Part shown: one piece after another, positions 1-64,000 of the stretch
Position numbering within the stretch: the stretch's first letter is position 1
How the letters are laid out: every line of letters begins with the position of its first letter
Made by a program: the position numbers and the translations under genes
Notes under the pieces: model-generated
Databases searched by the model: none
What the model saw: the letters and a program-made list of their open reading frames with translations, nothing else
What the model was told of the DNA's origin: nothing
Origin: Anaerolineae bacterium
Lineage (GTDB): Bacteria; Chloroflexota; Anaerolineae; Aggregatilineales; Phototrophicaceae
Reading direction: 5' to 3'
Length of the DNA stretch: 64,000 nt
NCBI GenBank assembly: GCA_025454495.1
Contig: JALOOI010000001.1
Span: forward strand, 18,415-82,414

Positions 1-204
1 CATACCGGGCGCGGCGCGGCCCTGCTGGCCGGCCGCGGGGCCGGGGTCATCGCGGCGTACCCGCCGGCCGCGGCCGGCCAGCCCCTCACCATGCCCGATG
101 CTGCCCGTCATGACTTTTACACCGGGCGCTATGCCCTGTTCCGCGAAACGTATACCCGTTTGCAGCCCATTATGCACCGCCTTAATCCCGGTGGCGGGGT
201 ATAA
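1..204 (+). CDS. 3' end of an unidentified upstream gene, truncated by the window edge (frame 1 reads ...DFYTGRYALFRETYTRLQPIMHRLNPGGGV*)
   Basis: Frame 1 is open from the window edge to TAA at 202-204 and looks protein-like. The ORF track omits it because it has no Met start. The listed ORF 98..325 is in another frame and looks spurious. Confidence 0.3.
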   Translation, partial: HTGRGAALLAGRGAGVIAAYPPAAAGQPLTMPDAARHDFYTGRYALFRETYTRLQPIMHRLNPGGGV

Positions 205-273
205 TGATCGGCAGGCCCGCGGCCCGCGCCGCCGGGCCGTGGATGCCGGATGGGCCATGCGGGAAAGGGCAAC

Positions 274-1323
274 ATGCCGCCAAAGCGCTATGAGTGGTTT
301 CTGCTGCCGGGGCTGGTGCTGGTGATCGGGGCCGGGGTGCTGCTGGGCAACCAGATGACCGCAGCGCCGGCGGCGGTGCTGGTCATCGCCGAAGTGACGG
401 CCACGCCCGGCGCGGTGCTGCCGCTGGCGACGGCCACGCCTGCGCCCACCCTCACCCCGGTGCCGCCCACGGCCACGCCGCTGCCCCCCACCGCGACACC
501 CACGCCGCCCCCCACCGCCACGCCGCCGCCGCCCACGCCGGTGATCCCGTTCCCGGCCAGCATCAACGGTGTGGCCAGCGCCGATATTATCGGGCTGCCG
601 CCCACCGTGCGCCGGCGCATCGCCATGCTGGCCGACCTGGGGCAGATTATGGGGCGCAATCCGCGGGCTTTTTCGCGCCTGGGGGATAGCGTCATTGAAA
701 ATCCGCACTTCCTGGCCCGCTTCGACGAAAGTGCCTACAACCTGGGGGATTATGCCTATCTTGCGCCGGTGATCGCCTATTACCAGGGGTCTTTTGGCCG
801 CCAGGGGGTGGCGGTGCGGCGCGGGCTGCATTCCTGGTCCGTGTTCGACCCGCTGTGGGCCGGCCAGGGCGATTGCTTCGCCAATGAAACGCTCATCGCC
901 TGTGAGCTGCGGCTGAATAACCCCTCCATCCTCTTTATTCGCCTGGGGTCGAATGATTTTGGCGTGCCGGACTCGTTTGATAAAGCCATGCGCCGCATCG
1001 TGGAATATGCCATGAACGCCGGCGTGATCCCCATTCTGTCCACCAAAGCGGATCGCTTTCGTGATCCTGACGATGTGAACAACACCATCATCCGGCAGAT
1101 TGCCGCCGACTACTGGCTGCCGCTGTGGGATTTTGACCGGGTGGCCGCCACCATCCCCGGCAAAGGCATCGGCAGCGATGGCGTGCACCTGACGACCTTC
1201 TTCGCCCACGATTACACGCAGCCGCAGGGTTTTCAGACCGGCTACGGACTGCAAAATTTATCCGCCTTGATGGCGCTGGAGGCTGTGTGGCAGGTGATCC
1301 AGCAGCACAGGAGCAACGGATGA
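274..1323 (+). CDS. Secreted or membrane-anchored SGNH/GDSL-family hydrolase with an N-terminal TM helix and a Pro/Thr-rich linker
   Basis: SGNH blocks are visible: GDSV (block I), LGSNDFG (block III, GxND), GSDGVHLT (block V, DxxH). I start at ATG 274 (GGAAAGGG 6 nt upstream) rather than 250. A hydrophobic N-terminus is followed by a PT-rich low-complexity linker. Confidence 0.7.
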   Translation: MPPKRYEWFLLPGLVLVIGAGVLLGNQMTAAPAAVLVIAEVTATPGAVLPLATATPAPTLTPVPPTATPLPPTATPTPPPTATPPPPTPVIPFPASINGVASADIIGLPPTVRRRIAMLADLGQIMGRNPRAFSRLGDSVIENPHFLARFDESAYNLGDYAYLAPVIAYYQGSFGRQGVAVRRGLHSWSVFDPLWAGQGDCFANETLIACELRLNNPSILFIRLGSNDFGVPDSFDKAMRRIVEYAMNAGVIPILSTKADRFRDPDDVNNTIIRQIAADYWLPLWDFDRVAATIPGKGIGSDGVHLTTFFAHDYTQPQGFQTGYGLQNLSALMALEAVWQVIQQHRSNG

Positions 1324-2192
1324 AACGATGGCGTGCCTGGCGCTGGCTGCTGCTGCCGGCGGCGCTGCTGGCGATCGTTCCGCTGGCGGCGCAGAGGATA
1401 CCGGAGGAGACGATGCCCGCACCCGGCGGCTTCACCACGGCGATCCTGCAATCGCTGGATCGCATTTATGCCACCGGCCAGGCCTACGGTCAGCGACCGG
1501 ACGTGTTCGCCAAAGTGGGCGACAGCATCACCGTGTCGCGGGCTTTTTTCGCGCCCTTCGGCGAAGGCGATTACAACCTGGCGGAATACAGCCCGCTTCA
1601 GCCGGTGATTGATTATTACAGCCGCAGCATCGCCCGCACCGGCAATTCCTTCGTCAACGAATCGCTGGCCGCCGGGGTGGGCTGGTCGGCCAGCGCCGCG
1701 CTGGACCCGGCCATGGGCGATACCGCGCTGTGTGCCGGCGAGCTGCCGCTGCTGTGCGAATATCGGCTCACCCGCCCGGCGGTGGCGCTCATCATGTTTG
1801 GCACCAACGATGTGGGCTATGTCGATCCGCAGCTTTACCGGCGCAATATGGAGCGCATCGTCAGCCTGTCCATCGACCAGGGGGTGATTCCCATCCTCAG
1901 CACCATTCCGGTACGGGCCGGGCTGGAAGGCAAAAGCGCCCTGTACAATGCCATCCTGGTGGATATTACCGCCGAAGCACAGCTTCCGCTGTGGGATTAC
2001 GCCACCGCCATGCAGGCGCTGCCGGGGGCGGGACTGGGCAGCGATGGCGTGCATCCATCCGCGCCCTCGTGGAATTACCGGGCCACGGCCGATTTTAGCC
2101 CGGCCCTGCTGCGCTATGGCTACACCCTGCGCAACCTGACCGGGCTGCAAATGCTGTACCGGCTGTGGGACTATTTGCAGAGCAAACAGTGA
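1320..2192 (+). CDS. SGNH/GDSL-family hydrolase, tandem paralog of the preceding gene
   Basis: GDSIT, GTNDVG and GSDGVHPS blocks are co-linear with the upstream gene. ATG 1320 overlaps the upstream stop (ATGA), and a signal-like N-terminus follows. Confidence 0.7.
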   Translation: MKRWRAWRWLLLPAALLAIVPLAAQRIPEETMPAPGGFTTAILQSLDRIYATGQAYGQRPDVFAKVGDSITVSRAFFAPFGEGDYNLAEYSPLQPVIDYYSRSIARTGNSFVNESLAAGVGWSASAALDPAMGDTALCAGELPLLCEYRLTRPAVALIMFGTNDVGYVDPQLYRRNMERIVSLSIDQGVIPILSTIPVRAGLEGKSALYNAILVDITAEAQLPLWDYATAMQALPGAGLGSDGVHPSAPSWNYRATADFSPALLRYGYTLRNLTGLQMLYRLWDYLQSKQ

Positions 2193-2198
2193 CGCGGC

Positions 2199-3680
2199 TC
2201 AGCGCGTTTCCACCCCGGCGATCACCCGGAAGCCGATGGAGGCATAACGGGCGTTGGGCTTGAGGGACAGGCGCTGTGTGGTGCGAATGCGCTTGAACGG
2301 GCTGGAATAGGAGCCGCCGCGGATGATGCGTTCCGGCTGTTCGCCCTCGGCCAGTTTTTGCGCCGGGGTGCGGGCGGTGGCGCACCATTCCCAGATATTC
2401 CCGGCTAAATCCAGCACGCCGAAGGGGCTGGCCCCCTTCACAAAGCGCGTGACCGGCGTGGTGCGGCGGATTTTGCTATCGGCACAGTTGCACAGCAGCT
2501 TATCAAAGCGGTTGCCCCAGGGATACTGCCGCCCGTCATCGCCCTGGGCCGCCCGCTGCCACTCTGCGTCGGTCGGCAGGCCAATCTTCAGCCCGGTGCG
2601 GTCGCTCAGCCAGTTGCAAAACGCCTGCGCCTCGTACCACGACACATTTACCCGCGGATGATCGCCATAGGCCACGCGGTCTTTCAGCGCCTGGGGGTGG
2701 TAGCTGCGCCATTCACAGGCTTCTGTGGCGAAATCCCACCAGCGGGTATCGCAGTAGCCATCCGGCGCATCCACAAACATTTTAAACTGGGCATTGGTGA
2801 TGGGGTATTTGCTCATCTGGAACGCGGCCACATAGTGCGTCACCCGGCGCTGTTCATATTCCAGCGTCACTTCGCCGGCCGGAATCTGGCACCAGTCCAG
2901 CATGGGGATGAGCAGCCGCGCACACAGTCCGGCGATATTGTCCGGGTCATAATCCGGGTAGCGCTGGCGAAAGGACTGGAAGGCCATGCAGCCCAGGTCG
3001 CGCATTTTGGGGCTTTTCACCAGCGCCTGAATGGAACCATAGGAGCGAATGGCATCGCGCTGGTAAATGTGCTTTTCCAGCAGCCTTTCCACGTGGCGCA
3101 GCATTCGCTCCAGGCTGATGAAATCATCGCTGATCTTTTCTTCGATGGCCCGGCGCAGCAGAAACGCGGCAGCATCGTAATCGCCACGGTCGATCAAGGC
3201 GGTGGCGCGGAGGATAACATTATCCTGCGAGACCGTGGGCACCGTGTCATCTTCGTATACGTCCGGTTCATCGTCCCCGTTGAGCGGCCGCCCGCCGAAA
3301 AAGCTGCGTTCCGCCAGGGTGATGGCGTTCAGCAGTTCGCGCACGGCCTGCACCGTGATCCCTTTGCTAAAATCCACATACTGAATCTGGTTTAGCTCCG
3401 GCGACAGTTCACACGGCACAATCAACACCGGGAAGATGATTTTGCGGGCCGCCACCGCCCGCCGGTATTCTTTCTGGCAGTATTCGGATTTGAGCGAATC
3501 GGGCGAGAGCAGATACACAAAGCCTTCACTGTGGGCAATTTCACGGCAAATCTCGTTCCACCAGTTGCTGCCCACATACACGCGCTGGTCATACCACACA
3601 TCATGAGCATCTGCCAGCAGTTCAATCAGTTGCGTACAAAAGCCCTGGTCAACCCGTGCGTAACTGATGAAAAGTTTCAT
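2199..3680 (-). CDS. TIR domain protein fused to a C-terminal FGE-sulfatase (SUMF1 / formylglycine-generating-enzyme-like) domain
   Basis: The N-terminus reads KLFISYARVD...SPDSLKSEYCQKEY (a TIR_2-like FxSY start plus the S..S..C..E region that carries the conserved glutamate). The C-terminus reads RVNVSWYEAQAFCNWLS...GLPTDAEWQRAA...GNIWEWC...RGGSY...IGFRV, typical of the FGE-sulfatase fold. I start at internal Met MKLFISY (3680), not the ORF start 3728. Confidence 0.75.
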   Translation of the reverse strand: MKLFISYARVDQGFCTQLIELLADAHDVWYDQRVYVGSNWWNEICREIAHSEGFVYLLSPDSLKSEYCQKEYRRAVAARKIIFPVLIVPCELSPELNQIQYVDFSKGITVQAVRELLNAITLAERSFFGGRPLNGDDEPDVYEDDTVPTVSQDNVILRATALIDRGDYDAAAFLLRRAIEEKISDDFISLERMLRHVERLLEKHIYQRDAIRSYGSIQALVKSPKMRDLGCMAFQSFRQRYPDYDPDNIAGLCARLLIPMLDWCQIPAGEVTLEYEQRRVTHYVAAFQMSKYPITNAQFKMFVDAPDGYCDTRWWDFATEACEWRSYHPQALKDRVAYGDHPRVNVSWYEAQAFCNWLSDRTGLKIGLPTDAEWQRAAQGDDGRQYPWGNRFDKLLCNCADSKIRRTTPVTRFVKGASPFGVLDLAGNIWEWCATARTPAQKLAEGEQPERIIRGGSYSSPFKRIRTTQRLSLKPNARYASIGFRVIAGVETR

Positions 3681-3848
3681 AAGGTAATCCCTGCCGATAT
3701 ATCGCTGTGATATAGACCAGTATAGCACCGAACCGAAAGTATGCCGGCGGGTGCGGGTGGCCGGGGGATGATATTACGGGATTGTATGATCTGCGCCTCT
3801 CTGGTAGTCTGCGGCGAAATTCAGGCACCGCAGCCAGGGAGACCACCT

Positions 3849-4442
3849 GTGAGCAGCATCGAACTGACCACCGACCGTTTAATCATCCGGGAATACGGGC
3901 TGGCCGACCTGGAAGGGCGGCACCGGCTGATGCAGGAAGCCTTCGACAGCGACGATACGCCGGCGCAAACACAGCACTGGCTGGCGTGGACGATGGCCGG
4001 CTACACCGAACAGGCGCGGCTGTACCAGCCCCCGTATGGCGATTATGCTGTGGCCCGGCGCGATACGGGCCAGGTGGTGGGCACGGTGGGGCTGGTGCCT
4101 TCGCTCATCCCGTGGGGGGTGCTGCCCGAATTCCGGCGGATTGATGAAGGTGAAAATCATCTGGTGGTGCCGGAACCGGGTTTGTTCTGGGCCGTGCACA
4201 CCGCCCACCGGGGCTGTGGCTATGCCGCCGAAGCGGCCGCGGCGCTGGCGCAGTGGCTGTTTACCCGGCTGTACTTCCGGCGGGTGGTGGCCACCACGGC
4301 GGCGACCAACAGCGCCTCGCAGCGGGTGATGGCAAAACTGGGCATGGCGCTGTATCGCAATCCGGGAACAAAACCGGCCTGGTTCCAGGTGGTGGGGGTG
4401 TTGAACCATCCGGCCGAGCAGAACGTGTTTTACCACCGATGA
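3849..4442 (+). CDS. GNAT family N-acetyltransferase (RimJ/RimL-like)
   Basis: Acetyltransf_3-like profile (LIIREY...WAV...RGCGYAAEAAAAL). GTG start 3849 lies 7 nt after GGAG. Confidence 0.6.
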   Translation: MSSIELTTDRLIIREYGLADLEGRHRLMQEAFDSDDTPAQTQHWLAWTMAGYTEQARLYQPPYGDYAVARRDTGQVVGTVGLVPSLIPWGVLPEFRRIDEGENHLVVPEPGLFWAVHTAHRGCGYAAEAAAALAQWLFTRLYFRRVVATTAATNSASQRVMAKLGMALYRNPGTKPAWFQVVGVLNHPAEQNVFYHR

Positions 4443-5626
4443 TCGCGCGGCTGCGGGGCCCGGCCGGGCGGGCGCTGGCAGGCCGCCTGTGGCGGGGGCG
4501 CGGGTGGGCGGCCCGCCTGCTGCTGCTGCTGTGGCTGCTCAGCCTCATTCACCCTGCGCCGCCCCGCGCCATGCTGGAGGACCCGCAGACGGTCAGCACC
4601 ATGCAGCCGCTGCTGTGCGTGCATACCCGCTTCACCGATGAGGTGCATGAGTGGATCATCCAGCGATCCATGCAGCTTGTGCGCGAGATGGGCGCGGATA
4701 CCATCGTGGAATTTTTCCCCTGGGCCTATTTTGAGCCGCAGCCGGGCGCTTATCGCTGGGAGCGGGTGGATCTGGTCATGCGGCACGCCCGCAACCAGGG
4801 CTTAAAAGTGCTGGCCCGCATGGGCTTCGTGCCGGAGTGGGCCCGCCCGCCGGGGACGACGTTTAACGATCTGCCGGAGTCCTCTTATCCGGCCTTTGCG
4901 CGATTTGTGGCCGCCTTTGCCGCCCGCTACCCGGATGTGGTGCCGGGGGTGATCCTGTGGAATGAGCCAAACCTGGCGTTTGAATGGGGGTTTCGTCCGG
5001 TGGATGCGGCGGCCTACACCCGGCTGTTGCAGGTGGTGTATCCGGCGGTGCAGGCGGCCAGCCCCACGACGCTGGTGCTGGCCGGGGCGCTGGCCCCCAC
5101 GCTGGAGCCGCCCGGCAGCCCGGCCGGCCTCAACGATCTGCTGTATCTGGAAGCCATGTACCAGGCCGGGGCCGCCCCCTATTTTGACGCGCTGGCGGTG
5201 CATACCTATGGCTTTACACAGCCGCCGGCGGCCGACCCCGCGCCCGACGTGCTCAATTTTCGCCGGGTGGAACTGCTGCATGATGTGCTGCGGCGCTACG
5301 ATGACCCGGCCAAACCCGTCTACATCACCGAAAGCGGCTGGAACGATCATCCGCGCTGGACGAAAGCCGTGCGGCCCTCGCAGCGGGTGCAGTATACTGT
5401 GGATAGCTACCGCCTGGCCGCCGCCCGCTGGCCCTGGCTGGAAAAATTGTGCCTGTGGGCGTTTCGCTATCCACGCTTCACCTACAGCTACCCGGATAAT
5501 TTTATGATTGTGTCGGTGGGCTTTGAGCGCACGCCGCTGTATGAGGCGCTGCGGGCCCTGTCCCGCGGTACCGTGCTGGAGACGCAGTTATGGCTGCCCG
5601 CGCCCGCGCCCGCTGCTGGCCGTTGA
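4439..5626 (+). CDS. Glycoside hydrolase, clan GH-A (GH5/GH39-like), with an N-terminal signal/TM
   Basis: WNEPN (acid/base NEP motif) and ITESGW (nucleophile Glu) are present. ATG 4439 overlaps the GNAT stop (ATGA). The hydrophobic segment is LLLLLWLLSL. Confidence 0.65.
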   Translation: MIARLRGPAGRALAGRLWRGRGWAARLLLLLWLLSLIHPAPPRAMLEDPQTVSTMQPLLCVHTRFTDEVHEWIIQRSMQLVREMGADTIVEFFPWAYFEPQPGAYRWERVDLVMRHARNQGLKVLARMGFVPEWARPPGTTFNDLPESSYPAFARFVAAFAARYPDVVPGVILWNEPNLAFEWGFRPVDAAAYTRLLQVVYPAVQAASPTTLVLAGALAPTLEPPGSPAGLNDLLYLEAMYQAGAAPYFDALAVHTYGFTQPPAADPAPDVLNFRRVELLHDVLRRYDDPAKPVYITESGWNDHPRWTKAVRPSQRVQYTVDSYRLAAARWPWLEKLCLWAFRYPRFTYSYPDNFMIVSVGFERTPLYEALRALSRGTVLETQLWLPAPAPAAGR

Positions 5627-6378
5627 TCGCGCTGGGGGTGGCGGGGCTGCTGCTGGCGGCCGGGCTGGCCGCGCCGCAGCTTACGCCCGCGCTGCCGCCG
5701 GCGGTGGCCTTCCCGGCGGGCGTGCTGCGCGTGGGGGTGGATGCCAGTTTTCCCCCGTTTGCGCTGGATGAGGGGGGGACGCTGGCGGGCGTGGATATAG
5801 ACCTGGGGCAGGCTATCGCGGCCTATCACGGGCTGCCGGTGCGCTTTGTGCCCATCAGCTTTGATGCGCTCTACGATGCGCTGCTCACCGATCAGGTCGA
5901 TGTGTTGATTTCGGCGCTGCTGGTGAACCCGCTGCGGACGCAGGACGTGCGCTATACCCGCCCCTATTTTGATAATGGGCTGCGCCTGGTCAGCCCGGCG
6001 GCGGCCCCGCTGCCGGGCATGGCCGCGCTGCCGGGGCTGCGGCTGGCCTATGAATTTGGCGGCACCGCTGACAATGAAGCGCGGGCCTGGCTGCGCCGGG
6101 TGGACGATTTCGCCCTGCGACCCTATGAACTGCCACAGATTGCGCTGGATGCGCTGCGCGTTGGCGCGGCAGATGCCGCCCTGGTGGATGCCACCACGCT
6201 GGCCCTGTATCTGCGCCAGCAGCCGGGCTGGCCGGTGCAGGCGGTGCCGGTGACGCACGTCTTTTACGCGGCCGCCGTCCGGCTGGATCGCCCGGCGACG
6301 TTTGCCGCGGTGGATGGGGCGCTGGCCGCCCTGGCCGCCGATGGCACCCTGGCCCACATTTTGCGAAAGTGGTTGTGA
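5590..6378 (+). CDS. Solute-binding protein, family 3 (amino-acid ABC-type periplasmic binding domain), orphan
   Basis: Signal peptide plus an SBP_bac_3-like sequence. I see no adjacent permease or ATPase. Its start overlaps the glycoside-hydrolase 3' end. Confidence 0.55.
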   Translation: MAARARARCWPLIALGVAGLLLAAGLAAPQLTPALPPAVAFPAGVLRVGVDASFPPFALDEGGTLAGVDIDLGQAIAAYHGLPVRFVPISFDALYDALLTDQVDVLISALLVNPLRTQDVRYTRPYFDNGLRLVSPAAAPLPGMAALPGLRLAYEFGGTADNEARAWLRRVDDFALRPYELPQIALDALRVGAADAALVDATTLALYLRQQPGWPVQAVPVTHVFYAAAVRLDRPATFAAVDGALAALAADGTLAHILRKWL

Positions 6379-6380
6379 AG

Positions 6381-7493
6381 ATGGCGCATATCGGCATGGA
6401 TGTCCGGCTGACGTATTATCGCACCGGCGGCATCAGCAGCTATATTCGGGGGCTGGTGGGGGCGCTGGCGGCGCTGCCGGCCGCCAGCCCGCACCGCTGG
6501 ACGTTGTTCCACAGCCGTAAAGATGCCACCCGCCTGTCAGACCAGATGGCAGCGGCGGCGCTGTGGACTCCCGCGCATCATCGCTGGGAGCGCCTGGCGC
6601 TCGCGGTGGAACTGGCGCGGCACCGGCTGGACGTGCTGCACAGCCCGGATTTTATCCCGCCGTACCGCGGGGCCCGGCGGCACGTCATCACCGTGCATGA
6701 CCTGACCTTCCTGCATTATCCACAGTATCTCACGGCGGACAGCCGCCGCTATTACAACGCGCAGATTGCCGCGGCCGTGCGCCAGGCCGATCACATCCTG
6801 GCCGTCAGCGAAGCCACCCGGCAGGATTTGCTGGCGCTGCTGCACGTGCCGCCGGCGAAGATCACCGTCCAGCCGCACGGTGTCGGTGAGCAGTATCGCC
6901 CGCTGCCGGCCGCCGCCACGGAGCCGGCGCGGCAACACCTGGCGCTGCCGTCGCGCTATTTTTTGCATGTGGGCACCTGGGAGCCGCGCAAGAATATTCT
7001 GGGGCTGCTGCGGGCCTATGGCCGCCTGCTGCAAACCGTGCCGGACGCGCCGCCGCTGGTGCTGGCCGGCCAGCCTGGCTGGCTGTTCGAGGAAACGCAG
7101 GCCGGGGCGGCGGCGCTCCGGCTGCCGCCGGGTGCCGTCGTGTGGTGCGACCAGGTGACGGATGCGCTGCTGCCGGCCGTGTATAACCGGGCCGTGGCGC
7201 TGGTGTCGCCTTCGTTTTATGAAGGCTTCGGGATGCCCGCGCTGGAAGCCATGGCCTGCGGGGTGGTGCCCATCGTCAGCCATACGTCGTCGCTGCCGGA
7301 GGTGGTGGGGGAGGTGGGCCTGCTGATTGACCCGCAGGATGACGACAGCCTGACCGCGGCGTTGCAGCGCGTGCTGACCGATGATGACTGGCGCGACCGG
7401 CAGCAGCAGGCCGCCCGGCAGCGGGCGCAGCAGTTCACCTGGGCCCGGTCGGCCCGCATTGCGCTTCAGGTGTATGAGCAGGTGCTGGCTTAG
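6381..7493 (+). CDS. Glycosyltransferase family 4 (GT-B, Glycos_transf_1)
   Basis: The C-terminal EGFGMP...E motif region is typical of GT4. The start could be GTG 6369 or ATG 6381. Confidence 0.75.
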   Translation: MAHIGMDVRLTYYRTGGISSYIRGLVGALAALPAASPHRWTLFHSRKDATRLSDQMAAAALWTPAHHRWERLALAVELARHRLDVLHSPDFIPPYRGARRHVITVHDLTFLHYPQYLTADSRRYYNAQIAAAVRQADHILAVSEATRQDLLALLHVPPAKITVQPHGVGEQYRPLPAAATEPARQHLALPSRYFLHVGTWEPRKNILGLLRAYGRLLQTVPDAPPLVLAGQPGWLFEETQAGAAALRLPPGAVVWCDQVTDALLPAVYNRAVALVSPSFYEGFGMPALEAMACGVVPIVSHTSSLPEVVGEVGLLIDPQDDDSLTAALQRVLTDDDWRDRQQQAARQRAQQFTWARSARIALQVYEQVLA

Positions 7494-8362
7494 CGCCCGT
7501 CGTGGCTGGAATCGGGGTCGCGCAGTTCGTCCGATTCCTGCAAATTATCGTCCATCGCATCGTTAATTTCGCCGGCTGCCGGCCCCGGCGGGTGAAAGAC
7601 CACCGGGCGCGACGCGAACTGGCTTTCTGGCGCGGGGCGGCTAAAACGATCATCGCCGGCGGCCGCGGCGGTGCTGCGCGGCAGCCGGCACAGGAAGCGC
7701 GAGCCTTCGCCGGGTGTGCTGCTCACGCTGATGTCGCCGCCGTGCCGTTCCAGGACGGCTTTCACGATGGCCAGGCCCAGCCCGCTGCCTTCGATGCTGT
7801 CGCCGCCGCGCCGTTTGACGCGGTAAAAATGATCGAAAATATGCGGCAGGTCTTTCGCGTCGATGCCGATGCCGGTATCGCGCACTTCCACCACAATCTG
7901 CGTTCCCTCCGGGCGGGCGCTGACGTAAACCGCGCCGCCTTCGCGGTTGTATTTGATGGCGTTGCTGAGCAAATTGGTAAAAACGTGGCTCAGCATTCGG
8001 GCATCGCCCTGCACCGGGCTGAGGTCAGCCGGCAGGTCAACATGCAGGCTGATGTGGCGGCGGCGGGCCAGTTCTTCCAGCAGCAGCACGGCATCCTCAA
8101 TCAGGGTGGCCAGCGGGCAGTCCGTGATGTGCAGCGCTTTTTCGGCCCCCAGGCGGGCGTAATCCAGCAGTTCATTGATGATGTTTTCCATGCGGCCCAG
8201 CGCCATCAAGGACCGATTGAGCAGCACGCGCTGGCGCTCATTCAGCTCGCCGGAATGCTCCATCAGGTCAATAAAGCTTTTCGCCGCTGCCAGAGGGGTC
8301 TTCAGGTCATGGGCGAAGGTATTGAACAGATCAAAATCGTGGCTGGCATCGGTTCCGAACAC
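7490..8362 (-). CDS. Cytoplasmic sensor histidine kinase (HisKA + HATPase_c) with no recognisable sensor domain or TM
   Basis: H-box FAHDLKTPL, N-box NLLSNAIKY, G1 DTGIGI, G2 GSGLGLAIV. It converges on the GT4 gene with a 4-nt overlap. Confidence 0.8.
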   Translation of the reverse strand: MFGTDASHDFDLFNTFAHDLKTPLAAAKSFIDLMEHSGELNERQRVLLNRSLMALGRMENIINELLDYARLGAEKALHITDCPLATLIEDAVLLLEELARRRHISLHVDLPADLSPVQGDARMLSHVFTNLLSNAIKYNREGGAVYVSARPEGTQIVVEVRDTGIGIDAKDLPHIFDHFYRVKRRGGDSIEGSGLGLAIVKAVLERHGGDISVSSTPGEGSRFLCRLPRSTAAAAGDDRFSRPAPESQFASRPVVFHPPGPAAGEINDAMDDNLQESDELRDPDSSHDGR

Positions 8363-8365
8363 GCC

Positions 8366-9256
8366 TTACTCCCCGGATTTGAGCAGCAGCGGCAACTGCT
8401 GCATGGCATAAGCGATGCGCGTGCCGTGCCAGGTGAGCAGCGAACCATCCACCAGGTGAATGCGGCCGTGGTGGGCGGCGGGCACATCCAGCGCGGCGAA
8501 CAGCGGCACATGTTCGTCGGTGAACAGGAACGGCTCGGACGGCAGCAGGATGACCTCCGGCTGCGCGGCAGTCACTTCCGCCAGGGTGATGCGCGGGTAG
8601 CGGGTATCGCGCCCGGCCCGGCGCGGGTCATCGGCGGCGTAAGGCGCGGCCGTGCCCAGGTCGGCGGCCAGCGGGTAGCGGCGCTCGCGGTCAGCGAAGA
8701 TGTTGCTGCCGCCGCACAGCCGCAGCACGTCATGGGCATAGGTATCGGCGTTAAAGGTCATCAGCGGGTCATGCCAGATGGGCACAAACACCCGCAGCGG
8801 GGCCAGCGCGGCCCGTTCCTCGGCGATGGTGTTCAGCCAGTCAAACGTATACTCAATCATGCGAATGCGATGGCTCATCTCCGTCACTTCGAACAGCGCC
8901 ATCGTATTCCACAGCAGGGTAAAGACCTCGCTCACCGTGCGCGGAAACGTCTCCCACACCGCGATACCGGCCGCCGTCAGCGCGTCGGCATCCTCTTTGC
9001 GGTTTTCCTCCCGGTTGACGATGACCAGTTCCGGCCGCAGGGCGATGATTTGTTCCAGCCGCGGGTTTTTGGTGCCGCCCACCGTCGGAATCGCGTCCAC
9101 CTGCCCGGCCGGATAAAGGCAATAATCGGTGCGGCCGATGATGCGCCCGCCCAGGCCCAGGTCGAACAGCGATTCGGTCATGCTGGGCACAAGCGAAATC
9201 ACCGTCTGCGGCGGGTGATCGATGGGGGCATCGTGGGCAAAGGGCTGGCTGCTCAT
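8366..9256 (-). CDS. BtuF/TroA-like (class III) periplasmic-binding-protein fold, cobalamin/siderophore-binding family, without a signal peptide
   Basis: Peripla_BP_2-like profile with no hydrophobic N-terminus. Its stop is 3 nt upstream of the histidine-kinase start. Confidence 0.55.
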   Translation of the reverse strand: MSSQPFAHDAPIDHPPQTVISLVPSMTESLFDLGLGGRIIGRTDYCLYPAGQVDAIPTVGGTKNPRLEQIIALRPELVIVNREENRKEDADALTAAGIAVWETFPRTVSEVFTLLWNTMALFEVTEMSHRIRMIEYTFDWLNTIAEERAALAPLRVFVPIWHDPLMTFNADTYAHDVLRLCGGSNIFADRERRYPLAADLGTAAPYAADDPRRAGRDTRYPRITLAEVTAAQPEVILLPSEPFLFTDEHVPLFAALDVPAAHHGRIHLVDGSLLTWHGTRIAYAMQQLPLLLKSGE

Positions 9257-10539
9257 AGCGTAATCATCTGGCGGCGTTCCGGCCCCACGCTGACCATCGT
9301 CACCGGCACTTCCACCAGTTCGGCGATGCGCTCCAGGTAGCGCCGCGCAGCGGGTGGCAGGTCGGCGGCGTGGCGCACCCCGGAGAGGTCGGTGTGCCAG
9401 CCGGGCAGCGTTTCATAAATCGGGATCACCCGGTCAAGATCGTCGGTGGTGGGGGGCGGGTAGTCCAGCCGCTGCCCCTGATACTCGTAGGCCACCGCCA
9501 CCGGCAGTTCCTCAAAGCCGCTGAGGACATCCAGCTTGGTGAGGGCCAGTTCGGTGTAGCCATTCACCGCGGCCGAATAGCGCAGCATGACCGTATCCAG
9601 CCAGCCGCAGCGGCGCGGCCGCCCGGTGGTGGTGCCGAATTCGTCCCAGTAATTGGCCCCGGTGCCGCGCAAACGGTCGCCGATGGCGTTAGCCTGTTCG
9701 GTGGGCATGGGGCCGCTGCCCACGCGCGTGCTGAAGGCTTTGGCAATGCCCACAATGCGGTTGATGTGCAGCGGGCTGACCCCCAGGCCGGTGAGCGCCC
9801 CGCCCACCGTGGGCGAGGAACTGGTGACGAAAGGGTAGCTGCCGTGGTCAATGTCCAGCAGTGTGCCCTGGGCCCCCTCGCCGATGACGGTTGCGCCGGC
9901 CTTCAGGCGGTGATGCAGGTAAATGGCGGTCTCCTGGATGAAGGGTTGCAGCGTTTGCGCCGCCGCCAGGTAGTCCGGCACGCTGGCGCGGGCATCCAGC
10001 GGGGCAAAGCCGCCGCGCACCAGGTCCGCGCTGGCGCGTTCGATGGCGCTGTGCAGCGCATCGCCAAAGGCTTCTAAATCCAGCATTTGGCCCACGCGCA
10101 GCCCATCGCGCGAGGTTTTATCCATATACGCCGGGCCGATGCCGCGCAGGGTGGTGCCGATAGCTTCCGCCCCGCGTGCCTGTTCGCTGGCCCGGTCGCG
10201 GGCAATGTGCGCCGGCGTGATGAGGTGCGCCCGTGAACTGAGCACCAGGTTCTCCGGGGTGATGCTCACGCCCATGTCCCGGAGCTGGTTGATCTCTTTG
10301 ACCAGATTCACCGGGTTCACCACCATGCCATTGCCCATGACGGACACCACGCCCGGATGCAGCACCCCGGAGGGAATGAGATGCATTTTATAGACGGTGC
10401 TGCCAACGGCGACCGTGTGCCCGGCATTATCACCGCCGGCGTAACGGGCGACGATGTTCGCGTCAGCGGCCAGTGCGTCCACAAAGCGGCCTTTGCCTTC
10501 GTCGCCCCACTGTGCGCCGATAAGGACTGTGATCGGCAT
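9253..10539 (-). CDS. purA: Adenylosuccinate synthetase
   Basis: GDEGKGR and GGDNAGHTV motifs. Start at internal Met MPITVL with GGGGGAA upstream. The longer ORF extension was rejected. Confidence 0.9.
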   Translation of the reverse strand: MPITVLIGAQWGDEGKGRFVDALAADANIVARYAGGDNAGHTVAVGSTVYKMHLIPSGVLHPGVVSVMGNGMVVNPVNLVKEINQLRDMGVSITPENLVLSSRAHLITPAHIARDRASEQARGAEAIGTTLRGIGPAYMDKTSRDGLRVGQMLDLEAFGDALHSAIERASADLVRGGFAPLDARASVPDYLAAAQTLQPFIQETAIYLHHRLKAGATVIGEGAQGTLLDIDHGSYPFVTSSSPTVGGALTGLGVSPLHINRIVGIAKAFSTRVGSGPMPTEQANAIGDRLRGTGANYWDEFGTTTGRPRRCGWLDTVMLRYSAAVNGYTELALTKLDVLSGFEELPVAVAYEYQGQRLDYPPPTTDDLDRVIPIYETLPGWHTDLSGVRHAADLPPAARRYLERIAELVEVPVTMVSVGPERRQMITL

Positions 10540-10615
10540 GATTCCCCCATGAACCGCGTCATCAAACGGGGGCGCTGTGTGTGCCCCCGCCAGAGTATAC
10601 CACAAACTAAACGGG

Positions 10616-11272
10616 CTATGACGCATCCTGATAGCTGCTGCCCAGGCTGATCGTCACCTGGCCCAGCCCCCAGGTTTCCAGTTCGCCGCGACCGCCCAGG
10701 CACAGCGCCGACCCCGCGCCAATTTCAATGGAGATGGCCTCCGGCAGTTGCTGCAATACGGCCTGCACCGCCCGCGAGTCGTCCGCGCCGGTGACACCGG
10801 GTTCCATAAACGCACTTTTCACCCAGTCCAGCCCCGGCAGCAGGTCGCCGCTGTCGGCCAGGGCCCAGGTGCCAAAGAGGTTGATGGCCAGCCCTTCCAC
10901 CAGGATCAGCGCCCCGCGATCATACGCGGCCTGGAGGCCGGCCAGCGCCGCCCCCCGCAGCAGATGATGCAGCGTATTCACATGGTCATCGGTCTCAATG
11001 ACGATGAGGCTGGCTTCGGCAAGCTGCTTTTCCACCGCGGCCGGCGTTTCCTGTTCCAGGTTCAGCACGTAGCCGGCCAGCGCTCCCAGGTCTTCTAAAT
11101 CCTCCTGCAGCGCTTCGCCGCCATCCTGCGCCAGTGACAGATAAATCACGCTGTCGCCGACCCCGGCGCGGGCCAGGGCCCGGGCCCGCAGCGGGCTGCC
11201 GTCACTCTCGCCGCCGGAAAAAACCAGCCAGCCGCTGCCATCCTGCCAGTGCAATAATCCTCTGGATGGCAT
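10616..11272 (-). CDS. Class I glutamine-amidotransferase-like / peptidase S51 (dipeptidase E/cyanophycinase)-like protein
   Basis: LVFSGGESDGS...LIVIETDDHVN...LILVEGLAINLFG resembles an S51/DJ-1-like fold. Start at internal Met 11272, which avoids overlap with the upstream gene. Confidence 0.4.
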   Translation of the reverse strand: MPSRGLLHWQDGSGWLVFSGGESDGSPLRARALARAGVGDSVIYLSLAQDGGEALQEDLEDLGALAGYVLNLEQETPAAVEKQLAEASLIVIETDDHVNTLHHLLRGAALAGLQAAYDRGALILVEGLAINLFGTWALADSGDLLPGLDWVKSAFMEPGVTGADDSRAVQAVLQQLPEAISIEIGAGSALCLGGRGELETWGLGQVTISLGSSYQDAS

Positions 11273-11276
11273 GGCT

Positions 11277-12461
11277 TTACCCCGGCAGCAGGTAATCCGC
11301 GACGGCCGCCGAGAGCAGGGCCACGCCCATGGGCAGCGCGTCTTCATCAAAGTCGAAGCGCGGGTGATGATGCGGGTAATCAAGCTGGCGGGCGCTGTTG
11401 CCCGACCCCAGGAAGAAGAACATGCCGGGAATATCGGTCATGAACAGGCCGACATCTTCCGCGCCCATGGTGCGCTCATAGCGGAAGTCCGCCGCCGGGT
11501 AGCCCAGGCGTTCCGCCACCTGGCGCACTTTCTGCGCCACGTCAGGATGGTTGATGACCGGCTCCGTCTGGTGATTGGTGACGACTTCCACCGCGCAGCC
11601 CATGGCGGTGGCCACGCCGAAGGCAATTTCGCGCAGGCGGCGGTCGATCAGCTCGCGCATGTCCGGCGTAAAGGTGCGGAATGTGCCGTTAAGGAAGGCC
11701 GTGGACGGGATGACGTTGTGCGTCGTGCCGCTGTGAATCTGGGTGACGGAGACCACCGCGGTATCCAGCGGGTTGGCGTTGCGGCTGACGATGGTTTGCA
11801 GCGCCGTGACCAGGTGCGCCGCGCACACCACCGGGTCAACCGCCAGGTCGGGGACTGCGCCATGCCCGCCTTTGCCGGTGAGGGTGATGGTAAAATCGGA
11901 CGAGCCGGCCATCACCGGCCCTTCGGCCACGCCCAGCGTGCCGGCGGGCATGTTGTTCCACAGGTGCAGCCCCAGGCTCACCAGCGGGCGCGGGCTGTGC
12001 AGCGCCCCATCGGCGATCATGGCTTTCGCCCCGCTGGCGATTTCTTCCGCCGGCTGAAAGACGAATTTCACCCGGCCCACCAGCCGGTCGCGGTGGGCGG
12101 ACAGCAGTTTGGCCACGCCCATCCCGATAGCCGTATGGCCATCGTGCCCGCAGGCGTGCATTTTGCCGGCCGTCTGCGAGGCATACTCCACCTGGTTTTC
12201 TTCGGTCATGGGCAGCGCGTCCATATCGGCCCGCACCAGCACCGTGGGGCCGTCGTGCGGCCCCTCCAGGATGCCCACCACGCCGGTTTGGCCCACGCCG
12301 GTTTGCACTTCCAGCCCCAGGCGGGTGAGATAGTCGGCCACGATGCCGGCGGTACGCACTTCTTCAAAGGCCAGTTCCGGGTGGCGGTGAAAATCGCGCC
12401 GGATGGCGACCAGTTCCGGGCGGAGCGCTTCTGCCTGTGTTTTAAAATCAACCTGGCTCAT
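11277..12461 (-). CDS. M20D family amidohydrolase (N-acyl-L-amino acid amidohydrolase / hippurate hydrolase-like)
   Basis: HACGHDGH metal-binding motif and M20 architecture. Confidence 0.8.
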   Translation of the reverse strand: MSQVDFKTQAEALRPELVAIRRDFHRHPELAFEEVRTAGIVADYLTRLGLEVQTGVGQTGVVGILEGPHDGPTVLVRADMDALPMTEENQVEYASQTAGKMHACGHDGHTAIGMGVAKLLSAHRDRLVGRVKFVFQPAEEIASGAKAMIADGALHSPRPLVSLGLHLWNNMPAGTLGVAEGPVMAGSSDFTITLTGKGGHGAVPDLAVDPVVCAAHLVTALQTIVSRNANPLDTAVVSVTQIHSGTTHNVIPSTAFLNGTFRTFTPDMRELIDRRLREIAFGVATAMGCAVEVVTNHQTEPVINHPDVAQKVRQVAERLGYPAADFRYERTMGAEDVGLFMTDIPGMFFFLGSGNSARQLDYPHHHPRFDFDEDALPMGVALLSAAVADYLLPG

Positions 12462-12494
12462 AAATCGTCTATCCTCATCCTGTGTGACGGCGGT

Positions 12495-13214
12495 TTAACC
12501 CGGTAGCTGGATCAGCCGGAATTGTTCAATATAACGCGGCGCATCCGGCGGCGACTGTGGATCCACAGCCCGCTGACGCAGGCGCTCGGCCATCGCTGCC
12601 ATATCCGCGATCTGGCTTTTGTGTTCGTGCAGGGAGCGAATGCGCGTTTCCAGCGTCTCGCTGATGTCGATTTTGACGGTCGGTTCGGCCGCCCCGGCAA
12701 TATAAACGGTGAGGACTTTATGCGGGGCCAGCCCTTCATCCCGCGCCTGCTCCGGGAAGTTCAGCCAGTCGCGGGCGGTGGGGTAGATGGCCTCCAGCGT
12801 GGCCGCGCCGATGGCCCGGTGATCGGGATGATTGATGGCGCGGGTTTCGTACCAGAAGACGGTCGGATCCAGCGTGACGATGGTATCCGGCTGCTTCAGG
12901 CGGATGAGGCGCGTCAGGTCGCGGCGCAGTTCCAGCGTGGGGAACAATTCGCCATCGCGGTAGCGCAGGAAGATCACCTCCTGCACGCCCAGGACGGCCG
13001 CCGCGGCCCGTTCTTCGTCTTCACGCAGTTGCATCAGCCGTTCCGGGGTCATGTCCGGGTCGGCGCTGCCTTTGTCGCCACTGGTGGCCACCACCAGCGT
13101 CACGGCGGCCCCGCCATGGGCCCAGCGGGCCAGCGTGCCGCCGGCGAAGAAAGAGGCATCATCCGGGTGGGCGAACACGCCCATGATGCGGCGGGCGGAA
13201 AACTCTGCGGTCAT
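12495..13214 (-). CDS. PIG-L/LmbE family N-acetylglucosaminyl deacetylase
   Basis: AHPDDA motif, ...HPDH..., LmbE-like length. Confidence 0.75.
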   Translation of the reverse strand: MTAEFSARRIMGVFAHPDDASFFAGGTLARWAHGGAAVTLVVATSGDKGSADPDMTPERLMQLREDEERAAAAVLGVQEVIFLRYRDGELFPTLELRRDLTRLIRLKQPDTIVTLDPTVFWYETRAINHPDHRAIGAATLEAIYPTARDWLNFPEQARDEGLAPHKVLTVYIAGAAEPTVKIDISETLETRIRSLHEHKSQIADMAAMAERLRQRAVDPQSPPDAPRYIEQFRLIQLPG

Positions 13215-13238
13215 GGTGCCTCTCCGGCCGGGTGCGGG

Positions 13239-14237
13239 TTAATCGTCGTCTTCGTCGTCGTCAGCGGCCGCGCCGGCGGCCGGCTGCTGGTCAGCGCGGC
13301 GCTCGCCTTTGGGCTTGCCACAGTCGCAGGGTTCATCGCCGTGCTTGCTACAGGGTTCTTTGGCGGCTTTGGCCAGCGCTTTCAGCTCATCCAGCGGCAC
13401 AATCTCCTCGCGCTGGACGATCTTCACGCCCACTTCTTCGATCAGCACACTGACGGCATCCTTCAGCGGATGCACATCAATCACTTTGCCTTCGCCGAAG
13501 GGCGTGCCCACGCGCTTGTTGCGGCGCGGCAGTTCCTTGCGGGCGGCCACGTACTGCTCATATTCATACACCAGGCAGCAGCGCAGCCGGCCGCACATGC
13601 CGGTAATCTCCGACGGGTTGAGCGAAATGCCCTGCGCCTTGGCCATCTTGATGGAGATGGGGCTAAAATCGGTGAGGAAGGTGCTGCAACAGCGATCCCC
13701 CCCGCACGCGCCAAACCCACCGAGCAGCTTGGCGACATCACGCGGGCCCACCTGGCGAATATCCACCTGGGCGGTAAATTCGCGCTGGAGCGCGTTGCGC
13801 AGCCGGCTGGTATCCACCCGGTCTTCGGCGCTGAACAGAAACGTCAGCACGGAGCCATCGTAGTTATACTGCGCGGCGACGAAGCGGGCATCCTCCAGCC
13901 CGCCCATTTGCCGGGCTTTTTGCTGGCACGTTTCCAGCGCTGTCCCCTGGCGGCTTTCCCATTCCTGGCGCAGGGCCAGGTCACGCGGGGTGGCCGGGCG
14001 CAAAATGGCGCGGTATTCACGGTCTTTTTCCATCGGCGTAAAGCCCATGATCTGCCCCATTTGCCGCCCGCGCAGCGTCTGGACGATCACATAATCGCCG
14101 TTTTTCAATGTGGTATGACCGGCACAATCGAAATGATATAATTTGCCGATCTTCGTAAAACGGACTCCGGCGGCCATCGGCGTGCCGGCCGGCACCGGTT
14201 CAGCAGCAGCATCAGTCGTTAGCGGCAGGTCTACCAT
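13239..14237 (-). CDS. ricT: PSP1 C-terminal domain protein (RicT/YaaT-like) with an acidic C-terminal tail
   Basis: Conserved SLNPSEITGMCGRLRCCL block of the PSP1/YaaT family, followed by cysteine-rich and DDDEDDD tails. Confidence 0.65.
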   Translation of the reverse strand: MVDLPLTTDAAAEPVPAGTPMAAGVRFTKIGKLYHFDCAGHTTLKNGDYVIVQTLRGRQMGQIMGFTPMEKDREYRAILRPATPRDLALRQEWESRQGTALETCQQKARQMGGLEDARFVAAQYNYDGSVLTFLFSAEDRVDTSRLRNALQREFTAQVDIRQVGPRDVAKLLGGFGACGGDRCCSTFLTDFSPISIKMAKAQGISLNPSEITGMCGRLRCCLVYEYEQYVAARKELPRRNKRVGTPFGEGKVIDVHPLKDAVSVLIEEVGVKIVQREEIVPLDELKALAKAAKEPCSKHGDEPCDCGKPKGERRADQQPAAGAAADDDEDDD

Positions 14238-14403
14238 ACGCTTCCCTTAAAGCCAGTGAGGCATACATCGTGGACAACTGTACTGAAAAAGCCCCCGAAA
14301 AGCAATGTTGCCTGCACGGATCGTTATGGCGCTGTGCCGAATTTGCTATAATGATACGTCGGAAAACTCTGGTTCGCGGTACATCCTGCGGGTGGCGTGG
14401 TTT

Positions 14404-15813
14404 ATGTCAACACTGGTGATGAAATTTGGTGGTTCGTCCGTGGGGACGACGATTGCGCTGACGCAGCTTTTGAGCATCGTGCTGCATGAGCGCCGGCATC
14501 ATGATAATTTGCTGTTGATTGTTTCGGCGCTGGATGGCGTGACGGATATGCTGCTGGAGGCGGCCCACCTGGCGCAGGTGAACAACCAGCGCGGCTACCG
14601 GCGCATTGCTGCCACCCTGCGTACCCGGCATATGTCGCTGGTGGAACAACTGCCCCTGGGGTCGCAGGAGCGCAGCACTTTGCAGGCCGATATTGACCGG
14701 CTGCTGTTTGAAATGCTGGATGTGTGCCAGAGCATTGCCCATACGCCATCGATTGCGCTGCCGCCGGAGGCCAGCGATGTGATTGCGGCGGTGGGGGAGC
14801 GCCTGTCCGCCCGCATCATTGCGGCGCTGCTGCGGCAAAATGACCTGCGCGGCGTGGCCATTGATGGCACCGATGTCGTCATCACCAGCGCGGTGCATGG
14901 CAATGCCGCGCCGGATATTGAACTCACGCGGGAACGGGTGCGCCAGCATTTGCTGCCCATGCTGGCCAGCAACATCATTCCGGTGGTGACGGGCTTCATC
15001 GGCGCGACTCCGCGCGGCAAAACCACCACCATGGGCCGCGGCGGCAGCGATTACAGCGCTTCCGTGCTCAGCCTGTGCCTGGCGGCCGATGAACTGTGGA
15101 TCTGGTCGGATGTGGATGGCATGATGACCACCGACCCGCGCGAGATCGAAGAGGCGCGGGTGATTGAGGAATTATCCTACAACGAAGTGGCGGAACTGGC
15201 CTATTTTGGGGCCCGCATTTTGCATTCGCGCATGATCCAGCCATTGAAAGAACGCAGCATCGTGTTACGCATCAAAAATGTTTACAAGCCGCAGCAGCCC
15301 GGCACCGTCATTCGCCATACCACCGGCGACAGCCCGCCGCGCCTGAAGGCGGTGACGATGATTCAGGGCATCGGGCTGATGGCCGAACGCAGCGGGGCCC
15401 TGGCCGATATTACCCGCCTGGTGGATGAAACGCTGTTCCAGACTTCCGGCAGCCATGCCGATGTGATGCTGTCGTCGCAGTCGTCCGCCCGCAGTTTTTT
15501 GTGCTTCATCGTGCCCACCAGCGCCGGGCTGGAGGCGGTGGATATGATTCGCAATGCGCTGCGCCAGCGCCTGCTGAATGCCGACCCGGCCCTGGCCGGC
15601 TGGACGGTGCAGCCGCTGAGCGTGGTGACGGCCATTGGCGAAAATTTAGACACCTTCCCGGCGCTGACGGGGCAGGTCTTCGCGGCGCTGCACGGCATTC
15701 GCATTCTGGGGCTGGCGCAGGGGCCGTCACGGTGCAGCCTGTCGGTGGTGGTTGACCCGCAGGATGCCGAGGCCACGCTGCGCCAGATGCACGCGCTGGC
15801 GCTAAGCCGCTAA
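14404..15813 (+). CDS. lysC: Aspartate kinase with C-terminal ACT domains
   Basis: VMKFGGSSVG N-terminal kinase motif. The start could be ATG 14404 or ATG 14419. The 3' end overlaps glnA by 4 nt (convergent). Confidence 0.85.
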   Translation: MSTLVMKFGGSSVGTTIALTQLLSIVLHERRHHDNLLLIVSALDGVTDMLLEAAHLAQVNNQRGYRRIAATLRTRHMSLVEQLPLGSQERSTLQADIDRLLFEMLDVCQSIAHTPSIALPPEASDVIAAVGERLSARIIAALLRQNDLRGVAIDGTDVVITSAVHGNAAPDIELTRERVRQHLLPMLASNIIPVVTGFIGATPRGKTTTMGRGGSDYSASVLSLCLAADELWIWSDVDGMMTTDPREIEEARVIEELSYNEVAELAYFGARILHSRMIQPLKERSIVLRIKNVYKPQQPGTVIRHTTGDSPPRLKAVTMIQGIGLMAERSGALADITRLVDETLFQTSGSHADVMLSSQSSARSFLCFIVPTSAGLEAVDMIRNALRQRLLNADPALAGWTVQPLSVVTAIGENLDTFPALTGQVFAALHGIRILGLAQGPSRCSLSVVVDPQDAEATLRQMHALALSR

Positions 15814-17174
15814 AAGCGCGTCAGGTAGCTGTCCAGTTCCCACTGCGTTACCTGGCGGTTGTAGCTATCCACCTCCTGGCGCTTGGCCGTCAGGTAGCGC
15901 TCGCTGATGAAGGGGCCCAGGGCATTCATGACCACTTCATCTTCCAGCAGCGCATCCAGCGCTTCGCCCAGGGAGCCGGGCAGCACTTCCACCTGGCGCA
16001 GGCGGCCGCGGTTGCGCGTGAGCAGGGTTTCTTCCAGCGCCTCCGGGAGCTGCAATTTCTGGCGGATGCCATCCAGCCCGGCCATGAGCATCACCGCTTT
16101 GGCCAGGTAGGGGTTGCTGGCCGGGTCCGGGCAGCGCAGTTCCAGCCGCGTGTGCGATTCTTTGCCGGGTTTGGTGCCGGGCACGCGGATGAGGGCGCTG
16201 CGGTTGATGTGGGCCCAGGTGACGTAAACGGGAGCCTCAAAACTGGTGCCCAGGCGCTTATAAGAATTGACCAGCGGTGCCAGCACCGCGCACATGGCGC
16301 GGGCATGGGCCAGTTGGCCCGCCAGGAAGTGCCGCGCCAGTTCGGATAGTCCGTATTCATGGCCGGTATCCATGAACAGGTTCAGCCCGTTGTGGCAGTC
16401 GTGCAGGCTCTGGTGCGTGTGCATCCCGCTGCCGGCCATGCTGGCGATGGGCCGCGGCATGAAGGTACAGTGCAGGTGATTGTTCTGGGCGACGGTTTTG
16501 AGCGCCACCCGCGCCGTCAGCACATGGTCGGCCGAGACCAGCGCATGATTATATTGAAAGCCAATTTCGTGCTGGCCGTAGCCAATTTCGGAATGGGTGG
16601 AATCGACGCGAATGCCCATCTGCGACAGGGTGGCCAGCATTTCGCGGCGCACGCGCTGCGAGGCTTCATCCGGCATATCGAAGTAGCCGGCGTAATCCTG
16701 CGGCATATCCAGGATGGGCTTGCCGGCGGCATCCAGCCGGAACAGGAAAAATTCCAGTTCCATGCCCGTTTTAAAGATGTAGCCCATGTCTTCGGCTGCC
16801 CGCAGCGCCCGCAGCAAAATATTACGCGGGTCGCCGATGAACGGCTCGCCCTGCGGGGTGTGCACGCTGCAAATGAGCCGGGCGGTGCGGTGTTCGTCGT
16901 GGTTCCACGGCAGCACGGTGAAGGTACGCATATCCGGGATGAGCACCATATCACTTTCGGCCACCCGCGCATAGCCTTCGATGGAGGAACCATCGAAGTG
17001 CAGGCCGTTCTCCAGCACATTCTCCAGTTCCGCCGCCGGGATGAGCACGCTTTTCACCAGGCCGGTCACATCGGTGAACCACAGCGAGATGAAACGAATT
17101 TTTTCTTCGGCGGCCAGGTGCAGCACTTCGTCACGGGTCATATTGATATAATGGCGATTCGCATCCAGTTTCAC
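15810..17174 (-). CDS. glnA: Glutamine synthetase (type I)
   Basis: FDGSSIEGY, catalytic-domain motifs, NPYL. GTG start 17174 has GAAAGG upstream. ATG 17141 is the alternative. Confidence 0.85.
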   Translation of the reverse strand: MKLDANRHYINMTRDEVLHLAAEEKIRFISLWFTDVTGLVKSVLIPAAELENVLENGLHFDGSSIEGYARVAESDMVLIPDMRTFTVLPWNHDEHRTARLICSVHTPQGEPFIGDPRNILLRALRAAEDMGYIFKTGMELEFFLFRLDAAGKPILDMPQDYAGYFDMPDEASQRVRREMLATLSQMGIRVDSTHSEIGYGQHEIGFQYNHALVSADHVLTARVALKTVAQNNHLHCTFMPRPIASMAGSGMHTHQSLHDCHNGLNLFMDTGHEYGLSELARHFLAGQLAHARAMCAVLAPLVNSYKRLGTSFEAPVYVTWAHINRSALIRVPGTKPGKESHTRLELRCPDPASNPYLAKAVMLMAGLDGIRQKLQLPEALEETLLTRNRGRLRQVEVLPGSLGEALDALLEDEVVMNALGPFISERYLTAKRQEVDSYNRQVTQWELDSYLTRF

Positions 17175-17277
17175 AGGTTGCCTTTCAGTATAGGTGGTTG
17201 TGATTCACAGGACTACCAGGGAAATCGCCAGAAATCGCGTCCTTCTGGCTGGTGACAATGGCTATAAACGCGCTCCC

Positions 17278-17727
17278 TCAGTCTTTCAGGATGCCCAGAT
17301 GCCCCAGCAGCGCATCCAGCCCCAGCAGGTAGCTGCGCCAGCCAAAACCGCTGATTTGCCCCACGCACACCGGCGCAAGCAGGGAGGTGTGGCGGAAGGC
17401 TTCGCGGGCGTGGACGTTGGACAGATGCACTTCCACCACCGGCAGGCTGATGCCGCTGATGGCATCGCGCAGGGCGATGGAGGTGTGGGTGTAGGCCCCG
17501 GGGTTAAACACCACCCCCACCACGCGCCGGCGGGCGACGTGCAAAATGTCGATCAGTGCGCCTTCATGGTTGGATTGTTCGATCCACAGTTCAGCTTTGT
17601 AGCGGGCGGCGTGGCGGCGGGCACGCTCATTGATGTCATCCAGCGTCAGGCTGCCATAAACATCGGGTTCGCGGGTGCCGAGCAGGTTCAAATTCGGGCC
17701 GTGCAGTAAAAGAAGTTGATGTGTCAT
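17278..17727 (-). CDS. aroQ: 3-dehydroquinate dehydratase, type II
   Basis: [13 protein letters not shown]...HEGALID...NPGAYTHTS...HLSN motifs. Start at internal Met 17727. Confidence 0.85.
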
Positions 17728-17835
17728 AAGCAGTTTTGGGCAATAGTTAGCGATCACCGCTTTCATTATAGCAGGGGATGCCGCCGCCTGCGCGACCCGG
17801 CCGCAGGCACAAAAAAACCGGCGTAAGCCGGTCTG

Positions 17836-17907
17836 TGCCCCTGACAGGAATCGAACCTGTGCCTCTGCCTCCGGAGGGCAACGCTCTATCCGCTGAGCTA
17901 CAGGGGC
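17836..17907 (-). tRNA. tRNA-Arg (anticodon CCG)
   Basis: 72-nt cloverleaf folded by hand: acceptor GCCCCTG/CAGGGGC, D-arm GCTC-AGCGGATA-GAGC, anticodon stem TTGCC/GGCAG with loop CTCCGGA, T-arm ACAGG-TTCGATT-CCTGT, discriminator A. CCA is not encoded. Confidence 0.85.
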
Positions 17908-18112
17908 GCACTTTTATCATTGTAGCCGCTTTTGCGGCTGAACACAATCCCCGCCGGGGGCAGATTCGGGCAAACGCACCAAATGCACTCCTGCTGGCCT
18001 GGCCGGGGCACGATGTCAGCATGACCCGGCCCCGGCAGCGATGGAGCGCGGCGATTAACGGCTCTGTCGCTGCGCCGCTGTGTGCAAGGGCCGCTCCCGC
18101 AGGCGGCCGGTG

Positions 18113-18880
18113 TCACGGCGTGGCGATGGCTTCGCGCAGGGATTGCGCCAGATGCTGCATGGCGGCCAGCCCGTGCTGGCTTTCGCGCAGCAGGGCGCTG
18201 GCGACGATGAAGCCGTTCACCATCTGGTTGATGGCGCGGGCGTGTTCCGGCTTGCTGATGCCGAAGCCCAGCACCAGCGGCATGGGCGTATAGCGCCGCA
18301 CCCGGGCGATGAAGTCTGGCAGCTCGGCCGAGAGGGTGTCCCGTGCGCCGGTGACACCCACCTGGGCGACGGCATAAATGAAGCCGGTGGCGACCCCGGC
18401 CACCAGGCGAATGCGGGCTTCGCTGCTGGTGGGTGCCAGGAAGAAGACCAGCGCCAGTCCTTCGCGCTGGCAGACCTCACTGAAGTAGTGGGCTTCCTCC
18501 GGCGGCAAATCCGGGATGATGAAGCCATCCGCCCCGGCGGCTTTTGCGTCCTGCACAAAGCGTTCCGGGCCATAGGCCAGCAGCGGGTTCACGTAGCTCA
18601 TCATCATCATGGGCTGCTGTAGATCATGCCCGCGCAGCGCGGCCACTGCCTCCAGGCATTTTTTGACGGTGGTGCCATTTTCCAGCGCTTTCTGGGTGGT
18701 CATCTGGATCACTGCGCCATCGGCGATGGGGTCGCTGAAGGGCATCCCGATCTCGAAAGCATCCACCCCGGCGGCGGCCAGGCGCAGCACCGCCTCCAGC
18801 GACGACTCATAATCCGGGTAGCCCACCGACCAGTAAGGCATGAAGGCGGCGCGTTTTTGCGTGGCGACGGTGCTGAACAT
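18113..18880 (-). CDS. trpA: Tryptophan synthase alpha chain
   Basis: TrpA profile (FMPYWSVGYPD...). Start at internal Met 18880. Confidence 0.9.
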   Translation of the reverse strand: MFSTVATQKRAAFMPYWSVGYPDYESSLEAVLRLAAAGVDAFEIGMPFSDPIADGAVIQMTTQKALENGTTVKKCLEAVAALRGHDLQQPMMMMSYVNPLLAYGPERFVQDAKAAGADGFIIPDLPPEEAHYFSEVCQREGLALVFFLAPTSSEARIRLVAGVATGFIYAVAQVGVTGARDTLSAELPDFIARVRRYTPMPLVLGFGISKPEHARAINQMVNGFIVASALLRESQHGLAAMQHLAQSLREAIATP

Positions 18881-19007
18881 GGTATGCAGGGCGGGCAGGC
18901 CCTGCGGGCGTGTGTGGCGATGGGTCACAGGGTTACGCTTTCAACCGATCATCGGGTTCAATAGATCATGGCGTTGTGTTATCTGGCGTACAGCGGCTGC
19001 CGGCCCC

Positions 19008-19961
19008 TCAGGCCGGCAGCCCATTCCCGCCTGCGCCCGTGCCGGGGCGCACCAGCCGGCGGATGGCCTCAATCACCAGTTCCGGCGCGTCCAGATGCAG
19101 TTCATGCTTCGCCTGCTCAGCGATGATCTGGCGGCTGTCCGCGCTGTACGTCGTTAAATCCTGCTGCAAGTCCTGCCACACCGGCGACAGCGCGCTTTTG
19201 GTGGGGGTGCGGGTGAGCACAATCAGCGGCGTATCGCCCAGGTCAAAGCTCAGCGGCTCCGCCCAGGTGGCATTGACCTCGTGGAACATGGTTTGCACGC
19301 TGCGCGGATGCAGCGCCCGGTGAGCCGTGAGCAGTTCCGGCGGCAGTTGCGCCAGATGGCCGCCGGGCGGGCCGGCCGTCAGCCGCTGGTAGCCGATGAG
19401 CGCTTTCAGGCGGGCTTGCCACAATTCGCGCAGTTCGCCGCGCAGGTTAATTTCCGGGCGCAGGTGCATTTGCGGGTGGGAAGCATCCACCAGCACCACG
19501 CCGGCCGTCTGTGCCCCGTAACGGTCGGCAAAGGCCAGCGCATAGAGGCCGCCCAGGGAATGGCCCACCAGCACATACGGCTCCGGCAGGTCAGCGGCTT
19601 TCAGCAGCGCGTGCAGTTCTTTGACGATTTTACCGGGCGTGCGCGGCCCATCGCCCCAATCGCTCCAGCCGTAACCGGCGCGGTCATACGTCACCACGCG
19701 GGCGAACTGCGCCACCTGCTGCTGAATGAGCCGCCATTCCGGGCAAAAGCCGCCCGCGCCACTCAGCAGCACCACCGTCAGTTGTGCGTGCTGCTGGCCC
19801 GCTTCGATGAGGTGCATCTGCCGGCCGCCGGCGTTGACCATGCGCCCCGGCGGTTTCAGCCGGCGGCGGGCCTGTTCGCCGGCCAGCCGTTCATACACCA
19901 CCCCCACGAAGGGCAGGCCCAGCAGCGCCAGCCCCACCAGCAGCAGGATCAGGCGTTTCAC
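19008..19961 (-). CDS. Alpha/beta-fold hydrolase, membrane-anchored, lying between trpB and trpA
   Basis: GHSLGG nucleophile elbow. Hydrophobic N-terminus. 4-nt overlap with the trpB stop. Confidence 0.7.
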
Positions 19962-21187
19962 AGGCGATCTCCCAGAATTTTAATCACTGTGTCCAGGTCT
20001 TTATCGCCCCGGCCGGAGAGATTCACCAGCAGCACCGAATCGCGGGACATGGTGGGCGCACGTTTGATGACCTCGGCGACGGCGTGGGCGGTCTCCAGCG
20101 CCGGGATGATGCCTTCCATCTCGCTGAGGGTGCGGAAGGCCGCCAGCGCTTCGTCATCGGTGGCGCTGGTGTAGTAAGCGCGTTCCAGCGAGCGCAGGTA
20201 GGCATGTTCCGGGCCGATGGAGGGGTAATCCAGCCCGGCGCTGATGCTGTGCGTCTCGCGCACCTGGCCATCGTCATCCTGCATCACATAGGAGCGCGTG
20301 CCGTGCAGCACCCCGGGCCGGCTGATGTTGAGATCGGCAAAGCGGGCGGCGTGTTTACCGCTGTCAATGCCGCTGCCGCCGGCTTCCACGCCGATCAAAT
20401 CCACGCTGTCATCGTTGCGGAAGGCGTGGAAGAGGCCGATGGCGTTGCTGCCGCCGCCCACACAGGCGATGCACACATCCGGGAGCTGCCCGGCCAGCGC
20501 CAGCATTTGCGCCCGCGCTTCCACGCCGATCACGCTCTGAAAATCGCGCACCATCATGGGGTAGGGGTGCGGCCCCAGCGCCGAGCCGAGCAGGTAGAAG
20601 GTGGTGCGGACGTTCGTCACCCAGTCGCGCATGGCCTCATTGATGGCATCCTTCAGCGTTTTGCTGCCGCTTTCCACCGGGATCACCTCTGCGCCCATCA
20701 GCTTCATGCGGAAGACGTTGGGCTGCTGGCGGGCCATATCCACGCTGCCCATGTACACATGGCATTCCAGCCCCAGCAGGGCGGCCGCCGTGGCCGAAGC
20801 CACCCCGTGCTGGCCTGCGCCCGTCTCGGCGATTACCCGGTGGCGGCCCATGCGCTTTGCCAGCAGCGCCTGCCCCAGGGCATTGTTGATCTTGTGGGCC
20901 CCGGTGTGGGCCAGGTCTTCGCGCTTGAGGTAAATTTTCGCGCCGCCAAGCTGCTCCGTCAGCCGGCGGGCAAAGGTGACGGGCGTGGGCCGGCCGGTAT
21001 AGGTTTGCTGGAGGTGGGCCAGTTCCGCATGAAAGGCCGGGTCGGCCATGGCCTGCGCGTATTCGGTGGTCAGTTCTTCCAGCGCCGGGACGATGGTTTC
21101 GGGCACAAAACGCCCGCCAAACGCGCCATAATAACCCCGTTCGGTGGGCACACTGGTGGTACCGGTTTTGATGTAAAAGTCGCTCAT
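19958..21187 (-). CDS. trpB: Tryptophan synthase beta chain
   Basis: [10 protein letters not shown]... and PLP-fold motifs. Confidence 0.92.
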
Positions 21188-22134
21188 TCTGGTTGATCTC
21201 GCTCACTGGTTGATAAACAGGTTGTTTTGACGAGGGCCATCCGGCCGGCAATTTTTGCCTGATCGTTTGGGTGATAGCGTTCCATATGCAGCGGAAACTG
21301 CTCATAATCCACCGCATAACTGAACGCCCGCAGCGCCTGAAAGGTGCGCCCGTAGACCGCGCCGCAGTCCAGCGCGACAAAGTCCGCGTCCAGCAGGGGA
21401 ATTTTCACCACCGGCAGCGGGCTATCGACGGCGATTTCGTACAGCAGCATCTCGCCTTCGGCCAGCGAGGGGCGCGGGTCGGTGACAATAATTCTATAGG
21501 GGTATGCGCCCGGCTCGCCCCCGGCGTAATCCGGCAGATGCGATAATACCGGCGGTGTTTCGTGCAGATAATCGATCTCCACCAGCGCCAGCCCGTTGTG
21601 CAGGGCCAGCGCCAGCCCGCTGTGCAGGGCCAGCGCCCGTTTTTCCCGGTACTGGAGCGCCCCGGAGCCGCCCGGTTTATTGGTGGGCGACAGCAGTTCG
21701 ATCCAGGTGATGGGCGTGCCGGCGCGGCCATCACGGCTGAGCGGGCGGATGGACAGGGCCATCAGGTAAATGGCCGGATCATCTTCCAGGGCCTGCGTCG
21801 CCGGCAGCGTGCGGGTGGGCAGCGATAGCACGGCCACGCCGGCCGGCAGCCCGGCCGGGGCTTCGGGTGTTCGCAGCACGCTGACATCCGGCCGCGGACG
21901 CGGTTTACGGCGGATGAGCACCGGCTCGCCTGTCTCCGGGTGCAGCTCGCGGATTTGCATCCCCTTTTCCAGATGCACCAGATAGCCCGCCGGCAGCAGC
22001 GCATCCAGCGCTTCTGCCAGGTGGGTGATGTGCGCGGCGTGGAATTCTTCCCATCCGGCCGGCTCATGCTGCAAATAGCTGTGCAGATGAGCATTAATCC
22101 CTGGATACTGGTTCTGGCGTTGATGAATGGCCAT
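21184..22134 (-). CDS. DUF4058-like protein (uncharacterised family), carrying an internal 8-aa tandem duplication
   Basis: The N-terminus ([12 protein letters not shown]...W..FH) and the ELLSPTNK block resemble the DUF4058 family as I recall it. The DNA carries a 24-bp in-frame tandem duplication. Confidence 0.45.
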
Positions 22135-22146
22135 GTCTGGCGCTCC

Positions 22147-22776
22147 CTATACCCACAACCCGCGCTCGCCGGCCAGGCAGCGCTGCGCCAGCAGCAGCAC
22201 CTTCAGGAAATAATGATCCTGATGGGGCGTAAAATCTGCCTGGCGCACGTTGATTGTGGCCGTGGCCAGCCCCACCGCCGGGCAGGGGATGTGCTCCACC
22301 GCCCCGGTGAACAGGCGCAGCGCCGGCTCCACCGGCAGCGCCACCAGCCCGGCCACTTCCTCCTGCTGATACGTGAACGTGCTCAGCGGCTGCTGGCACA
22401 CGTAAAAAAACACATCGGCCACTTCATAATCCAGCAGGCCGGCATACTGCGCGGCAGACACCCGCCGCCCGGCCGGGATGAGATCGGCAAAGTCCACCGG
22501 CAGCCCCAGTTCTTCGCGCACTTCGCGCACGCCATCGCGGATGGTTTCGCCGGCGGTGTAGTGCCCGGCTGCGCTCACATCCAGAAACAGCGGGAAGGTG
22601 GCTTTGGCGGCGCTGCGCTGCTGCACGATCAGCCAGTCCTGGCCGGCGGCATCGCGCTGGATGACGTGGCAGTTAAAAACCCGGTGCCAGTCACCCGCCT
22701 GATGCACCGCCGACCGGGCTTTGATGCCCAGGTGTGTCATATTCGCATCGTAGTAATCCAGCAGTTCTTCGCTCAC
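22147..22776 (-). CDS. NUDIX hydrolase
   Basis: Nudix box GHYTAGETIRDGVREVREELGL. Confidence 0.75.
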   Translation of the reverse strand: MSEELLDYYDANMTHLGIKARSAVHQAGDWHRVFNCHVIQRDAAGQDWLIVQQRSAAKATFPLFLDVSAAGHYTAGETIRDGVREVREELGLPVDFADLIPAGRRVSAAQYAGLLDYEVADVFFYVCQQPLSTFTYQQEEVAGLVALPVEPALRLFTGAVEHIPCPAVGLATATINVRQADFTPHQDHYFLKVLLLAQRCLAGERGLWV

Positions 22777-23441
22777 AGGGCCCCTTTCGCCGCCGCGATA
22801 AAAGCGTGCATTCTGGCTGCATCTTTGCGGCCGGGCGTGCCGGCTTCCACGCCGCTGGCCACATCCACCCCCCAGGGCGCAATGGACTGCACCCGTTCCG
22901 CGACATTTTCCGGGGTCAGGCCGCCGGCCAGCAGCACACGCGGCACGGCCGCTTTCACGGCCAGCGCCAGCGCCTGGCTGACCACCGCGCCGGTGCCGCC
23001 GCGCAGCGTGGGATGAAAGGCATCCAGCAGCAGCGACGGCACCCGGTCATCCGGCGAAAAGACCGGCTGGAAATACTGCACCTCCGCCAGCGCCGCTGCT
23101 GCGCTGTCCGGCTGGATGGCCTTAAACACCCGCCGGCCCAGCGCGGTCATCATCTCCACCGATTCATCGCCGCTGAGCTGCACAAAATCCAGCCCCACCT
23201 GGCGATAAATGCTGTCAATGTCGCTGTCGGTGGCATTGACGAAGACCCCCACCAGCACCGGGCAGGCGGGGCCGGTGGCCTGGCGCAGCGCCTGGCACAG
23301 GTCACGGGCGGCGGCCGGGGCCAGGTAACGCGGACTCTTCGGGTAAAAATTAAGGCCGATCAAATCTGCGCCCGCCTGCGCGGCCAGCAGCGCATCGTCC
23401 AGCGTGGTGATGCCGCAGATTTTAACCCTGGTGGTGTTCAT
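22773..23441 (-). CDS. trpF: Phosphoribosylanthranilate isomerase
   Basis: KICGIT...GLNFYPKSPRY motifs. Start at internal Met 23441. Confidence 0.85.
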   Translation of the reverse strand: MNTTRVKICGITTLDDALLAAQAGADLIGLNFYPKSPRYLAPAAARDLCQALRQATGPACPVLVGVFVNATDSDIDSIYRQVGLDFVQLSGDESVEMMTALGRRVFKAIQPDSAAAALAEVQYFQPVFSPDDRVPSLLLDAFHPTLRGGTGAVVSQALALAVKAAVPRVLLAGGLTPENVAERVQSIAPWGVDVASGVEAGTPGRKDAARMHAFIAAAKGAL

Positions 23442-23536
23442 GGTCACGCATCCTGGCCCGGCCCGCGGCCGGCAACGGTCGCTCTTTAGCCTGATGATCG
23501 TCCGGCCCGCCCGCGCCGGGCCGGCCACCGACCCTG

Positions 23537-24019
23537 TTAGATGAAGACGGCATCATCTTTACCGGCAAGCTGGCGCAGTTGTTCCGTCTGGCCGGCGTGG
23601 TACGCCTCATGGAAGGCCAGCCGGGACAGCCAGTAGAACAAAGTCTGGTCGCCCACGGGCTTTTCCAGGTCGGCCGGGTTGATTTTTTGCAGCGCCGCCA
23701 GCACGCGCACCTGGCTGGCATCCAGATCGGCCCGCAGTTTTTCCAGCGAACAGGCCTGATCGGCATTCTCGGCGGTGATGGGCGCGGAACCGCGGCCATA
23801 GGGGGCCGCTTCTTCCTTGCTCCACAGCGGCGGCTCACCCAGCATGAGCAGCAGCCGCCCGCGGCTGACGATGAGATGCCCCAGAATCCAGTTCAAACAG
23901 TTGCCCCGGAAGGGAAGCTGGCGCAGGCTGTCGGCGTGGCTGAGGTCGGCTGTTTGCGCCTTCAACACGTCATACGTAAACAGAAACTGCTGAATGATGA
24001 TATCTACCGGCTGATACAT
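23537..24019 (-). CDS. DinB/YfiT-like (DinB_2) putative metal-dependent hydrolase
   Basis: WILGHL and HEAYHAGQ histidine motifs. Confidence 0.6.
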   Translation of the reverse strand: MYQPVDIIIQQFLFTYDVLKAQTADLSHADSLRQLPFRGNCLNWILGHLIVSRGRLLLMLGEPPLWSKEEAAPYGRGSAPITAENADQACSLEKLRADLDASQVRVLAALQKINPADLEKPVGDQTLFYWLSRLAFHEAYHAGQTEQLRQLAGKDDAVFI

Positions 24020-24057
24020 GGCTGCTCCTCTTGATTTACTGCCCCGGCTGCTCCTGC

Positions 24058-24882
24058 TTAACCCGGCACCGGCTGCCCGCTAAAATCGCGCACGGATTGC
24101 GCCAGTGCGCCGGCCGTCACCAGCGCTTCGCCCACCAGCACCGCGCGGGCCCCGTGTGCGCCCATTTGCCGCACATCCGCCGCGGACAGAATGCCGCTTT
24201 CTGCCACCAGCGTCACTGTCGGCGGGGCCAGCCGCGCCAGCCGCGCCGTCACCTCCAGGCTCACCTGGAAGGTCTTCAAATCGCGGTTGTTGATGCCGAT
24301 GAGCGTCGCGCCCAGGCGCAGCGCCCGCTCCATCTCCGCTTCGGTATGCACTTCCACCAGCGCGGCCATGCCCTGTTCCAGCGCCAGCGCGTGCAGGTCG
24401 GCAAGCTGCGCATCATCCAGCGCCGCCACGATCAACAGGATGGCATCGGCACAGAAGGCCCGCGAAAAATACACCTGGTACGGATCAATGATGAAATCTT
24501 TACGCAGCACGGGCAGCGAAACCGCCTGGCGCACGCTGCCCATATCGCCAATGTGTCCCTGAAAGAACGACGTATCGGTCAGCACGGAGATGGCCGCCGC
24601 GCCGCTGGCGGCATAAGTGGTGCCCAGGGCCACCGGGTCGAAGTTTTCCACCAGCACCCCGCGGCTGGGCGAGGCCTTTTTCACCTCGGCGATGAGGGCG
24701 ATGGTATCGCGCCGCAGCGCCCCGGCAAAATCCCGCGGGCGGCGGTCGGCATCGGTGGTGCGGGTGATCTCCGCCTTGCGGATGACGACGTTGGCCGGCA
24801 TTTTCGCCTTATCCTGGGCGATGTCGGCCACTTTCTGCGCCAGAATTTTATCCAGGTAACTATCGGTTTTGACGTAATGCAT
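24058..24882 (-). CDS. trpC: Indole-3-glycerol phosphate synthase
   Basis: TrpC profile (IAEVKKASPSRG...LRKDFI...EVH). Confidence 0.88.
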   Translation of the reverse strand: MHYVKTDSYLDKILAQKVADIAQDKAKMPANVVIRKAEITRTTDADRRPRDFAGALRRDTIALIAEVKKASPSRGVLVENFDPVALGTTYAASGAAAISVLTDTSFFQGHIGDMGSVRQAVSLPVLRKDFIIDPYQVYFSRAFCADAILLIVAALDDAQLADLHALALEQGMAALVEVHTEAEMERALRLGATLIGINNRDLKTFQVSLEVTARLARLAPPTVTLVAESGILSAADVRQMGAHGARAVLVGEALVTAGALAQSVRDFSGQPVPG

Positions 24883-24897
24883 ACTGTCTCCTGCCTG

Positions 24898-25962
24898 TCA
24901 CGGGCGATGGTGGCCGCCGGGTTCATGGCGAAACTGGCGGCTGAAAGCAATCAGCGCGTCCAGCCGGTGCAGGGCCGCGCCGCTGTCAAGGCTGGTGCGG
25001 GCCAGGTCAATGCCGCTGGCTAAATCGGCGGCGGTGCCGGCGGCCACCAGAGCGGCCCCCGCGTTCAGCAGCACCACATCGCGCCGGGCATCGCGCACGT
25101 CGCCGGCCAGGATGCCGCGCAACATGGCGGCATTGGTGGCCGCATCGCCCCCGCGCAGCGCGGACACGCTCGCGCCGGCAAAGCCGTAAGCCAGCGGGTC
25201 CAGGTCGAAGGTGGTGACGGTGCCATCTTCCTTAAGCTGGCTGATGCGGTTGGGCCCGCTGACGGTCAGTTCATCCAGCCCGCCATAGCCATTCACGATG
25301 AGCGCCGAGCGCGTGCCGAGCGCCTTCAACACATGGGCGATCAGGTCGGTGAGGTCGGCGGCGAACACGCCCATCAACTGGCGGTTGGCCCCGGCCGGGT
25401 TGGTGAGCGGCCCCAGGATATTGAAAATGGTGCGAATGGCCATCTCGCGGCGCGGGTTGATGGCGAATTTCATGGCCGGGTGCAGCCGCACCGCGAACAA
25501 AAAGCCGATGCCCACTTCATCAATGCACGCGCCCACCTGTTCCGGCGTTAAATCCAGGTTCACTCCCAGTTCGCCCAGCACATCGGCGCTGCCGCACTGG
25601 CTGGTGGCGGCGCGGTTGCCGTGTTTGGCCACGCGCACCCCGGCCCCGGCGGCCACAAAGGCCACCGTGGTACTAATATTGAACGTGCCGGATTTGTCGC
25701 CGCCGGTGCCGCAGGTATCCAGCAGGTCGCCGGCGCTGCGTACCGGCACGCGGCTGGCTTTGTTCCGCATGGCGCGGGCGCTGCCGGTGATTTCTTCCGG
25801 CGTTTCGCCCTTCATCCGCAGCGCCATCAGGTACGCGCCAATCTGCGAATCGGTGGCGCTGCCACTCATGATCTGTTCCATCACCGCTTCGGCTTCTTCC
25901 GCCTGCAGGTGGCCGAAGCGGCTTAACAGCTCAATCGCCCGCTGAATGGTCATCTCGCTCAT
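24898..25962 (-). CDS. trpD: Anthranilate phosphoribosyltransferase
   Basis: GTGGDKSGTFNIST motif. Start at Met 25962, 7 nt after GGAGGAGGA. Confidence 0.9.
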   Translation of the reverse strand: MSEMTIQRAIELLSRFGHLQAEEAEAVMEQIMSGSATDSQIGAYLMALRMKGETPEEITGSARAMRNKASRVPVRSAGDLLDTCGTGGDKSGTFNISTTVAFVAAGAGVRVAKHGNRAATSQCGSADVLGELGVNLDLTPEQVGACIDEVGIGFLFAVRLHPAMKFAINPRREMAIRTIFNILGPLTNPAGANRQLMGVFAADLTDLIAHVLKALGTRSALIVNGYGGLDELTVSGPNRISQLKEDGTVTTFDLDPLAYGFAGASVSALRGGDAATNAAMLRGILAGDVRDARRDVVLLNAGAALVAAGTAADLASGIDLARTSLDSGAALHRLDALIAFSRQFRHEPGGHHRP

Positions 25963-26854
25963 CAGGGTATCCTCCTCCGGGCGCACTGCGATAGGAGTCG
26001 CGCCGGCGTGCTGCCATTAAGGCCTGCAATTCTTCCGGTGTATAGGGCGGCGTGCGCTGGTGCGCCATGCGGTGGCAGTTGGCGCACAGCATGGCCAGGT
26101 CTTCCACACGGCTCACATGGTCTTCATCCAGCGCGGCCATCTGCCGCAGGTGATGCGCTTCGATATAGTCGATGCCGTACACCGCGGCAAAGTCGAATCC
26201 GCATACCTGGCAGAATAAATGCCCGTGCTGCTGGCGATAGCGCAGCCGTGCGGTTTCCACCAGGCTGCGGTTGCGATGCCGCTGGCGCAGCGTGCGGACG
26301 ACGATTTTACCTTCGGCATAGGCGGCATCATCTTCCGTCAGTTCTAAAAAGTCCTGCGCCGTCGTGGGCACATATTCATCAGAATACCAGATGTCCTCCA
26401 GCATTCGGCCGGAGTCTTCCGTCAGGCGGCGCAGCGCCCGGAACTGGTTCGCGTCGATGCGCTGATCGGCCGTCAGCAGCAGCGTGTCCTGGGTGCGGCT
26501 GGCGAAGCGCAGCAGGGCGGCCGCCGGGGTGATGTCCACCTCGCGCAGCGGCTCCACCCGGTGCCGGTTGGCGATGGCGTACCAGTCCGCCTCGATCCAG
26601 TCACCGGGGTACGCGCCCACCAGGTCCTGGGCAATTTCGATGTGATCGACCACTGTTTCCACCAGAATCCGCCCGATCAGCAGCAGCCGCCCGATGTGGA
26701 TATTCACCAGCCACAGCACATCCCCCGGCTTCACGCGGGCCAGGTGGGGGCTGGCGGCATAGGCCGCGCTGCGCGTGGCGGCCAGGTTCACCCGTTCTTC
26801 CGGGGTCAGCTTCCAGTACAGCACATAATGGGCAGGTTGAAGATAACCGGACAT
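25931..26854 (-). CDS. HNH endonuclease domain protein with an uncharacterised N-terminal domain, inserted between trpG and trpD
   Basis: C-terminal CQVCGFDF...IEAHHL...LCANCHRMAH (HNH). The roughly 200-aa N-terminus is unassigned. Its 3' end overlaps the trpD start by 32 nt. Confidence 0.7.
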   Translation of the reverse strand: MSGYLQPAHYVLYWKLTPEERVNLAATRSAAYAASPHLARVKPGDVLWLVNIHIGRLLLIGRILVETVVDHIEIAQDLVGAYPGDWIEADWYAIANRHRVEPLREVDITPAAALLRFASRTQDTLLLTADQRIDANQFRALRRLTEDSGRMLEDIWYSDEYVPTTAQDFLELTEDDAAYAEGKIVVRTLRQRHRNRSLVETARLRYRQQHGHLFCQVCGFDFAAVYGIDYIEAHHLRQMAALDEDHVSRVEDLAMLCANCHRMAHQRTPPYTPEELQALMAARRRDSYRSAPGGGYPDERDDHSAGD

Positions 26855-26946
26855 GGCACCGCCACCCGTGGATGCAGCCTGTTCTAGTGTCCGATAATCA
26901 TAACACAGCCGTTCTAAAATCCCACACAGCCGCGCTCCGGGCGCGG

Positions 26947-27531
26947 TTACGCCGGTGCCAGCAAAAACACATTTTCCAGAAAGTTTTGCAGGATGCGAAT
27001 GCCATTTTGCGTCAGGATGCTCTCCGGGTGGAACTGCACCCCCACCACCGGGTGCGTGCGATGCCGCAGGCCCATAATTTCGCCGCTATCGGCCCGGGCG
27101 ATGATGCTCAGGCAGTCCGGCAGCGTGGCTTCCTCCACCACCAGGCTGTGATAGCGGGTGGCGATGAAGGGATCGGGCAGGCCGTCGAACAATGGATCGT
27201 GCTGATGGTGGATGAGGCTGGTTTTGCCATGCATCAGCCGGGGGGCGTGCGTCACCACGCCGCCGTATACTTCGCCGATGGCCTGGTGCCCCAGGCATAC
27301 GCCCAGGGTGGGGATGGCCGCGCCCAGTTCCCGAATGACCTGGCCGGAGATGCCGGCCTGGGCCGGGAAACCGGGGCCGGGCGAGATGACGATGTGCGAC
27401 GGGGCCAGCGCGTGAATTTCTGCCAGGGTGATGCAGTCGTTGCGGGCCACGGTGATCTGCGCCCCCAGTTCGCCCATCTCCTGCACGATGTTATAGGTAA
27501 AGCTGTCGTAATTGTCGATGACCAGAATCAT
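26947..27531 (-). CDS. trpG: Anthranilate synthase component II (glutamine amidotransferase)
   Basis: GVCLGHQ catalytic Cys region, HPES. Confidence 0.88.
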   Translation of the reverse strand: MILVIDNYDSFTYNIVQEMGELGAQITVARNDCITLAEIHALAPSHIVISPGPGFPAQAGISGQVIRELGAAIPTLGVCLGHQAIGEVYGGVVTHAPRLMHGKTSLIHHQHDPLFDGLPDPFIATRYHSLVVEEATLPDCLSIIARADSGEIMGLRHRTHPVVGVQFHPESILTQNGIRILQNFLENVFLLAPA

Positions 27532-28175
27532 GCCTGTTTCTCCATCTCCGGGAAATCGGTGGAGGGCATCCCCTCCAGATGCGTAACATCGTTGCGCTGC
27601 GTCAGCTTCCAGCCATCAGCGGTAGCCACCAGCGACGTGACCGACATATTGTTGAATTCCATCGAAAGCGCATCCAGTTCGGGCAGCAGCACGCCCAGCA
27701 GCGCCCGGATGGCGGTGGTGTGGGTGACGAGGCCGATGGTGTTTTCCGCCGCGCCGGCCACCAGGGCATCGAAAGCGGCTTTCATGCGGGCCGCCACCAC
27801 CCGGCGCGATTCGCCGCCAGGGATGATGTAGTCATCCGGGCTGGCCAGCAGCGCCTGATACTCGTCGCTGTACCACTCCATCACCTCCTGCTGCGTCAGC
27901 CCCTGCCAGATGCCGATATGCCGTTCCCGCAGGCGGGCATCCGCCACCGGCTGGATTGGCAGCCGGGCCGCCAGGATGTGGGCCGTCTCCTGCGCCCGGC
28001 GCAGATCGCTGGTGTACAGCGCCTGAATGCCAATGGGGCGCACAAACTGCGCCAGGCGCTCGCACTGCTGCCGGCCATGATCGTTGAGGGGAATGGCGAC
28101 CTGTCCCTGCCAGCGCCCCAGGCGGTTCCACCGGGTTTCGCCCGGCCGAATGAAAATCACCCGTTTGCTGCTCAT
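27528..28175 (-). CDS. Histidine phosphatase (phosphoglycerate mutase-like) family protein, lying between trpE and trpG
   Basis: The RPGETRWN motif, though the usual RHGE histidine reads RPGE here. Start at internal Met 28175. 4-nt overlap with the trpG start. Confidence 0.7.
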   Translation of the reverse strand: MSSKRVIFIRPGETRWNRLGRWQGQVAIPLNDHGRQQCERLAQFVRPIGIQALYTSDLRRAQETAHILAARLPIQPVADARLRERHIGIWQGLTQQEVMEWYSDEYQALLASPDDYIIPGGESRRVVAARMKAAFDALVAGAAENTIGLVTHTTAIRALLGVLLPELDALSMEFNNMSVTSLVATADGWKLTQRNDVTHLEGMPSTDFPEMEKQA

Positions 28176-28241
28176 GTCTGTGCTCCTGGTCTGTGCCTGC
28201 TGCGGGCTGTACGCCCGCCTGAACATGGCCCCGATTATGCC

Positions 28242-29756
28242 CTACATAAGGCCATTTTCGGCATAGGCAATCGCGGCGGCCAGGGCCCGCGCCTTGTTCA
28301 CACTCTCCTGGTGCTCGTATTCCGGCTCACTATCGGCCACGATGCCCGCGCCGGCCTGCACATACACGGTATCGCCGCGCACCAGGAAGGTACGAATGGT
28401 GATGCACATATCCATGGAGCCATCAAAGCTGAAGTAGCCCACCGCGCCGCCGTAGTGCCCCCGGCGCACGCCTTCCAGTTCTTCGATGATCTCCATGGCC
28501 CGCACTTTGGGCGCACCGCTGAGCGTGCCGGCCGGGAAGGTGGCCCGGATGAGATCAAAGGCGTTCATGGTGGGGCGCAGCCGGCCCTCCACATGGCTGA
28601 CGATGTGCATCACATGTGAATAGCGTTCCACCACCATCATTTCCGTCACTTTCACGGTGCCATAGTCACACACGCGCCCCAGGTCATTACGCCCCAGGTC
28701 AACCAGCATCACATGTTCGGCGCGTTCTTTGGGGTCGGCCAGCAGGTCAGCGGCATGGGACTGGTCTTCTTCCTCGGTGCGGCCGCGCGGGCGGGTGCCG
28801 GCGATGGGCCGGGTGCTGGCGATGCCATCTTCAAAGCGCACCATCATCTCCGGCGAGGCACCCACCAGGGTTAAATCATCGTTGAAGCGCAGCAGGAACA
28901 TATACGGCGAGGGATTGAGCGCCCGCAGCGCCCGGTACAGCATCAGCGGGGAGGCGCTGGTCTGGCGGCTGAAGCGCTGCGACATGACCACCTGGAATAC
29001 ATCGCCATTGCGGATGTACTCTTTGGCCGCCTGCACATTCTGGCAAAAGGCGGCCTGGCCAATGTTGGAGACCAGTTCGGCGTTCAGCGGGCGAATATCG
29101 GCATCCAGCGGCGGCAGGGGGTTGCCCAGGGCCACCACCACCCGGTCAATGCGATGCACGGCCTCATTGTAGGCGGCATCCGGGCTGCCGCGGTTAAAGG
29201 CATTGGCCAGCACGATGAGCTGGTGTTTGGCGTGGTCAAAGATGATGAGCGTATCCGGGATCATGAAAGCGGCATCGGGCAGATGCAGGTCATCGCGGGC
29301 GGTGGCGGGCAGTTTTTCAAAATAGCGCACAGCATCATAGGCCAGGTAGCCCACTGCGCCGCCCACCAGGCGCGGCAGCCCCGGCACGCGCACCGGGTGA
29401 TACTGCGCCAGCGCGGCCTGCACCACGCTCAGCGGGTCTTCGTCCGGCGACAGCGGGCGGGTGGTGGTTTTGCCGCCGCTGGTTTCGGTGAACTGGTTGT
29501 CCTGCACCAGCAGCACGGTGCCGGGGTTAACCCCGATGAAGGAATAGCGCCCCACGCGCTCGCCGCCTTCCACCGATTCCAGCAGAAAAGACGGCTGGCC
29601 GTCGGCGGTGAGCTTCAGGTAGACTGAAACCGGGGTTTCCAGGTCGGCCAGCAGGGTGCGATACACAGGCACCAGGTCGCCCTGCTGAAAATAGCGATGT
29701 ACGTCCTCGCGCGCGGGTTTAATGTCGGTGCGGATGCGGGTTGCCGGTGCGGCCAT
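28242..29756 (-). CDS. trpE: Anthranilate synthase component I
   Basis: TrpE/chorismate-binding profile. Start at internal Met 29756, with GGGAGGGAG 5-13 nt upstream. Confidence 0.9.
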   Translation of the reverse strand: MAAPATRIRTDIKPAREDVHRYFQQGDLVPVYRTLLADLETPVSVYLKLTADGQPSFLLESVEGGERVGRYSFIGVNPGTVLLVQDNQFTETSGGKTTTRPLSPDEDPLSVVQAALAQYHPVRVPGLPRLVGGAVGYLAYDAVRYFEKLPATARDDLHLPDAAFMIPDTLIIFDHAKHQLIVLANAFNRGSPDAAYNEAVHRIDRVVVALGNPLPPLDADIRPLNAELVSNIGQAAFCQNVQAAKEYIRNGDVFQVVMSQRFSRQTSASPLMLYRALRALNPSPYMFLLRFNDDLTLVGASPEMMVRFEDGIASTRPIAGTRPRGRTEEEDQSHAADLLADPKERAEHVMLVDLGRNDLGRVCDYGTVKVTEMMVVERYSHVMHIVSHVEGRLRPTMNAFDLIRATFPAGTLSGAPKVRAMEIIEELEGVRRGHYGGAVGYFSFDGSMDMCITIRTFLVRGDTVYVQAGAGIVADSEPEYEHQESVNKARALAAAIAYAENGLM

Positions 29757-29775
29757 AAGCTCCCTCCCATGAATC

Positions 29776-29804
29776 AAAAAGCCCTTACAGACTGCTGCAA
29801 GGAC
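29776..29804 (-). terminator. Intrinsic terminator of the T-box leader
   Basis: Minus-strand GUCCUU-(12-nt loop)-AAGGGC followed by UUUUU, immediately 3' of the T-box sequence and about 20 nt before the trpE ATG. Confidence 0.5.
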
Positions 29805-30068
29805 GAGAGGGACTCCCGCGGTGCCACCTTGCTTACCCCGCGTGGCGGGGTCACTTGGTGAGTACGGGCACGCAGGCCGATACTCTGCGCCAGAATCACG
29901 GTGCGCGGCCGGCACAGGCTACTCTCCTGCGGGGCAGGATTTCGACTGGCAGCTCCCCGGTCCATTCCACAGCGGCGTGTGTATCGCCCTTCCACCGTTC
30001 AGGCGACTCTCTGGACACCGTGTTGCTATGTACTCTTCCGGTTCTCAGCTTTTAAGGTGTTACGTTGT
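29776..30068 (-). promoter_or_regulatory. T-box riboswitch leader in front of trpE (candidate Trp specifier UGG)
   Basis: On the minus-strand transcript, AAGGUGGCACCGCGGGAG (complement of 29815..29830) matches the conserved T-box sequence. It lies directly 5' of a terminator hairpin plus U-tract (29776..29804). The leader is about 290 nt and has several UGGA triplets upstream. Confidence 0.6.
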
Positions 30069-30075
30069 TGAGGAT

Positions 30076-30104
30076 ACCATAACGCGAATTCGGATGGCTG
30101 TCAA
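30076..30104 (-). promoter_or_regulatory. Sigma70-like promoter for the T-box/trp transcript
   Basis: -35 TTGACA (complement of 30099..30104), 17-nt spacer, -10 TATGGT (complement of 30076..30081). Confidence 0.4.
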
Positions 30105-30146
30105 GCACTGGAATCGGGCGGGGCCGGGCCCCGCCCCGGTGCAGCA

Positions 30147-32399
30147 TCACGGAAACCACAGCGGCGGATACACATCGAACACGGCCGGGCGCTGGTACAG
30201 CACGGCAGCGAATTCCTGGGGCACGCTGCGGGTCGGCGGCGGCAGCGGCTCGCCGGTGAGGGTGGCCTGCACCTGCGCCGGCCATTCATACACGATGGGG
30301 CGCAGGCCGGCCGCCTGTAAATCGCGCTGTGCGGCGGCCGGGTCAATCCGCAGGTAAGCGCGGGCGCGGGCCACGTAATAATCGCCCCTGCCCGGCGCGG
30401 CGGCGATGGCCTGGCTAAAATAGGCCACCGCCTGCGCCGGATCATCGCGCACGGTGAGGGCATTTTCCCCGGCGATCCAGGCTTCGGCGGCGGTGGCGGG
30501 GGCAGCGGGCACCATGGCCGCGGCGGCGGCCGGGTCATGCACGGCACGAATGCGATACTGTATCTCCGGGGTGATGAAGCTGCGGCTCATCAACTGTTCC
30601 AGCGCCTGCCGCCGCAGCGCCGTTGCGCCCCAGAAGGGCGACAGCGGCAGCTCAAGGTAAAAGCGACGTACCAGCCCCTCCACATACAGCGTCACGATCT
30701 CCTCCGGCGGCAGCAGCCCGTACTGCTCCGCCAGCCGCGCCCGGTGGATGAGCGAGCCATTGGCCATATTGATGGCCGCGGCCCGCCCCAGGTCGGCAAA
30801 CGCCGCTTCATACAGGCCGGCGCTCTCCGCCAGGGCGGCCCGGTTCATCCAGCCCACATCCCAGGTGGGTTCCAGGCGCAGCGCGACATCGTAAGCAGCC
30901 AGCGCGGCGGTGGTGTCGGCCGTCAGCCCCAGTAAAAACGCTTCGTGCAGCGTGTACAGCCGTAAATGCGGGTCGATGGCCTGCGCGGCGCGGGTATCGG
31001 CCAGCGCCTGCGGCATATCGCTGACATCAAAACTGGCCATATACAGCGCCTGCGCCCGGTCGAACTGGAAGAACGCGATGCCATAGCCGGCCACCAGCAG
31101 CAGCGCCACCACGGCCGGCCCGCGCTGACCGTGCCCGGCCGCGGGCGCGTCCAGCCGGCTGGCCGGCAGCCGGGTGACGGCATACGCGACCAGCACCACC
31201 ACCAGCAGCACAATCGGCGTGATGGAGAAGACATCCACCAGGCTGTGGACGGCCAGCCCCGCCAGCGCGGCCAGCACCGCCTGTCGGCGCAGGCGGGCCC
31301 CGCCGCCGGCCGCCTGGAGCTGCTGCCCGGCCCGCCAGGCACCGGCGGCCAGCAGCGCCAGCCCGGCCAGCACCCCGATGATGCCGGTTTCGGCGGCGGT
31401 GTTCAGGTACAGGTTGTGCGCCGAAGCCAGCTTATCCTGCACCAGCGACGGGCTGCGAATTTCCCGGAAGCCGCGCCCGAACAGGCCCACGCCCACCCCG
31501 GTGACGGGCTGCTCCCGGAACAGCGTCACGGCCGCCTGCAACATCTCCAGCCGCCCCGCGTTCGATCCGGGCACGCCCGCCGGCAGCGTGAGCCAGACGA
31601 AGCCGGCCAGCAGCCCGGCCGCCAGCAGCCCGCCGCCGGCCAGCAGCCAGCGGGGCGCAATCCGGGCCCGCAGCCAGGCACTGTCTGCGCCGCGCAGCAG
31701 CAGCAGCACCGCGCCCGCCGCCAGCAGCGACAGCACCCCCCCGCGCGATTGCGTCAGCAGCACAGTGAGCGCCAGCAGCAGCGCCATCGTGCCCAGAATC
31801 ACCCGATAAGCACGCTGCCGCGTCGTCAGCGCCCAGGCCGCCGTGACGATCACCAGCGGGGCGGTGTAGCCGGCCAGCAGCGTGCTGATGGTCATCGCCA
31901 GGCGCACCACCGGCACATCCTGCCAGCCGGGCAGCGTGCCCGTGCTGATCCAGCCGGCCCCGGTGCCGGGCAAAAAGCCCAGGCCAAAATACCAGTCGGC
32001 CAGTTCCAGCCCGGTGAGGAACAGCACCCCCGCCGCCATGAAGAACAGCGCTTCCAGCACCAGGCGCTGGTAGCCGCGCTGAAAATAATCCACCGCCACG
32101 AAGAACATCAGCACGTGCAGCAGCAAAAACCAGGTATGCTCCAGCGACATGCGCGGGTCGCTGCCGGCCAGCGCCGCCAGCAGCCAGGCACCCACCGCCG
32201 CATAAATCGGCCCATTAAGCCCGGTGACGGGCAGCCCGCGCCCGCGGCGCAGCCGGCCCACCAGCCACCACAGCAGCAGCAGCGTCACCAGCGCATGATG
32301 CAGCACCCGCACCGGGAACAGCAGCGCATAATAGGTGCTGCCGCCCACGAAGGTAAAATAAAAAGCCACAAAGACCAGGCTCAGGCGTTTGGAGCGCAT
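30147..32399 (-). CDS. O-antigen ligase/polymerase-family (Wzy_C) integral membrane protein with a C-terminal TPR-like region
   Basis: About 11 TM helices. LTQSRGG...AHNLYL...ETGIIG loop typical of Wzy_C. Roughly 300 aa of soluble TPR-like helices at the C-terminus. Confidence 0.7.
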   Translation of the reverse strand: MRSKRLSLVFVAFYFTFVGGSTYYALLFPVRVLHHALVTLLLLWWLVGRLRRGRGLPVTGLNGPIYAAVGAWLLAALAGSDPRMSLEHTWFLLLHVLMFFVAVDYFQRGYQRLVLEALFFMAAGVLFLTGLELADWYFGLGFLPGTGAGWISTGTLPGWQDVPVVRLAMTISTLLAGYTAPLVIVTAAWALTTRQRAYRVILGTMALLLALTVLLTQSRGGVLSLLAAGAVLLLLRGADSAWLRARIAPRWLLAGGGLLAAGLLAGFVWLTLPAGVPGSNAGRLEMLQAAVTLFREQPVTGVGVGLFGRGFREIRSPSLVQDKLASAHNLYLNTAAETGIIGVLAGLALLAAGAWRAGQQLQAAGGGARLRRQAVLAALAGLAVHSLVDVFSITPIVLLVVVLVAYAVTRLPASRLDAPAAGHGQRGPAVVALLLVAGYGIAFFQFDRAQALYMASFDVSDMPQALADTRAAQAIDPHLRLYTLHEAFLLGLTADTTAALAAYDVALRLEPTWDVGWMNRAALAESAGLYEAAFADLGRAAAINMANGSLIHRARLAEQYGLLPPEEIVTLYVEGLVRRFYLELPLSPFWGATALRRQALEQLMSRSFITPEIQYRIRAVHDPAAAAAMVPAAPATAAEAWIAGENALTVRDDPAQAVAYFSQAIAAAPGRGDYYVARARAYLRIDPAAAQRDLQAAGLRPIVYEWPAQVQATLTGEPLPPPTRSVPQEFAAVLYQRPAVFDVYPPLWFP

Positions 32400-32480
32400 C
32401 AGGGGTATCCTGTCTGGTAGCGTTACGATGCTGTGCTATCATTCTAGGGGTAAGCGCCGGCGGTGAGAAGGGATATACAC

Positions 32481-33155
32481 ATGCGGCGATACTGGCTGGT
32501 GCTGCTGCTGGCCCTGCTGACCGCGTGCGACACGCTGCGCCCGGACGATGTGCCGGCCACGCGCCGCGTGGAATTGACTGCCTATGCCACCGAAGCGGCG
32601 CAAATTCAAGCGGCGCTGGTGCTGCGCCGTACCGAAGCCGTGGCCACCATCGCCGCCGCCGGCACGCTGGCGGCCGATTATTATCGCTACAATCAGGTGC
32701 TGGTGGCCACGGTGCAGGCGGTGGTGCCGCCCACGCCGGTGGAGCGCGTGTCCGTCCAAATTGACTCCAGCGGCGGGGCCAATGCCAGCCAGGTGAACCA
32801 GATCGGCGGCATGACCAGCCTCAGCCAGGTGGGCATTGCCTCCACCATTCGCCAGGATAATGGCTGTTTTGAATCGCAGGCGACTTTTTTTAACGTGAAT
32901 GAGGTGGGCGGGCTGTACCTGACGGCGCGGGCGGATAATCTTCAGGCGGGGACGCGCCTGGAGGCCGTGTGGGAGTATGAAGGGCAGGAGACCTTCCGCA
33001 GCGCCCGGATCATCCAGGCTTCGCAGATGGATAGCTGCGTGGCGCTGCCGGTGACGACGGCCGACATGGCCTTTCTGCCGGGCTTATGGGCCGTCACCCT
33101 CAACGTGAACGGGCAGGCGGCCGCCCGCATCCCGTTTGAAATGATCGCCCGCTGA
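32481..33155 (+). CDS. Hypothetical lipoprotein
   Basis: Signal peptide with lipobox LLTAC. No recognisable domain. ATG 32463 is an alternative start. Confidence 0.5.
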   Translation: MRRYWLVLLLALLTACDTLRPDDVPATRRVELTAYATEAAQIQAALVLRRTEAVATIAAAGTLAADYYRYNQVLVATVQAVVPPTPVERVSVQIDSSGGANASQVNQIGGMTSLSQVGIASTIRQDNGCFESQATFFNVNEVGGLYLTARADNLQAGTRLEAVWEYEGQETFRSARIIQASQMDSCVALPVTTADMAFLPGLWAVTLNVNGQAAARIPFEMIAR

Positions 33156-33190
33156 CCGGGTGACAGGCATAACCATCTTCAGGACAGGCG

Positions 33191-34705
33191 ATGAGTGAAC
33201 AACGCGGCGTTATCCTGTATGTTGTAACCGGCGCGCTGCTGCTGTGGCTGGCGCTGACCACGGCCGCCCAGGGCGGCGATGTCGTCACGGCGGGAACGCT
33301 GTACGTCCGTTCCGGCCCCGGCGAAAATTACTTCGCCATCGGGGCGCTGTTCGCCGGCGAGGCCGTGGAACCGCTTAATCGCAGCGCCGACAGCGCCTGG
33401 ATTTTGATCGCCTACGGGCGGGGCACCGGCTGGATCACGGCGCAGGCAGTTACCTGGCAAACCAGCCTGGCCGGGCTGCCGGTGCTGCCGCCGGACATCA
33501 CCCCCACGGCCCGCGCCACGCTGACCCCGCTGCCCCTGGTGCCGCCCGAATCGCCGCTGGCGGGCACGGTGCTGCTCAATGATGCCGATCGCGCTTTTGT
33601 GCGGTCGGGGCCGGGGCGCGGTTTTGCCCGCCTGGGGCAGCTTGTGCCCGGTACGCTGGTGGAGCCGGTCTCGCGCAGCAGCGATAATGCCTGGATTCTG
33701 ATCCGCTTTCGGGATGCGGGGGCCGGTTTTGACGGTTTCGGCTGGGTGGCGCGGAATCTGGTGCAGTGGCGCGATCCGGCTGCTCTGGAAGCGCTGCCGC
33801 TGCTGGTGGAGCCGAACCTCACCCCGACCGTGACCTTTACGCCCTCGGCCACGCCCCCGGCCACCGCCATCCCGGTGGTGACGGATACGCCCCCCGTGGC
33901 CACGTCCACGCCCACCGCAACCGCAACCCCAACCGCAACCGCGACCATGACCCTGACTCTGACCGCGACTCCGCTGCCGAGCGAAACGCCCGTGCCCGCG
34001 CCCACCGATACCCTGACCGCGACCGCGACCGCGACTCCGCTGCCGTCCGCAACACCCTTCCCTGCGCCCACGCTCACGCTCACCGCCACGGTGCCGCCCA
34101 CCGTGACGCTCATCACCTTCACCGCCGCGCCGCCGGTGAACCCGGCCGCCGTCACCGGCGCTGACACGGTTACGGTTACGGCTACCCTGCCGCCGCCCAC
34201 CGCGCTGCCCGCCGCCACGCTGCCGCTGCCGCCGGCCGCCACCCTGCCGCCGGCCACGGTATCACCCCTCCCGGCAACCACCCCCACGCCGCTGGAAGCT
34301 GCGCCGCCGCTGCCCGAGGTGCCCCCGACCGCCGCCGCCGGAGCCGATGCGGGTTTTCCGGTGGGTATTGTGCTGGCCGGGCTGGCCATTGTGGGGGGGC
34401 TGGCCTATGTGGGGGTCTTTGCCGCCGGGCTGCAATCGGTGCGCCGCTATGACCAGGGTTTTGTGATCGAAACCTGCCCGGTGTGCGGGCGCGGCCGGCT
34501 GCATGTGGAACAGCGTCGCTACCAGACCCTGGGCGTGCCGGGGGCCCGGCGTACCGTCCGGTGCAGCGACTGCCGTTCCGTGCTGCGGGAAAAAGGCCCG
34601 CAGCGCTGGATTTATGCGGTGGATCGCCTGGAAAACCCGGCCCTGTATGATCGTTTGAACGGGCAGGAAATCAGCGATGCTGATCTTAAAACGATGGGCC
34701 AGTAA
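33191..34705 (+). CDS. Protein with two SH3b-like domains, a Pro/Thr-rich linker, a TM helix and a C-terminal zinc ribbon
   Basis: Two repeats of LYVRSGPG...AWILI (bacterial SH3). A 120-aa PT-rich tract, one TM segment, then CPVCGRG...CSDCRS. Confidence 0.6.
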   Translation: MSEQRGVILYVVTGALLLWLALTTAAQGGDVVTAGTLYVRSGPGENYFAIGALFAGEAVEPLNRSADSAWILIAYGRGTGWITAQAVTWQTSLAGLPVLPPDITPTARATLTPLPLVPPESPLAGTVLLNDADRAFVRSGPGRGFARLGQLVPGTLVEPVSRSSDNAWILIRFRDAGAGFDGFGWVARNLVQWRDPAALEALPLLVEPNLTPTVTFTPSATPPATAIPVVTDTPPVATSTPTATATPTATATMTLTLTATPLPSETPVPAPTDTLTATATATPLPSATPFPAPTLTLTATVPPTVTLITFTAAPPVNPAAVTGADTVTVTATLPPPTALPAATLPLPPAATLPPATVSPLPATTPTPLEAAPPLPEVPPTAAAGADAGFPVGIVLAGLAIVGGLAYVGVFAAGLQSVRRYDQGFVIETCPVCGRGRLHVEQRRYQTLGVPGARRTVRCSDCRSVLREKGPQRWIYAVDRLENPALYDRLNGQEISDADLKTMGQ

Positions 34706-35774
34706 CCGGCGGCCGGCGGCCGCGGTGGCCCTCCTGCTCCTGACCGCGGCGGCGGCGGCGGCCGGCTGCCAGCCGGCGGCCGATTTGTCCAGCACGGCCA
34801 CCGGCCCGGGCCCGGTCATTGTGCGGCTGGCCACCGTGACGGCCGTCCCCACCGTGGCCCTGCCCCTCAGTGCGACCCCTGCGCCCACCGTGACGGCCAC
34901 CGCTACCGTGACGGCTGCCCGCACCCCGGCTTTGACGGCCACTCCCTCGCCCACCTGGACGGTGACGGCCAGCCCGACGACCACCGCCACCCTGGTTCCC
35001 ACCAGCACGCCCACGCTGCCACGCATCGATCATTACCGGCTGCGCCGCCCCATTGCCCGCCGCGATGACCTGGTGGATTATGTGGATCGCACTTATCCCT
35101 ATGGCAGCACGCAGATGGGCGCACGCGAAGTGCATACCGGCGTGGAATTCTTCAACCGGCGTTTTACCCCGGTGCTGGCCGCCGCCACCGGCCGCGTCAT
35201 CTTCGCCGGGGAGGATAGCAGCACGCGCCTGGGGCCGGTCAATGATTATTACGGCAATGTCATCCTGCTTCAGCATGATTTTCTGTCGCCGGATGGCCTG
35301 CCGGTCTTTACGCTGTACGGGCATCTGGAGCGCGTGGACGTAGCGGCCGGGCAGCGCGTGGAAGAAGGGCAGCCCATCGGCCAGGTGGGCGACAGCGGCA
35401 TCGCCATCGGGCCGCATTTGCATTTTGAAGTGCGCGTGGGCGATGGTTACGATTTTTACAGCACGCGCAACCCGGATTTATGGCTGCGCCCGTACCCCGG
35501 TTTTGGCACGCTGGCCGGGCGCGTCACCCGCGGGGGAATCCTTCAGCCCGGCGTGCTCATCCTGGTGCGTTCCAGCGCCCGCACCCGCGAAACCTACACC
35601 TATGGCCCGGAGCGGGTGAACAGTGACCCGGTGTGGCAGGAAAATTTTACCCTGGGGGATTTGCCCGCCGGCAGTTATGAGGTCATCCTGGGCGAAAATG
35701 GGCGCATTCGCTTTCAGGCAACCCTCACCATCCGCGACGGGCAAACGGCCTTTGTAGATATTGCGCTGGAATAA
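34677..35774 (+). CDS. M23 family metallopeptidase (LytM domain) lipoprotein
   Basis: HTGVEF...GHL...GDSG...GPHLHFEV motifs. Signal/lipobox. PT-rich linker. Confidence 0.75.
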   Translation: MLILKRWASNRRPAAAVALLLLTAAAAAAGCQPAADLSSTATGPGPVIVRLATVTAVPTVALPLSATPAPTVTATATVTAARTPALTATPSPTWTVTASPTTTATLVPTSTPTLPRIDHYRLRRPIARRDDLVDYVDRTYPYGSTQMGAREVHTGVEFFNRRFTPVLAAATGRVIFAGEDSSTRLGPVNDYYGNVILLQHDFLSPDGLPVFTLYGHLERVDVAAGQRVEEGQPIGQVGDSGIAIGPHLHFEVRVGDGYDFYSTRNPDLWLRPYPGFGTLAGRVTRGGILQPGVLILVRSSARTRETYTYGPERVNSDPVWQENFTLGDLPAGSYEVILGENGRIRFQATLTIRDGQTAFVDIALE

Positions 35775-35820
35775 CCGCCCGCCGGGGCCACGGCACACCG
35801 GGCCCCGGCGCACAGTCCAC

Positions 35821-37959
35821 TTATTCGTACACGCGGAAGTTAAAGACCAGGCTGCCGCCGGCGGTGGCCTGCGTCACCTGGAACACGCCATATTTGCCGC
35901 CGCCATCGGTCTGGAAGCCGATCAACGCGCCCACCGGCACCGTGGGCAGCGTGACCGTGGCCAGCGCTGACGCGGTGATGGCATCGCGGTGTACCTGGTC
36001 CAGCGTGGCAAACCCGCTGAGGATCACCAGGCGCGTTCCCCCCTGCGGGATGAGGCTGCCACCCTGCCACTGAATATCGGGCGTGCCGTTGTCCAGGGCG
36101 AAGGTCGCGCTTTCGGCAATGCTCAGCGTGCCGGTGCCATTCACCGATTGCACCGCGGCATCGGCGATGTAGGGATAGGAGAAATTGTTGTTGGCCTCGC
36201 CGCCGGGGCCTTCGGCCACTTCCTGGTTCAAATCCACCACGATGACCACATTTTGCGGCCCCGTGGGGCCCACCAGCGTCCCGCCCAGGTTGATGACGGT
36301 CTGCTGCCCGGCCGCCAGCCCCGGCAGGTTGACGGCGGCGTAAATGCCGCCCGGCTGGAAGGTGGAAGCCACGGCAAAGGGCCCGGCATTGCTGCCGCCC
36401 TGGTTCAGCAGCGTCACCGTCACGGTGAAGGGCACCCCCACGGTGAGGCGCGTGGGCACCACCGACAGCACGATAATATCCGGCACCGGCGCAACCGTGG
36501 GCACCAGGGGCGTGGCGGTGGCCGGCGGCGGCGTGGGCGTGGGGGGAGCCGGGATCAACGGCAGTTGATTCAGGTCGCCGCTGACCTCCAGAATATCCCG
36601 CGAGAGCCAGCCCTGCGTGCCGCGCAGGTCGATCACCAGCCAGCTAAAATCGACATTTGCGCCGACCACGCGGGCCGTATCGTTCTGCCGGAGCTGGCCG
36701 ATCACATCATAATTGGTGCCGGGGCCGGAACGCACATTTTGCACCGACCGCGCAATGGTGACGAACACCCCGTCCGGCGTGGCGGAGGGCTGCGGGGTGG
36801 GGGTGGCCGGGTTTTCGATCACGTCGAAATCATCCGGCTGGCGCACGTTGCCGGCGTAGCGGGCCAGCACGGCCACCCCGCCCAGGATGCCCGTTTCGGT
36901 GATGAAAACGCTGGTGCCGGTTTCACCACGGATCAACTGGGCCGGGTTTAACGCGCCCTGCACGCCGCCCACCGCCTCCAGGCTCAGCAGGTTGGTGAGC
37001 AAATCGCCGGGGCGGTTGATGGCCGTGGCCAGCAGCGTGATGCCATCATAAGCGGCCGCTTCCACCGGGCCCGGCACCGCGCCGAAGGCCCGCAGGTAGG
37101 CCAGCGTGAAGGCCTCGCTGCGCTGGTCGGTGGCGGCATAGCTCCAGGTGGTGGCCCCCAGGATGCCGGCGTACTGCTGCACCGGCACATTGGCGCGGAA
37201 CACCGGATCACCCGCCTGGTTATAGACGAAAACACCCTCCCAGCCGGAGACGCGCAGCGCCAGGTACATCAGGCTGGCGACATCCGGCGGGCCATAAATG
37301 ACCGCCACTTCGGGCTGGGCGGCCGCCACCTGCGCCGCCAGCGTTTCGACCGGGGTGCCGGTCTCCAGCAAAAAGCTCTGCGTGGTGGTCAGCCCGGCAT
37401 CGGCCAGGGCGGTGGTGAAGCCCACCACGCCGGCGGTGCTCTCCAGATCAAGCTGAATGGTGGCGATGCTGCCGGGGTTCACATCGCTGGCCAGGTACGT
37501 CGCCAGCGCCCGGCCCAGCGCCGCTTCCTGGGCCCGCAGCCGCAAAATGCGATCCGTCGTATCCAGCGCCAGGATGGTATCGTCGGTGGCGGTGGTGAGC
37601 ACCGGCTTTTGCAGCGATTGCAGCACCGGCAGGTTGCCCAGCACATCCAGCGTTTTCTCCGGCCCCAGCACGGCGATCACACTGGCCTGATTTAGCTGAT
37701 TCACCGACTGCGTGAGGTCGGTCACGGGCTGGATGACCAGTTCCAGCGCGAACACCGTGCCATCGGCCCCGGTCACGCCGCCGCCGCGGTTAATTTCTTC
37801 CACCGCCAGTTCTGCCCCGCGGGTGATGCTGCCATCAGCCGTATCCAGTACGCCGATGCGAAAGACGGGCTGCTGCGCCCGGGCCAGGCTCAGCCACAGC
37901 AGCGCCAGCCCCGCACTGAGCAGCACGATCCGCAGGTGCCGGTACCATCTCGCTCTCAT
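35821..37959 (-). CDS. Branched-chain amino-acid-type (LivK/Peripla_BP_6) solute-binding protein fused to an SH3b domain and a CARDB-like C-terminal domain
   Basis: Signal peptide. N-terminal RIGVLDTADGSITRGAELAVEEINRGGG (family 6 SBP). Central VRSGPGTNYDVIG (SH3b). PT-rich linker. C-terminal Ig-like region resembling CARDB. Start at internal Met 37959 after GAGGAGG. Confidence 0.6.
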   Translation of the reverse strand: MRARWYRHLRIVLLSAGLALLWLSLARAQQPVFRIGVLDTADGSITRGAELAVEEINRGGGVTGADGTVFALELVIQPVTDLTQSVNQLNQASVIAVLGPEKTLDVLGNLPVLQSLQKPVLTTATDDTILALDTTDRILRLRAQEAALGRALATYLASDVNPGSIATIQLDLESTAGVVGFTTALADAGLTTTQSFLLETGTPVETLAAQVAAAQPEVAVIYGPPDVASLMYLALRVSGWEGVFVYNQAGDPVFRANVPVQQYAGILGATTWSYAATDQRSEAFTLAYLRAFGAVPGPVEAAAYDGITLLATAINRPGDLLTNLLSLEAVGGVQGALNPAQLIRGETGTSVFITETGILGGVAVLARYAGNVRQPDDFDVIENPATPTPQPSATPDGVFVTIARSVQNVRSGPGTNYDVIGQLRQNDTARVVGANVDFSWLVIDLRGTQGWLSRDILEVSGDLNQLPLIPAPPTPTPPPATATPLVPTVAPVPDIIVLSVVPTRLTVGVPFTVTVTLLNQGGSNAGPFAVASTFQPGGIYAAVNLPGLAAGQQTVINLGGTLVGPTGPQNVVIVVDLNQEVAEGPGGEANNNFSYPYIADAAVQSVNGTGTLSIAESATFALDNGTPDIQWQGGSLIPQGGTRLVILSGFATLDQVHRDAITASALATVTLPTVPVGALIGFQTDGGGKYGVFQVTQATAGGSLVFNFRVYE

Positions 37960-38077
37960 GTCCTGCCTCCTCAGCCATTGGTGGTGAGAAATTAAAACTT
38001 TTCTTTCAGTATAGCCTGAACTGCGCCGGTACAGCAACGCCGGATGTGCCGATGTGACGATTGCGCCGGCAGCCGAC

Positions 38078-38106
38078 TTGATTTTCACCGGGGGACACCC
38101 TATACT
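38078..38106 (+). promoter_or_regulatory. Candidate sigma70 promoter for the MBL-fold gene
   Basis: TTGATT, 17-nt spacer, TATACT (38101..38106), about 50 nt upstream of ATG 38159. Confidence 0.3.
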
Positions 38107-38158
38107 CAGTACAGGGTCTCGCTCAACCCATCATCAACCACAACAACCTTTCACAGCT

Positions 38159-39019
38159 ATGCAGCGCGAACGCATTACAGAAGCCATTTACGTCTTCACC
38201 AGCGAGTTGTATGTGCAGGTCACGGCCGGCGTGGTGCTCACGTCCGAAGGTGCCGTGGTGATTGATACGCTGCTGTACCCGGAAGAAACGCAGCAAATGC
38301 GCCGCTTTGTGGAAGAACGCCTGGGGGCGCGGGTGGCGTATGTCATCAACACCCATCACCATGCCGATCATACCACCGGCACCTGCTTTTTTCCCGGCGC
38401 ACGGGTGATCGGTCATGAGCTGTGCCGCCACCTGCTGGATACCCGCGGGCGGGACAGCCTGGCCCGCAGCCGGGCCGGCTACCGCGAAATGGCCGACGTG
38501 TCGCTGGTGCTGCCCGACCTGACCTTTGAAGACCGGCTGACGCTGCGCGTGGGCGAAAAGACCTTGCAGCTCTGGGCCAGCCCCGGCCACAGCCCGGATT
38601 CCATCGTGTGCCTGGTGGAAGAAGACCAGGTGTTGTTTGCGGCGGATACGGTGATGCCGCTGCCGTACTTTGTGGATGGCAGCCACGCGGCCTTTTTGCA
38701 ATCGCTGCACAGCCTGCGCGGCCGCGGCTTTGAAACCATCGTCCAGGGGCATGGCGAGGTCATCCTGCGGGGCGAGGTGGAAGCCCGCCTGAAGAGCGAT
38801 ATTGTTTACCTGGAAAAATTGCAAACCGCCGTGGATAAAGCCCTGGCGCTGCCCGGCGGTGTGGACAAAGCCCTGGAGGCCATCCGCCTGGAAGCCTGTG
38901 GCAAAAGCCCGGTGCTGCTGAACGGCGCTGTGCGCCAGTTGCACCGCCAGAATGTGCTGGCGCTGGCCCAACTGCGCGGTGAGCATGGATTACTGAAAGC
39001 CGGACACGTTGAAGGATGA
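38159..39019 (+). CDS. MBL-fold metallo-hydrolase
   Basis: NTHHHADH motif plus downstream His/Asp. Start at internal Met MQRERI. Confidence 0.7.
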   Translation: MQRERITEAIYVFTSELYVQVTAGVVLTSEGAVVIDTLLYPEETQQMRRFVEERLGARVAYVINTHHHADHTTGTCFFPGARVIGHELCRHLLDTRGRDSLARSRAGYREMADVSLVLPDLTFEDRLTLRVGEKTLQLWASPGHSPDSIVCLVEEDQVLFAADTVMPLPYFVDGSHAAFLQSLHSLRGRGFETIVQGHGEVILRGEVEARLKSDIVYLEKLQTAVDKALALPGGVDKALEAIRLEACGKSPVLLNGAVRQLHRQNVLALAQLRGEHGLLKAGHVEG

Positions 39020-39024
39020 AGCCC

Positions 39025-39495
39025 ATGAGTGAGGAAAAAACCTATTTAACGCCCGAAGGTAAAGCGGACCTGGAACGCGAGCTGGCCGACCTGGTGAATG
39101 TGCGCCGGCCGCAGCTTGCCATCCGCCTGAAAGAGGCCGTGGCGATGGGCGACCTGAAAGAAAATGCCGATTATCATGATACCAAAGAGCAAATGGGGCT
39201 GATGGACGGGCGCATTCATCGCCTGCAATCCATCCTGCGCGCGGCCGAGGTGATTGATAACGACGGTTCCACTGATGAAGTGGGCATCGGCTCCACGGTG
39301 ACGATTCGTGAGGTGGGCAGCGACTCGGACGAAACCTATACCATTGTGGGCCCGGCCGAAGCCAACCCGCGCGAGGGCAAAATTTCGCAGAAAAGCCCCA
39401 TCGGGGCGGCGCTGCTGGGCAAGAAGAAGGGGCGCAAGGTGAAGGTGGAAACGCCGGAAGGCATCATCACCTTTGAAATTCGCAAAATTAAATGA
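39025..39495 (+). CDS. greA: Transcription elongation factor GreA
   Basis: YLTPEG...LKENADYHD N-terminal coiled-coil plus FKBP-like C-terminal domain. GAAGGA lies 8 nt upstream of ATG 39025. Confidence 0.88.
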   Translation: MSEEKTYLTPEGKADLERELADLVNVRRPQLAIRLKEAVAMGDLKENADYHDTKEQMGLMDGRIHRLQSILRAAEVIDNDGSTDEVGIGSTVTIREVGSDSDETYTIVGPAEANPREGKISQKSPIGAALLGKKKGRKVKVETPEGIITFEIRKIK

Positions 39496-39573
39496 GCCGC
39501 CACCACCGCAGCGTCAACGGGACAGGCCAGCAGCCTGTCCCGTTTCGATTCTGTGGCGGGCACACGCGGGCCG

Positions 39574-41262
39574 TCAGCGGCCGGTGTTCAGCGGGGTAAA
39601 GTCGCCCGTGCCGCCAAAGGGATCATCATCGCCAAAGCCGGGTGGCTGCACCGCCGGCGGGGCCGCCGGGCGGGCCGGGGGCATGGGCGGCGGATCAAAG
39701 GTGATATTGTCATAATCGGACAGCGGGCGCTGCGCCGGGGGTGGCGGGGCGGCCGGCCGCAGCGGGGCTACCGGCGGCGGGTCAAAAGTGATGTTGTCAT
39801 AATCGGACAGCGGGCGCTGCGCCGGGGGCGGCGGGGCCGCGGGCCGGGCGGCCGGCATGGGCGGCGGGTCAAAGGTGATGTTGTCATAGTCGGACAGCGG
39901 GCGCTGCGCCGGGGGCGGGGCGACCGGGGCCGGTGCGGGCGGCATGGCAAACGGCAGATCGTTGCCATAACCGGCGGCCGGCGCGGCCGGCAGGGGCATG
40001 GTCGGCAGCGCGGCCGGGGTTGGGGCCGGGGCCGCCGCGCGGCGGGCATCCTTCTGCCACGCCTGCACCACCATCTGGAAGCTCTCGAATTTACCATCCG
40101 GGCCCACCGTCACCGCGGCCAGCTTGCTTTGCAGCCGCAGCTTGCCCGTCTCCAGGATGATCGTCGCGCCTGGCGTGGCCAGCACCACATCCTGCTGCGG
40201 GTTATCCACATCATCTTCGATCTGGGCCCGCAGCGCCGCGTTGGCGGCGGTGGCTTCGGTGATGAAAATTTTGCGCTTATTCTCCGAACCGAAAATATCG
40301 AACAGCCACACTTCGGCCGCCACCGGGTTCGGGGCTACCACATCCGGGATCACCGCGCCGCACTGGCCCAGAAATTCGCCGCTGGCCAGCTCGATCTCGG
40401 TGGATTCGTCAAAATTGCGCCCTTTGGAATAGATGAAGACCGATTGCTTGACCGGCTCGCCCAGTTCGGAGCCTTTGCTCTCGGCGGCCTGCTGGCGCTT
40501 CAGTTCTTCGCCCAGGCGTTTTTGCTCCAGGATGCGGCGGCGTTCTTCCGCTTCGCGCTGTTTCTGGGCGCGGTAGGCGGGGTTGGTGGCCTGCTTAAAG
40601 CGATCCACAATGGGCGCGGCGATGTTGGGCTGGATGAGCAGCCGCCACAGCAGCACCACAATCGGCGTGACGATCACCACCAGCAGCAGCGGAATGATGA
40701 AACTGGTCGCCGCTTCGCTCACGGGGTCGGCCGGGGCGATGCGCGGGGCGCTCTGGGTGACGCTGGCCGCCAGCGGCTGAATACTTTGCAGCGCGGCCCG
40801 GTCAGCGTCAGAAAGCGCCGGGTCGGCCAGCATGGTGGCGATGGCCCCGGCAGGATCGGGCACCTGGCTGAGAAGCTGGAACACGCTGTCCTGGTTATAA
40901 CGCGAACCGCCCAGGTCATAGGCATTGGCCGCGGATAAAATCCACTGGTTCTGGGCCGCCTGGTTCAGCCGGTTGGGGTTGCCGCCATAAAAGATGGTCG
41001 GGAACAGCACATAGCCCCACGCCAGCCCGATGATGAGACCCAGCACCAGCATCCAGATGGTGTGGCGGGAAGGCATACTGGGTTCCAGGACGATCTTGTA
41101 CAGCCCGTTGTAAGAATCCAGCAGGTACTGGCGCAGCCCGCCGAACAGCCCGCCCCGGCGCGGCGCGGTTTTCTTTTCGGCGGGCGCAGGCACCGCGCCA
41201 TCGGCGGGGACGGCCTGTTCGCCCGAATTTTTCTCGGCCTTGTTACGACGCAGGAGACTCAT
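39574..41262 (-). CDS. Hypothetical membrane protein with a C-terminal Pro-rich triple tandem repeat (PPPPAQRPLSDYDNITFDPPP)
   Basis: Two predicted TM segments and a coiled-coil-like K/E/R-rich segment. The C-terminus has three near-identical 28-aa repeats encoded by the 84-bp DNA repeats. Confidence 0.55.
   Translation of the reverse strand: MSLLRRNKAEKNSGEQAVPADGAVPAPAEKKTAPRRGGLFGGLRQYLLDSYNGLYKIVLEPSMPSRHTIWMLVLGLIIGLAWGYVLFPTIFYGGNPNRLNQAAQNQWILSAANAYDLGGSRYNQDSVFQLLSQVPDPAGAIATMLADPALSDADRAALQSIQPLAASVTQSAPRIAPADPVSEAATSFIIPLLLVVIVTPIVVLLWRLLIQPNIAAPIVDRFKQATNPAYRAQKQREAEERRRILEQKRLGEELKRQQAAESKGSELGEPVKQSVFIYSKGRNFDESTEIELASGEFLGQCGAVIPDVVAPNPVAAEVWLFDIFGSENKRKIFITEATAANAALRAQIEDDVDNPQQDVVLATPGATIILETGKLRLQSKLAAVTVGPDGKFESFQMVVQAWQKDARRAAAPAPTPAALPTMPLPAAPAAGYGNDLPFAMPPAPAPVAPPPAQRPLSDYDNITFDPPPMPAARPAAPPPPAQRPLSDYDNITFDPPPVAPLRPAAPPPPAQRPLSDYDNITFDPPPMPPARPAAPPAVQPPGFGDDDPFGGTGDFTPLNTGR
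39690..39941. repeat. 3 x 84-bp near-perfect tandem repeat, in frame, inside the preceding gene
   Basis: The unit ggcgg(a/g)tcaaa(g/a)gtgat(a/g)ttgtcata(a/g)tcggacagcgggcgctgcgccggggg... recurs at about 39693, 39777 and 39861. Confidence 0.8.
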
Positions 41263-41465
41263 CAGCGTGTGCCTTTCATTGAAGCAGGACGCAGCACGTT
41301 TTGAATAAGATGCATGGTGGTCACTTTCTTTGTATGAGTATAACGGGAACCGGGCTTTCGTGCAAAACCAGAAATGGGGCTGATGGGTGTTGGCCCCTGC
41401 TTGACAGGGGGGCGGCCGGCCGGTATGCTGCGGGCCATTTTGCCCGTCTATGACAGGAGAACGCC

Positions 41466-42614
41466 GTGACAGCGCTGCCCTACTGGCTCGGTCTCACGCT
41501 CATTCCCGGCCTGGGCCTGGCCCGGCTGCGGCACCTGCTGGCGCACTTTGCCACGCCGGAGCGCCTGTGGCACGCCCGCGACAGTGACCTGCGGCAGGCG
41601 GGCATCCCGGAGAAAGTGATCGCCACTTTTGTGGGCGGGCGGGCCAAAATTGACCTGGAGCAGGCGTGGCAGAAGGTGGAAAAGACCGGCGCACAGGTCA
41701 TCAGCCAGGAGGATGCCGCCTACCCGCCGCTGCTGAAAGCGCTGGAGGATGCGCCGCTGCTGCTGTATGTGCGCGGGCAGCTTTTACCGCGTGACCAGAT
41801 CGCTCTGGCGATTGTGGGCACACGCCGCGCCAGCCGTTACGGGCACGATGCCGCCCACCACCTGGCGCAGGAACTGGCCGCGGCCGGCATTACCATCGTC
41901 TCCGGGCTGGCCCAGGGCATTGATACGGCCGCACACATGGGCGCGATTAATGCCGGCGGCCGGACGATTGCCGTGCTGGCCTGCGGCATTGATCGGCTGT
42001 ACCCGAAGGAAAATGCCCCGCTGGCCGGGCGCATCGTGGAATGCGGGGCGCTGGTGACGGAATACCCGGTGGGCACGCCGCCCACGCCGGGCAATTTTCC
42101 CCGCCGCAACCGCCTGCTCAGCGGGCTGGCCCTGGGCGTGCTCATCGCCGAAGCGCCGGAGCGCAGCGGGGCGCTCATCACGGCCACGGCCGCGCTGGAA
42201 CAGGGGCGCGATGTCTTCGCGGTGCCGGCCAACATCTTCAATCCGCAGGGGGCCGGCGTGAACCGCCTGATCCAGGATGGCGCAAAGCTGGTGATGACCG
42301 CCCGCGATATTCTGGATGAATTTCACCCGGCGACTCCCGCTGTGTCCCCGCCGGCCGCGGCCCGGCCGGCCAAAAACCCGCGGCCGCAGCCGGCCGCCGC
42401 GCCCCCCGCCGGCCCGCCTGCGCCGGTTCCCGCTGACCTGAGCGCCGCCGAGGCCACGCTGCTGGCACAGATGACCATAGACCCGCTGCACATTGATGAT
42501 CTCATCCGCGCGGCCGGACTATCGGCGGCGGAGGTCTCCGTCGCGCTGACGCTTCTTGAGCTAAAGGGACTTGCACACAACAGCGGTTCTATGCAATACT
42601 GCCGAACACGGTAA
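41466..42614 (+). CDS. dprA: DNA processing protein DprA (Smf)
   Basis: Rossmann-like DprA core (IVGTRRAS...GIDTAAH...AVLACGID...GNFPRRNRL...). Confidence 0.85.
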   Translation: MTALPYWLGLTLIPGLGLARLRHLLAHFATPERLWHARDSDLRQAGIPEKVIATFVGGRAKIDLEQAWQKVEKTGAQVISQEDAAYPPLLKALEDAPLLLYVRGQLLPRDQIALAIVGTRRASRYGHDAAHHLAQELAAAGITIVSGLAQGIDTAAHMGAINAGGRTIAVLACGIDRLYPKENAPLAGRIVECGALVTEYPVGTPPTPGNFPRRNRLLSGLALGVLIAEAPERSGALITATAALEQGRDVFAVPANIFNPQGAGVNRLIQDGAKLVMTARDILDEFHPATPAVSPPAAARPAKNPRPQPAAAPPAGPPAPVPADLSAAEATLLAQMTIDPLHIDDLIRAAGLSAAEVSVALTLLELKGLAHNSGSMQYCRTR

Positions 42615-42648
42615 CATGCGCTGGCACAGGGAAGGGGCCAACAACGGC

Positions 42649-43734
42649 ATGGATCATTACTACGCGCTTTTTCTGGCCGGCGGCGGCGGCACCCGGCTGT
42701 GGCCCATGAGCCGCAAAACCATGCCCAAGCAGCTCCTGCCCCTGGTCGGTGAGCAATCCATGTTGCAAACCAGCGTGGAGCGCCTGCTGCCGCTGCTGCC
42801 GCCGGAGCGCATCTACATCGTCACCGGCGAAAATTACGTGGCCCACATGCGCCAGGAACTGCCGGCGGTGCCCGCTGCCAATTTCATCGTGGAGCCTTAC
42901 GGGCGCGATAATGCCGCCGCCACCGGGCTGGCCCTCACCGTCATCCACCGGCGCGACCCCGCTGCCGTGGTGGCCATGCTCACCGCCGATCATCATATTG
43001 CCCGCGTCGATCTGTTCCGCCAGGTGCTGGCCCAGGCGCACGACATCGCCCGGCAGGGGTATATCGTCACCCTGGGCATTTCGCCCACGTACCCGGCCAC
43101 CGGCTTCGGCTACATCCAGACCGGGGCCCGCCTGGGCAGCGCCGGCGGCCTGTCGTACCATGTGGCCACCCGTTTCACCGAAAAGCCGGACGTGGTGAAG
43201 GCCACGCAGTTCATCGCCAGCGGGCGCTATAGCTGGAATTCGGGCATGTTCATCTGGCAGGCAGAGCAGGCCCTGCGTGAATTTGAGCGCCAGCAGCCGC
43301 CAATGGCCGCGCTGCTGCGCCAGCTTCAGCCGCTGGTGGATACACCGGCCTTTGCTGAACGGCTGCACGCCATCTGGGGCGACATGCCCAAAAAATCTAT
43401 TGACTTCGCCATCATGGAAGGCGCAGAAAAGATGGCGGTCATCCCGGTGGATATTGGCTGGAGCGATGTGGGCACCTGGGCATCGCTGTTCGACGTGCTG
43501 CCCCAGGATAATTTTGGTAACTGCACGCGGGGTAAGAATGCTGCTGGCCGCGTCATCCTGGACACACACAACACCCTGGTGCTCAGTGATCGCCTGGTCG
43601 TCACCATCGGGGTGGATAATGTGATCGTGGTGGAGACGGACGATGTGCTGTTCGTGTGCCACAAAGACCGCACCCAGGACGTAAAGCAAATTGTGGATTA
43701 TCTGCGCGAGAACGGTCTTGAGGATTATCTCTAG
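42649..43734 (+). CDS. manC: Mannose-1-phosphate guanylyltransferase (nucleotidyltransferase)
   Basis: LAGGGGTRLWP...K motif and sugar-nucleotidyltransferase fold. Start at internal Met 42649. Confidence 0.75.
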   Translation: MDHYYALFLAGGGGTRLWPMSRKTMPKQLLPLVGEQSMLQTSVERLLPLLPPERIYIVTGENYVAHMRQELPAVPAANFIVEPYGRDNAAATGLALTVIHRRDPAAVVAMLTADHHIARVDLFRQVLAQAHDIARQGYIVTLGISPTYPATGFGYIQTGARLGSAGGLSYHVATRFTEKPDVVKATQFIASGRYSWNSGMFIWQAEQALREFERQQPPMAALLRQLQPLVDTPAFAERLHAIWGDMPKKSIDFAIMEGAEKMAVIPVDIGWSDVGTWASLFDVLPQDNFGNCTRGKNAAGRVILDTHNTLVLSDRLVVTIGVDNVIVVETDDVLFVCHKDRTQDVKQIVDYLRENGLEDYL

Positions 43735-43787
43735 CGCTCTCCTGACCTCGCCGCCGGCTCGCCGGGCGGCCCGACGTAAGATAGAGG

Positions 43788-46235
43788 ATGATAAACGACG
43801 CGATGAGTAACCCATCTCTCCAGGCGTACTGTGTGAAATGTAAAGCCATGCGCGACATGGTCGATCCCACGCCCGTGTTCACCCGTACCGGCACCCCCGC
43901 GACGCAGGGGGCCTGTGCGGTCTGCGGCACCCGGCTCACCCGTATGGGGGCGACCCCGGCGCATGAAGGGTTAACGCGCCCGGCCGTCACCGCTGCGCCG
44001 CGTAAAGCCGCCGCAGCGAAAACCCCGGCCAAAAAAGCGGCCGCCGGCAAAGCCAAAAAAACCACCGCGAAGGCGAAAAAGTCGCCCGCGAAAGAGAAAA
44101 GCGGCAAAGCCGCCGCTGGCAAAAGCCGCGCCGCAGCGAAAACGGAACCGGCGCAGAAACGCGGCAAAAAAGGGCGGCTGGTCATCGTGGAATCGCCGGC
44201 CAAGGCTCGCAGCGTGGGCAGTTTCCTGGGCAGCGGTTACACCGTCATCGCCTCCCGCGGCCATGTGCGCGACCTGCTGGCGACGCAGCTTTCGGTGGAT
44301 GTGGAGCGCGATTTTGAGCCGGAGACCGTCCGCGAGATTAAGCAGGCCGTAGACCATGCCGATATGGTGTATCTGGCCACCGACCCCGACCGCGAAGGCG
44401 AAGCGATTGCCTGGCATTTGATGGCCGCGGCCGATATGGATCCGCAGCGGGTGCGCCGCGTGGTCTTCCATGAAATTACCGATGCCGCGGTGACGCACGC
44501 TTTTGAACAGCCGCGGGACATTAACATGGGCCTGGTGAACGCGCAGCAGGCGCGGCGCATTCTGGATCGCCTGGTGGGGTATGGCATTACGCCGCTGCTG
44601 TGGGACAAAGTGCGTAACCGGCTGTCTGCCGGGCGCGTACAGAGCATTGCCCTGCGGATGGTGGTGGATCGGGAACGGCAGATTGAGGCGTTTAGCGCGG
44701 TGGAATACTGGACGATTGATGCCGAACTGCGCCCGGCCACCGGCAACGGCAAACCGCGCGAAGCCTTCACCGCCCGCCTGGTGAAGATCAACGGCGAAGA
44801 TTTTAGCCTCAACAGCCAGGCGCAGGTGCAGCCGCATCTCACCGTGCTGGAACAGAGCCAGTATGCCGTCAGCGATATTAAGACCGGCACCCGCCAGCGC
44901 AAGCCCTCGCCGCCGTTCACCACCAGCACGCTCCAGCAGGAGGCTTCGCGCCGCCTGGGCTTTAATGCCGGCCGCACCATGGCCGCGGCGCAGCGCCTGT
45001 ACGAAGGCATCGACCTGGGCGAGAACAAAATCGGCGGGTTGATTACCTACATGCGTACCGACAGCCTGAACGTGTCGGAGATCGCGCAGCGCGAAGCGCG
45101 GGACTATATCATCACCACCTTCAGCGAGCAGCATGTGCCGGCGGAACCGCCCAAATACCGCACCCGGGCCAAAGGCGCACAGGAAGCCCACGAGGCCATC
45201 CGGCCCACCGGCATCCAGCGCGTGCCGGATGCCGCGCTGAAAGCCATTCTGGACAAAAGCTCGGCCGATCTGTATCGCCTGTACCGGCTCATCTGGGAGC
45301 GCTTCGTGGCCAGCCAGATGGCCAATGCCGTGTATGATACGATCCGGGTGGAGGTGACGGCCGGGCCCGCGCCGGCCGACAGGCCGTATCTGTTCCGCGC
45401 CACCGGCAGCCGCATCAAATTTCCGGGCTTTCTGGCGCTGTATGAAGACACCCGCGATGAAGATGTGAACGACTCCACCGATGAAGGGCGCATCGCGCCG
45501 GGCATCGCGCTTAAGGAGCAGGAAACGCTGGCGTTGCAGCGCCTGCTGCCAGAACAGCACTTCACCGAGCCGCCGCCGCGCTTCACCGAAGCCACCCTGG
45601 TCCGCACGCTGGAGGAATATGGCATTGGCCGCCCCAGCACCTACGCGCCCACCGTGGCCGTCATCCAGGATCGGGATTATGTGGTGCGCGAGCAAAAGCG
45701 CCTGAAACCCACCGACACCGGCAAAATCGTCAGCGATCTGCTGGTGCAGTTCTTCGGCGCGGAGATGGATTATCAGTTCACCGCCCGCATGGAAGAAGAA
45801 CTGGACGACATCGCCGATGGCGCGGACGACTGGAAATCCATGCTGCGGGAATTTTACGATCCCTTCGCGCAGCGGCTGACCTTTGCCCGCGATCACATGC
45901 CGCAGATGAAACAGGTGGAACGGGTGGGGCGGCCGTGCCCGGCGTGCGGTGGCGATCTCATCGTGAAGTATGGCCGGTTTGGCAAGTTCATCGGCTGTGC
46001 CAACCACCCGGAGTGCACCCACACCGAGCCGTTTGTGGAATACACCGGCGTAAGCTGCCCCACCTGCGGCCGGGCCCACGGCGGCCAACTGGTGGAACGG
46101 CGCAGCCGCCGCGGCCGCGTCTTTTACGGCTGCTCACGCTATCCTGATTGCGAATTTATCACCTGGAAGCTGCCCAAAACGGGCGATGAGGCCGCTGAGG
46201 ATGCGCCGGAAATCCTGCGCGATGCGGCCGGTTAA
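43788..46235 (+). CDS. topA: DNA topoisomerase I with an N-terminal zinc-ribbon and Lys/Ala-rich extension
   Basis: TOPRIM domain begins at LVIVESPAKA (about aa 135), with C-terminal TopA zinc ribbons. The N-terminal 130 aa carry CVKCKA...CAVCG and then a K/A-rich tract. ATG 43803 is an alternative start. Confidence 0.9.
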   Translation: MINDAMSNPSLQAYCVKCKAMRDMVDPTPVFTRTGTPATQGACAVCGTRLTRMGATPAHEGLTRPAVTAAPRKAAAAKTPAKKAAAGKAKKTTAKAKKSPAKEKSGKAAAGKSRAAAKTEPAQKRGKKGRLVIVESPAKARSVGSFLGSGYTVIASRGHVRDLLATQLSVDVERDFEPETVREIKQAVDHADMVYLATDPDREGEAIAWHLMAAADMDPQRVRRVVFHEITDAAVTHAFEQPRDINMGLVNAQQARRILDRLVGYGITPLLWDKVRNRLSAGRVQSIALRMVVDRERQIEAFSAVEYWTIDAELRPATGNGKPREAFTARLVKINGEDFSLNSQAQVQPHLTVLEQSQYAVSDIKTGTRQRKPSPPFTTSTLQQEASRRLGFNAGRTMAAAQRLYEGIDLGENKIGGLITYMRTDSLNVSEIAQREARDYIITTFSEQHVPAEPPKYRTRAKGAQEAHEAIRPTGIQRVPDAALKAILDKSSADLYRLYRLIWERFVASQMANAVYDTIRVEVTAGPAPADRPYLFRATGSRIKFPGFLALYEDTRDEDVNDSTDEGRIAPGIALKEQETLALQRLLPEQHFTEPPPRFTEATLVRTLEEYGIGRPSTYAPTVAVIQDRDYVVREQKRLKPTDTGKIVSDLLVQFFGAEMDYQFTARMEEELDDIADGADDWKSMLREFYDPFAQRLTFARDHMPQMKQVERVGRPCPACGGDLIVKYGRFGKFIGCANHPECTHTEPFVEYTGVSCPTCGRAHGGQLVERRSRRGRVFYGCSRYPDCEFITWKLPKTGDEAAEDAPEILRDAAG

Positions 46236-46270
46236 CTGCGACAGGGCCGGGGTGCTGCCGGGGACGTGGC

Positions 46271-46816
46271 TCAGGCTTCGTCGTCCGGCAGCAGCCCCTC
46301 CGGCAGATTCATGAGGATGATGCCGGCCTCCGGCTGAATATCCACCACGGTTTCTTTGTGCGCCGGGATGAGCACTTCGCCATGCTGCGGGTGCTGCACC
46401 ACGTACACATCATTCGCGCCCGTTTCAAAGACATCCGTCACCGTGCCAATCACCTCGCCCTGCGGCGTTTGCACCCGCAGCCCGATGAGCTGGTACAGGT
46501 ACACTTCGTCCTCGTCCAGCGGCACCGCGCTGGGCAAATCCACCATCACCATATAATCGCGCAGGCGGTCGGCTTCATCCCGGTCGGTGATTTCGGCCAG
46601 CTTCAGCAGGATGTAGTCCTGGTGCAGCCGCACGGATTCCACGGTGTAGGGTTGTGCGTCGGCGGGCTGGTCGGGCTTCTGGCTGAGGTAGACGTGTTTC
46701 AGCCGGGCGACTCGTTCCGGGTAATCGGTGAGTGTGCTGAGGCGCAGTTCGCCGCGCACGCCATGCGGGCGCAGGACGCGCCCCAGAAAGAGATAGGGGG
46801 GCGGGGTAGCAGGCAC
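46271..46816 (-). CDS. rimM: Ribosome maturation factor RimM
   Basis: RimM N-terminal block (LGRVLRPHGVRGEL) and PRC-barrel C-terminus. Confidence 0.85.
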   Translation of the reverse strand: MPATPPPYLFLGRVLRPHGVRGELRLSTLTDYPERVARLKHVYLSQKPDQPADAQPYTVESVRLHQDYILLKLAEITDRDEADRLRDYMVMVDLPSAVPLDEDEVYLYQLIGLRVQTPQGEVIGTVTDVFETGANDVYVVQHPQHGEVLIPAHKETVVDIQPEAGIILMNLPEGLLPDDEA

Positions 46817-46878
46817 CGGGTTCCTCCGGGTGGGGCGCGTGCCCGGCCGCCGACGCAGGGCCGGCGGCCGGGGTGGGC

Positions 46879-47115
46879 CTATTCAATTTCCAGGATGATG
46901 CGTTTACCGCGCCGGTCTTCCTCGCCCACGGCCCGCAGCAGCGAGCGCATGGCGTTGGCGACCCGCCCATTTTTGCCGATCACGCGGCCCATATCTTCCT
47001 GGGCCACGGTGAGTTCCAGCACCAGGGTACGGCCGTTGTCGCGGCGGTTCAGCGCCACCTGCGACGGATCACTGACCAGATTTTCCGCGATGTAGCGGAT
47101 GAGTTCATCTTCCAT
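46879..47115 (-). CDS. KH-domain RNA-binding protein (YlqC/UPF0109 family)
   Basis: VIGKNGRVANAMRSL KH motif. Conserved position between rpsP and rimM. Confidence 0.75.
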   Translation of the reverse strand: MEDELIRYIAENLVSDPSQVALNRRDNGRTLVLELTVAQEDMGRVIGKNGRVANAMRSLLRAVGEEDRRGKRIILEIE

Positions 47116-47137
47116 GCGGCTGGCTCACAGTGCCGGG

Positions 47138-47536
47138 CTAGCCGGCTTTTTTGGCGGCTTCGCGGGCTTTCACCCAGGACTGGCCGGCGGCCGGCGACGG
47201 GTAGCGGGTGCGGGCTTCCGGCACCGGGGCGGCGCTGGCTTTGGCTTCGGCGGCCAGGGTTTCCAGGCTTTCGCCGGCCCGCAGCCGTTCAAAGCGGGCC
47301 AGGGTGCCGGTGCGCTTCAGGATGCTGGCCATGGATTCGGTGGGCTGTGCGCCCACGCTCAGCCAGTACAGCACCCGTTCTTCATTCAGAACTTCGGTGG
47401 AAGGGCGCGTGCGGGGGTTGTAATGCCCCACCACTTCGATCTCTTTGCCATCGCGGGCGGCGCGGCTGTCAATCACCACGATACGATACGACGGCTGCTT
47501 TTTTGACCCGCGACGGGCCAGACGAATTTTAACCAT
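47138..47536 (-). CDS. rpsP: 30S ribosomal protein S16 with a C-terminal extension
   Basis: MVKIRLARRGSKKQPSYRIVV S16 N-terminus, followed by an Ala-rich extension of about 50 aa. Confidence 0.9.
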   Translation of the reverse strand: MVKIRLARRGSKKQPSYRIVVIDSRAARDGKEIEVVGHYNPRTRPSTEVLNEERVLYWLSVGAQPTESMASILKRTGTLARFERLRAGESLETLAAEAKASAAPVPEARTRYPSPAAGQSWVKAREAAKKAG

Positions 47537-47566
47537 GGTGTGCTGTGTCTCCTCAGGGATGCTGAA

Positions 47567-48922
47567 TTACAGGCCCGGTAAGCCGGGTAAATTCGGGAAT
47601 TTGCCTTTACGAAGCTGATCCATCATCTTTTGCATTTGCCGATACTGGTCAAGCACTTCGTTCACATCACGCACCTGCACGCCGCTGCCTTTGGCCACGC
47701 GCTGTTTGCGCCGGGCGGCGGTGGAGCCTTTCTCCAGGATTTTGGGCTTCTCGCGTTCCTCTTTCGTCATCGAATTCAGGATCGCTTCCACCTTTTTGAT
47801 GCGCTTTTCAATATCCTGGTTGTTCAACTGGCCCGACATTTGCAGCTTGCTCATGCCAGGGATCATGCCCAGGAGCTGCGTGATCGACCCCATGCGCTTA
47901 ATTTTCTGGAGCTGATCGAGAAAATCCTGGAGGGTGAATTTGTTCTCCATCATTTTCTGCTGCAACGCCAGGGCTTCTTCTTCTTCGTACAGCGACTCGG
48001 CCTTTTCGACCAGGGTCAGCAGGTCGCCCATGCCCAGGATGCGGTCGGCGATGCGGCGCGGGTCGAAGGCTTCAAAGGTATCCAGGGTGATTTTTTCCCC
48101 GGTCCCCATGAATTTGATGGGTACGCCGGTGACGGAGCGCATGGAGAGCGCCGCGCCGCCGCGGGCATCGCCATCGACCTTGGTGAGAATCAGCCCGGTG
48201 AGGCCCACGCGCTCGTTAAACCCGCGGGCGATGTTCACCGCTTCCTGCCCGGTCATCGCATCCGCCACCAGCAGAATTTCGGCCGGGCTGGTGCGTTTTT
48301 TGATCTCGACCAGTTCCTGCATCAGGTCTTCGTCAATTTGCAGCCGGCCGGCGGTGTCGATGATGACGACGGCGGCATTGGCCTGGCGGGCGGCTTCCAG
48401 CCCGCGCCGGGCAATATCCGGCGGGGTGGCTTTGACACCTTCTTCGTGATAACCGATGTTGACCTGTTTCGCCAGCGTGACGAGCTGCTGCACCGCGGCG
48501 GGACGGTAGGTATCCGCGGCGACCAGAAACGGCAGGCGGCCCTGGCCGCGCAGGTAGAGGGCCAGTTTGGCGGCGCTGGTGGTCTTACCCGACCCCTGCA
48601 GGCCCACCATCATAATCACGTGGGGTTTGCTGCCGGTGGCAAAGCTCAGTTTGCCGGCTTCGCCCAGGGTGTCCATCAGTTCTTCATGAACGATTTTGAC
48701 CACCTGTTCCACCGGGCGCAGCTTTTTGTGAACTTCTGCCCCGATGGCGCGTTCTTTGATGCGATTGACAAAATCTTTGACAATCGGCAGCGCGACATCG
48801 GCTTCCAGCAGCGCCATCCGCACTTCGCGCATGGCGTTGTTCACATCCTGTTCCGTGACCTTGCCGCCTTTGCCCAGACTATCAAAGGCGGTTTGCAGCC
48901 GCTGGCTCAGACTTTCAAACAT
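47567..48922 (-). CDS. ffh: Signal recognition particle protein Ffh
   Basis: N, G (GLQGSGKTT) and M domains. Confidence 0.92.
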   Translation of the reverse strand: MFESLSQRLQTAFDSLGKGGKVTEQDVNNAMREVRMALLEADVALPIVKDFVNRIKERAIGAEVHKKLRPVEQVVKIVHEELMDTLGEAGKLSFATGSKPHVIMMVGLQGSGKTTSAAKLALYLRGQGRLPFLVAADTYRPAAVQQLVTLAKQVNIGYHEEGVKATPPDIARRGLEAARQANAAVVIIDTAGRLQIDEDLMQELVEIKKRTSPAEILLVADAMTGQEAVNIARGFNERVGLTGLILTKVDGDARGGAALSMRSVTGVPIKFMGTGEKITLDTFEAFDPRRIADRILGMGDLLTLVEKAESLYEEEEALALQQKMMENKFTLQDFLDQLQKIKRMGSITQLLGMIPGMSKLQMSGQLNNQDIEKRIKKVEAILNSMTKEEREKPKILEKGSTAARRKQRVAKGSGVQVRDVNEVLDQYRQMQKMMDQLRKGKFPNLPGLPGL

Positions 48923-49039
48923 GCGCTTTGTTCCTGCTTACAAACACCAAAAGATCGATTCTAGTGGAGCCAGGGCGCAGCGTCAAGATGAGCTTATGGG
49001 CCGCGGGCGGCTTTGTGGGCACGCTGGATCGTGGCCCGG

Positions 49040-50779
49040 CTAAGCCGGCGGGGCCGGGCGGCGCAGGCTGTCCCGCGCGGTTTCGATGGCCGCCAGCAGC
49101 GTGGCCAGAAAAGCATTCAGCCCGCCGGCATCGCTGCCGGTTTGCAGCACGCGCAGTTCCTGAATGGCGGGCATCTGTTCCGCCAGGCGGGGCAGCATTT
49201 CGATCAGCAGGCGCTGCAAATCCTGCTCATTGATGAGGTTACGCGCTTCCTGCTGCCAGCGGGCCTGCTGCGCCCGCAGTTCCGCCTGGCGATGTTCGGT
49301 GAGGGCAGCGGCTTCCTCCAGGCTGAGGTTGGCCAGGGTGGTTTCGCGCTCGGCGGCCAGGCGGCTGACCAGTGCCTGGCGGGCCTGTTCGGCCGCCAGC
49401 GCGGCGTTTTGCAGGGCGAAGGCGTGCTGGGCCTGGCGCAGCACCCCCTCGCGGGCCAGGCGCTCCTGTTCGGCGGCGGCGGTGCTGGCTTCCAGGCGGG
49501 CTTCGTCCTGCAACTGCTGCAACTTTTGGTCGATCTGTAACTGCTGCTGCCGGGTGGCGGTGCTGGCCGCCAGGCGGGTGCGTTCCACTTCGGCCTGCTG
49601 CTCGCGCTCAAGCTGTTCCAGCAGGGCCACCTGTTGCAGGCGGGCGCGTTCCGCCGCCAGCCGCCGGCTGGATTCTTCCGCCAGCAGGGTGGTTTCTGCC
49701 TCCAGTTGCAATTTTTGCCGGCCGGCGGTCTGTTCACGGGCGAAGCGTTTGGCCTCTTCCTCCAGCCGGATGTCATCGCCTTCGGTCTGCTTGCTCTGCT
49801 GGATGCGTTCAATGACCACGCGGGCTTCGGCTTCGCGGGTTTCGCGCAACTGGCGCGTGGCCAGTTCGCGCTGGCTGATGTCGTCCTGCATCCGCAGGTA
49901 GCTGAGGCGGGCTTCCTTCTCCTGCTCATGCCGGAAAGGGGCCTGAAGATTTTCCCACAGCCGCTGTGAACTGACGCGGGCTTCTTTGATTTGCACAGTG
50001 ACGATGCGAATGCCCAGGCCTTCGCCGGCGCTGCCCCCGGCGCTTTGCAGCCGGCCTTCGGTGACGGCGATGAGGCGGCGCGTCAGTTCTTCGATCACCG
50101 GGGCTTTGTCCGTCAGCACTTCTTCCACGCTCATGGTGGCGATTTTGTCTTTGATGGCCGCTTCGGCCTGTTCCCGTAACTGGGCGTTGACGATGCCCAG
50201 CGGATCACGCGGGTCGGAAATATCCAGCTTGCGATAGGCGATGGCGAACTGGTCGATTTGCCACTGCACATAGGCCAGGACGTTGATGCCCTGTTTTTCG
50301 CGGGTGATGCAGTTGGCGACCACGCCAATGGTCTGCATGGCGGCCGGCACCACCAGATACGCATCGGTGGCGGGGTTGTAGCGAAAGGACATGCCCAGGC
50401 CCAGCGTCACCGGCTCTTTTTTGCCCAGGCGGGTATGCACCACATACGCATTCGGTGGAATGACCACCCGCTTCCAGAAGCCGAAGCCGGTTTCGCGCAC
50501 CTGGATGGGTTCTTTTTCCAGTTGCAGCTCTTCCGAGGTTTTGAGGCTGAACATGCCGGGCAGGGCGGGCGACGGCGTGCTGCGCGGTAGGGCCTGCGGT
50601 GGCAGCGCTGCTATGGGGGCCGGTGGCGCGGCCGGCGCGGGCTGTGACAGATAGCCGCCCACCAGCGCATCGCGCACTTCGCCGCCTTCTTCGTCCGCGG
50701 CACCACCGGCCGGCATTTCGTTGAGGATATTCTGCTGCCGGAAAATTTCTGCGGCGGCAGCACGCTTTTTCTGGCTCAT
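49040..50779 (-). CDS. SPFH/Band-7 (flotillin-like) protein with a long coiled-coil
   Basis: SPFH-like N-terminal domain followed by about 250 aa of heptad-rich Q/E/R/A coiled-coil (flotillin-like). Confidence 0.65.
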   Translation of the reverse strand: MSQKKRAAAAEIFRQQNILNEMPAGGAADEEGGEVRDALVGGYLSQPAPAAPPAPIAALPPQALPRSTPSPALPGMFSLKTSEELQLEKEPIQVRETGFGFWKRVVIPPNAYVVHTRLGKKEPVTLGLGMSFRYNPATDAYLVVPAAMQTIGVVANCITREKQGINVLAYVQWQIDQFAIAYRKLDISDPRDPLGIVNAQLREQAEAAIKDKIATMSVEEVLTDKAPVIEELTRRLIAVTEGRLQSAGGSAGEGLGIRIVTVQIKEARVSSQRLWENLQAPFRHEQEKEARLSYLRMQDDISQRELATRQLRETREAEARVVIERIQQSKQTEGDDIRLEEEAKRFAREQTAGRQKLQLEAETTLLAEESSRRLAAERARLQQVALLEQLEREQQAEVERTRLAASTATRQQQLQIDQKLQQLQDEARLEASTAAAEQERLAREGVLRQAQHAFALQNAALAAEQARQALVSRLAAERETTLANLSLEEAAALTEHRQAELRAQQARWQQEARNLINEQDLQRLLIEMLPRLAEQMPAIQELRVLQTGSDAGGLNAFLATLLAAIETARDSLRRPAPPA

Positions 50780-51109
50780 ATGGCTTGTCCCCCGTCACCT
50801 GGTCGTGTAGATCTGTAAACGACACCGCGGCTTCATAAGTTCCTGCGTCTGATGATGGCGTGCTGCCGGGGCCGGCCGTCATTGTAGCAGGCAGGGCGGC
50901 GGGCGCAAAACACCGGGCAATCGTCGGGTAACGGGCGGCGGCCTCTCTTGCGGGCCGCGGCTGAATCCGACACTATTTGCAGGGTACGCAAACGCTGTGC
51001 CTGGCTTTATACTGAAGCCAGCGGCAGCGACGACAATACCTGTGGTCGGGGACAGCGTATCCCCCCGGCCGGCTGCCAGGATGACCAACAGCTTTCAGGA
51101 TGGCGTGGT

Positions 51110-52627
51110 ATGGTAAATCTGGATGATACACAGCCGAATCGCCTCCGGCTGCCGCAGGATGACGGCCCCGGCGGGCCGCCGCGTATTCTGCTGTTCGGGG
51201 TGATCGCGCTGTTTGTGGTGGTGGCGGGTGGTTTTGTGGCGGGCTTCTATGTCTTCCGGGAGGTGCTCACCCCCGGCCAGCAGCAGCGAATCATTGAGCA
51301 GTTGCCGTTTATGGAGGCCTTCAAACGGCCCACGCCGGTGGGCGGGGTGCTGCCGACCGTGGCACCGGATGCGACGGCCAATGCCCAGGCGCTGAATCTG
51401 TTGAATATACCGCTGGCGACCGCAACCGTGACCGCAACCGTGACCGCAACCGTAACCGTGCCCACGACTTCGCTGCCGGCTGATGGGCCGTCGTCCCCGC
51501 TGCCGGTATCGCCCACGCTGCCCCCCACCGCGGCGGCTTCGCCCACGCCGGCCCCCACGGCCACCCCCACCGCGGCTTCGGCCGGGCTGCCGGTGGGTGG
51601 CGGGGATAATACGGCCCTGGTGGCGCTGACGGCCGCCCCCCGTATCTCCGGCGCGACTTTTACGCAGCCCGCGCCGGCCCTGCCGGCCAGCGCTCGCATT
51701 TATGGCATTGTGCATCAGCAGCAAACCTGGAACAACTGCGGCCCCGCGACGCTGACCATGGGCCTGTCTTTTTACGGCTGGCGCGATGACCAGAAAGTGG
51801 CCGCCGCCTACCTGAAGCCCAACCGCGAAGATAAAAATGTTAGCCCGTCCGAAATGGTGGATTTCGTCAACACGCGCACCGGGGTACGGGCGCTCACCCG
51901 CCAGGGAGGGGATATTGACCTGCTGCGGACGCTGATTCACGCGCAGTTCCCGGTGGTGGTGGAGACGGCCGCGCTGTTCGAGGCTTACGACTGGCTGGGC
52001 CATTATCGGCTGGCGGTGGCCTATGACGATACCACCGGGCTGCTGTTCTTTTACGACAGTTTTCAGGGTACGGGCGATTTTGAGCAGGGCATCACCATCC
52101 CGTACCGTGAATTTGATGAAGACTGGAAAGCGTTCAACCGCACCTTCATCGTCATTTACCAGCAGGAACGCGAGGCCGAACTGCTGGCGCTGCTGGGCAG
52201 CCGGGCCACCGAAATCGCCGCTGCGCAGCACGCTTTTGAAGTGGCCCAGTCCGAAGCCCGCGCCAACCGCCAGGATAAATTTGCCTGGTTCAACATGGGA
52301 TCATCCCTGGTGACGCTGGGGCGCTATGAAGAAGCGGCCAACGCCTTTGACCTGGCCCGCAGCTATGCGCTGCCTTTCCGCATGATGTGGTATCAGTTTG
52401 GCCCGTTTGTTGCCTATTATCATGTCGAGCGTTATGATGATATCCTGTCGCTGGCGGAGAACAACATCAACAATGCCCGCGAACTGGAAGAAACCTACTA
52501 CTGGCGCGGGCGGGTGTATGCCGCCCAGGGCCGGGCGGAGAATGCCGCCGCCGAATTCCGGCAGGCGCTGGCCTACAACCCCAATTTTCAACCGGCGCAG
52601 GCCGCGCTGACGGCGCTCAATTCCTGA
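51110..52627 (+). CDS. Membrane-anchored peptidase C39-like (C39_2) domain protein with a C-terminal TPR
   Basis: TM, PT linker, QQQTWNNCGPATLTM (catalytic Cys) ... GHYRLAV (His), then TPR repeats. Start at internal Met 51110. Confidence 0.6.
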   Translation: MVNLDDTQPNRLRLPQDDGPGGPPRILLFGVIALFVVVAGGFVAGFYVFREVLTPGQQQRIIEQLPFMEAFKRPTPVGGVLPTVAPDATANAQALNLLNIPLATATVTATVTATVTVPTTSLPADGPSSPLPVSPTLPPTAAASPTPAPTATPTAASAGLPVGGGDNTALVALTAAPRISGATFTQPAPALPASARIYGIVHQQQTWNNCGPATLTMGLSFYGWRDDQKVAAAYLKPNREDKNVSPSEMVDFVNTRTGVRALTRQGGDIDLLRTLIHAQFPVVVETAALFEAYDWLGHYRLAVAYDDTTGLLFFYDSFQGTGDFEQGITIPYREFDEDWKAFNRTFIVIYQQEREAELLALLGSRATEIAAAQHAFEVAQSEARANRQDKFAWFNMGSSLVTLGRYEEAANAFDLARSYALPFRMMWYQFGPFVAYYHVERYDDILSLAENNINNARELEETYYWRGRVYAAQGRAENAAAEFRQALAYNPNFQPAQAALTALNS

Positions 52628-52631
52628 GGAC

Positions 52632-54341
52632 ATGATGACGACAACAGCAGAGCTATCGCGGGACGCGGTGGAGCAAAGCCAGCACGATCTGGCGCAGCGT
52701 AATCGGCGGCTGGCCTGGTCCACGCTGGTGGTGGCCATCGCTTTCGGCATCGCCAAAATCATCAGCCTGGGGCAAACGGTCATCATCGCCGGGGCGTTTG
52801 GCGTGGGCCGCGAATGGGATGCCTTCGTCAGCGCCAACCGAATGCCGGAACTGCTGGTGACGCTCATCGCCGGCGGGGCCCTGGGCCATGCCTTTTTGCC
52901 GGTGTTCAGCGGCTATCTGGCGCAGGGCGATCAAAAGACGGCCTGGCGGCTGGCCAGCCATGTGCTGAACACGGTGTTTGTGGTGGCGCTGCTGACGGCC
53001 GGGCTGGCCTTTGTGGCGGCCCCCTGGCTGATGCAAAACCTCATCGCGCCGGGGTTTGAGCCGGCTACGGCCGCCCGCGCCGCCGAACTGATGCGGATTC
53101 TGCTGCTGACGACGGTCATCTTCGCCGTCAGCGGCCTGATCCAGAGCATTTTGCAGAGCCACCAGCACTTTTTTTTGCCGGCGCTGGCCCCCATCCTGTA
53201 CGATGTGGGCATCCTGTTCGGTGTGCTGGTGCTGCTGCCGCGCCTGGGCATTCACGGGGTGGCGTTGGGCGCATTAATCGGTGCGGGGCTGCATTTTCTG
53301 GTGCAGCTTCCGGGGCTGGTGTATTTTAAGGCCCGCTGGTACCCGGAACCCGGCTGGCGTGACCCGCAGTTGTGGCGGGTGATCCGGCTGATGATCCCCG
53401 GCATTATTGGCCTGGGGGTGTTCCAGTTCAACATGCTGCTGCTGAATAACCTGGGGTCGCGCCTGGGGGAGGGGGCCGTCTCCGCGCTGGACTGGGGCTG
53501 GCGCTTGATGCAAATTCCGCAGACGCTCATCGGCACGGCCATGGGCATCGTCATTTTCCCCACGCTGGCGGCCCTCAGCGCCACCGGCAACCTGGACGGC
53601 AAACGCAATGCCATGTCCGGGGCGCTGCGCTTCATCCTGGTGGCCAGCATTCCGGCTGCGGTGGGGCTGTGGAGCATCGGGCAGGCGCTCATCAGCCTGC
53701 TGGAGCGCGGTGCGTTTGATGCGTCGGCATCGGCGCTGGTGTATGCCACGCTGCGGGCATTCACCCTGGGGCTGATCGTACATTCGCTGCTGGAAGTGGT
53801 GGCCCGCAGCTTTTATGCGGATAAAGACACCCTTACGCCGCTGTGGGCTTCGCTGCTGGGGGCGGTGATTAATGTGGGGCTGGCCCTGGCGCTGAGCAAC
53901 GTGGGCGCACAGGAGCGCTATGCTCTGCTGAACCTGGCGACGGTGGGGCTGCCCCTCGTGCTGCCGGTGAACCCGGCCCAGGTGGGCGGGCTGGCGCTGG
54001 CCAATTCCCTGGGCACCACCGCCGAAGTGCTGCTGCTGCTGTGGCTTTTGCAGCGGCGCTGGCAGGGCATCCACCGGCCGGCGCTGGTACGGGCCACGGT
54101 GAAAGCCCTCGTCGCCAGCGTGCTGATGGGCCTGGCCGTGGCCGTGATCGGCTCGGCGTGGGCGGCCCTGGGGCTGGCCCAGCGCGGGCTGGTGTGGACG
54201 GTGGCGCAGCTTGTGCTTCAGGTGGTGGGCGGGGGGCTGGTCTTTGTGGCGGCCGCCGTCGTCCTGAAGATGGAAGAAGTGCAGGAATTGTTACAGATTG
54301 TGCTGCGGCGTACCGGCCGCGCTGCGGGAGCCGCGCTATGA
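52632..54341 (+). CDS. murJ: Lipid II flippase MurJ (MviN)
   Basis: 14-TM MurJ/MOP profile. Starts immediately after the C39 gene. Confidence 0.85.
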   Translation: MMTTTAELSRDAVEQSQHDLAQRNRRLAWSTLVVAIAFGIAKIISLGQTVIIAGAFGVGREWDAFVSANRMPELLVTLIAGGALGHAFLPVFSGYLAQGDQKTAWRLASHVLNTVFVVALLTAGLAFVAAPWLMQNLIAPGFEPATAARAAELMRILLLTTVIFAVSGLIQSILQSHQHFFLPALAPILYDVGILFGVLVLLPRLGIHGVALGALIGAGLHFLVQLPGLVYFKARWYPEPGWRDPQLWRVIRLMIPGIIGLGVFQFNMLLLNNLGSRLGEGAVSALDWGWRLMQIPQTLIGTAMGIVIFPTLAALSATGNLDGKRNAMSGALRFILVASIPAAVGLWSIGQALISLLERGAFDASASALVYATLRAFTLGLIVHSLLEVVARSFYADKDTLTPLWASLLGAVINVGLALALSNVGAQERYALLNLATVGLPLVLPVNPAQVGGLALANSLGTTAEVLLLLWLLQRRWQGIHRPALVRATVKALVASVLMGLAVAVIGSAWAALGLAQRGLVWTVAQLVLQVVGGGLVFVAAAVVLKMEEVQELLQIVLRRTGRAAGAAL

Positions 54342-54997
54342 GCCTGGAAATTCGTATGTTAACCCTGGGGCTGGCCAGCACCAATGCCTACCTCATCGGC
54401 GATACGGCCAGCGGGGCGGCCGTCCTCATTGACCCGGTGGACGATGCGCCGCGGCTGTACCAGGCGGCCCAGGAAGCCGGCTGGACGATTCAACTGATTC
54501 TGGCCACCCATGCCCATTTCGATCATGTGCTGGCCAGCAAAGCGCTGAAAGAGCTGACGGGTGCGCCGTTTTACATCCATGCGGATGGCGTGCCCTGGCT
54601 GGAACGCCTGCCGCAGCAGGGGCGCATGTTCGGCGTGGCCAGCTTCCCGGAGGCGGCGCAGCCGGATCGCCTGTTGACCACGGCCCCGGAGGTGCTCCAG
54701 GTGGGGGCGATTGTGCTGCACACGCTGTATACCCCCGGCCACGCGCCCGGCCACCTCAGCTTTTTCCTGCCCTCTGAGCGCATCGTCTTCAGCGGCGACT
54801 GCCTGTTTGCCGGCAGCATCGGCCGCACCGATTTACCGGGGGCGGATTATGACACGCTGATGCAGTCCATCTTTACGCAACTGCTGCCCCTGGGCGATGA
54901 TGTGCGCGTGCTGGCCGGGCATAACCAGCCCACCAGCATCGGGCGTGAGCGCAAAAACAACCCGTTTTTGATGGATTATGATGGGAATGACCTGTGA
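54338..54997 (+). CDS. MBL-fold metallo-hydrolase (glyoxalase II-like)
   Basis: ATHAHFDH motif. ATG overlaps the murJ stop (ATGA). Confidence 0.75.
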   Translation: MSLEIRMLTLGLASTNAYLIGDTASGAAVLIDPVDDAPRLYQAAQEAGWTIQLILATHAHFDHVLASKALKELTGAPFYIHADGVPWLERLPQQGRMFGVASFPEAAQPDRLLTTAPEVLQVGAIVLHTLYTPGHAPGHLSFFLPSERIVFSGDCLFAGSIGRTDLPGADYDTLMQSIFTQLLPLGDDVRVLAGHNQPTSIGRERKNNPFLMDYDGNDL

Positions 54998-55485
54998 GCC
55001 TGCTGAATCAATTTTCCTACCCGCTGCTGGTGCTGGTGGCGCTGCTGGTGGTCTTCGGGCTGCTGTGGCGCACGGGGCGGCTGCGGCTGCGCTACGGGCT
55101 GCCGGCGGCGGCCGGGCTGCTGGCGCTGGCGCTGGTGGTGTTCCTGGCGCTGCGCCCCACCGGGGATAATATCGCGTCGGCGGCGGAGGTGGAGCGCCTG
55201 CTCACCGCTGGCGGCCGCCCCACGCTCATCCAGTTCTACAGCGCTTATTGCACCGGCTGCCTGGCCGTCTCGGCGGCGGTGGATGAGCTGGTCGGGCGCA
55301 TTCAGCCGCAAATGAACATCGTCCGGGTGGACATCCACACCCCGGCCGGGCGTGACCTGCGCCGCCGCTTCGATTTCTCGTTTACGCCGGAATTCGTGCT
55401 GTTCGACCGGCAGGGGCAGGAAATCTGGCGCGACCATGTGCCGCCGTCCGCGGAGGTGCTGCAACGTGCCGGGCTGTCATCCTGA
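54994..55485 (+). CDS. Membrane-anchored thioredoxin-like protein
   Basis: N-terminal TM helices. CTGC (CxxC) inside a thioredoxin-like fold. GTG start overlaps the upstream stop. Confidence 0.55.
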   Translation: MSLLNQFSYPLLVLVALLVVFGLLWRTGRLRLRYGLPAAAGLLALALVVFLALRPTGDNIASAAEVERLLTAGGRPTLIQFYSAYCTGCLAVSAAVDELVGRIQPQMNIVRVDIHTPAGRDLRRRFDFSFTPEFVLFDRQGQEIWRDHVPPSAEVLQRAGLSS

Positions 55486-56396
55486 TGCGCGTGCTGCTGA
55501 TCTTCATTGATGGCATTGGCCTGGGTGCGCCGGATGCCAGCATCAATCCGTTCATGGTGGCGCACATGCCCGCGCTGCTGGCCCTCACCGGGGGGCAGCG
55601 CTGGACGGCCACAACCGGCATTCAGCGCACAGCGCGGTCGATTTTTATCCCCACCGACCCGCGCCTGGACGTGCCGGGCCGGCCGCAGAGTGGCACCTCG
55701 CAGGCGGCTATCTTAACCGGCCTCAACGTGCCGCAGCAGGTAGGGCGGCATTATGGCCCCAAACCGGATGCCCACACCCGCGCCCTGCTGACGCAGACCA
55801 ATCTCTTTCAGCAGGTGCAGGCCCTGGGCCGGCGGGCCGCGCTGCTGGATGGCTATCCGCCGGGGCTGCTGGCCCAGATTGCGCGGGGCAAAACGCTGCC
55901 TTCCAGCATTCAATATGCGGCCCTGGCCGCCGGCCAGAGCCTGTTCACCCATGATGATGTGAAAGCGCAGCGGGCCCTGACGGCCGAATGGACGGGCAGC
56001 GCCTGGCGCGAACACCTGAAGCTGCTGGATACGCCGCTGTATACCCCCGCCGAGGCCGGCCGCCTGCTGGTGACGCTGGCGCGGCAGTACGATTTTGCCA
56101 TGCATTCGCACTGGATGACCGATTATGTGGGCCACCGCGGCCCGTTTGCCGCGGCGGTGCAGCTTCTGGAAACCTTCGATGGGGTGATGGCCGGCGTGCT
56201 GGAAGCCTGGGACGATGAAGAAGGCCTGGTCATCGTCACCAGCGACCATGGCAATATGGAGCATATTGGCGACCGGCACCACACCGAAAATGATGTGCCC
56301 ACGCTCATCATTGGCGCGGCCCGTGAAGCCTTTGCCGCCGGTTTCGGCCGCCTGACCGATATTGCCCCGCGCATTTTACAGCTTCTGCGGGGGTAA
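55485..56396 (+). CDS. Alkaline-phosphatase-superfamily metalloenzyme (cofactor-independent phosphoglycerate mutase / ApgM-like)
   Basis: VTSDHGNMEHIGDRHHT metal-binding block. ATG overlaps the upstream stop. Confidence 0.5.
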   Translation: MRVLLIFIDGIGLGAPDASINPFMVAHMPALLALTGGQRWTATTGIQRTARSIFIPTDPRLDVPGRPQSGTSQAAILTGLNVPQQVGRHYGPKPDAHTRALLTQTNLFQQVQALGRRAALLDGYPPGLLAQIARGKTLPSSIQYAALAAGQSLFTHDDVKAQRALTAEWTGSAWREHLKLLDTPLYTPAEAGRLLVTLARQYDFAMHSHWMTDYVGHRGPFAAAVQLLETFDGVMAGVLEAWDDEEGLVIVTSDHGNMEHIGDRHHTENDVPTLIIGAAREAFAAGFGRLTDIAPRILQLLRG

Positions 56397-56430
56397 CTTC
56401 CCATAGTCAATGGAGAATACCTGAACGCCC

Positions 56431-57531
56431 ATGCGTAAATACCGCACCCGTTTTTTCGTCGGGCTGGTGCTGGCGCTGAGCCTGTACATCCTGTATCTGG
56501 TGGTCATCGACAGCCAGACGCAGCTTGAAGGCACGGCCGGCATCGGGCCCACGCTGGCCCGCTTCGACTGGCGTTTACTGCCACTGTTGATCGCCTGCCA
56601 GGCGGGCGTGATTGTGTGCCGCTTCATCGAATGGCAGTTTTACATGGGCATCGTCGGGGCGCGGCGCAGGATGACGCTGAAGGACAGCGCCATTATTTTC
56701 GTCGCCGGGTTTATGCTGGTGGTCAGCCCCGGCAAAGCCGCCGAGCTGTTGAAGGCCGTCTTCGTAAAAGCCAGATCGGGCATTCCGGCGGCGCGGGTGG
56801 CCCCGGCCGTCCTGGCGGAACGGGTGGTGGATGGCCTGGCGGTGATCCTGCTGATGACGCTGACGCTGCTGCTGGCCGGCGATACGCTGAACCTGGGCAC
56901 CTATGGCGGCATCGATTACAACGCCGTCAGCCGGGGGATTGTGTTCACCTCGGCGGCGCTGCTGCTGGCCGGGCTGGTGGTGGTGCAACTGCGCCCGCTG
57001 GCGCTGTTCTGCCTGGGGCTGGTGGCCCGGCTGCCGCTGGTACGCCGGCTGCATCACCCGCTGCTGACGTTTTACGAAAGCAGCCGCGAAATTTTCCACT
57101 GGCGGCGGGTGCTGCTCGCGCTCATCCCCGGCACGGGCGTTTTTCTGTTCAGTTCGCTCGGTTTTCTGGTGGTGCTGCACGGCTTTGGCCTGGCCATCAC
57201 CTGGACGCTGATCTTGCAGGCCACTTTTATCGTGGGCGTAACGTCCGCGGTGGGAGCGCTCAGTTTCGTGCCCAACGGGGCCGGCGTAACCGAAGCCTCC
57301 AATACCGTGCTGCTGCTGGCCATGCTGGGCCCGGCTTACCCGGTGATGACTCCCGCGGTGGCGGCTGCCGCGTCACTGATCCAGGGCTTTTTTCATAAGT
57401 GGTTTCGCGTGCTGGTGGGGATGGCGGTGGCGATGGTGTATCATCACCGGCTGTTTTCCGCGGATATGGACGCGCTGCTGCGGGCCGAAGAAGCCGCCGG
57501 CCGCGAAACTCCATCGCCGGTCAGCGTGTGA
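56431..57531 (+). CDS. Flippase-like (UPF0104 / lysylphosphatidylglycerol-synthase TM region) integral membrane protein
   Basis: 8-TM profile resembling the LPG_synthase_TM family. Confidence 0.55.
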   Translation: MRKYRTRFFVGLVLALSLYILYLVVIDSQTQLEGTAGIGPTLARFDWRLLPLLIACQAGVIVCRFIEWQFYMGIVGARRRMTLKDSAIIFVAGFMLVVSPGKAAELLKAVFVKARSGIPAARVAPAVLAERVVDGLAVILLMTLTLLLAGDTLNLGTYGGIDYNAVSRGIVFTSAALLLAGLVVVQLRPLALFCLGLVARLPLVRRLHHPLLTFYESSREIFHWRRVLLALIPGTGVFLFSSLGFLVVLHGFGLAITWTLILQATFIVGVTSAVGALSFVPNGAGVTEASNTVLLLAMLGPAYPVMTPAVAAAASLIQGFFHKWFRVLVGMAVAMVYHHRLFSADMDALLRAEEAAGRETPSPVSV

Positions 57532-57537
57532 GGCGCT

Positions 57538-58971
57538 TCAGGGATTTTCCGCGCTGAGGACTTCATGGGCGGCGGCCAGGGCCCGGGCGGCGATGCGGGC
57601 CGCGGCGGCCGGATCGCGGGTGTCTTCCAGCACCAGCGCCAGCGCCACGCTGCGCCCGGCATCCACCTGCACAAAGCCGATAAACCACGTTTGCACACTA
57701 TCGCCGGAATAGGCCAGCGCCGTGTGTCCGCCGATCACCAGCGGGGGCCGGCCGGCCGGCACCACGCCTGTCGTCACCCCGGCTATCATGATCTCGCTGA
57801 GGCGGCGGGCGATGGTATCCGGGATCAAGGGCAGCGCCGGCGCTTCGTTGACCACCGCCTGCCAGTCTGCGCCGGGGGCCCGCACCCCGCGCAGCAGCAC
57901 CGGCGCGGGCATATTGCCCCCGTTGACCATGCCGGCGGCCATGCCGGCCATCGCCGGCATGGTGATCGTCTGTGCCCCCTGGCCCAGCGCATTGGCCAGC
58001 GGGCTAACCGCCGTGGCCGTCGGGGTGGCGGTGGCACTCAGGCTGGCATCCTCCGGCGGCGCGAAGCCGTCCGGTAACAGCGTCTGCGACAGGCGAAAGG
58101 CCGCCAGAATATCGTTCACTGCTGGCTCGCCCAGCGTCGTGGCCAGCCTCTGAAACGGGTACGGGCAGCCGTAAAGGTAGGCCGTCACCAGGTCCAGGTC
58201 AATCGCGCTGGCCGGCGGCGGCGTGACGCAGGTCAGCGTCAGTCCGTCCAGCGTCACCGGCTGCGCCCCCTGCACGATGATTTGATCGACGGGCTGCCGG
58301 GTGAGCAGCGCCGCGGCCAGCAGCGGCGTTTGCAGCGTGCCGCCGGATTGATACACCCCCTGAAGCACGCGGTTGAAAAAGGGGTTGCCCGGCGCACGGA
58401 TTAATTCGTTCCAGTCTTCATCCAGCCGGTTGGGGTTGTAGGCCGGCAGGCTCACCATGGCCAGAATATCGCCCTGTGGCACGCTGAGCAGCAGCGCCCC
58501 GCCGGTATAGCCCGCCAGCGCCTCCAGCAGCGCCTGCTGCACCGGCAGGCTCAGCGTGAGCTGGATATCGCTGCCGGTCTGCGGGCGATGCAGCACATCC
58601 TGCTCAAAATGATCCAGCAGGCTGCGGGGCAGGGTATCGCCGCGCAGAATGGCGTTATAAGCCGCTTCGGTGCCACCCGCGCCATAGCGCAGGCTGAAGT
58701 AACCCAGGGCGCTGTACAGCGCCGGATGATCGTACTGCCGCCGCACCTGGCCGGCGCTACCGGGCACGGTTTGGGCCAGCCGCACCCCGCCGCGATCATA
58801 GATGCTGCCCCGGCGCAGCGTGGCTTCGGCCTGCACCCGGCGCGGGTTATCATCGCGCCGCAGCAGCGTTTCTTCGCCCGTCAGCGCCCAGTAGGCGGCC
58901 GCGATGCCCATGGCGGCAAAGGCGGCCAGCAGCGCCAGCAGTAACCGGCTGATCTCGCGGCTAAAATCCAT
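57538..58971 (-). CDS. mrdA: Penicillin-binding protein 2-like transpeptidase (class B PBP)
   Basis: N-terminal TM plus the transpeptidase fold. Paired with the upstream SEDS gene. Start at internal Met 58971. Confidence 0.75.
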   Translation of the reverse strand: MDFSREISRLLLALLAAFAAMGIAAAYWALTGEETLLRRDDNPRRVQAEATLRRGSIYDRGGVRLAQTVPGSAGQVRRQYDHPALYSALGYFSLRYGAGGTEAAYNAILRGDTLPRSLLDHFEQDVLHRPQTGSDIQLTLSLPVQQALLEALAGYTGGALLLSVPQGDILAMVSLPAYNPNRLDEDWNELIRAPGNPFFNRVLQGVYQSGGTLQTPLLAAALLTRQPVDQIIVQGAQPVTLDGLTLTCVTPPPASAIDLDLVTAYLYGCPYPFQRLATTLGEPAVNDILAAFRLSQTLLPDGFAPPEDASLSATATPTATAVSPLANALGQGAQTITMPAMAGMAAGMVNGGNMPAPVLLRGVRAPGADWQAVVNEAPALPLIPDTIARRLSEIMIAGVTTGVVPAGRPPLVIGGHTALAYSGDSVQTWFIGFVQVDAGRSVALALVLEDTRDPAAAARIAARALAAAHEVLSAENP

Positions 58972-58972
58972 C

Positions 58973-60283
58973 TCAGGCCCGCACCCCCGCCGAAAGGCGC
59001 AGCAGCAGCCCCACCAGCACACAGCTCATCAGCAGCGAACTGCCGCCATAGCTCATAAAGGGCAGCGTAACCCCGGTCAGCGGCACCAGCTTCAGCACCC
59101 CGCCCATAATCAGCAGGCTTTGAATGCCGATGAGCAGGCTGAGGCCGGCCGCCAGCAGGGCATAATAGGGCCGTTCCTGCGTGCTGACGGCGATCCGCAG
59201 CCCGCGCATGACCAGCGTCGCCACACACACGATCACCACCACCACGCCCAGCAGCCCCCATTCTTCGGCCAGCGCGGCCAGGGCAAAATCGGAATGCACC
59301 ACCGGGATAAAATCCGGCGCACCCTGCCCCACCCCCTGCCCGAAGATGCCGCCGCTGCCGAAGGCCATCAGGCTCTGCACGATCTGGAAGGCGCGGCCAT
59401 CCGGGTCCAGCCACGGGTTCAGCCAGATGTCAATGCGAAGCTGCACCACGTCGAACAGGCGGTAAGCCACGGCCGCCGCCGCCACAATCAACACGCCGCC
59501 GCTGACCAGAATCAACGTTTGTCCGCTGGCGATGTACAGCAGCAGCAGGAACACGGCGAAGAACAGCACCGCCGTCCCCAGGTCACGCTGCCACACCAGC
59601 ACCACCACACACACGCCCCACATCAGCAGAATGGGGCCCAGGATGCGCGGCGACAGCCACAGATGGCGCTCACTGAACAGCGCCCGATGCACATCATCCG
59701 GGCGCAGGGCGGGATACTGCTCGCTGAGGTAGCTGGCCAGGAAGGCCACCAGAATAATCTTGAGCGCTTCGGACGGCTGAAAGAACACATCGCCAATGCC
59801 CAGCCACAGCTCCGGCCCGAAGCCGGAAGGATTGCGCCCCAGTAAAATGGTGCTGATGAGCAGCACCAGCCCCACCACCAGCAGCGTGTAGCGATACGTC
59901 CGCAGCAGGCGCAGGATGTGCGGTACGGCCGCCGTGACCACCAGTGCCGCGGTGCCCAGGGCCAGCCACAGCGTTTGCCGGTCGGCAAAGCCGGGCGCAA
60001 GCCGATCAATGAGCACCAGCCCCCAGCCGCTGAGGAACATCACCAGCGGGAACAGCAGCGGGTCGCGCTCTGGCAGAAAACGCTCCAGCGCCAGGCTGCC
60101 GCCGCCGGCACAGAGAATCCACACCAGCAGATGCAGCCAGGGGGCAGTTTGTTCCGGGCGCAGCAGCGCCAGCGCCGCAAAATTGACCAGCAGAAAGGCC
60201 CCGGCCAGCAGCAGCAGGCCGCGCTCCTGCCGCCGCCCGGCCGCAGGTTCATCCGGGGTGACGATGACGGGCAGCGCCATCAC
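58973..60283 (-). CDS. rodA: SEDS family peptidoglycan glycosyltransferase (RodA/FtsW)
   Basis: 10-TM FtsW/RodA/SpoVE profile. Immediately upstream of the class B PBP. Confidence 0.85.
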   Translation of the reverse strand: MMALPVIVTPDEPAAGRRQERGLLLLAGAFLLVNFAALALLRPEQTAPWLHLLVWILCAGGGSLALERFLPERDPLLFPLVMFLSGWGLVLIDRLAPGFADRQTLWLALGTAALVVTAAVPHILRLLRTYRYTLLVVGLVLLISTILLGRNPSGFGPELWLGIGDVFFQPSEALKIILVAFLASYLSEQYPALRPDDVHRALFSERHLWLSPRILGPILLMWGVCVVVLVWQRDLGTAVLFFAVFLLLLYIASGQTLILVSGGVLIVAAAAVAYRLFDVVQLRIDIWLNPWLDPDGRAFQIVQSLMAFGSGGIFGQGVGQGAPDFIPVVHSDFALAALAEEWGLLGVVVVIVCVATLVMRGLRIAVSTQERPYYALLAAGLSLLIGIQSLLIMGGVLKLVPLTGVTLPFMSYGGSSLLMSCVLVGLLLRLSAGVRA

Positions 60284-60286
60284 AGG

Positions 60287-61156
60287 TTACAGCCCCAGGG
60301 CCCGGCCCACCAGCGGGCGATAGCTGTGCAGCAGGTGCGCGGGGATGTGGTCGCGGGCGGTCATAATCGCGCCGGAGAGGTCCGTATGCGCCGGCACCGT
60401 CTGCGTGGTATCCAGCGTGGCCACGGCCGTGGCCAGCGCCTGCTGCGCCAGGGCAATATTGCGCTGGAAGGTGGCCATCACTTTTTCGGCTGTCACCGGG
60501 GCTTCGCTGGCGTGCCACGAATCATAATCGGTGATGTGGGCCATGGTGGCGTAGGCGATCTCGGCTTCCCGCGCTAAAAAGACCTCCGGCGTGGTGGTCA
60601 TGCCGATAATGTCGCCGCCCCACTGACGAAACAGGTGGCTTTCGGCGCGGGTGGCAAAGCGGGCCCCATCTTCGATGAGAAACGTGCCGCCGGAATGCAC
60701 CGTCCCGCCGCCGGCCTGCACCGCCGCCGCCAGCACCTGCGAGCTGTACGCATCGAAAGGATCGGCGACTGACACATGCGCCACGATGCCCTGCTCAAAG
60801 AAGGAGCGTTCCCGGCGGCTGAGGGTGTATTCAATGATCTGGTGCGGGATGACGATGTGCCCCGGCGCAAAATCTTCGCGCAGCGACCCGCACGCATTCA
60901 CCGCCAGGATGAAGCGCACCCCCAGGCTTTTGAGGGCGAAGATATTGGCTCGATAGGGAATGCTGGACGGCGCAAAAACATGCCCTTCGCCGTGGCGGGG
61001 CAGAAAGGCCACCCGCTGACCGCGCAGCGTGCCCACCACCACATCGCCGGAGGGCCGGCCAAACGGTGTATCGACGCTGTGGCGGCGGATGTCGCTTAAT
61101 TCCGGCATGTGGTACAGCCCCGACCCGCCAATGACCCCGATGGCAATCTGTTCCAT
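60287..61156 (-). CDS. mtnP: S-methyl-5'-thioadenosine phosphorylase
   Basis: IGVIGGSGLY and PNP/MTAP fold. Start at internal Met 61156 with GAGGTGA upstream. The long ORF extension was rejected. Confidence 0.8.
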   Translation of the reverse strand: MEQIAIGVIGGSGLYHMPELSDIRRHSVDTPFGRPSGDVVVGTLRGQRVAFLPRHGEGHVFAPSSIPYRANIFALKSLGVRFILAVNACGSLREDFAPGHIVIPHQIIEYTLSRRERSFFEQGIVAHVSVADPFDAYSSQVLAAAVQAGGGTVHSGGTFLIEDGARFATRAESHLFRQWGGDIIGMTTTPEVFLAREAEIAYATMAHITDYDSWHASEAPVTAEKVMATFQRNIALAQQALATAVATLDTTQTVPAHTDLSGAIMTARDHIPAHLLHSYRPLVGRALGL

Positions 61157-61179
61157 GCGTCTCACCTCTTCAACCGCGA

Positions 61180-61626
61180 TCACGCGGGGGATAATAACAG
61201 CCGAAAGCCCACGCTGCCAATGCCAATGATGTCGCCTTCGGTGATGATGACCGGCAGCGTGATGCGCTCGCCGTTCAGCAGCGTCCCGTTGCGGCTGTTG
61301 CGGTCTTCCAGCCACCATTGACCATGACGCAGCAGGACGACCGCGTGCTCGCTGCTGGCAAAGGTATCGTTCAGCACGATCTGGTTGGTGGGGGCGCGGC
61401 CCAGGGTGGTCATGGGCGTAAGGGCGAAGGTTTCGCCCGTCTCGGCCATCATCTCGCCCATCAGCGTGAGCTTGATGAGCTGGCCATAGGCGCGGCGGCT
61501 GACGCGGGCGGCGCTGGTGGCGCTGCGAAAATCGCGCCACAGGATGAGCATGAGGGCGGCCAGCACGGCCAGCAGCAGCAGCCCGGAAATCACGCGCAGC
61601 CCGAACAGCAGCACATCAACGGGCAT
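61180..61626 (-). CDS. Membrane-anchored FHA domain protein (FhaB/FipA-like)
   Basis: TM helix plus C-terminal FHA (GR...N.IVL.D...S..HA...). Start at internal Met 61626. Confidence 0.7.
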   Translation of the reverse strand: MPVDVLLFGLRVISGLLLLAVLAALMLILWRDFRSATSAARVSRRAYGQLIKLTLMGEMMAETGETFALTPMTTLGRAPTNQIVLNDTFASSEHAVVLLRHGQWWLEDRNSRNGTLLNGERITLPVIITEGDIIGIGSVGFRLLLSPA

Positions 61627-62404
61627 CGCGCGGATCCTGCGTGTAGCCATCGGTGAAGGCCGGCCGCGACCCCTGGCCGCCATCATCGACCATGTACACC
61701 AGGCGGGTACGCCCAATTTCGATCACATCGCCGGGTTGCAGGCGATGTTCGCTGACGACCACGGTATTCACCCGCGTGCCGCCTTTGCTGCTGGCATCGA
61801 ACAGGATATGTGTGCCTTCGCGCAGGCGAATTTGCACATGGTGCCGCGACATGTAGGGGTCATCAATGGCGATGTGGTTTTCCGGGCTGCGCCCCACATT
61901 GACGATGCTGCCGGTCAGCGGGGCGCTGCGCTCACCGTTGATGACCAGGCACGGATTTAACGGCCGGTCGGCGGGGGTGGCGGGCTGGATGGGCTGCATG
62001 GCCGCGGTGCCCTGGGCGGCATCGTCGCTGTGTTCTGCATGGACGATGACTTCGCCGGCGGGCTGTGTGGTGGCGGGTAAAAACGTCAGCAGGGGTACCT
62101 GGCGCATTCGGTAGCCGGCCTGCGCCGCCAGATCAATCAGGTGCTGCGCCAGCACGGGGCCCATATCCGGCCGGTGTTTTTGCAGTGTTTTATACAGCTC
62201 AGAATTGAGGGTGATGATGTAACGATTGGGCGCGATGGGGCGCGGGTCATCGTCCCGGGCCACGCGCAAATGCGATTCCATGGCGCGGGCCAGCTTCATG
62301 GCGATGTCGTGGGCGCTGAGCTGGCTGCGAAACAGGCCCGCAAACATGCCTTCGACCAGGCGTTCCAGGTGGCTTTCCAGTTGGGCAAAGTGTTTATCAT
62401 TCAT
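61616..62404 (-). CDS. FhaA-like protein (DUF3662 N-terminal domain plus C-terminal FHA)
   Basis: N-terminus FAQLESHLERLVEGMFAGLF (FhaA_N). C-terminal FHA (GRSPENHIAIDDPYMSRHHVQI). Overlaps the next gene by 11 nt. Confidence 0.7.
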   Translation of the reverse strand: MNDKHFAQLESHLERLVEGMFAGLFRSQLSAHDIAMKLARAMESHLRVARDDDPRPIAPNRYIITLNSELYKTLQKHRPDMGPVLAQHLIDLAAQAGYRMRQVPLLTFLPATTQPAGEVIVHAEHSDDAAQGTAAMQPIQPATPADRPLNPCLVINGERSAPLTGSIVNVGRSPENHIAIDDPYMSRHHVQIRLREGTHILFDASSKGGTRVNTVVVSEHRLQPGDVIEIGRTRLVYMVDDGGQGSRPAFTDGYTQDPRDAR

Positions 62405-62412
62405 AAGGCTGG

Positions 62413-62441
62413 ATTATAGCCGCGCCGCTGACGGCTGACAA
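62413..62441 (-). promoter_or_regulatory. Strong sigma70-like promoter giving a near-leaderless transcript for the FhaA-like gene
   Basis: -35 TTGTCA, 17-nt spacer, -10 TATAAT (minus strand), ending 8 nt before ATG 62404. Confidence 0.35.
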
Positions 62442-62527
62442 CGTGCATGATCGCGGGCGCGGGGTGGGCGTGGGGCAGTCGTGCTGTCAGCCGCCGGGCG
62501 GCCCGGATGAGCCGCCCGACACCTGAT

Positions 62528-63943
62528 TTAATTTTGCGGGACGTAATTCGTCCAGTTGTCGTAGATTTCGATGCCCTCCTGGCTGTTTTCGCGCAGGGTG
62601 GCCAGCCATTTGCTAAAGAGCTGCCCGGTGATCTGGTTGCGTTCCGCTTCCGGCACTTCGCGGTCTTCCCGCGCCCGCACCTGGATGATGTGGAAGCCGA
62701 ATTCACTTTCCACCGGCCCCACCACCGCGCCGATCTCAGCATCGCGCACGGCCTGCTCAAACGGAGCGACGTAATTGGCCGCCGGCGACCAGCCCAGTTC
62801 GCCGCCATTCGCGCCGGAGCCGGTATCCTGCGAGGCGGCCCGCGCCAGGTCGGCGAAGGACTCGCCTGCCTGAAGCGCCGCCAGGATTTCCTGGGCTTCT
62901 TCCGTGGTGTTCACCAGGATATGCCGGGCGTTGACGTACAGCGTGGTATTGCCCTCACCCAGCAGCGACTGACCGATGGCCTCGCGCAGGGCCTGCTGGC
63001 GGAAGTAATTGTCGATCACGCTCTGGCCAATGCGGGCGCTGCTGCTGAGGTTGTCGCGGTAGTTGCGCACATTGGCTTCGTAGGTCGCCTGCACCTCGGC
63101 CGCCGCCAGCGTGGGCGAAGGCGCAATCGTCGGTGCCTGCGGTGGTGTCGCCTCCGGCGTGGCCTCGGCGGTGGCTTCGCCCGTCGCCTCCGCCGTCACT
63201 TCCGGGGTGGGAGTCAGCGTCGGAGTCGGAGTCGGGGTCAGCGTGGGCAGGGGGGTCGGCGTGGGCGACACAAAGGGCGTGGGGGTGATGGTTGGCTCGG
63301 TGGTGGCGGTGGGTTCCGCGCCGATGAGCGCCGTTTGTGTGGGATCGTAGCCGAAAAATTCGTCAATGCTGCCCTGCACGGCCGCGCTATCGACGGTGAT
63401 ATTCAGCCGGGTCGCTTCCTGTTCCACCAGCAGCGCATCCACCATTTCATTCAACACGCGCTGCCCCAGTTGATCGGGGAAGCCCAGTTCGCTCGTCCAC
63501 GTCTGGTACTGTTCGTACTGCGGGCCGAAGAACTGCTGCAAAAACTGGTCAAGCTGCTGCTGGTCGGTCACGCCGAACTGCTGCGCGAGCTGCTGGGCCT
63601 GCTGTTCAAAGCCCTGGGCCAGGCTGGTGATGCGGGCGCGTTCAAAACGCACCTGGTCGCGGAACTGAGCGACGGTGATGGCCTGGCCATTCACGCGGGC
63701 CACCGCCTGACCGGGCACAAGCACCTGGTCAATGATGAGGGCGATGAGCACGATGACGGCTACCAGGCCGCTGAGGCCCAGCACAAAACGCAAAATGAGC
63801 CGGTTGAAGGCTTCATCGCGTTCTGTGCGGCTCTGCGGGTTGCCGAGCAGCCGATCCATAAAATTTTGCGGTTCGGCGGGCTGGTTGGAAGCAGCTTTTT
63901 TGGCCTGCTGCATCCCGCTGATGGTTTGCCGCCTTCTCGTCAT
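62528..63943 (-). CDS. Membrane-anchored parvulin-type peptidyl-prolyl isomerase (SurA/PrsA-like)
   Basis: N-terminal TM, SurA-N-like helical region, PT-rich linker, PpiC domain (ARHILV...GGELGW...FGFHIIQV). Confidence 0.75.
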   Translation of the reverse strand: MTRRRQTISGMQQAKKAASNQPAEPQNFMDRLLGNPQSRTERDEAFNRLILRFVLGLSGLVAVIVLIALIIDQVLVPGQAVARVNGQAITVAQFRDQVRFERARITSLAQGFEQQAQQLAQQFGVTDQQQLDQFLQQFFGPQYEQYQTWTSELGFPDQLGQRVLNEMVDALLVEQEATRLNITVDSAAVQGSIDEFFGYDPTQTALIGAEPTATTEPTITPTPFVSPTPTPLPTLTPTPTPTLTPTPEVTAEATGEATAEATPEATPPQAPTIAPSPTLAAAEVQATYEANVRNYRDNLSSSARIGQSVIDNYFRQQALREAIGQSLLGEGNTTLYVNARHILVNTTEEAQEILAALQAGESFADLARAASQDTGSGANGGELGWSPAANYVAPFEQAVRDAEIGAVVGPVESEFGFHIIQVRAREDREVPEAERNQITGQLFSKWLATLRENSQEGIEIYDNWTNYVPQN

Positions 63944-64000
63944 AAGCTCTACTCCTGCTGGTCAGCCGCGCCGGACAGCAGAGGGCCCCGCGCGATCAGG

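Follow-up and report, generated by a model that had tools for sequence, protein, structure and literature searches.

A gene on the minus strand of the window, by which we mean the whole 64-kb stretch of Anaerolineae DNA, from a filamentous member of the Chloroflexota, that was analysed, encodes a 493-amino acid protein in which a TIR_2 domain, a TPR-like domain and an FGE-sulfatase domain follow one another from the N- to the C-terminus. We propose that this protein is a cytoplasmic single-chain sensor-effector, in which a lectin-fold domain of the FGE-sulfatase (FGS) type is the sensor and the TIR domain the effector, without the usual NTPase switch, and we hold this to be somewhat likelier right than wrong. 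It is an NTPase-less variant of a kind of protein already predicted, rather than a new kind, since the pairing of FGS sensors with TIR effectors has been proposed before (Kaur et al., 2020; Kaur et al., 2021).

Domains of the PF03781 family (FGS) have been predicted to sense invaders inside the cell and to be linked to effectors, TIR among them (Kaur et al. 2020/2021; PMC7159879, PMC8195603), and they have been counted as an 'antigen receptor-type' domain found at the C-termini of bNACHT proteins (Kibby et al. 2022, bioRxiv). FGE-sulfatase domains also appear as STAND sensors, and FGS-type sensing paired with TIR is again predicted (PMC13581612), while the CLec domains of FGS type have not been characterised experimentally (PMC10907252). 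Bacterial NLR-like immunity is predicted to have two main "antigen-receptor" classes, and FGE-type (FGS/CLec) domains form one of them. A soluble protein of 493 amino acids that carries such a domain directly on a TIR domain, without NTPase, DGR or partner, may offer the least complex system at hand for work on the ligands of lectin-fold sensors and on TIR switching, with the predicted cleavage of NAD+ as a simple read-out. It also comes from a phylum, the Chloroflexota, that is poorly covered by defence-system catalogues. An earlier note on this DNA did not recognise the architecture as a named system, and a search of the literature likewise turned up no named TIR-FGE system; yet the Chloroflexota have a large family of such proteins, and the underlying idea has been published before.

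The gene and its product

The gene is complete and occupies positions 2199..3680 (minus strand) as an uninterrupted single open reading frame, with an ATG start, a stop codon at 2199-2201 and a product that begins MKLFISYARVD; the open reading frame list, Pfam, a database protein that is 100% identical and JGI's gene call all agree with this. An in-frame GTG at 3728 is a possible upstream start that would add 16 residues, but the N-termini of homologues read M-[RK]-L-F and the independent JGI call for the gene is also 493 amino acids long, so that the ATG is the likely start. A scan for promoters and terminators around the gene gave nothing exceeding shuffled expectation. The protein is cytoplasmic: beta-strand A begins at residue 2 in the AlphaFold2 model, which argues against a signal peptide or transmembrane segment, and neither is present.

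Both domains named in the earlier note were recovered in Pfam searches well over their thresholds, TIR_2 (PF13676) at aa 4-117 (E=4.1e-24; 85.8 bits, threshold 28) and FGE-sulfatase (PF03781) at aa 267-487 (E=2.5e-44; 152 bits, threshold 23.3). At least 119 homologues of 43-58% identity carry the same two domains over 99% of the length. The fusion is therefore retained full-length in related genomes and is not an artefact of a frameshift between two separate genes. The description as a protein of two domains, however, had overlooked a third part. Between the TIR and FGE-type domains lie an acidic linker (aa 129-154; 3219..3296, minus strand), which has the lowest conservation, many indels and low model confidence (pLDDT 53-60), and a conserved TPR-like helical domain (aa 155-257; 2910..3218, minus strand) of five helices, in which Y214, D245 and P246 are invariant. 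No P-loop or NACHT was matched by Pfam anywhere in the protein, and it is this five-helix domain that is found instead. The protein has neither an NTPase nor a second-messenger-binding domain to account for a switch of activation, which we counted against the sensor-effector reading.

The TIR domain

The TIR_2 domain spans aa 1-117 (3330..3680, minus strand), as delimited by Pfam, the AlphaFold2 model and TIR profile matches, with its last helix carried on to aa 128 in the model. It adopts the TIR alpha/beta fold with pLDDT above 90, save in the BB-loop region (aa 31-40), where a pLDDT of 73 in a model of the monomer only goes together with invariant G37, W40 and W41 in the 119-sequence alignment. 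It is also the most conserved domain of the protein (mean pairwise identity 0.57). The motifs read off by the earlier note, with a glutamate at the catalytic position, are real: they form the pattern S59-x2-S62-x2-S65-x-Y67-C68-x2-E71, and W29, S59, S65, C68 and E71 are invariant, like the three loop residues, across the homologues. E71, in the motif Y67-C68-Q-K-E71, is the predicted catalytic glutamate; its codon lies at 3468..3470 (minus strand), and the residue is retained in 119/119 homologues. Profile searches of the TIR domain matched Cat1, a TIR-TPR protein and SPARTA TIR-APAZ, and aligned E71 to the catalytic E77 of SPARTA TIR-APAZ and to the glutamate of Cat1 'WCwdEL'. The best matches among solved structures are again Cat1 and TIR-APAZ, although these are weak (E=1e-5 to 1e-4). 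Given the invariant residues and this alignment, the TIR domain looks catalytically intact and is predicted from its sequence to cleave NAD+.

The FGE-type domain

The C-terminal domain (aa 263-489; 2214..2894, minus strand) has the FGE-sulfatase, C-type-lectin-like fold, as judged from Pfam, Foldseek and alignment with the FGE of S. coelicolor. Foldseek matched it to CalU17, SUMF2, ToxD, FGE, EgtB and TvpA at E=1e-17 to 1e-13, with FGE structures at about 1e-16, and the likeness of fold also covers OvoA and PvdO. This likeness, the strong PF03781 match and the NCBI name of the identical database protein, 'SUMF1/EgtB/PvdO family nonheme iron enzyme', would suit an enzyme of that type to which the TIR domain is a regulatory add-on. 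The copper-binding residues of FGE are a C-x4-C pair of catalytic cysteines (C336/C341 in the human protein). Neither is present: where S. coelicolor FGE reads 'GGSYlchDSYCnRYR' the query reads 'GGSY---SSPFKRIR', so that a deletion takes the place of the first cysteine and F462 stands opposite the second, and 84 of the 119 homologues have no cysteine at all in the FGE segment. A DinB-like domain with its 3-His iron site is likewise absent, the preceding domain being TPR-like and, in the family alignment, free of any conserved histidine. The NCBIfam enzyme models all scored far under their cut-offs (40-78 bits against 350-500), those for EgtB, OvoA and SenA reaching 70.8-77.9 bits against 360-420, and sulfatase, ergothioneine and pyoverdine genes did not occur among the first 25 of the 74 Pfam families listed for the window. 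With the cysteines and the DinB/His domain missing and the NCBIfam scores under cut-off, an enzyme of the FGE, EgtB, OvoA or PvdO type is largely refuted, and we give it very little credence. The absence of both cysteines and of a DinB/His domain also makes the NCBI name misleading for this protein, and we correct it here. The evidence from sequence supports the view that the FGE-type domain is a binding module and not an enzyme.

Within this domain a hypervariable, indel-rich loop (aa 434-452; 2325..2381, minus strand) is the most variable segment of the whole protein (mean conservation 0.26, entropy 3.27 bits) and is a candidate for a surface that would determine specificity. Besides this one loop the domain is fairly conserved (mean pairwise identity 0.50), so that rapid diversification of the sensor is not evident. 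FGE-type CLec domains are classic targets of DGRs, and many FGS domains of conflict systems are linked to them (PMC7159879, PMC10907252). It is thus conceivable that a retroelement hypermutates the lectin-fold region at the C-terminus, and TvpA (2y3c) is indeed a structural neighbour, but in sequence the domain is closer to FGE, EgtB and ToxD, of enzyme type, than to TvpA. No template-like repeat of the 3' region of the gene occurs in the 64 kb (the closest stretch is 36 nt long and 78% identical), no reverse-transcriptase-type match was found in the window by PADLOC, which we take to include RT defence models, and no RT family was seen among the conserved neighbours in 80 loci. We thus rejected the gene of this window as a DGR target, and a receptor diversified in this way seems to us exceedingly improbable.

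Genomic setting

The flanks are as ordinary as the earlier note had described them, with two SGNH/GDSL hydrolases (250-1323 and 1287-2192, both from Pfam) on one side and a GNAT acetyltransferase (3741..4442, plus strand; Pfam) on the other. The GNAT gene lies outside the feature and is a lineage-specific insertion into an otherwise conserved divergent gap; it is missing from 80/80 related loci, and the orthologous loci have a gap of 100-180 bp in its place. As neither the GNAT nor the SGNH neighbours are conserved, we rejected a functional tie to them. A PADLOC scan of 57 open reading frames of the window found no defence system, only single-protein matches (ShosA/PsyrA, DpdF and PDC-M43B), of which we tentatively read the first two as DprA cross-matches. 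The matches of the 493-amino acid protein itself were weak and confined to the TIR domain (E about 1e-5), which led us to reject Thoeris and other named PADLOC systems; the ThsB match stood at E=6e-5, the NCBIfam model for ThcB4 gave 21.6 bits against a cut-off of 220, and ThsA had no match in the whole-window scan.

The surroundings are core genome, with purA, topA, glnA, trp genes, murJ, ftsW and ffh in the 64 kb, and no mobile element was found in the window. An origin on a phage or other mobile element was also considered and rejected, viral contigs, phages and plasmids having given no full-length match. The GC3 of the gene (0.74, and 0.65 in its TIR part) is mildly below the 0.78-0.85 of most neighbours, a gap that is not decisive for a foreign origin. 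In the clade to which the gene belongs (clade A), the gene is oriented divergently from a GH-like/SBP/GT4/GT4/GT9 cluster, and the intergenic gap of 100-180 bp is kept in 11 of 14 loci; in the window the conserved GH-like, SBP_bac_3 and GT4 genes, which serve here as context and not as part of the feature, lie at 4544..7493 (plus strand), as identified by tblastn synteny in 14-17 loci, clustering of open reading frames and Pfam. The gene has diverged together with these neighbours (Spearman 0.72 and 0.69). Clade A descends vertically and keeps a fixed site adjoining glycosyltransferase genes. Downstream of the gene, 16 clade-A loci are free of mobile and defence genes, and with its fixed core-chromosome site and its co-divergence with housekeeping genes the clade is unlike a typical defence gene.

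One possibility is therefore that the protein is a housekeeping or developmental regulator with no immune role, in which the lectin fold senses an endogenous ligand (for instance a glycan, a precursor of the cell envelope or a peptide) while the TIR domain tunes NAD+ or ADPR signalling, possibly in filament physiology or programmed cell death. The setting described above is consistent with this, and the moderate conservation of the FGE-type domain would suit a constant ligand. However, the conserved block of clade A reaches at least 10 kb and takes in unrelated ParA-like and NFACT genes, so that adjacency to glycan genes may be plain synteny. Moreover, paralogues of the gene are expanded and tandemly duplicated inside genomes, as is typical of conflict genes, and the sister clade and distant relatives occur in the STAND/TIR conflict contexts described below. 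We consider a non-immune role quite unlikely.

Relatives and the sister clade

The TIR+TPR module is also found alone or with CSD, FtsK-gamma, Ham1 or SH3 C-termini, in one FGE paralogue EAD8 replaces the TIR domain, and (TIR)3-7-WD40 proteins without NTPase are among the closest relatives of the TIR domain. Such a modular layout is what would be expected of sensor-effector proteins. In the sister clade (clade B, about 22 loci) the TIR-FGE gene lies directly downstream, on the same strand, of a gene for a TIR_2-NACHT-HEAT protein of about 1300 amino acids, at a distance of -4 nt in five loci and of 3-52 nt in most others; the two are translationally coupled, and a subset of these loci additionally has a 171-amino acid protein and a second NACHT. 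A more distant relative, WP_341472294.1 of Ca. Chlorohelix allophototropha, is a TIR_2-NACHT-FGE protein of 1055 amino acids, encoded on a plasmid among TA and integrase genes, that is homologous at both ends (FGE, 32% identity, E=1e-39; TIR, 27% identity, E=3e-7). This homologue and the coupling in the sister clade link the TIR-TPR-FGE family to conflict systems, and the TIR-NACHT-HEAT plus TIR-FGE operon and the (TIR)n-WD40 proteins are hereby documented in filamentous Chloroflexota.

The two clades thus pull in different directions, as the fixed housekeeping locus of clade A and the coupling of its sister to TIR-NACHT-HEAT leave room for a gene that is not for defence or for a component of something larger. 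In the latter case TIR-TIR contacts would bring the protein, as an accessory sensor or an adaptor, to a STAND protein of the TIR-NACHT-HEAT type, with the NTPase switch supplied in trans and the partner of clade A encoded elsewhere or lost. Besides the sister-clade operon, this is consistent with the fact that no genome among the 80 loci holds both clades, which may therefore be orthologous, and with the anti-phage activity of a two-TIR operon, BcTir/Tpr (bioRxiv 10.1101/2023.05.26.542521). On the other hand, the window holds no TIR, NACHT or HEAT gene other than the one studied, 16 clade-A loci have none within 10 kb, and clade A has long been retained without a TIR-NACHT-HEAT neighbour. The invariant catalytic glutamate also favours an enzyme over a passive adaptor. 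We think an accessory role of this sort improbable.

Proposed mechanism

A compact protein in which an FGE-type sensor controls a TIR effector, as first suggested in the earlier note, is the explanation with the best support and, in our judgement, the probable one by a modest measure, although its status as a stand-alone system is contested by the clade contexts. That the protein is an NADase, that oligomerisation activates it, what kind of ligand it binds and that it serves in defence are all inferred. In this mechanism the FGE-type domain, its FGE/EgtB/OvoA chemistry lost, would act as a ligand-binding module, and the ligand, by analogy, may be a protein of an invader or a molecule that carries glycans. 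Its binding would gather the TIR domains, with assistance from the TPR-like domain, into a composite NAD+-cleaving site. The N-terminal TIR domain with its catalytic glutamate would be the output, and either the depletion of NAD+ or the making of an ADPR-derived signal would stop the infected cell within its filament.

In a bolder form, the protein may be a minimal cytosolic pattern receptor of the core genome, passed on vertically in filamentous Chloroflexota, in which the lectin-like domain directly gates the TIR NADase with neither NTPase nor partner, and its site by envelope-glycan genes may point to surveillance of glycans or glycosylated molecules, of self or invader, that ends in the death of a cell of the filament. 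Toll-like receptors join a ligand-binding domain to a TIR domain by the same logic. We regard this form as speculative and, on balance, unlikely.

Comparison with known systems

The FGE-type domain shares its fold and Pfam family (aa 263-489) with FGE, pFGE (SUMF2) and EgtB/OvoA. The catalytic cysteines are missing from pFGE/SUMF2 as they are here, whereas compared with FGE, EgtB and OvoA the window protein lacks both the copper-binding cysteine pair and the DinB-like iron domain, is cytoplasmic and is fused to a TIR domain. With Thoeris (ThsB + ThsA) it has in common a TIR_2/ThsB-like domain, the conserved glutamate and weak ThsB/ThcB4 matches, but a gene for ThsA or another signal-activated effector is absent from the window. 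BcTir/BcTpr of Bacillus cereus, which is experimentally anti-phage, is alike in combining TIR-type NAD+-cleaving chemistry with a TPR module, as compared by description, but it consists of two proteins, has long arrays of TPRs, lacks a lectin-fold domain and comes from Firmicutes.

SPARTA TIR-APAZ/short pAgo, Cat1 (CARF-TIR) and TIR-SAVED also have an N-terminal TIR domain and a C-terminal sensor module, and they are NADase TIRs that act by induced assembly. Their sensors, however, recognise nucleic acids or cyclic oligonucleotides and work with partners (pAgo, CRISPR type III, CD-NTase), whereas the sensor of the window protein is a lectin fold and no partner is encoded nearby. Nearer in design are the NPCBM-TIR fusions beside AP-ATPase-TPR genes (Kaur et al., 2021, section 7), in which a putative lectin-fold sensor is likewise joined directly to TIR without NTPase. 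These have a discoidin-like NPCBM domain and occur in Actinobacteria, as against a C-type-lectin-like FGE domain in Chloroflexota; the sister clade also adjoins a STAND gene (TIR-NACHT-HEAT), whereas the window clade is without a STAND neighbour.

The STAND-FGS proteins ([TIR or EAD]-STAND NTPase-FGS) differ in that the 493-amino acid protein has no NTPase but a TPR-like domain of about 100 amino acids in the place of NACHT. They are often associated with DGRs, whereas here the 64 kb hold no TR-like repeat or RT-type match, and the window gene is chromosomal and vertically inherited, without a defence or mobile context. The likeness is nonetheless clear: FGS is always C-terminal according to that literature, as it is here, and the order of the two domains, TIR_2 at the N-terminus and PF03781 at the C-terminus, is the same in WP_341472294.1, whose host is also a member of the Chloroflexota.

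Gene, domain layout and the TIR domain

The gene at 2199-3680 on the reverse strand of the window is a single unbroken open reading frame of 493 codons, whose product begins MKLFISYARVD. A GTG at 3728 offers a possible longer start, but its use is unlikely because the 119 homologues begin M-[RK]-L-F instead and an independent JGI gene call gives the identical protein, also of 493 amino acids; a 100%-identical protein is already recorded in the database. Pfam searches place a TIR_2 domain at residues 4-117 (E=4.1e-24) and an FGE-sulfatase domain at 267-487 (E=2.5e-44), both well over their curated cut-offs. Both domains are present in each of the 120 best database matches, which are about 485-530 amino acids long and nearly all of which align over 99-100% of the query with 43-58% identity; the fusion is therefore not a frameshift artefact, and the earlier note's proposal of a one-gene TIR and FGE-sulfatase fusion holds. 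Its two-domain description was right for the TIR and FGE-type domains and overlooked a third. Specifically, an AlphaFold2 model built from 119 sequences (mean pLDDT 92.2, pTM 0.70) consists of a TIR alpha/beta domain (residues 1-128), less certain only in the BB-loop region (31-40), an acidic, variable linker of low confidence (129-154), a five-helix TPR-like domain (155-257) and the FGE-type domain (263-489).

Residues F4, W29, G37, W40, W41, I44, S59, S65, C68 and E71 are invariant across the 119 homologues. Compared with solved structures, the family TIR profile matches Cat1, a CRISPR-associated TIR protein (E=1.4e-5), and also the TIR-TPR protein 9m0n and the SPARTA TIR-APAZ. In the profile alignments the family motif "C-q-k-E" lies with Cat1 "WCwdEL" and TIR-APAZ "vlKEL", and the TIR-APAZ Glu opposite the family Glu is residue 77 by chain count; E77 is what we take to be the catalytic residue of SPARTA. 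The catalytic-position Glu, E71, is thus kept as had been claimed, and from its sequence the TIR domain looks catalytic.

The FGE-type domain as a predicted binding module

The earlier note left open whether the copper-binding cysteines of real FGEs are kept, and they are not. Where the S. coelicolor FGE reads "GGSYlchDSYCnRYR" the window protein aligns as "GGSY---SSPFKRIR", so that a deletion removes the first copper-binding Cys and F462 occupies the position of the second, and in 84 of 119 homologues the segment has no cysteine at all. With this pair missing, an identity as an FGE enzyme was rejected. EgtB, OvoA and SenA depend on a DinB-like domain at the N-terminus that carries an iron site of three His. 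The domain ahead of the FGE-type domain is instead TPR-like, no His in it is conserved, and the NCBIfam models all score below cut-off (40-78 bits vs 350-500); these identities were rejected as well. Fold neighbours include the catalytically inert pFGE/SUMF2 and the DGR receptor TvpA. The NCBI name, SUMF1/EgtB/PvdO family nonheme iron enzyme, is therefore misleading, given the lost cysteines, the lack of a DinB/His domain, the low NCBIfam scores and the inert fold neighbours, and we consider an enzyme of that type very improbable. Going by its residues, the FGE-type domain is predicted to be no enzyme of any known kind and is best read as a putative binding module. A DGR target, as TvpA is a DGR receptor, is the least probable reading that we considered: no direct repeat in the window pairs with the 3' end of the gene, and a sensitive blastn search for this 3' region gave at best only 36 nt at 78% identity.

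Modular relatives

The TIR-TPR module also occurs alone, in proteins of about 280-370 amino acids, and its C-terminal partner is swappable, being a cold-shock, FtsK-gamma winged helix, Ham1 or SH3_3 domain in other database proteins (P0134, P0127, P0159 and P0161). An exhaustive HMMER search with residues 1-262 gave 112 representatives at E≤1e-30; among the 150 matches listed, 64 span the entire module, 53 of them with the length of TIR-TPR-FGE proteins (485-650 amino acids). Of the remaining close TIR matches listed, roughly half are giants with 3-7 tandem TIR_2 domains and WD40 propellers, in which no NTPase was detected. They include P0163 (1773 amino acids, seven TIR_2 stretches and WD40), P0214 (1468), P0183 (841) and about 70 more, the WD40 region often being C-terminal.

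Searches of viral contigs, phages and plasmids gave no full-length TIR-FGE protein. Among plasmid matches the best is a TIR_2-NACHT-FGE protein of 1055 amino acids from Ca. Chlorohelix allophototropha, surrounded by toxin-antitoxin and integrase genes, to which the window protein is related at the FGE end (E=1e-39) and at the TIR end (E=3e-7).

Clades and their neighbourhoods

A scan of species-representative genomes returned more than 566 related stretches, the best 80 of which come without exception from MAGs of Chloroflexota (Anaerolineae, Aggregatilineales, Phototrophicaceae). The fusion recurs in these 80 loci, with TIR_2 in 67 of the 71 FGE-bearing ORFs and an EAD8 adaptor domain instead in one. 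Several genomes carry two or more copies, with tandem duplicates at L002 (8531-11461, two copies), L035 (9390-12574, two) and L050 (9791-13667, three). A neighbour-joining tree resolves two sister clades, A and B, and more divergent paralogues.

The window protein falls in clade A, whose genes stand back to back with a GH-like gene, beyond which come SBP_bac_3, GT4, GT4, GT9, ParA-like and NFACT genes; the divergent gap between TIR-FGE and GH-like genes measures 100-180 bp at 11 of the 14 loci. Pairwise TIR-FGE identities track those of GH (Spearman 0.72) and GT4 (0.69), the pairs not being independent, and mean identities are 55% for TIR-FGE, 66% for GH and 61% for GT4, consistent with vertical descent and a slightly higher rate of change in TIR-FGE. 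Downstream genes are variable and ordinary (solute-binding proteins, ABC transporters, M23 peptidases, histidine kinases). The GNAT gene of the window (3741-4442, forward strand) is a lineage-specific insertion in the divergent 100-180 bp gap, present in a 4.3-kb JGI contig and missing from all 80 related loci. The GT4 gene at 6369-7493 (forward) has a secondary match to GT4-conflict (PF20706, 43 bits, cut-off 26), probably a within-clan cross-hit, the Glycos_transf_1 match (94 bits) being far stronger.

Clade B genes (about 22 loci) lie directly downstream of a same-strand TIR_2-NACHT-HEAT gene (~1300 amino acids), the two genes overlapping by 4 nt in five loci and standing 3-52 nt apart in most of the rest; a subset adds a 171-amino-acid protein without a Pfam match and a second NACHT protein of ~805 amino acids. 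The window protein is thus kin to a component of an operon found at L026, L032, L033, L043, L048, L049 and L051 (about 6000-14900 in each) and at L017, L018, L020, L021, L028, L034, L042 and L046, and conserved in Phototrophicaceae and Anaerolineae MAGs; we found no literature that describes it as a named system. Alongside this operon stands the possibility that the window protein is a component dependent on a TIR-NACHT-HEAT partner encoded elsewhere, which we hold to be unlikely; clade A and clade B copies do not occur together in any genome of the 80 loci.

Surroundings in the window

There is no further TIR, NACHT, HEAT or FGE gene in the 64-kb window. A PADLOC batch scan of 57 window ORFs gave single-protein matches to ShosA (E=3e-67), PsyrA (2e-36), DpdF (9e-17) and PDC-M43B (4e-7), and detected partner genes for none of them in the window. 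Because the window encodes a genuine DprA (Pfam DNA_processg_A, E=5e-76), the ShosA and PsyrA matches are most plausibly cross-hits of this housekeeping protein. The scanned ORFs match purA, topA, glnA, trp genes, murJ, ftsW/rodA, dprA and ffh in Pfam, and the flanks are as ordinary as first described, with two SGNH/GDSL hydrolases and the GNAT. With partners and repeats absent and housekeeping genes around it, the TIR-FGE gene is thus solitary in the core chromosome. This fixed housekeeping locus suggests a non-immune regulator sensing an endogenous ligand, a reading to which we give somewhat less credence than to dependence on a distant partner.

The hydrolases (250-1323 and 1287-2192, both forward) are tandem paralogues with common DNA segments ~70% identical; of the related loci, L045 alone has a homologue. 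Families of degenerate direct repeats with many ACC/CCG codons lie at about 420-560 (the linker of the first hydrolase), 33880-34260, 34870-34990 and 51400-51600, and seem to code for Pro/Thr-rich linkers of several proteins, which are probably secreted. A T-box leader at 29796-30055 (reverse; 98.9 bits against a gathering score of 93) precedes the ORF at 28242-29915 and, with anthranilate synthase and other trp-pathway families in the window, suggests a trp operon under T-box control. Three tandem 87-nt repeats (84-90% identical, 39655-39918) lie within the ORF at 39574-41262 (reverse), so that the motif 'PPPAQRPLSDYDNITFDPPP' recurs at the C-terminus of its 562-amino-acid product, which appears membrane-spanning. 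A tRNA gene lies at 17836-17907 (reverse; Rfam, 70.3 bits).

Proposed mechanism

We hypothesise, as the reading with most support and with slightly better than even confidence, that the window protein is a single-chain sensor-effector, an inert lectin-fold ligand binder joined to an enzymatic TIR output; the earlier sensor (FGE)-effector (TIR) interpretation is plausible. The catalytically inert lectin-fold domain would capture a ligand, upon which the TIR domains would assemble and become active, with predicted NAD+ cleavage as output, and the TPR-like domain would probably aid assembly or autoinhibition. TIR activation by induced assembly is established for SPARTA, Cat1, TIR-SAVED and SARM1, and by analogy would apply here. 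NADase activity, ligand, switch and defence role are what we infer.

Comparison with known systems

"FGS" domains have been described as always-C-terminal modules in conflict systems of multicellular bacteria (Kaur et al., 2020; PMC7159879) and proposed as intracellular lectin-fold sensors of invaders, in the architecture [TIR/EAD/other effector]-STAND-FGS (Kaur et al., 2021; PMC8195603, section 7); the same paper reports an analogous NPCBM lectin domain fused straight to TIR, beside AP-ATPase-TPR genes. Bacterial NACHT proteins are listed as having two C-termini of antigen-receptor type, FGS and HEAT/TPR/LRR (Kibby et al., 2022), FGE-sulfatase sensors are counted among STAND sensors in a 2026 Nature paper (PMC13581612), and such CLec domains lack experimental characterisation (Doré et al., 2024; PMC10907252). 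We found no description of an NTPase-less TIR-TPR-FGS family in literature text, although figures or source data may hold one. The earlier view that the architecture is no named system thus stands as regards the family, whereas an FGS sensor with a TIR effector had already been predicted. The protein is valuable chiefly as a minimal and tractable model of predicted lectin-fold immune sensors and, secondarily, as a TIR protein behaving unexpectedly like core genome. It lacks the features that define FGE, EgtB, Thoeris and DGR targets, and is predicted to work like STAND-FGS proteins, yet is no member of that class, whose defining NTPase is absent. Its novelty is smaller than first thought: it is an NTPase-free, non-DGR, chromosomally stable form of the predicted FGS-TIR kind.

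Follow-up and report, generated by a model that had tools for sequence, protein, structure and literature searches.

The tryptophan operon of an uncultured Anaerolineae bacterium (Chloroflexota) appears to be a long-term carrier for other genes. Within the 64,000-nucleotide stretch of DNA analyzed here (the window), trpE-G-D-C-F-B-A lie on the minus strand behind a single T-box, together with six co-oriented non-trp genes distributed over five of the six trp junctions, with trpD|trpC empty. We think it probable that these genes are long-term passengers under passive, indirect T-box control, one of which, a histidine-phosphatase-fold protein without its catalytic histidine, has possibly been domesticated.

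Operon anatomy and T-box leader

How is the operon bounded? A sigma-70-type promoter (TTGACA-17 nt-TATGGT; 30076..30104, minus strand, as are all features below) matches the consensus at 10/12 positions and lies ~20 nt upstream of a T-box leader (29796..30055). The leader matches Rfam RF00230 over its full length (1-219; 98.9 bits, gathering score 93) and is the sole riboswitch-type Rfam match in the 64 kb. It carries a Trp specifier (GAA-UGG-A), the T-box sequence AAGGUGGCACCGCG, and a terminator hairpin followed by UUUUU (29781..29804; terminator scan: 10 pairs, loop of 4, tail TTTTTG), whose 5' arm, as read from the sequence, overlaps the antiterminator 3' strand. Among relatives, a T-box precedes trpE in 15 of the 16 tested, and GAATGG, containing the UGG specifier, is invariant in 16/16 aligned leaders. 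At the other end, a tRNA-Arg(CCG) gene followed by a strong intrinsic terminator (17815..17907; ARAGORN and Rfam tRNA; 8 pairs, TTTTTGTG tail) supplies the first terminator beyond trpA and is the likely 3' limit of operon read-through. The tRNA gene has a promoter of its own (TTGTGT-17-TACAAT, read from the sequence), and none of 16 relatives has such a tRNA. The downstream aroQ sits behind it, which makes "supraoperon," the term used in an initial annotation of this DNA, a loose label.

The first gene, trpE (28242..29756; anthranilate synthase component I, 504 aa; Pfam Chorismate_bind 5.5e-95, Anth_synt_I_N 1.8e-40), starts with the ATG at 29756, preceded by GGGAGGGAG. It is followed by trpG (26947..27531; glutamine amidotransferase, 194 aa; GATase 1e-57), trpD (24898..25962; anthranilate phosphoribosyltransferase, 354 aa; Glycos_transf_3 3.3e-88), and trpC (24058..24882; indole-3-glycerol-phosphate synthase, 274 aa; IGPS 5.8e-85); these four proteins contain no tryptophan residue. 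The remaining enzymes are encoded by trpF (22773..23441; PRA isomerase, 222 aa; PRAI 6.7e-37), trpB (19958..21187; tryptophan synthase beta, 409 aa; PALP 1.6e-41; 76-87% identity to relatives), and trpA (18113..18928; tryptophan synthase alpha, 271 aa; Trp_syntA 2.9e-82). Start codons were refined by comparison with relatives and with an independent JGI gene call on the near-identical contig L161, which gives the same trpE start and sets those of trpF and trpD, the latter overlapping the preceding gene by 32 nt. All elements lie where the initial annotation had placed them, including its single T-box; its six interleaved inserts are confirmed, with the refinement that trpD|trpC has none. The interleaving, which it had called unusual, is so by the standard of model organisms: insertions within operons are much rarer than additions at their ends (Price et al. 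2006, PMC1480536).

Are the 13 genes expressed together? The junctions measure, in operon order, 66, -4, 92, -32, 15, 38, 95, -4, 12, -4, -4, and 79 nt. Because eight of the 12 are ≤40 nt (five of them overlaps; the other four span 66-95 nt), the earlier statement that most are overlaps or short gaps stands. A terminator scan of all junctions found neither an intrinsic terminator nor a hairpin with a U-tract, and promoter-like sites were at chance level (3 found, 3.1 expected from shuffled sequence), on consensus scans that are blind to Rho-dependent termination and noncanonical Chloroflexota promoters. Nor did the junctions contain exceptional RNA folds or shared repeats. Given one T-box, uniform orientation, tight junctions, no terminator, and promoters at chance level, the simplest reading is that all 13 genes share one transcript from the T-box promoter, as originally proposed. 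Transcription would then be gated by a classical transcription-attenuating T-box: uncharged tRNA-Trp would pair with the UGG specifier and the UGGC bulge, stabilizing the antiterminator and permitting read-through into a ~12 kb transcript of 13 cistrons (the seven Trp enzymes and six residents that lack promoters and terminators themselves). The residents would be expressed through this read-through and their own Shine-Dalgarno sites or translational coupling.

Position, inheritance, and content of the embedded genes

How stable are the inserts over evolutionary time? We compared 27 Chloroflexota trp operons (26 for the trpD|trpC count and for tryptophan content). The histidine-phosphatase-fold gene (HisPhos) is always at trpE|trpG (15 operons), the EVE-HNH gene at trpG|trpD (9 genes), and the NUDIX gene at trpF|trpB (9); the alpha/beta hydrolase, U260, and a small NUDIX always occupy trpB|trpA, and DinB_2 and B3_4 genes trpC|trpF. 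No insert occurs at trpD|trpC in any of 26 operons. Independent gene calls on related contigs place 38 embedded genes on the operon strand and one on the opposite strand. Pairwise identities of the residents follow those of the Trp proteins (HisPhos r = 0.87, NUDIX r = 0.79, HNH r = 0.65), HNH-bearing operons group together on the Trp-protein tree, and the closest HNH pairs belong to the closest hosts (window-L166 and L008-L174). The inserts have GC3 values of 0.73-0.82, and the window averages 0.77 (sd 0.05). Thus, the inserts are not recent, variable acquisitions of foreign GC and are not noise; fixed junctions, codivergence with the Trp enzymes, and typical composition together indicate old, vertically inherited residents, with occasional loss. 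Each would have been inserted once, at one junction and in operon orientation, and then passed down vertically across the whole clade. Many clade operons lack one or more residents and have kept all trp genes; in general, residents would resist loss, since imprecise deletions would hurt essential neighbors. Passengers also turn over: other relatives embed Uma2, GNAT, and SnoaL genes, and a DUF4058 homologue lies inside an unrelated operon.

The residents are a mixed set: two nuclease-type proteins, a dead HisPhos, a NUDIX protein with intact motif, a DinB_2 protein, and an alpha/beta hydrolase undergoing erosion in sister lineages. HisPhos (27528..28175; 215 aa; full-length Pfam His_Phos_1 match, 8e-53) occurs at trpE|trpG in 15/21 operons and at no other junction, and its stop codon shares 4 nt with the trpG start (ATGA). 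The RHG motif reads RPG, and the nucleophile His is replaced in all 15 operon copies (by Pro in 13 and Ser in 2, giving RPG or RSG); the phosphate-pocket Arg and Glu and the second His are kept. Because the nucleophile is missing, the protein should be a pseudoenzyme rather than a phosphatase. Among 1.84 billion representatives, all sequences above 50% identity belong to the RPG subfamily. Although it lacks the catalytic His, HisPhos is under purifying selection: dN/dS in the least saturated pair is 0.11, versus 0.10 for trpC, and in other pairs pN is far below pS. Apparently coupled in translation to trpG, it stands out as the leading candidate for a domesticated, noncatalytic role related to tryptophan.

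What had been labeled an HNH nuclease (25931..26854; 307 aa; Pfam HNH 5.9e-06) does have that domain, a C-terminal zinc-finger HNH with all catalytic residues, fused to an N-terminal EVE/YTH-like reader of PUA-like fold. Nine of nine homologues with known context (34-65% identity; a nonrandom set that favored long contigs and a range of identities) lie in the trpG|trpD junction. EVE-HNH and the RPG-type HisPhos both appear confined to trp operons. The invariant W48 and W156 of EVE-HNH may reflect just a structural need. DUF4058 (21184..22134; 316 aa; Pfam DUF4058 3.5e-22) has the Uma2/DUF820 (PD-(D/E)XK restriction-endonuclease-like) fold; a profile comparison against a single Uma2 sequence gave no significant match. 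These two residents are predicted restriction-type nucleases.

The DinB_2 protein (23537..24019; 160 aa; Pfam DinB_2 1.2e-10) has a 61%-identical counterpart, also at trpC|trpF and adjoining a B3_4 gene, in L175. The NUDIX hydrolase (22147..22776; 209 aa; Pfam NUDIX 1e-05) belongs to an IDI/YfcD-like branch (NCBIfam IDI 1.8e-16, below cut-off), with intact Nudix-box glutamates and a conserved REVREELG. The alpha/beta hydrolase (19008..19961; 317 aa; Abhydrolase_6 8.3e-16) has an N-terminal hydrophobic anchor and, in the window, an intact GHSLGG. In sister lineages it is eroding, its nucleophile Ser being lost in L006 and L173 and the protein cut to 102 aa in L162.

Probable indirect T-box control of the residents

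Does the T-box control the residents to any purpose? The Trp enzymes of the window contain 3 W in 2,228 aa (0.13%), the inserts 24 in 1,524 aa (1.57%; Fisher p = 2.5e-7). In the set of 26 operons, TrpE, G, D, C, and A contain 0.02-0.06% W, and TrpRS, where it is in the operon, 0.52%; HisPhos (2.63%), HNH (1.60%), alpha/beta hydrolase (2.20%), and NUDIX (1.13%) compare with a window baseline of 1.28% (genome ~1.3%). Because their W content is normal or high, unlike that of the nearly W-free Trp enzymes, the residents seem untuned for synthesis under Trp starvation, which argues, if indirectly, that an adaptive link is absent. The T-box would act on them at the level of transcription, but indirectly, the proteins themselves not being adapted to scarce tryptophan.

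A possible but rather unlikely alternative is that the embedded genes work as one accessory module in the response to Trp starvation, under adaptive T-box control. HisPhos would then be a regulator or scaffold of anthranilate synthase, EVE-HNH would act on modified tRNA or RNA, and NUDIX, DinB_2, and the alpha/beta hydrolase would clear labile or toxic pathway intermediates. Positions that stay fixed while Trp-protein identity falls to ~66%, purifying selection, and the overlap of HisPhos with the trpG start all favor it, as does the closest solved structure to HisPhos, the phosphoserine phosphatase PspA (4ij5/4ij6, E ~4e-20), serine being the TrpB cosubstrate. The exclusive, ancient linkage of EVE-HNH and RPG-type HisPhos to trp operons also counts against passengers, because functional coupling predicts it and a passenger would be expected elsewhere too. 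So do TrpRS and B3_4 genes, which are Trp- or tRNA-related and embedded at the same junctions in relatives. Against such a module stand the tryptophan contents, a HisPhos that is no phosphatase, a hydrolase that is truncated or without its active-site Ser in relatives, the many clade operons that lack residents and have complete trp genes, and two restriction-nuclease architectures with no known pathway link. A secreted SH3 protein, whose position differs between L162 and L163, further shows that the junctions take unrelated genes.

The single T-box and unusual interleaving of the initial interpretation stand, with co-transcription as the simplest reading, and its proposal that Trp-tRNA charging controls a set of accessory functions is not supported in that form, given W-normal inserts, a dead enzyme, a decaying gene, and two nucleases. 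Unrelated passengers in relatives likewise speak against a coherent Trp-starvation regulon; indirect T-box control of resident genes fits the data better.

Could the nucleases have placed themselves? If EVE-HNH and DUF4058 were free-standing, homing-type selfish nucleases that recognize conserved trp junction sequences and spread horizontally into empty junctions, constant site occupation would be accounted for. EVE-HNH, always at trpG|trpD, is missing from many related operons and present as a tandem, mutually 45%-identical pair in L173, a Uma2 nuclease takes the same junction in L015, and DUF4058 and Uma2 genes occur inside other operons. However, HNH identity and distribution track the host, as described above, composition is not foreign, and a search for flanking repeats found none, which makes this very unlikely. 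Least likely of all is that the inserts have their own promoters or insulating terminators and the T-box governs only trpE or only part of the block: the four longer junctions could conceal signals, a weak promoter-like site (9/12 matches) lies at 23447-23419, a GC-rich hairpin straddles the alpha/beta hydrolase stop codon, and Chloroflexota promoter rules are poorly known, but most junctions are short and the scans were at chance, L170 and L173 pack the same genes with 0-14 nt gaps or overlaps throughout and so leave no room for signals, and trpG, D, C, F, B, and A would be left without Trp-responsive control.

Comparison with known systems

The Bacillus subtilis aromatic supraoperon, aroFBH-trpEDCFBA-hisC-tyrA-aroE, likewise joins trp and other genes in one long co-directional array. 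Its extra genes flank the trp block and serve aromatic metabolism, whereas those of the window operon lie within the block and are unrelated, and aroQ is cut off by the tRNA gene and terminator. In L172 and L174, genes for chorismate mutase, prephenate dehydrogenase, EPSP synthase, and shikimate dehydrogenase come immediately after trpA.

Among the proteins, HisPhos resembles branch 1 of the histidine phosphatase superfamily (PspA, PhoE, CobC) in its full-length Pfam match and pocket residues, and differs in the Pro or Ser that replaces the RHG nucleophile in 15/15 copies. DUF4058 is a Pfam family separate from the Uma2/DUF820 putative nucleases (TT1808, PDB 1wdj; Ava_3926, PDB 3ot2) and ~100 residues longer. 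EVE-HNH, a predicted nuclease, shares its reader and zinc-finger HNH with the modification-dependent type IV enzyme VcaM4I (PDB 6yex); it differs in occupying a fixed biosynthetic-operon junction in each context and no defence island. The catalogue of EVE-HNH architectures by Bell et al. 2020 (PMC7641849) mentions no tryptophan or Chloroflexi context.

The closest operons are T-box trp operons known from Firmicutes and Chloroflexi, among them Lactococcus lactis trp and Dehalococcoides trpE (listed in Wels et al. 2008, PMC2494555). These share the Trp-specifier T-box with terminator and antiterminator upstream of trpE and the order trpEGDCFBA; the difference is six non-trp genes here (~40% of coding length) and up to eight in L173. 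Non-trp genes at trpB|trpA or trpF|trpB were described by Xie et al. 2003, as cited in Kagan et al. 2008 (PMC2395257), as "morons" or possible helpers. The cases related there are single-gene and isolated, whereas here five of six junctions are occupied in a position-specific, clade-conserved manner, and at least two families seem confined to trp operons.

The T-box and the predicted extent of the trp transcript

Is the trp block read as a single unit, and what controls it? A T-box leader (RF00230; 29796-30055, minus strand) scores 98.9 bits against an Rfam gathering score of 93 over model positions 1-219, and it is the sole riboswitch-type Rfam match across the 64 kb. In the covariance-model alignment the specifier loop reads GAA-UGG-A, the Trp codon, which matches the regulated pathway; GAATGG, with its UGG specifier, is unchanged in 16/16 aligned leaders of relatives. 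The T-box sequence AAGGUGGCACCGCG is present together with the UGGC bulge, and a terminator hairpin followed by UUUUU (29804-29781, minus strand) has in its 5' arm the GUCCUUG that also belongs to the antiterminator's 3' strand, so that the two helices, as read from the sequence, are predicted to be mutually exclusive. A sequence scan places a putative promoter, TTGACA-17-TATGGT, at 30104-30076 (minus strand). The leader lies 5' of trpE in 15 of the 16 relatives' operons that have this region.

All seven trp genes lie on one strand in the order trpE-G-D-C-F-B-A, according to Pfam and tblastn synteny, and the 13 minus-strand ORFs behind the T-box, with their Pfam assignments, agree exactly with the gene list of the initial annotation. 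With start codons adjusted by comparison with relatives and with a separate JGI gene call for L161, a metagenome contig nearly identical to the window, junction lengths in operon order are 66, -4, 92, -32, 15, 38, 95, -4, 12, -4, -4, and 79 nt. The check proposed earlier—promoter and terminator prediction inside the block—returned no intrinsic terminator in any junction by consensus scan, and promoter-like sites at chance level (3 found versus 3.1 expected from shuffled sequence). The five longest junctions fold with unremarkable z-scores (-0.6 to -2.9) and contain no hairpin with a U-tract, nor did the longer junctions give any further Rfam match to a structured RNA. Spacing and the absence of terminator and promoter signals support, as the simplest model, a single predicted transcript for all 13 genes.

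Where does this transcript end? The first good terminator after trpA stands behind a tRNA-Arg(CCG) gene (17835-17907, or 17815-17907 with the terminator; minus strand) that directly follows trpA and has a promoter of its own (TTGTGT-17-TACAAT); aroQ comes next and has a separate -10 box. Because aroQ lies past that terminator and the trp block is not nested in aromatic-pathway genes, the initial label of “supraoperon” does not fit the window. Two relatives (L172 and L174), unlike the window, do carry CM/PDH/EPSPS/SDH genes after trpA, in the manner of the Bacillus subtilis aromatic supraoperon. No tRNA follows trpA at 16 related trp loci. Upstream of the window's operon is a same-strand gene for a Wzy_C membrane protein. 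It occupies the place held in L166, L168, L170, L172, and L173 by an opposite-strand gene for a PolX-type polymerase (HHH_8/PHP) upstream of the T-box, beyond which L168, L170, and L172 have a gene for an NAD-dependent DNA ligase.

Junction occupancy and the embedded proteins

Which genes do related operons carry, and at which junctions? Relatives were retrieved from genome and metagenome collections via TrpC, and via homologues of DUF4058, HNH, and DinB_2, yielding a comparison set of 27 Chloroflexota trp operons; the closest informative ones share ~79% TrpE identity with the window, anything nearer being near-identical contigs. Independent gene calls put 38 embedded genes on the strand of the operon and 1 on the opposite strand, and across the 27 operons every embedded family holds its own junction. 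The histidine-phosphatase-fold protein (HisPhos) sits at trpE/trpG in 15 operons. The EVE-HNH protein, an EVE reader joined to an HNH nuclease, sits at trpG/trpD (nine genes in eight operons), with TrpRS upstream of it in four (L007, L013, L170, and L173). The trpC/trpF junction takes a B3_4 protein in four operons (L002, L003, L007, and L175) and DinB_2 in the window and L175; trpF/trpB takes a 208-aa NUDIX protein in nine, followed by GNAT in three and by DUF4058 in the window, L162, and L166. At trpB/trpA we found an alpha/beta hydrolase (six operons), a protein of ~260 aa that we call U260 (nine), a small NUDIX protein (five), and a short HisPhos (three). These five junctions all take genes; trpD/trpC is unoccupied (0/26, spacer 5-172 nt), which could reflect a constraint on stoichiometry or close coupling of translation.

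The window is not extreme in its load. It is exceeded by L173 (4178-17205), the most loaded operon, in which eight non-trp genes leave almost no intergenic space: trpE-HisPhos-trpG-TrpRS-HNH-HNH-trpD-trpC-trpF-NUDIX(Zn-ribbon)-NUDIX-219 aa-trpB-alpha/beta hydrolase-trpA. Its tandem EVE-HNH copies are 45% identical. More distant outgroup operons (L009, L010, and L012) are compact. TrpRS and the free-standing B3_4 protein (PheRS-beta editing-domain fold), both tRNA-related, occur within relatives' T-box trp operons and are absent from that of the window. U260, which has no Pfam or NCBIfam match, is encoded in L002 (15122-15901), L005, L006, L007, L008, L013, and L174, with more distant forms in L170 (13234-14028) and L172; the window has the alpha/beta hydrolase in its place. 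The trpC/trpF spacer of L166 (10691-11130) has a GC content of 0.45, versus ~0.63 for the window's operon genes, and holds the sole opposite-strand ORF called within these operons (104 aa); it shows no detectable trace of DinB_2 or B3_4.

Is HisPhos an active phosphatase? It matches His_Phos_1 over its full length (8e-53, profile positions 1-193 of 194) and retains the rest of the phosphate pocket, but the nucleophilic His of the RHG motif is replaced, giving RPGET in 13/15 operon copies (the window included) and RSGET in 2/15. In 1.84 billion representatives, the six hits at or above 50% identity all read RPGET, and the next twenty hits read (at most 43% identity) all have RHG. Loss of the catalytic His across copies points to a conserved pseudoenzyme rather than an active histidine phosphatase. 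The names “histidine phosphatase” and “PhoE,” the latter given to its relatives in the sources, are therefore misleading for a protein without the catalytic histidine. The HisPhos stop codon overlaps the trpG start; no fusion to TrpE or TrpG was found among the best 150 hits in the 1.84 billion representatives, the long hits being tandem HisPhos duplications.

The EVE-HNH protein has an N-terminal PUA-like EVE reader fold and a Pfam HNH match (5.9e-06), and the CxxC...HH...CxNCH...H residues of its HNH beta-beta-alpha-metal motif, zinc/metal-binding and catalytic, are unchanged in 44 homologues; PADLOC returned a weak match to ZorE-HNH (E 0.0016). It shares reader fold and HNH motif with the modification-dependent type IV EVE-HNH restriction endonucleases (VcaM4I-like). 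In 9/9 readable contexts, which include homologues with identities of 65, 57, 55, 47, 38, 34, and ~33%, the gene stands between trpG and trpD, a result with p <0.01 if less than 60% of the family were located there, albeit in a non-random sample. The protein thus seems, from its domains and gene neighborhoods, to represent a nuclease family of restriction-enzyme architecture present only between trpG and trpD. Bell et al., who surveyed EVE contexts, mention no association of this type (PMC7641849).

The remaining embedded genes belong to broader families. Identification of DUF4058 was settled by fold search alone, which gave the restriction-endonuclease-like fold of TT1808 and Ava_3926, putative PD-(D/E)XK nucleases of the Uma2/DUF820 group; by sequence, Pfam assigns DUF4058 and not Uma2, hhalign against one Uma2 sequence gives a probability of 0.3%, and no PDB entry matches. 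A 50%-identical homologue lies within an unrelated sugar-nucleotide operon, and the family is therefore not trp-specific. On another Chloroflexota contig (L164), a Uma2 gene (591-1157) and a DUF4058 gene (10001-10897) each lie within strings of sugar-nucleotide or aminotransferase genes, so these genomes may in general tend to embed nuclease-fold genes in operons. Inside the window's DUF4058 gene, an in-register 24-nt tandem duplication (21582-21629; CCAGCGCCAGCCCGYTGTGCAGGG twice) adds 8 codons relative to L165, a contig from another sample; because L165 is otherwise identical, the population is polymorphic for this in-frame difference in length. NUDIX falls in the IDI/YfcD-like branch, with the REx2EE glutamates retained, and DinB_2 (MCU0510974.1) is a member of a broad family. 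The window's alpha/beta hydrolase carries a hydrophobic anchor at its N terminus and the nucleophile motif GHSLGG; the nucleophile Ser is gone in L006 and L173, and the L162 gene is cut to 102 codons. NCBIfam and PADLOC give no specific name to HNH, DinB_2, or DUF4058.

Two further architectures lie elsewhere in the window: an ORF (2199-3728, minus strand) joining an N-terminal TIR_2 domain (4.4e-24) to a C-terminal FGE-sulfatase domain (2.7e-44), which may act in defence or signalling, and a topoisomerase I (43788-46235, plus strand) with an N-terminal DUF5679 (1.8e-11) ahead of its Toprim domain.

Proposed indirect control, possible domestication, and inheritance

What does T-box control mean for the embedded genes? 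In the simplest model, promoterless genes would have settled, in the same orientation, at the junctions of one T-box-gated transcript, where read-through would express them and where they could persist for a very long time. T-box control of these residents would then be real but indirect, in the sense developed by Price et al. (PMC1480536 and PMC3658271). The indirect reading is supported by the turnover of evident passengers: a secreted SH3 protein is encoded at two different positions (L162 and L163), Uma2, GNAT, and SnoaL genes are embedded in other relatives, and the alpha/beta hydrolase is eroding. We rejected the idea that the relatives' SH3 protein is a relocated copy of the one encoded upstream in the window, as the two are not homologous.

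Tryptophan content bears on the same question. Biosynthetic enzymes that contain little of the amino acid they make are a known sign of selection for synthesis during starvation, as Alves and Savageau reportedly argued in 2005. The window's seven Trp enzymes contain 3 W in 2228 residues, versus 24 W in 1524 residues for its six residents (Fisher p = 2.5e-7). Across 26 operons, W makes up 0.02-0.06% of TrpE, G, D, C, and A, 0.25% of TrpB, 0.54% of TrpF, and 0.52% of the embedded TrpRS; the corresponding values are 2.63% for HisPhos, 1.60% for HNH, 1.13% for NUDIX, 2.20% for the alpha/beta hydrolase, 2.75% for U260, and 3.79% for GNAT, the baseline from 33 other window ORFs being 1.28%. The residents lack the starvation-depletion signature, even those whose residence in the operon dates from the origin of the clade. 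Of the initial proposal that Trp-tRNA charging controls a set of accessory functions, T-box control therefore survives in its indirect form, while W content and passenger turnover speak against a purpose-built Trp-starvation regulon.

That some residents have been functionally domesticated, most of all the dead phosphatase beside the anthranilate synthase genes, is a serious rival, and we keep it as such because the EVE-HNH and RPG-HisPhos families appear to be exclusively and anciently linked to the operon and because TrpRS and the B3_4 domain protein occupy the same junctions in relatives. A bolder version, which we regard as improbable, is that in this Anaerolineae clade the trp operon recruited both HisPhos and EVE-HNH, non-pathway proteins, into Trp control. 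HisPhos, coupled translationally to trpG, would then serve anthranilate synthase as a new subunit for ligand sensing or assembly, and EVE-HNH, a trp-exclusive protein that often adjoins an embedded TrpRS, would be a nuclease that reads modified bases and acts on tRNA/RNA, or a defence nuclease wired to a tRNA-charging sensor. If this were true, both proteins would be turned on when amino acids run short or when phage puts translation under stress.

How long have the residents been there? Pairwise identities of residents follow those of the concatenated Trp proteins (r = 0.87 for HisPhos, 0.79 for NUDIX, and 0.65 for HNH), nearest neighbors agree between the two sets, and operons with HNH group together on the Trp-protein tree. 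Insert GC3 (0.73-0.82) falls within the range typical of the window (mean 0.77, sd 0.05). For the pair with the least saturation, dN/dS is 0.11 in HisPhos and 0.10 in trpC; other pairs have a pN of 0.13-0.34 against saturated synonymous sites, and L165, identical to the window bar the 24-nt indel, is uninformative. From identity, clustering, GC3, and dN/dS, we conclude that the residents are old, have been passed down vertically together with the operon, and evolve under purifying selection, with the claims of exclusivity and vertical inheritance resting on 9 and 15 contexts in a small, non-random sample.

Homing of an endonuclease gene into a fixed site would also give HNH a constant position, but it is disfavored because HNH divergence is congruent with that of the Trp proteins, albeit across a small sample of 8 loci. 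Nor are residents likely to depend on independent promoters, given the tight packing of genes in L170 and L173. Recent horizontal acquisition, with variable inserts of different GC, had been named at the outset as the finding that would count against an integrated block; we rejected it, since insert GC and GC3 lie within the genomic spread and homologues occupy the same junctions in distant relatives. Integron-like or repeat-mediated insertion was likewise rejected: no direct or inverted repeats (attC-like) are common to the junctions, and no integrase is among the annotated window genes.

Comparison with known operons

How do these operons compare with those described before? We found no previous description of a clade-wide, position-locked set of embedded genes, of an EVE-HNH family tied to trpG/trpD, or of an RHG-less HisPhos family in trp operons, and literature on DUF4058, on EVE with tryptophan, and on T-boxes in Anaerolineae likewise yielded none. 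Two leads follow—EVE-HNH at trpG/trpD and the pseudo-phosphatase between the anthranilate synthase genes—either of which could reveal new Trp-control or defence biology; function prediction by guilt by association would mislabel several residents. T-box trp operons are already known, including T-box control of trp genes in the Chloroflexi, reported for Dehalococcoides (PMC2494555), as are occasional single genes within trp operons: single genes of unassigned function at trpB/trpA or trpF/trpB have been described as possible “morons” (PMC2395257). What is new is a biosynthetic operon acting, across an entire bacterial class, as a stable carrier of as many as eight unrelated genes, every one of them confined to a single junction. 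In Escherichia coli and B. subtilis, genes are added at the ends of operons more often than they are inserted within them (PMC1480536), and the Anaerolineae trp operon offers a clean natural case both of indirect regulation and of operon growth from within, which is rare in model bacteria according to Price et al.
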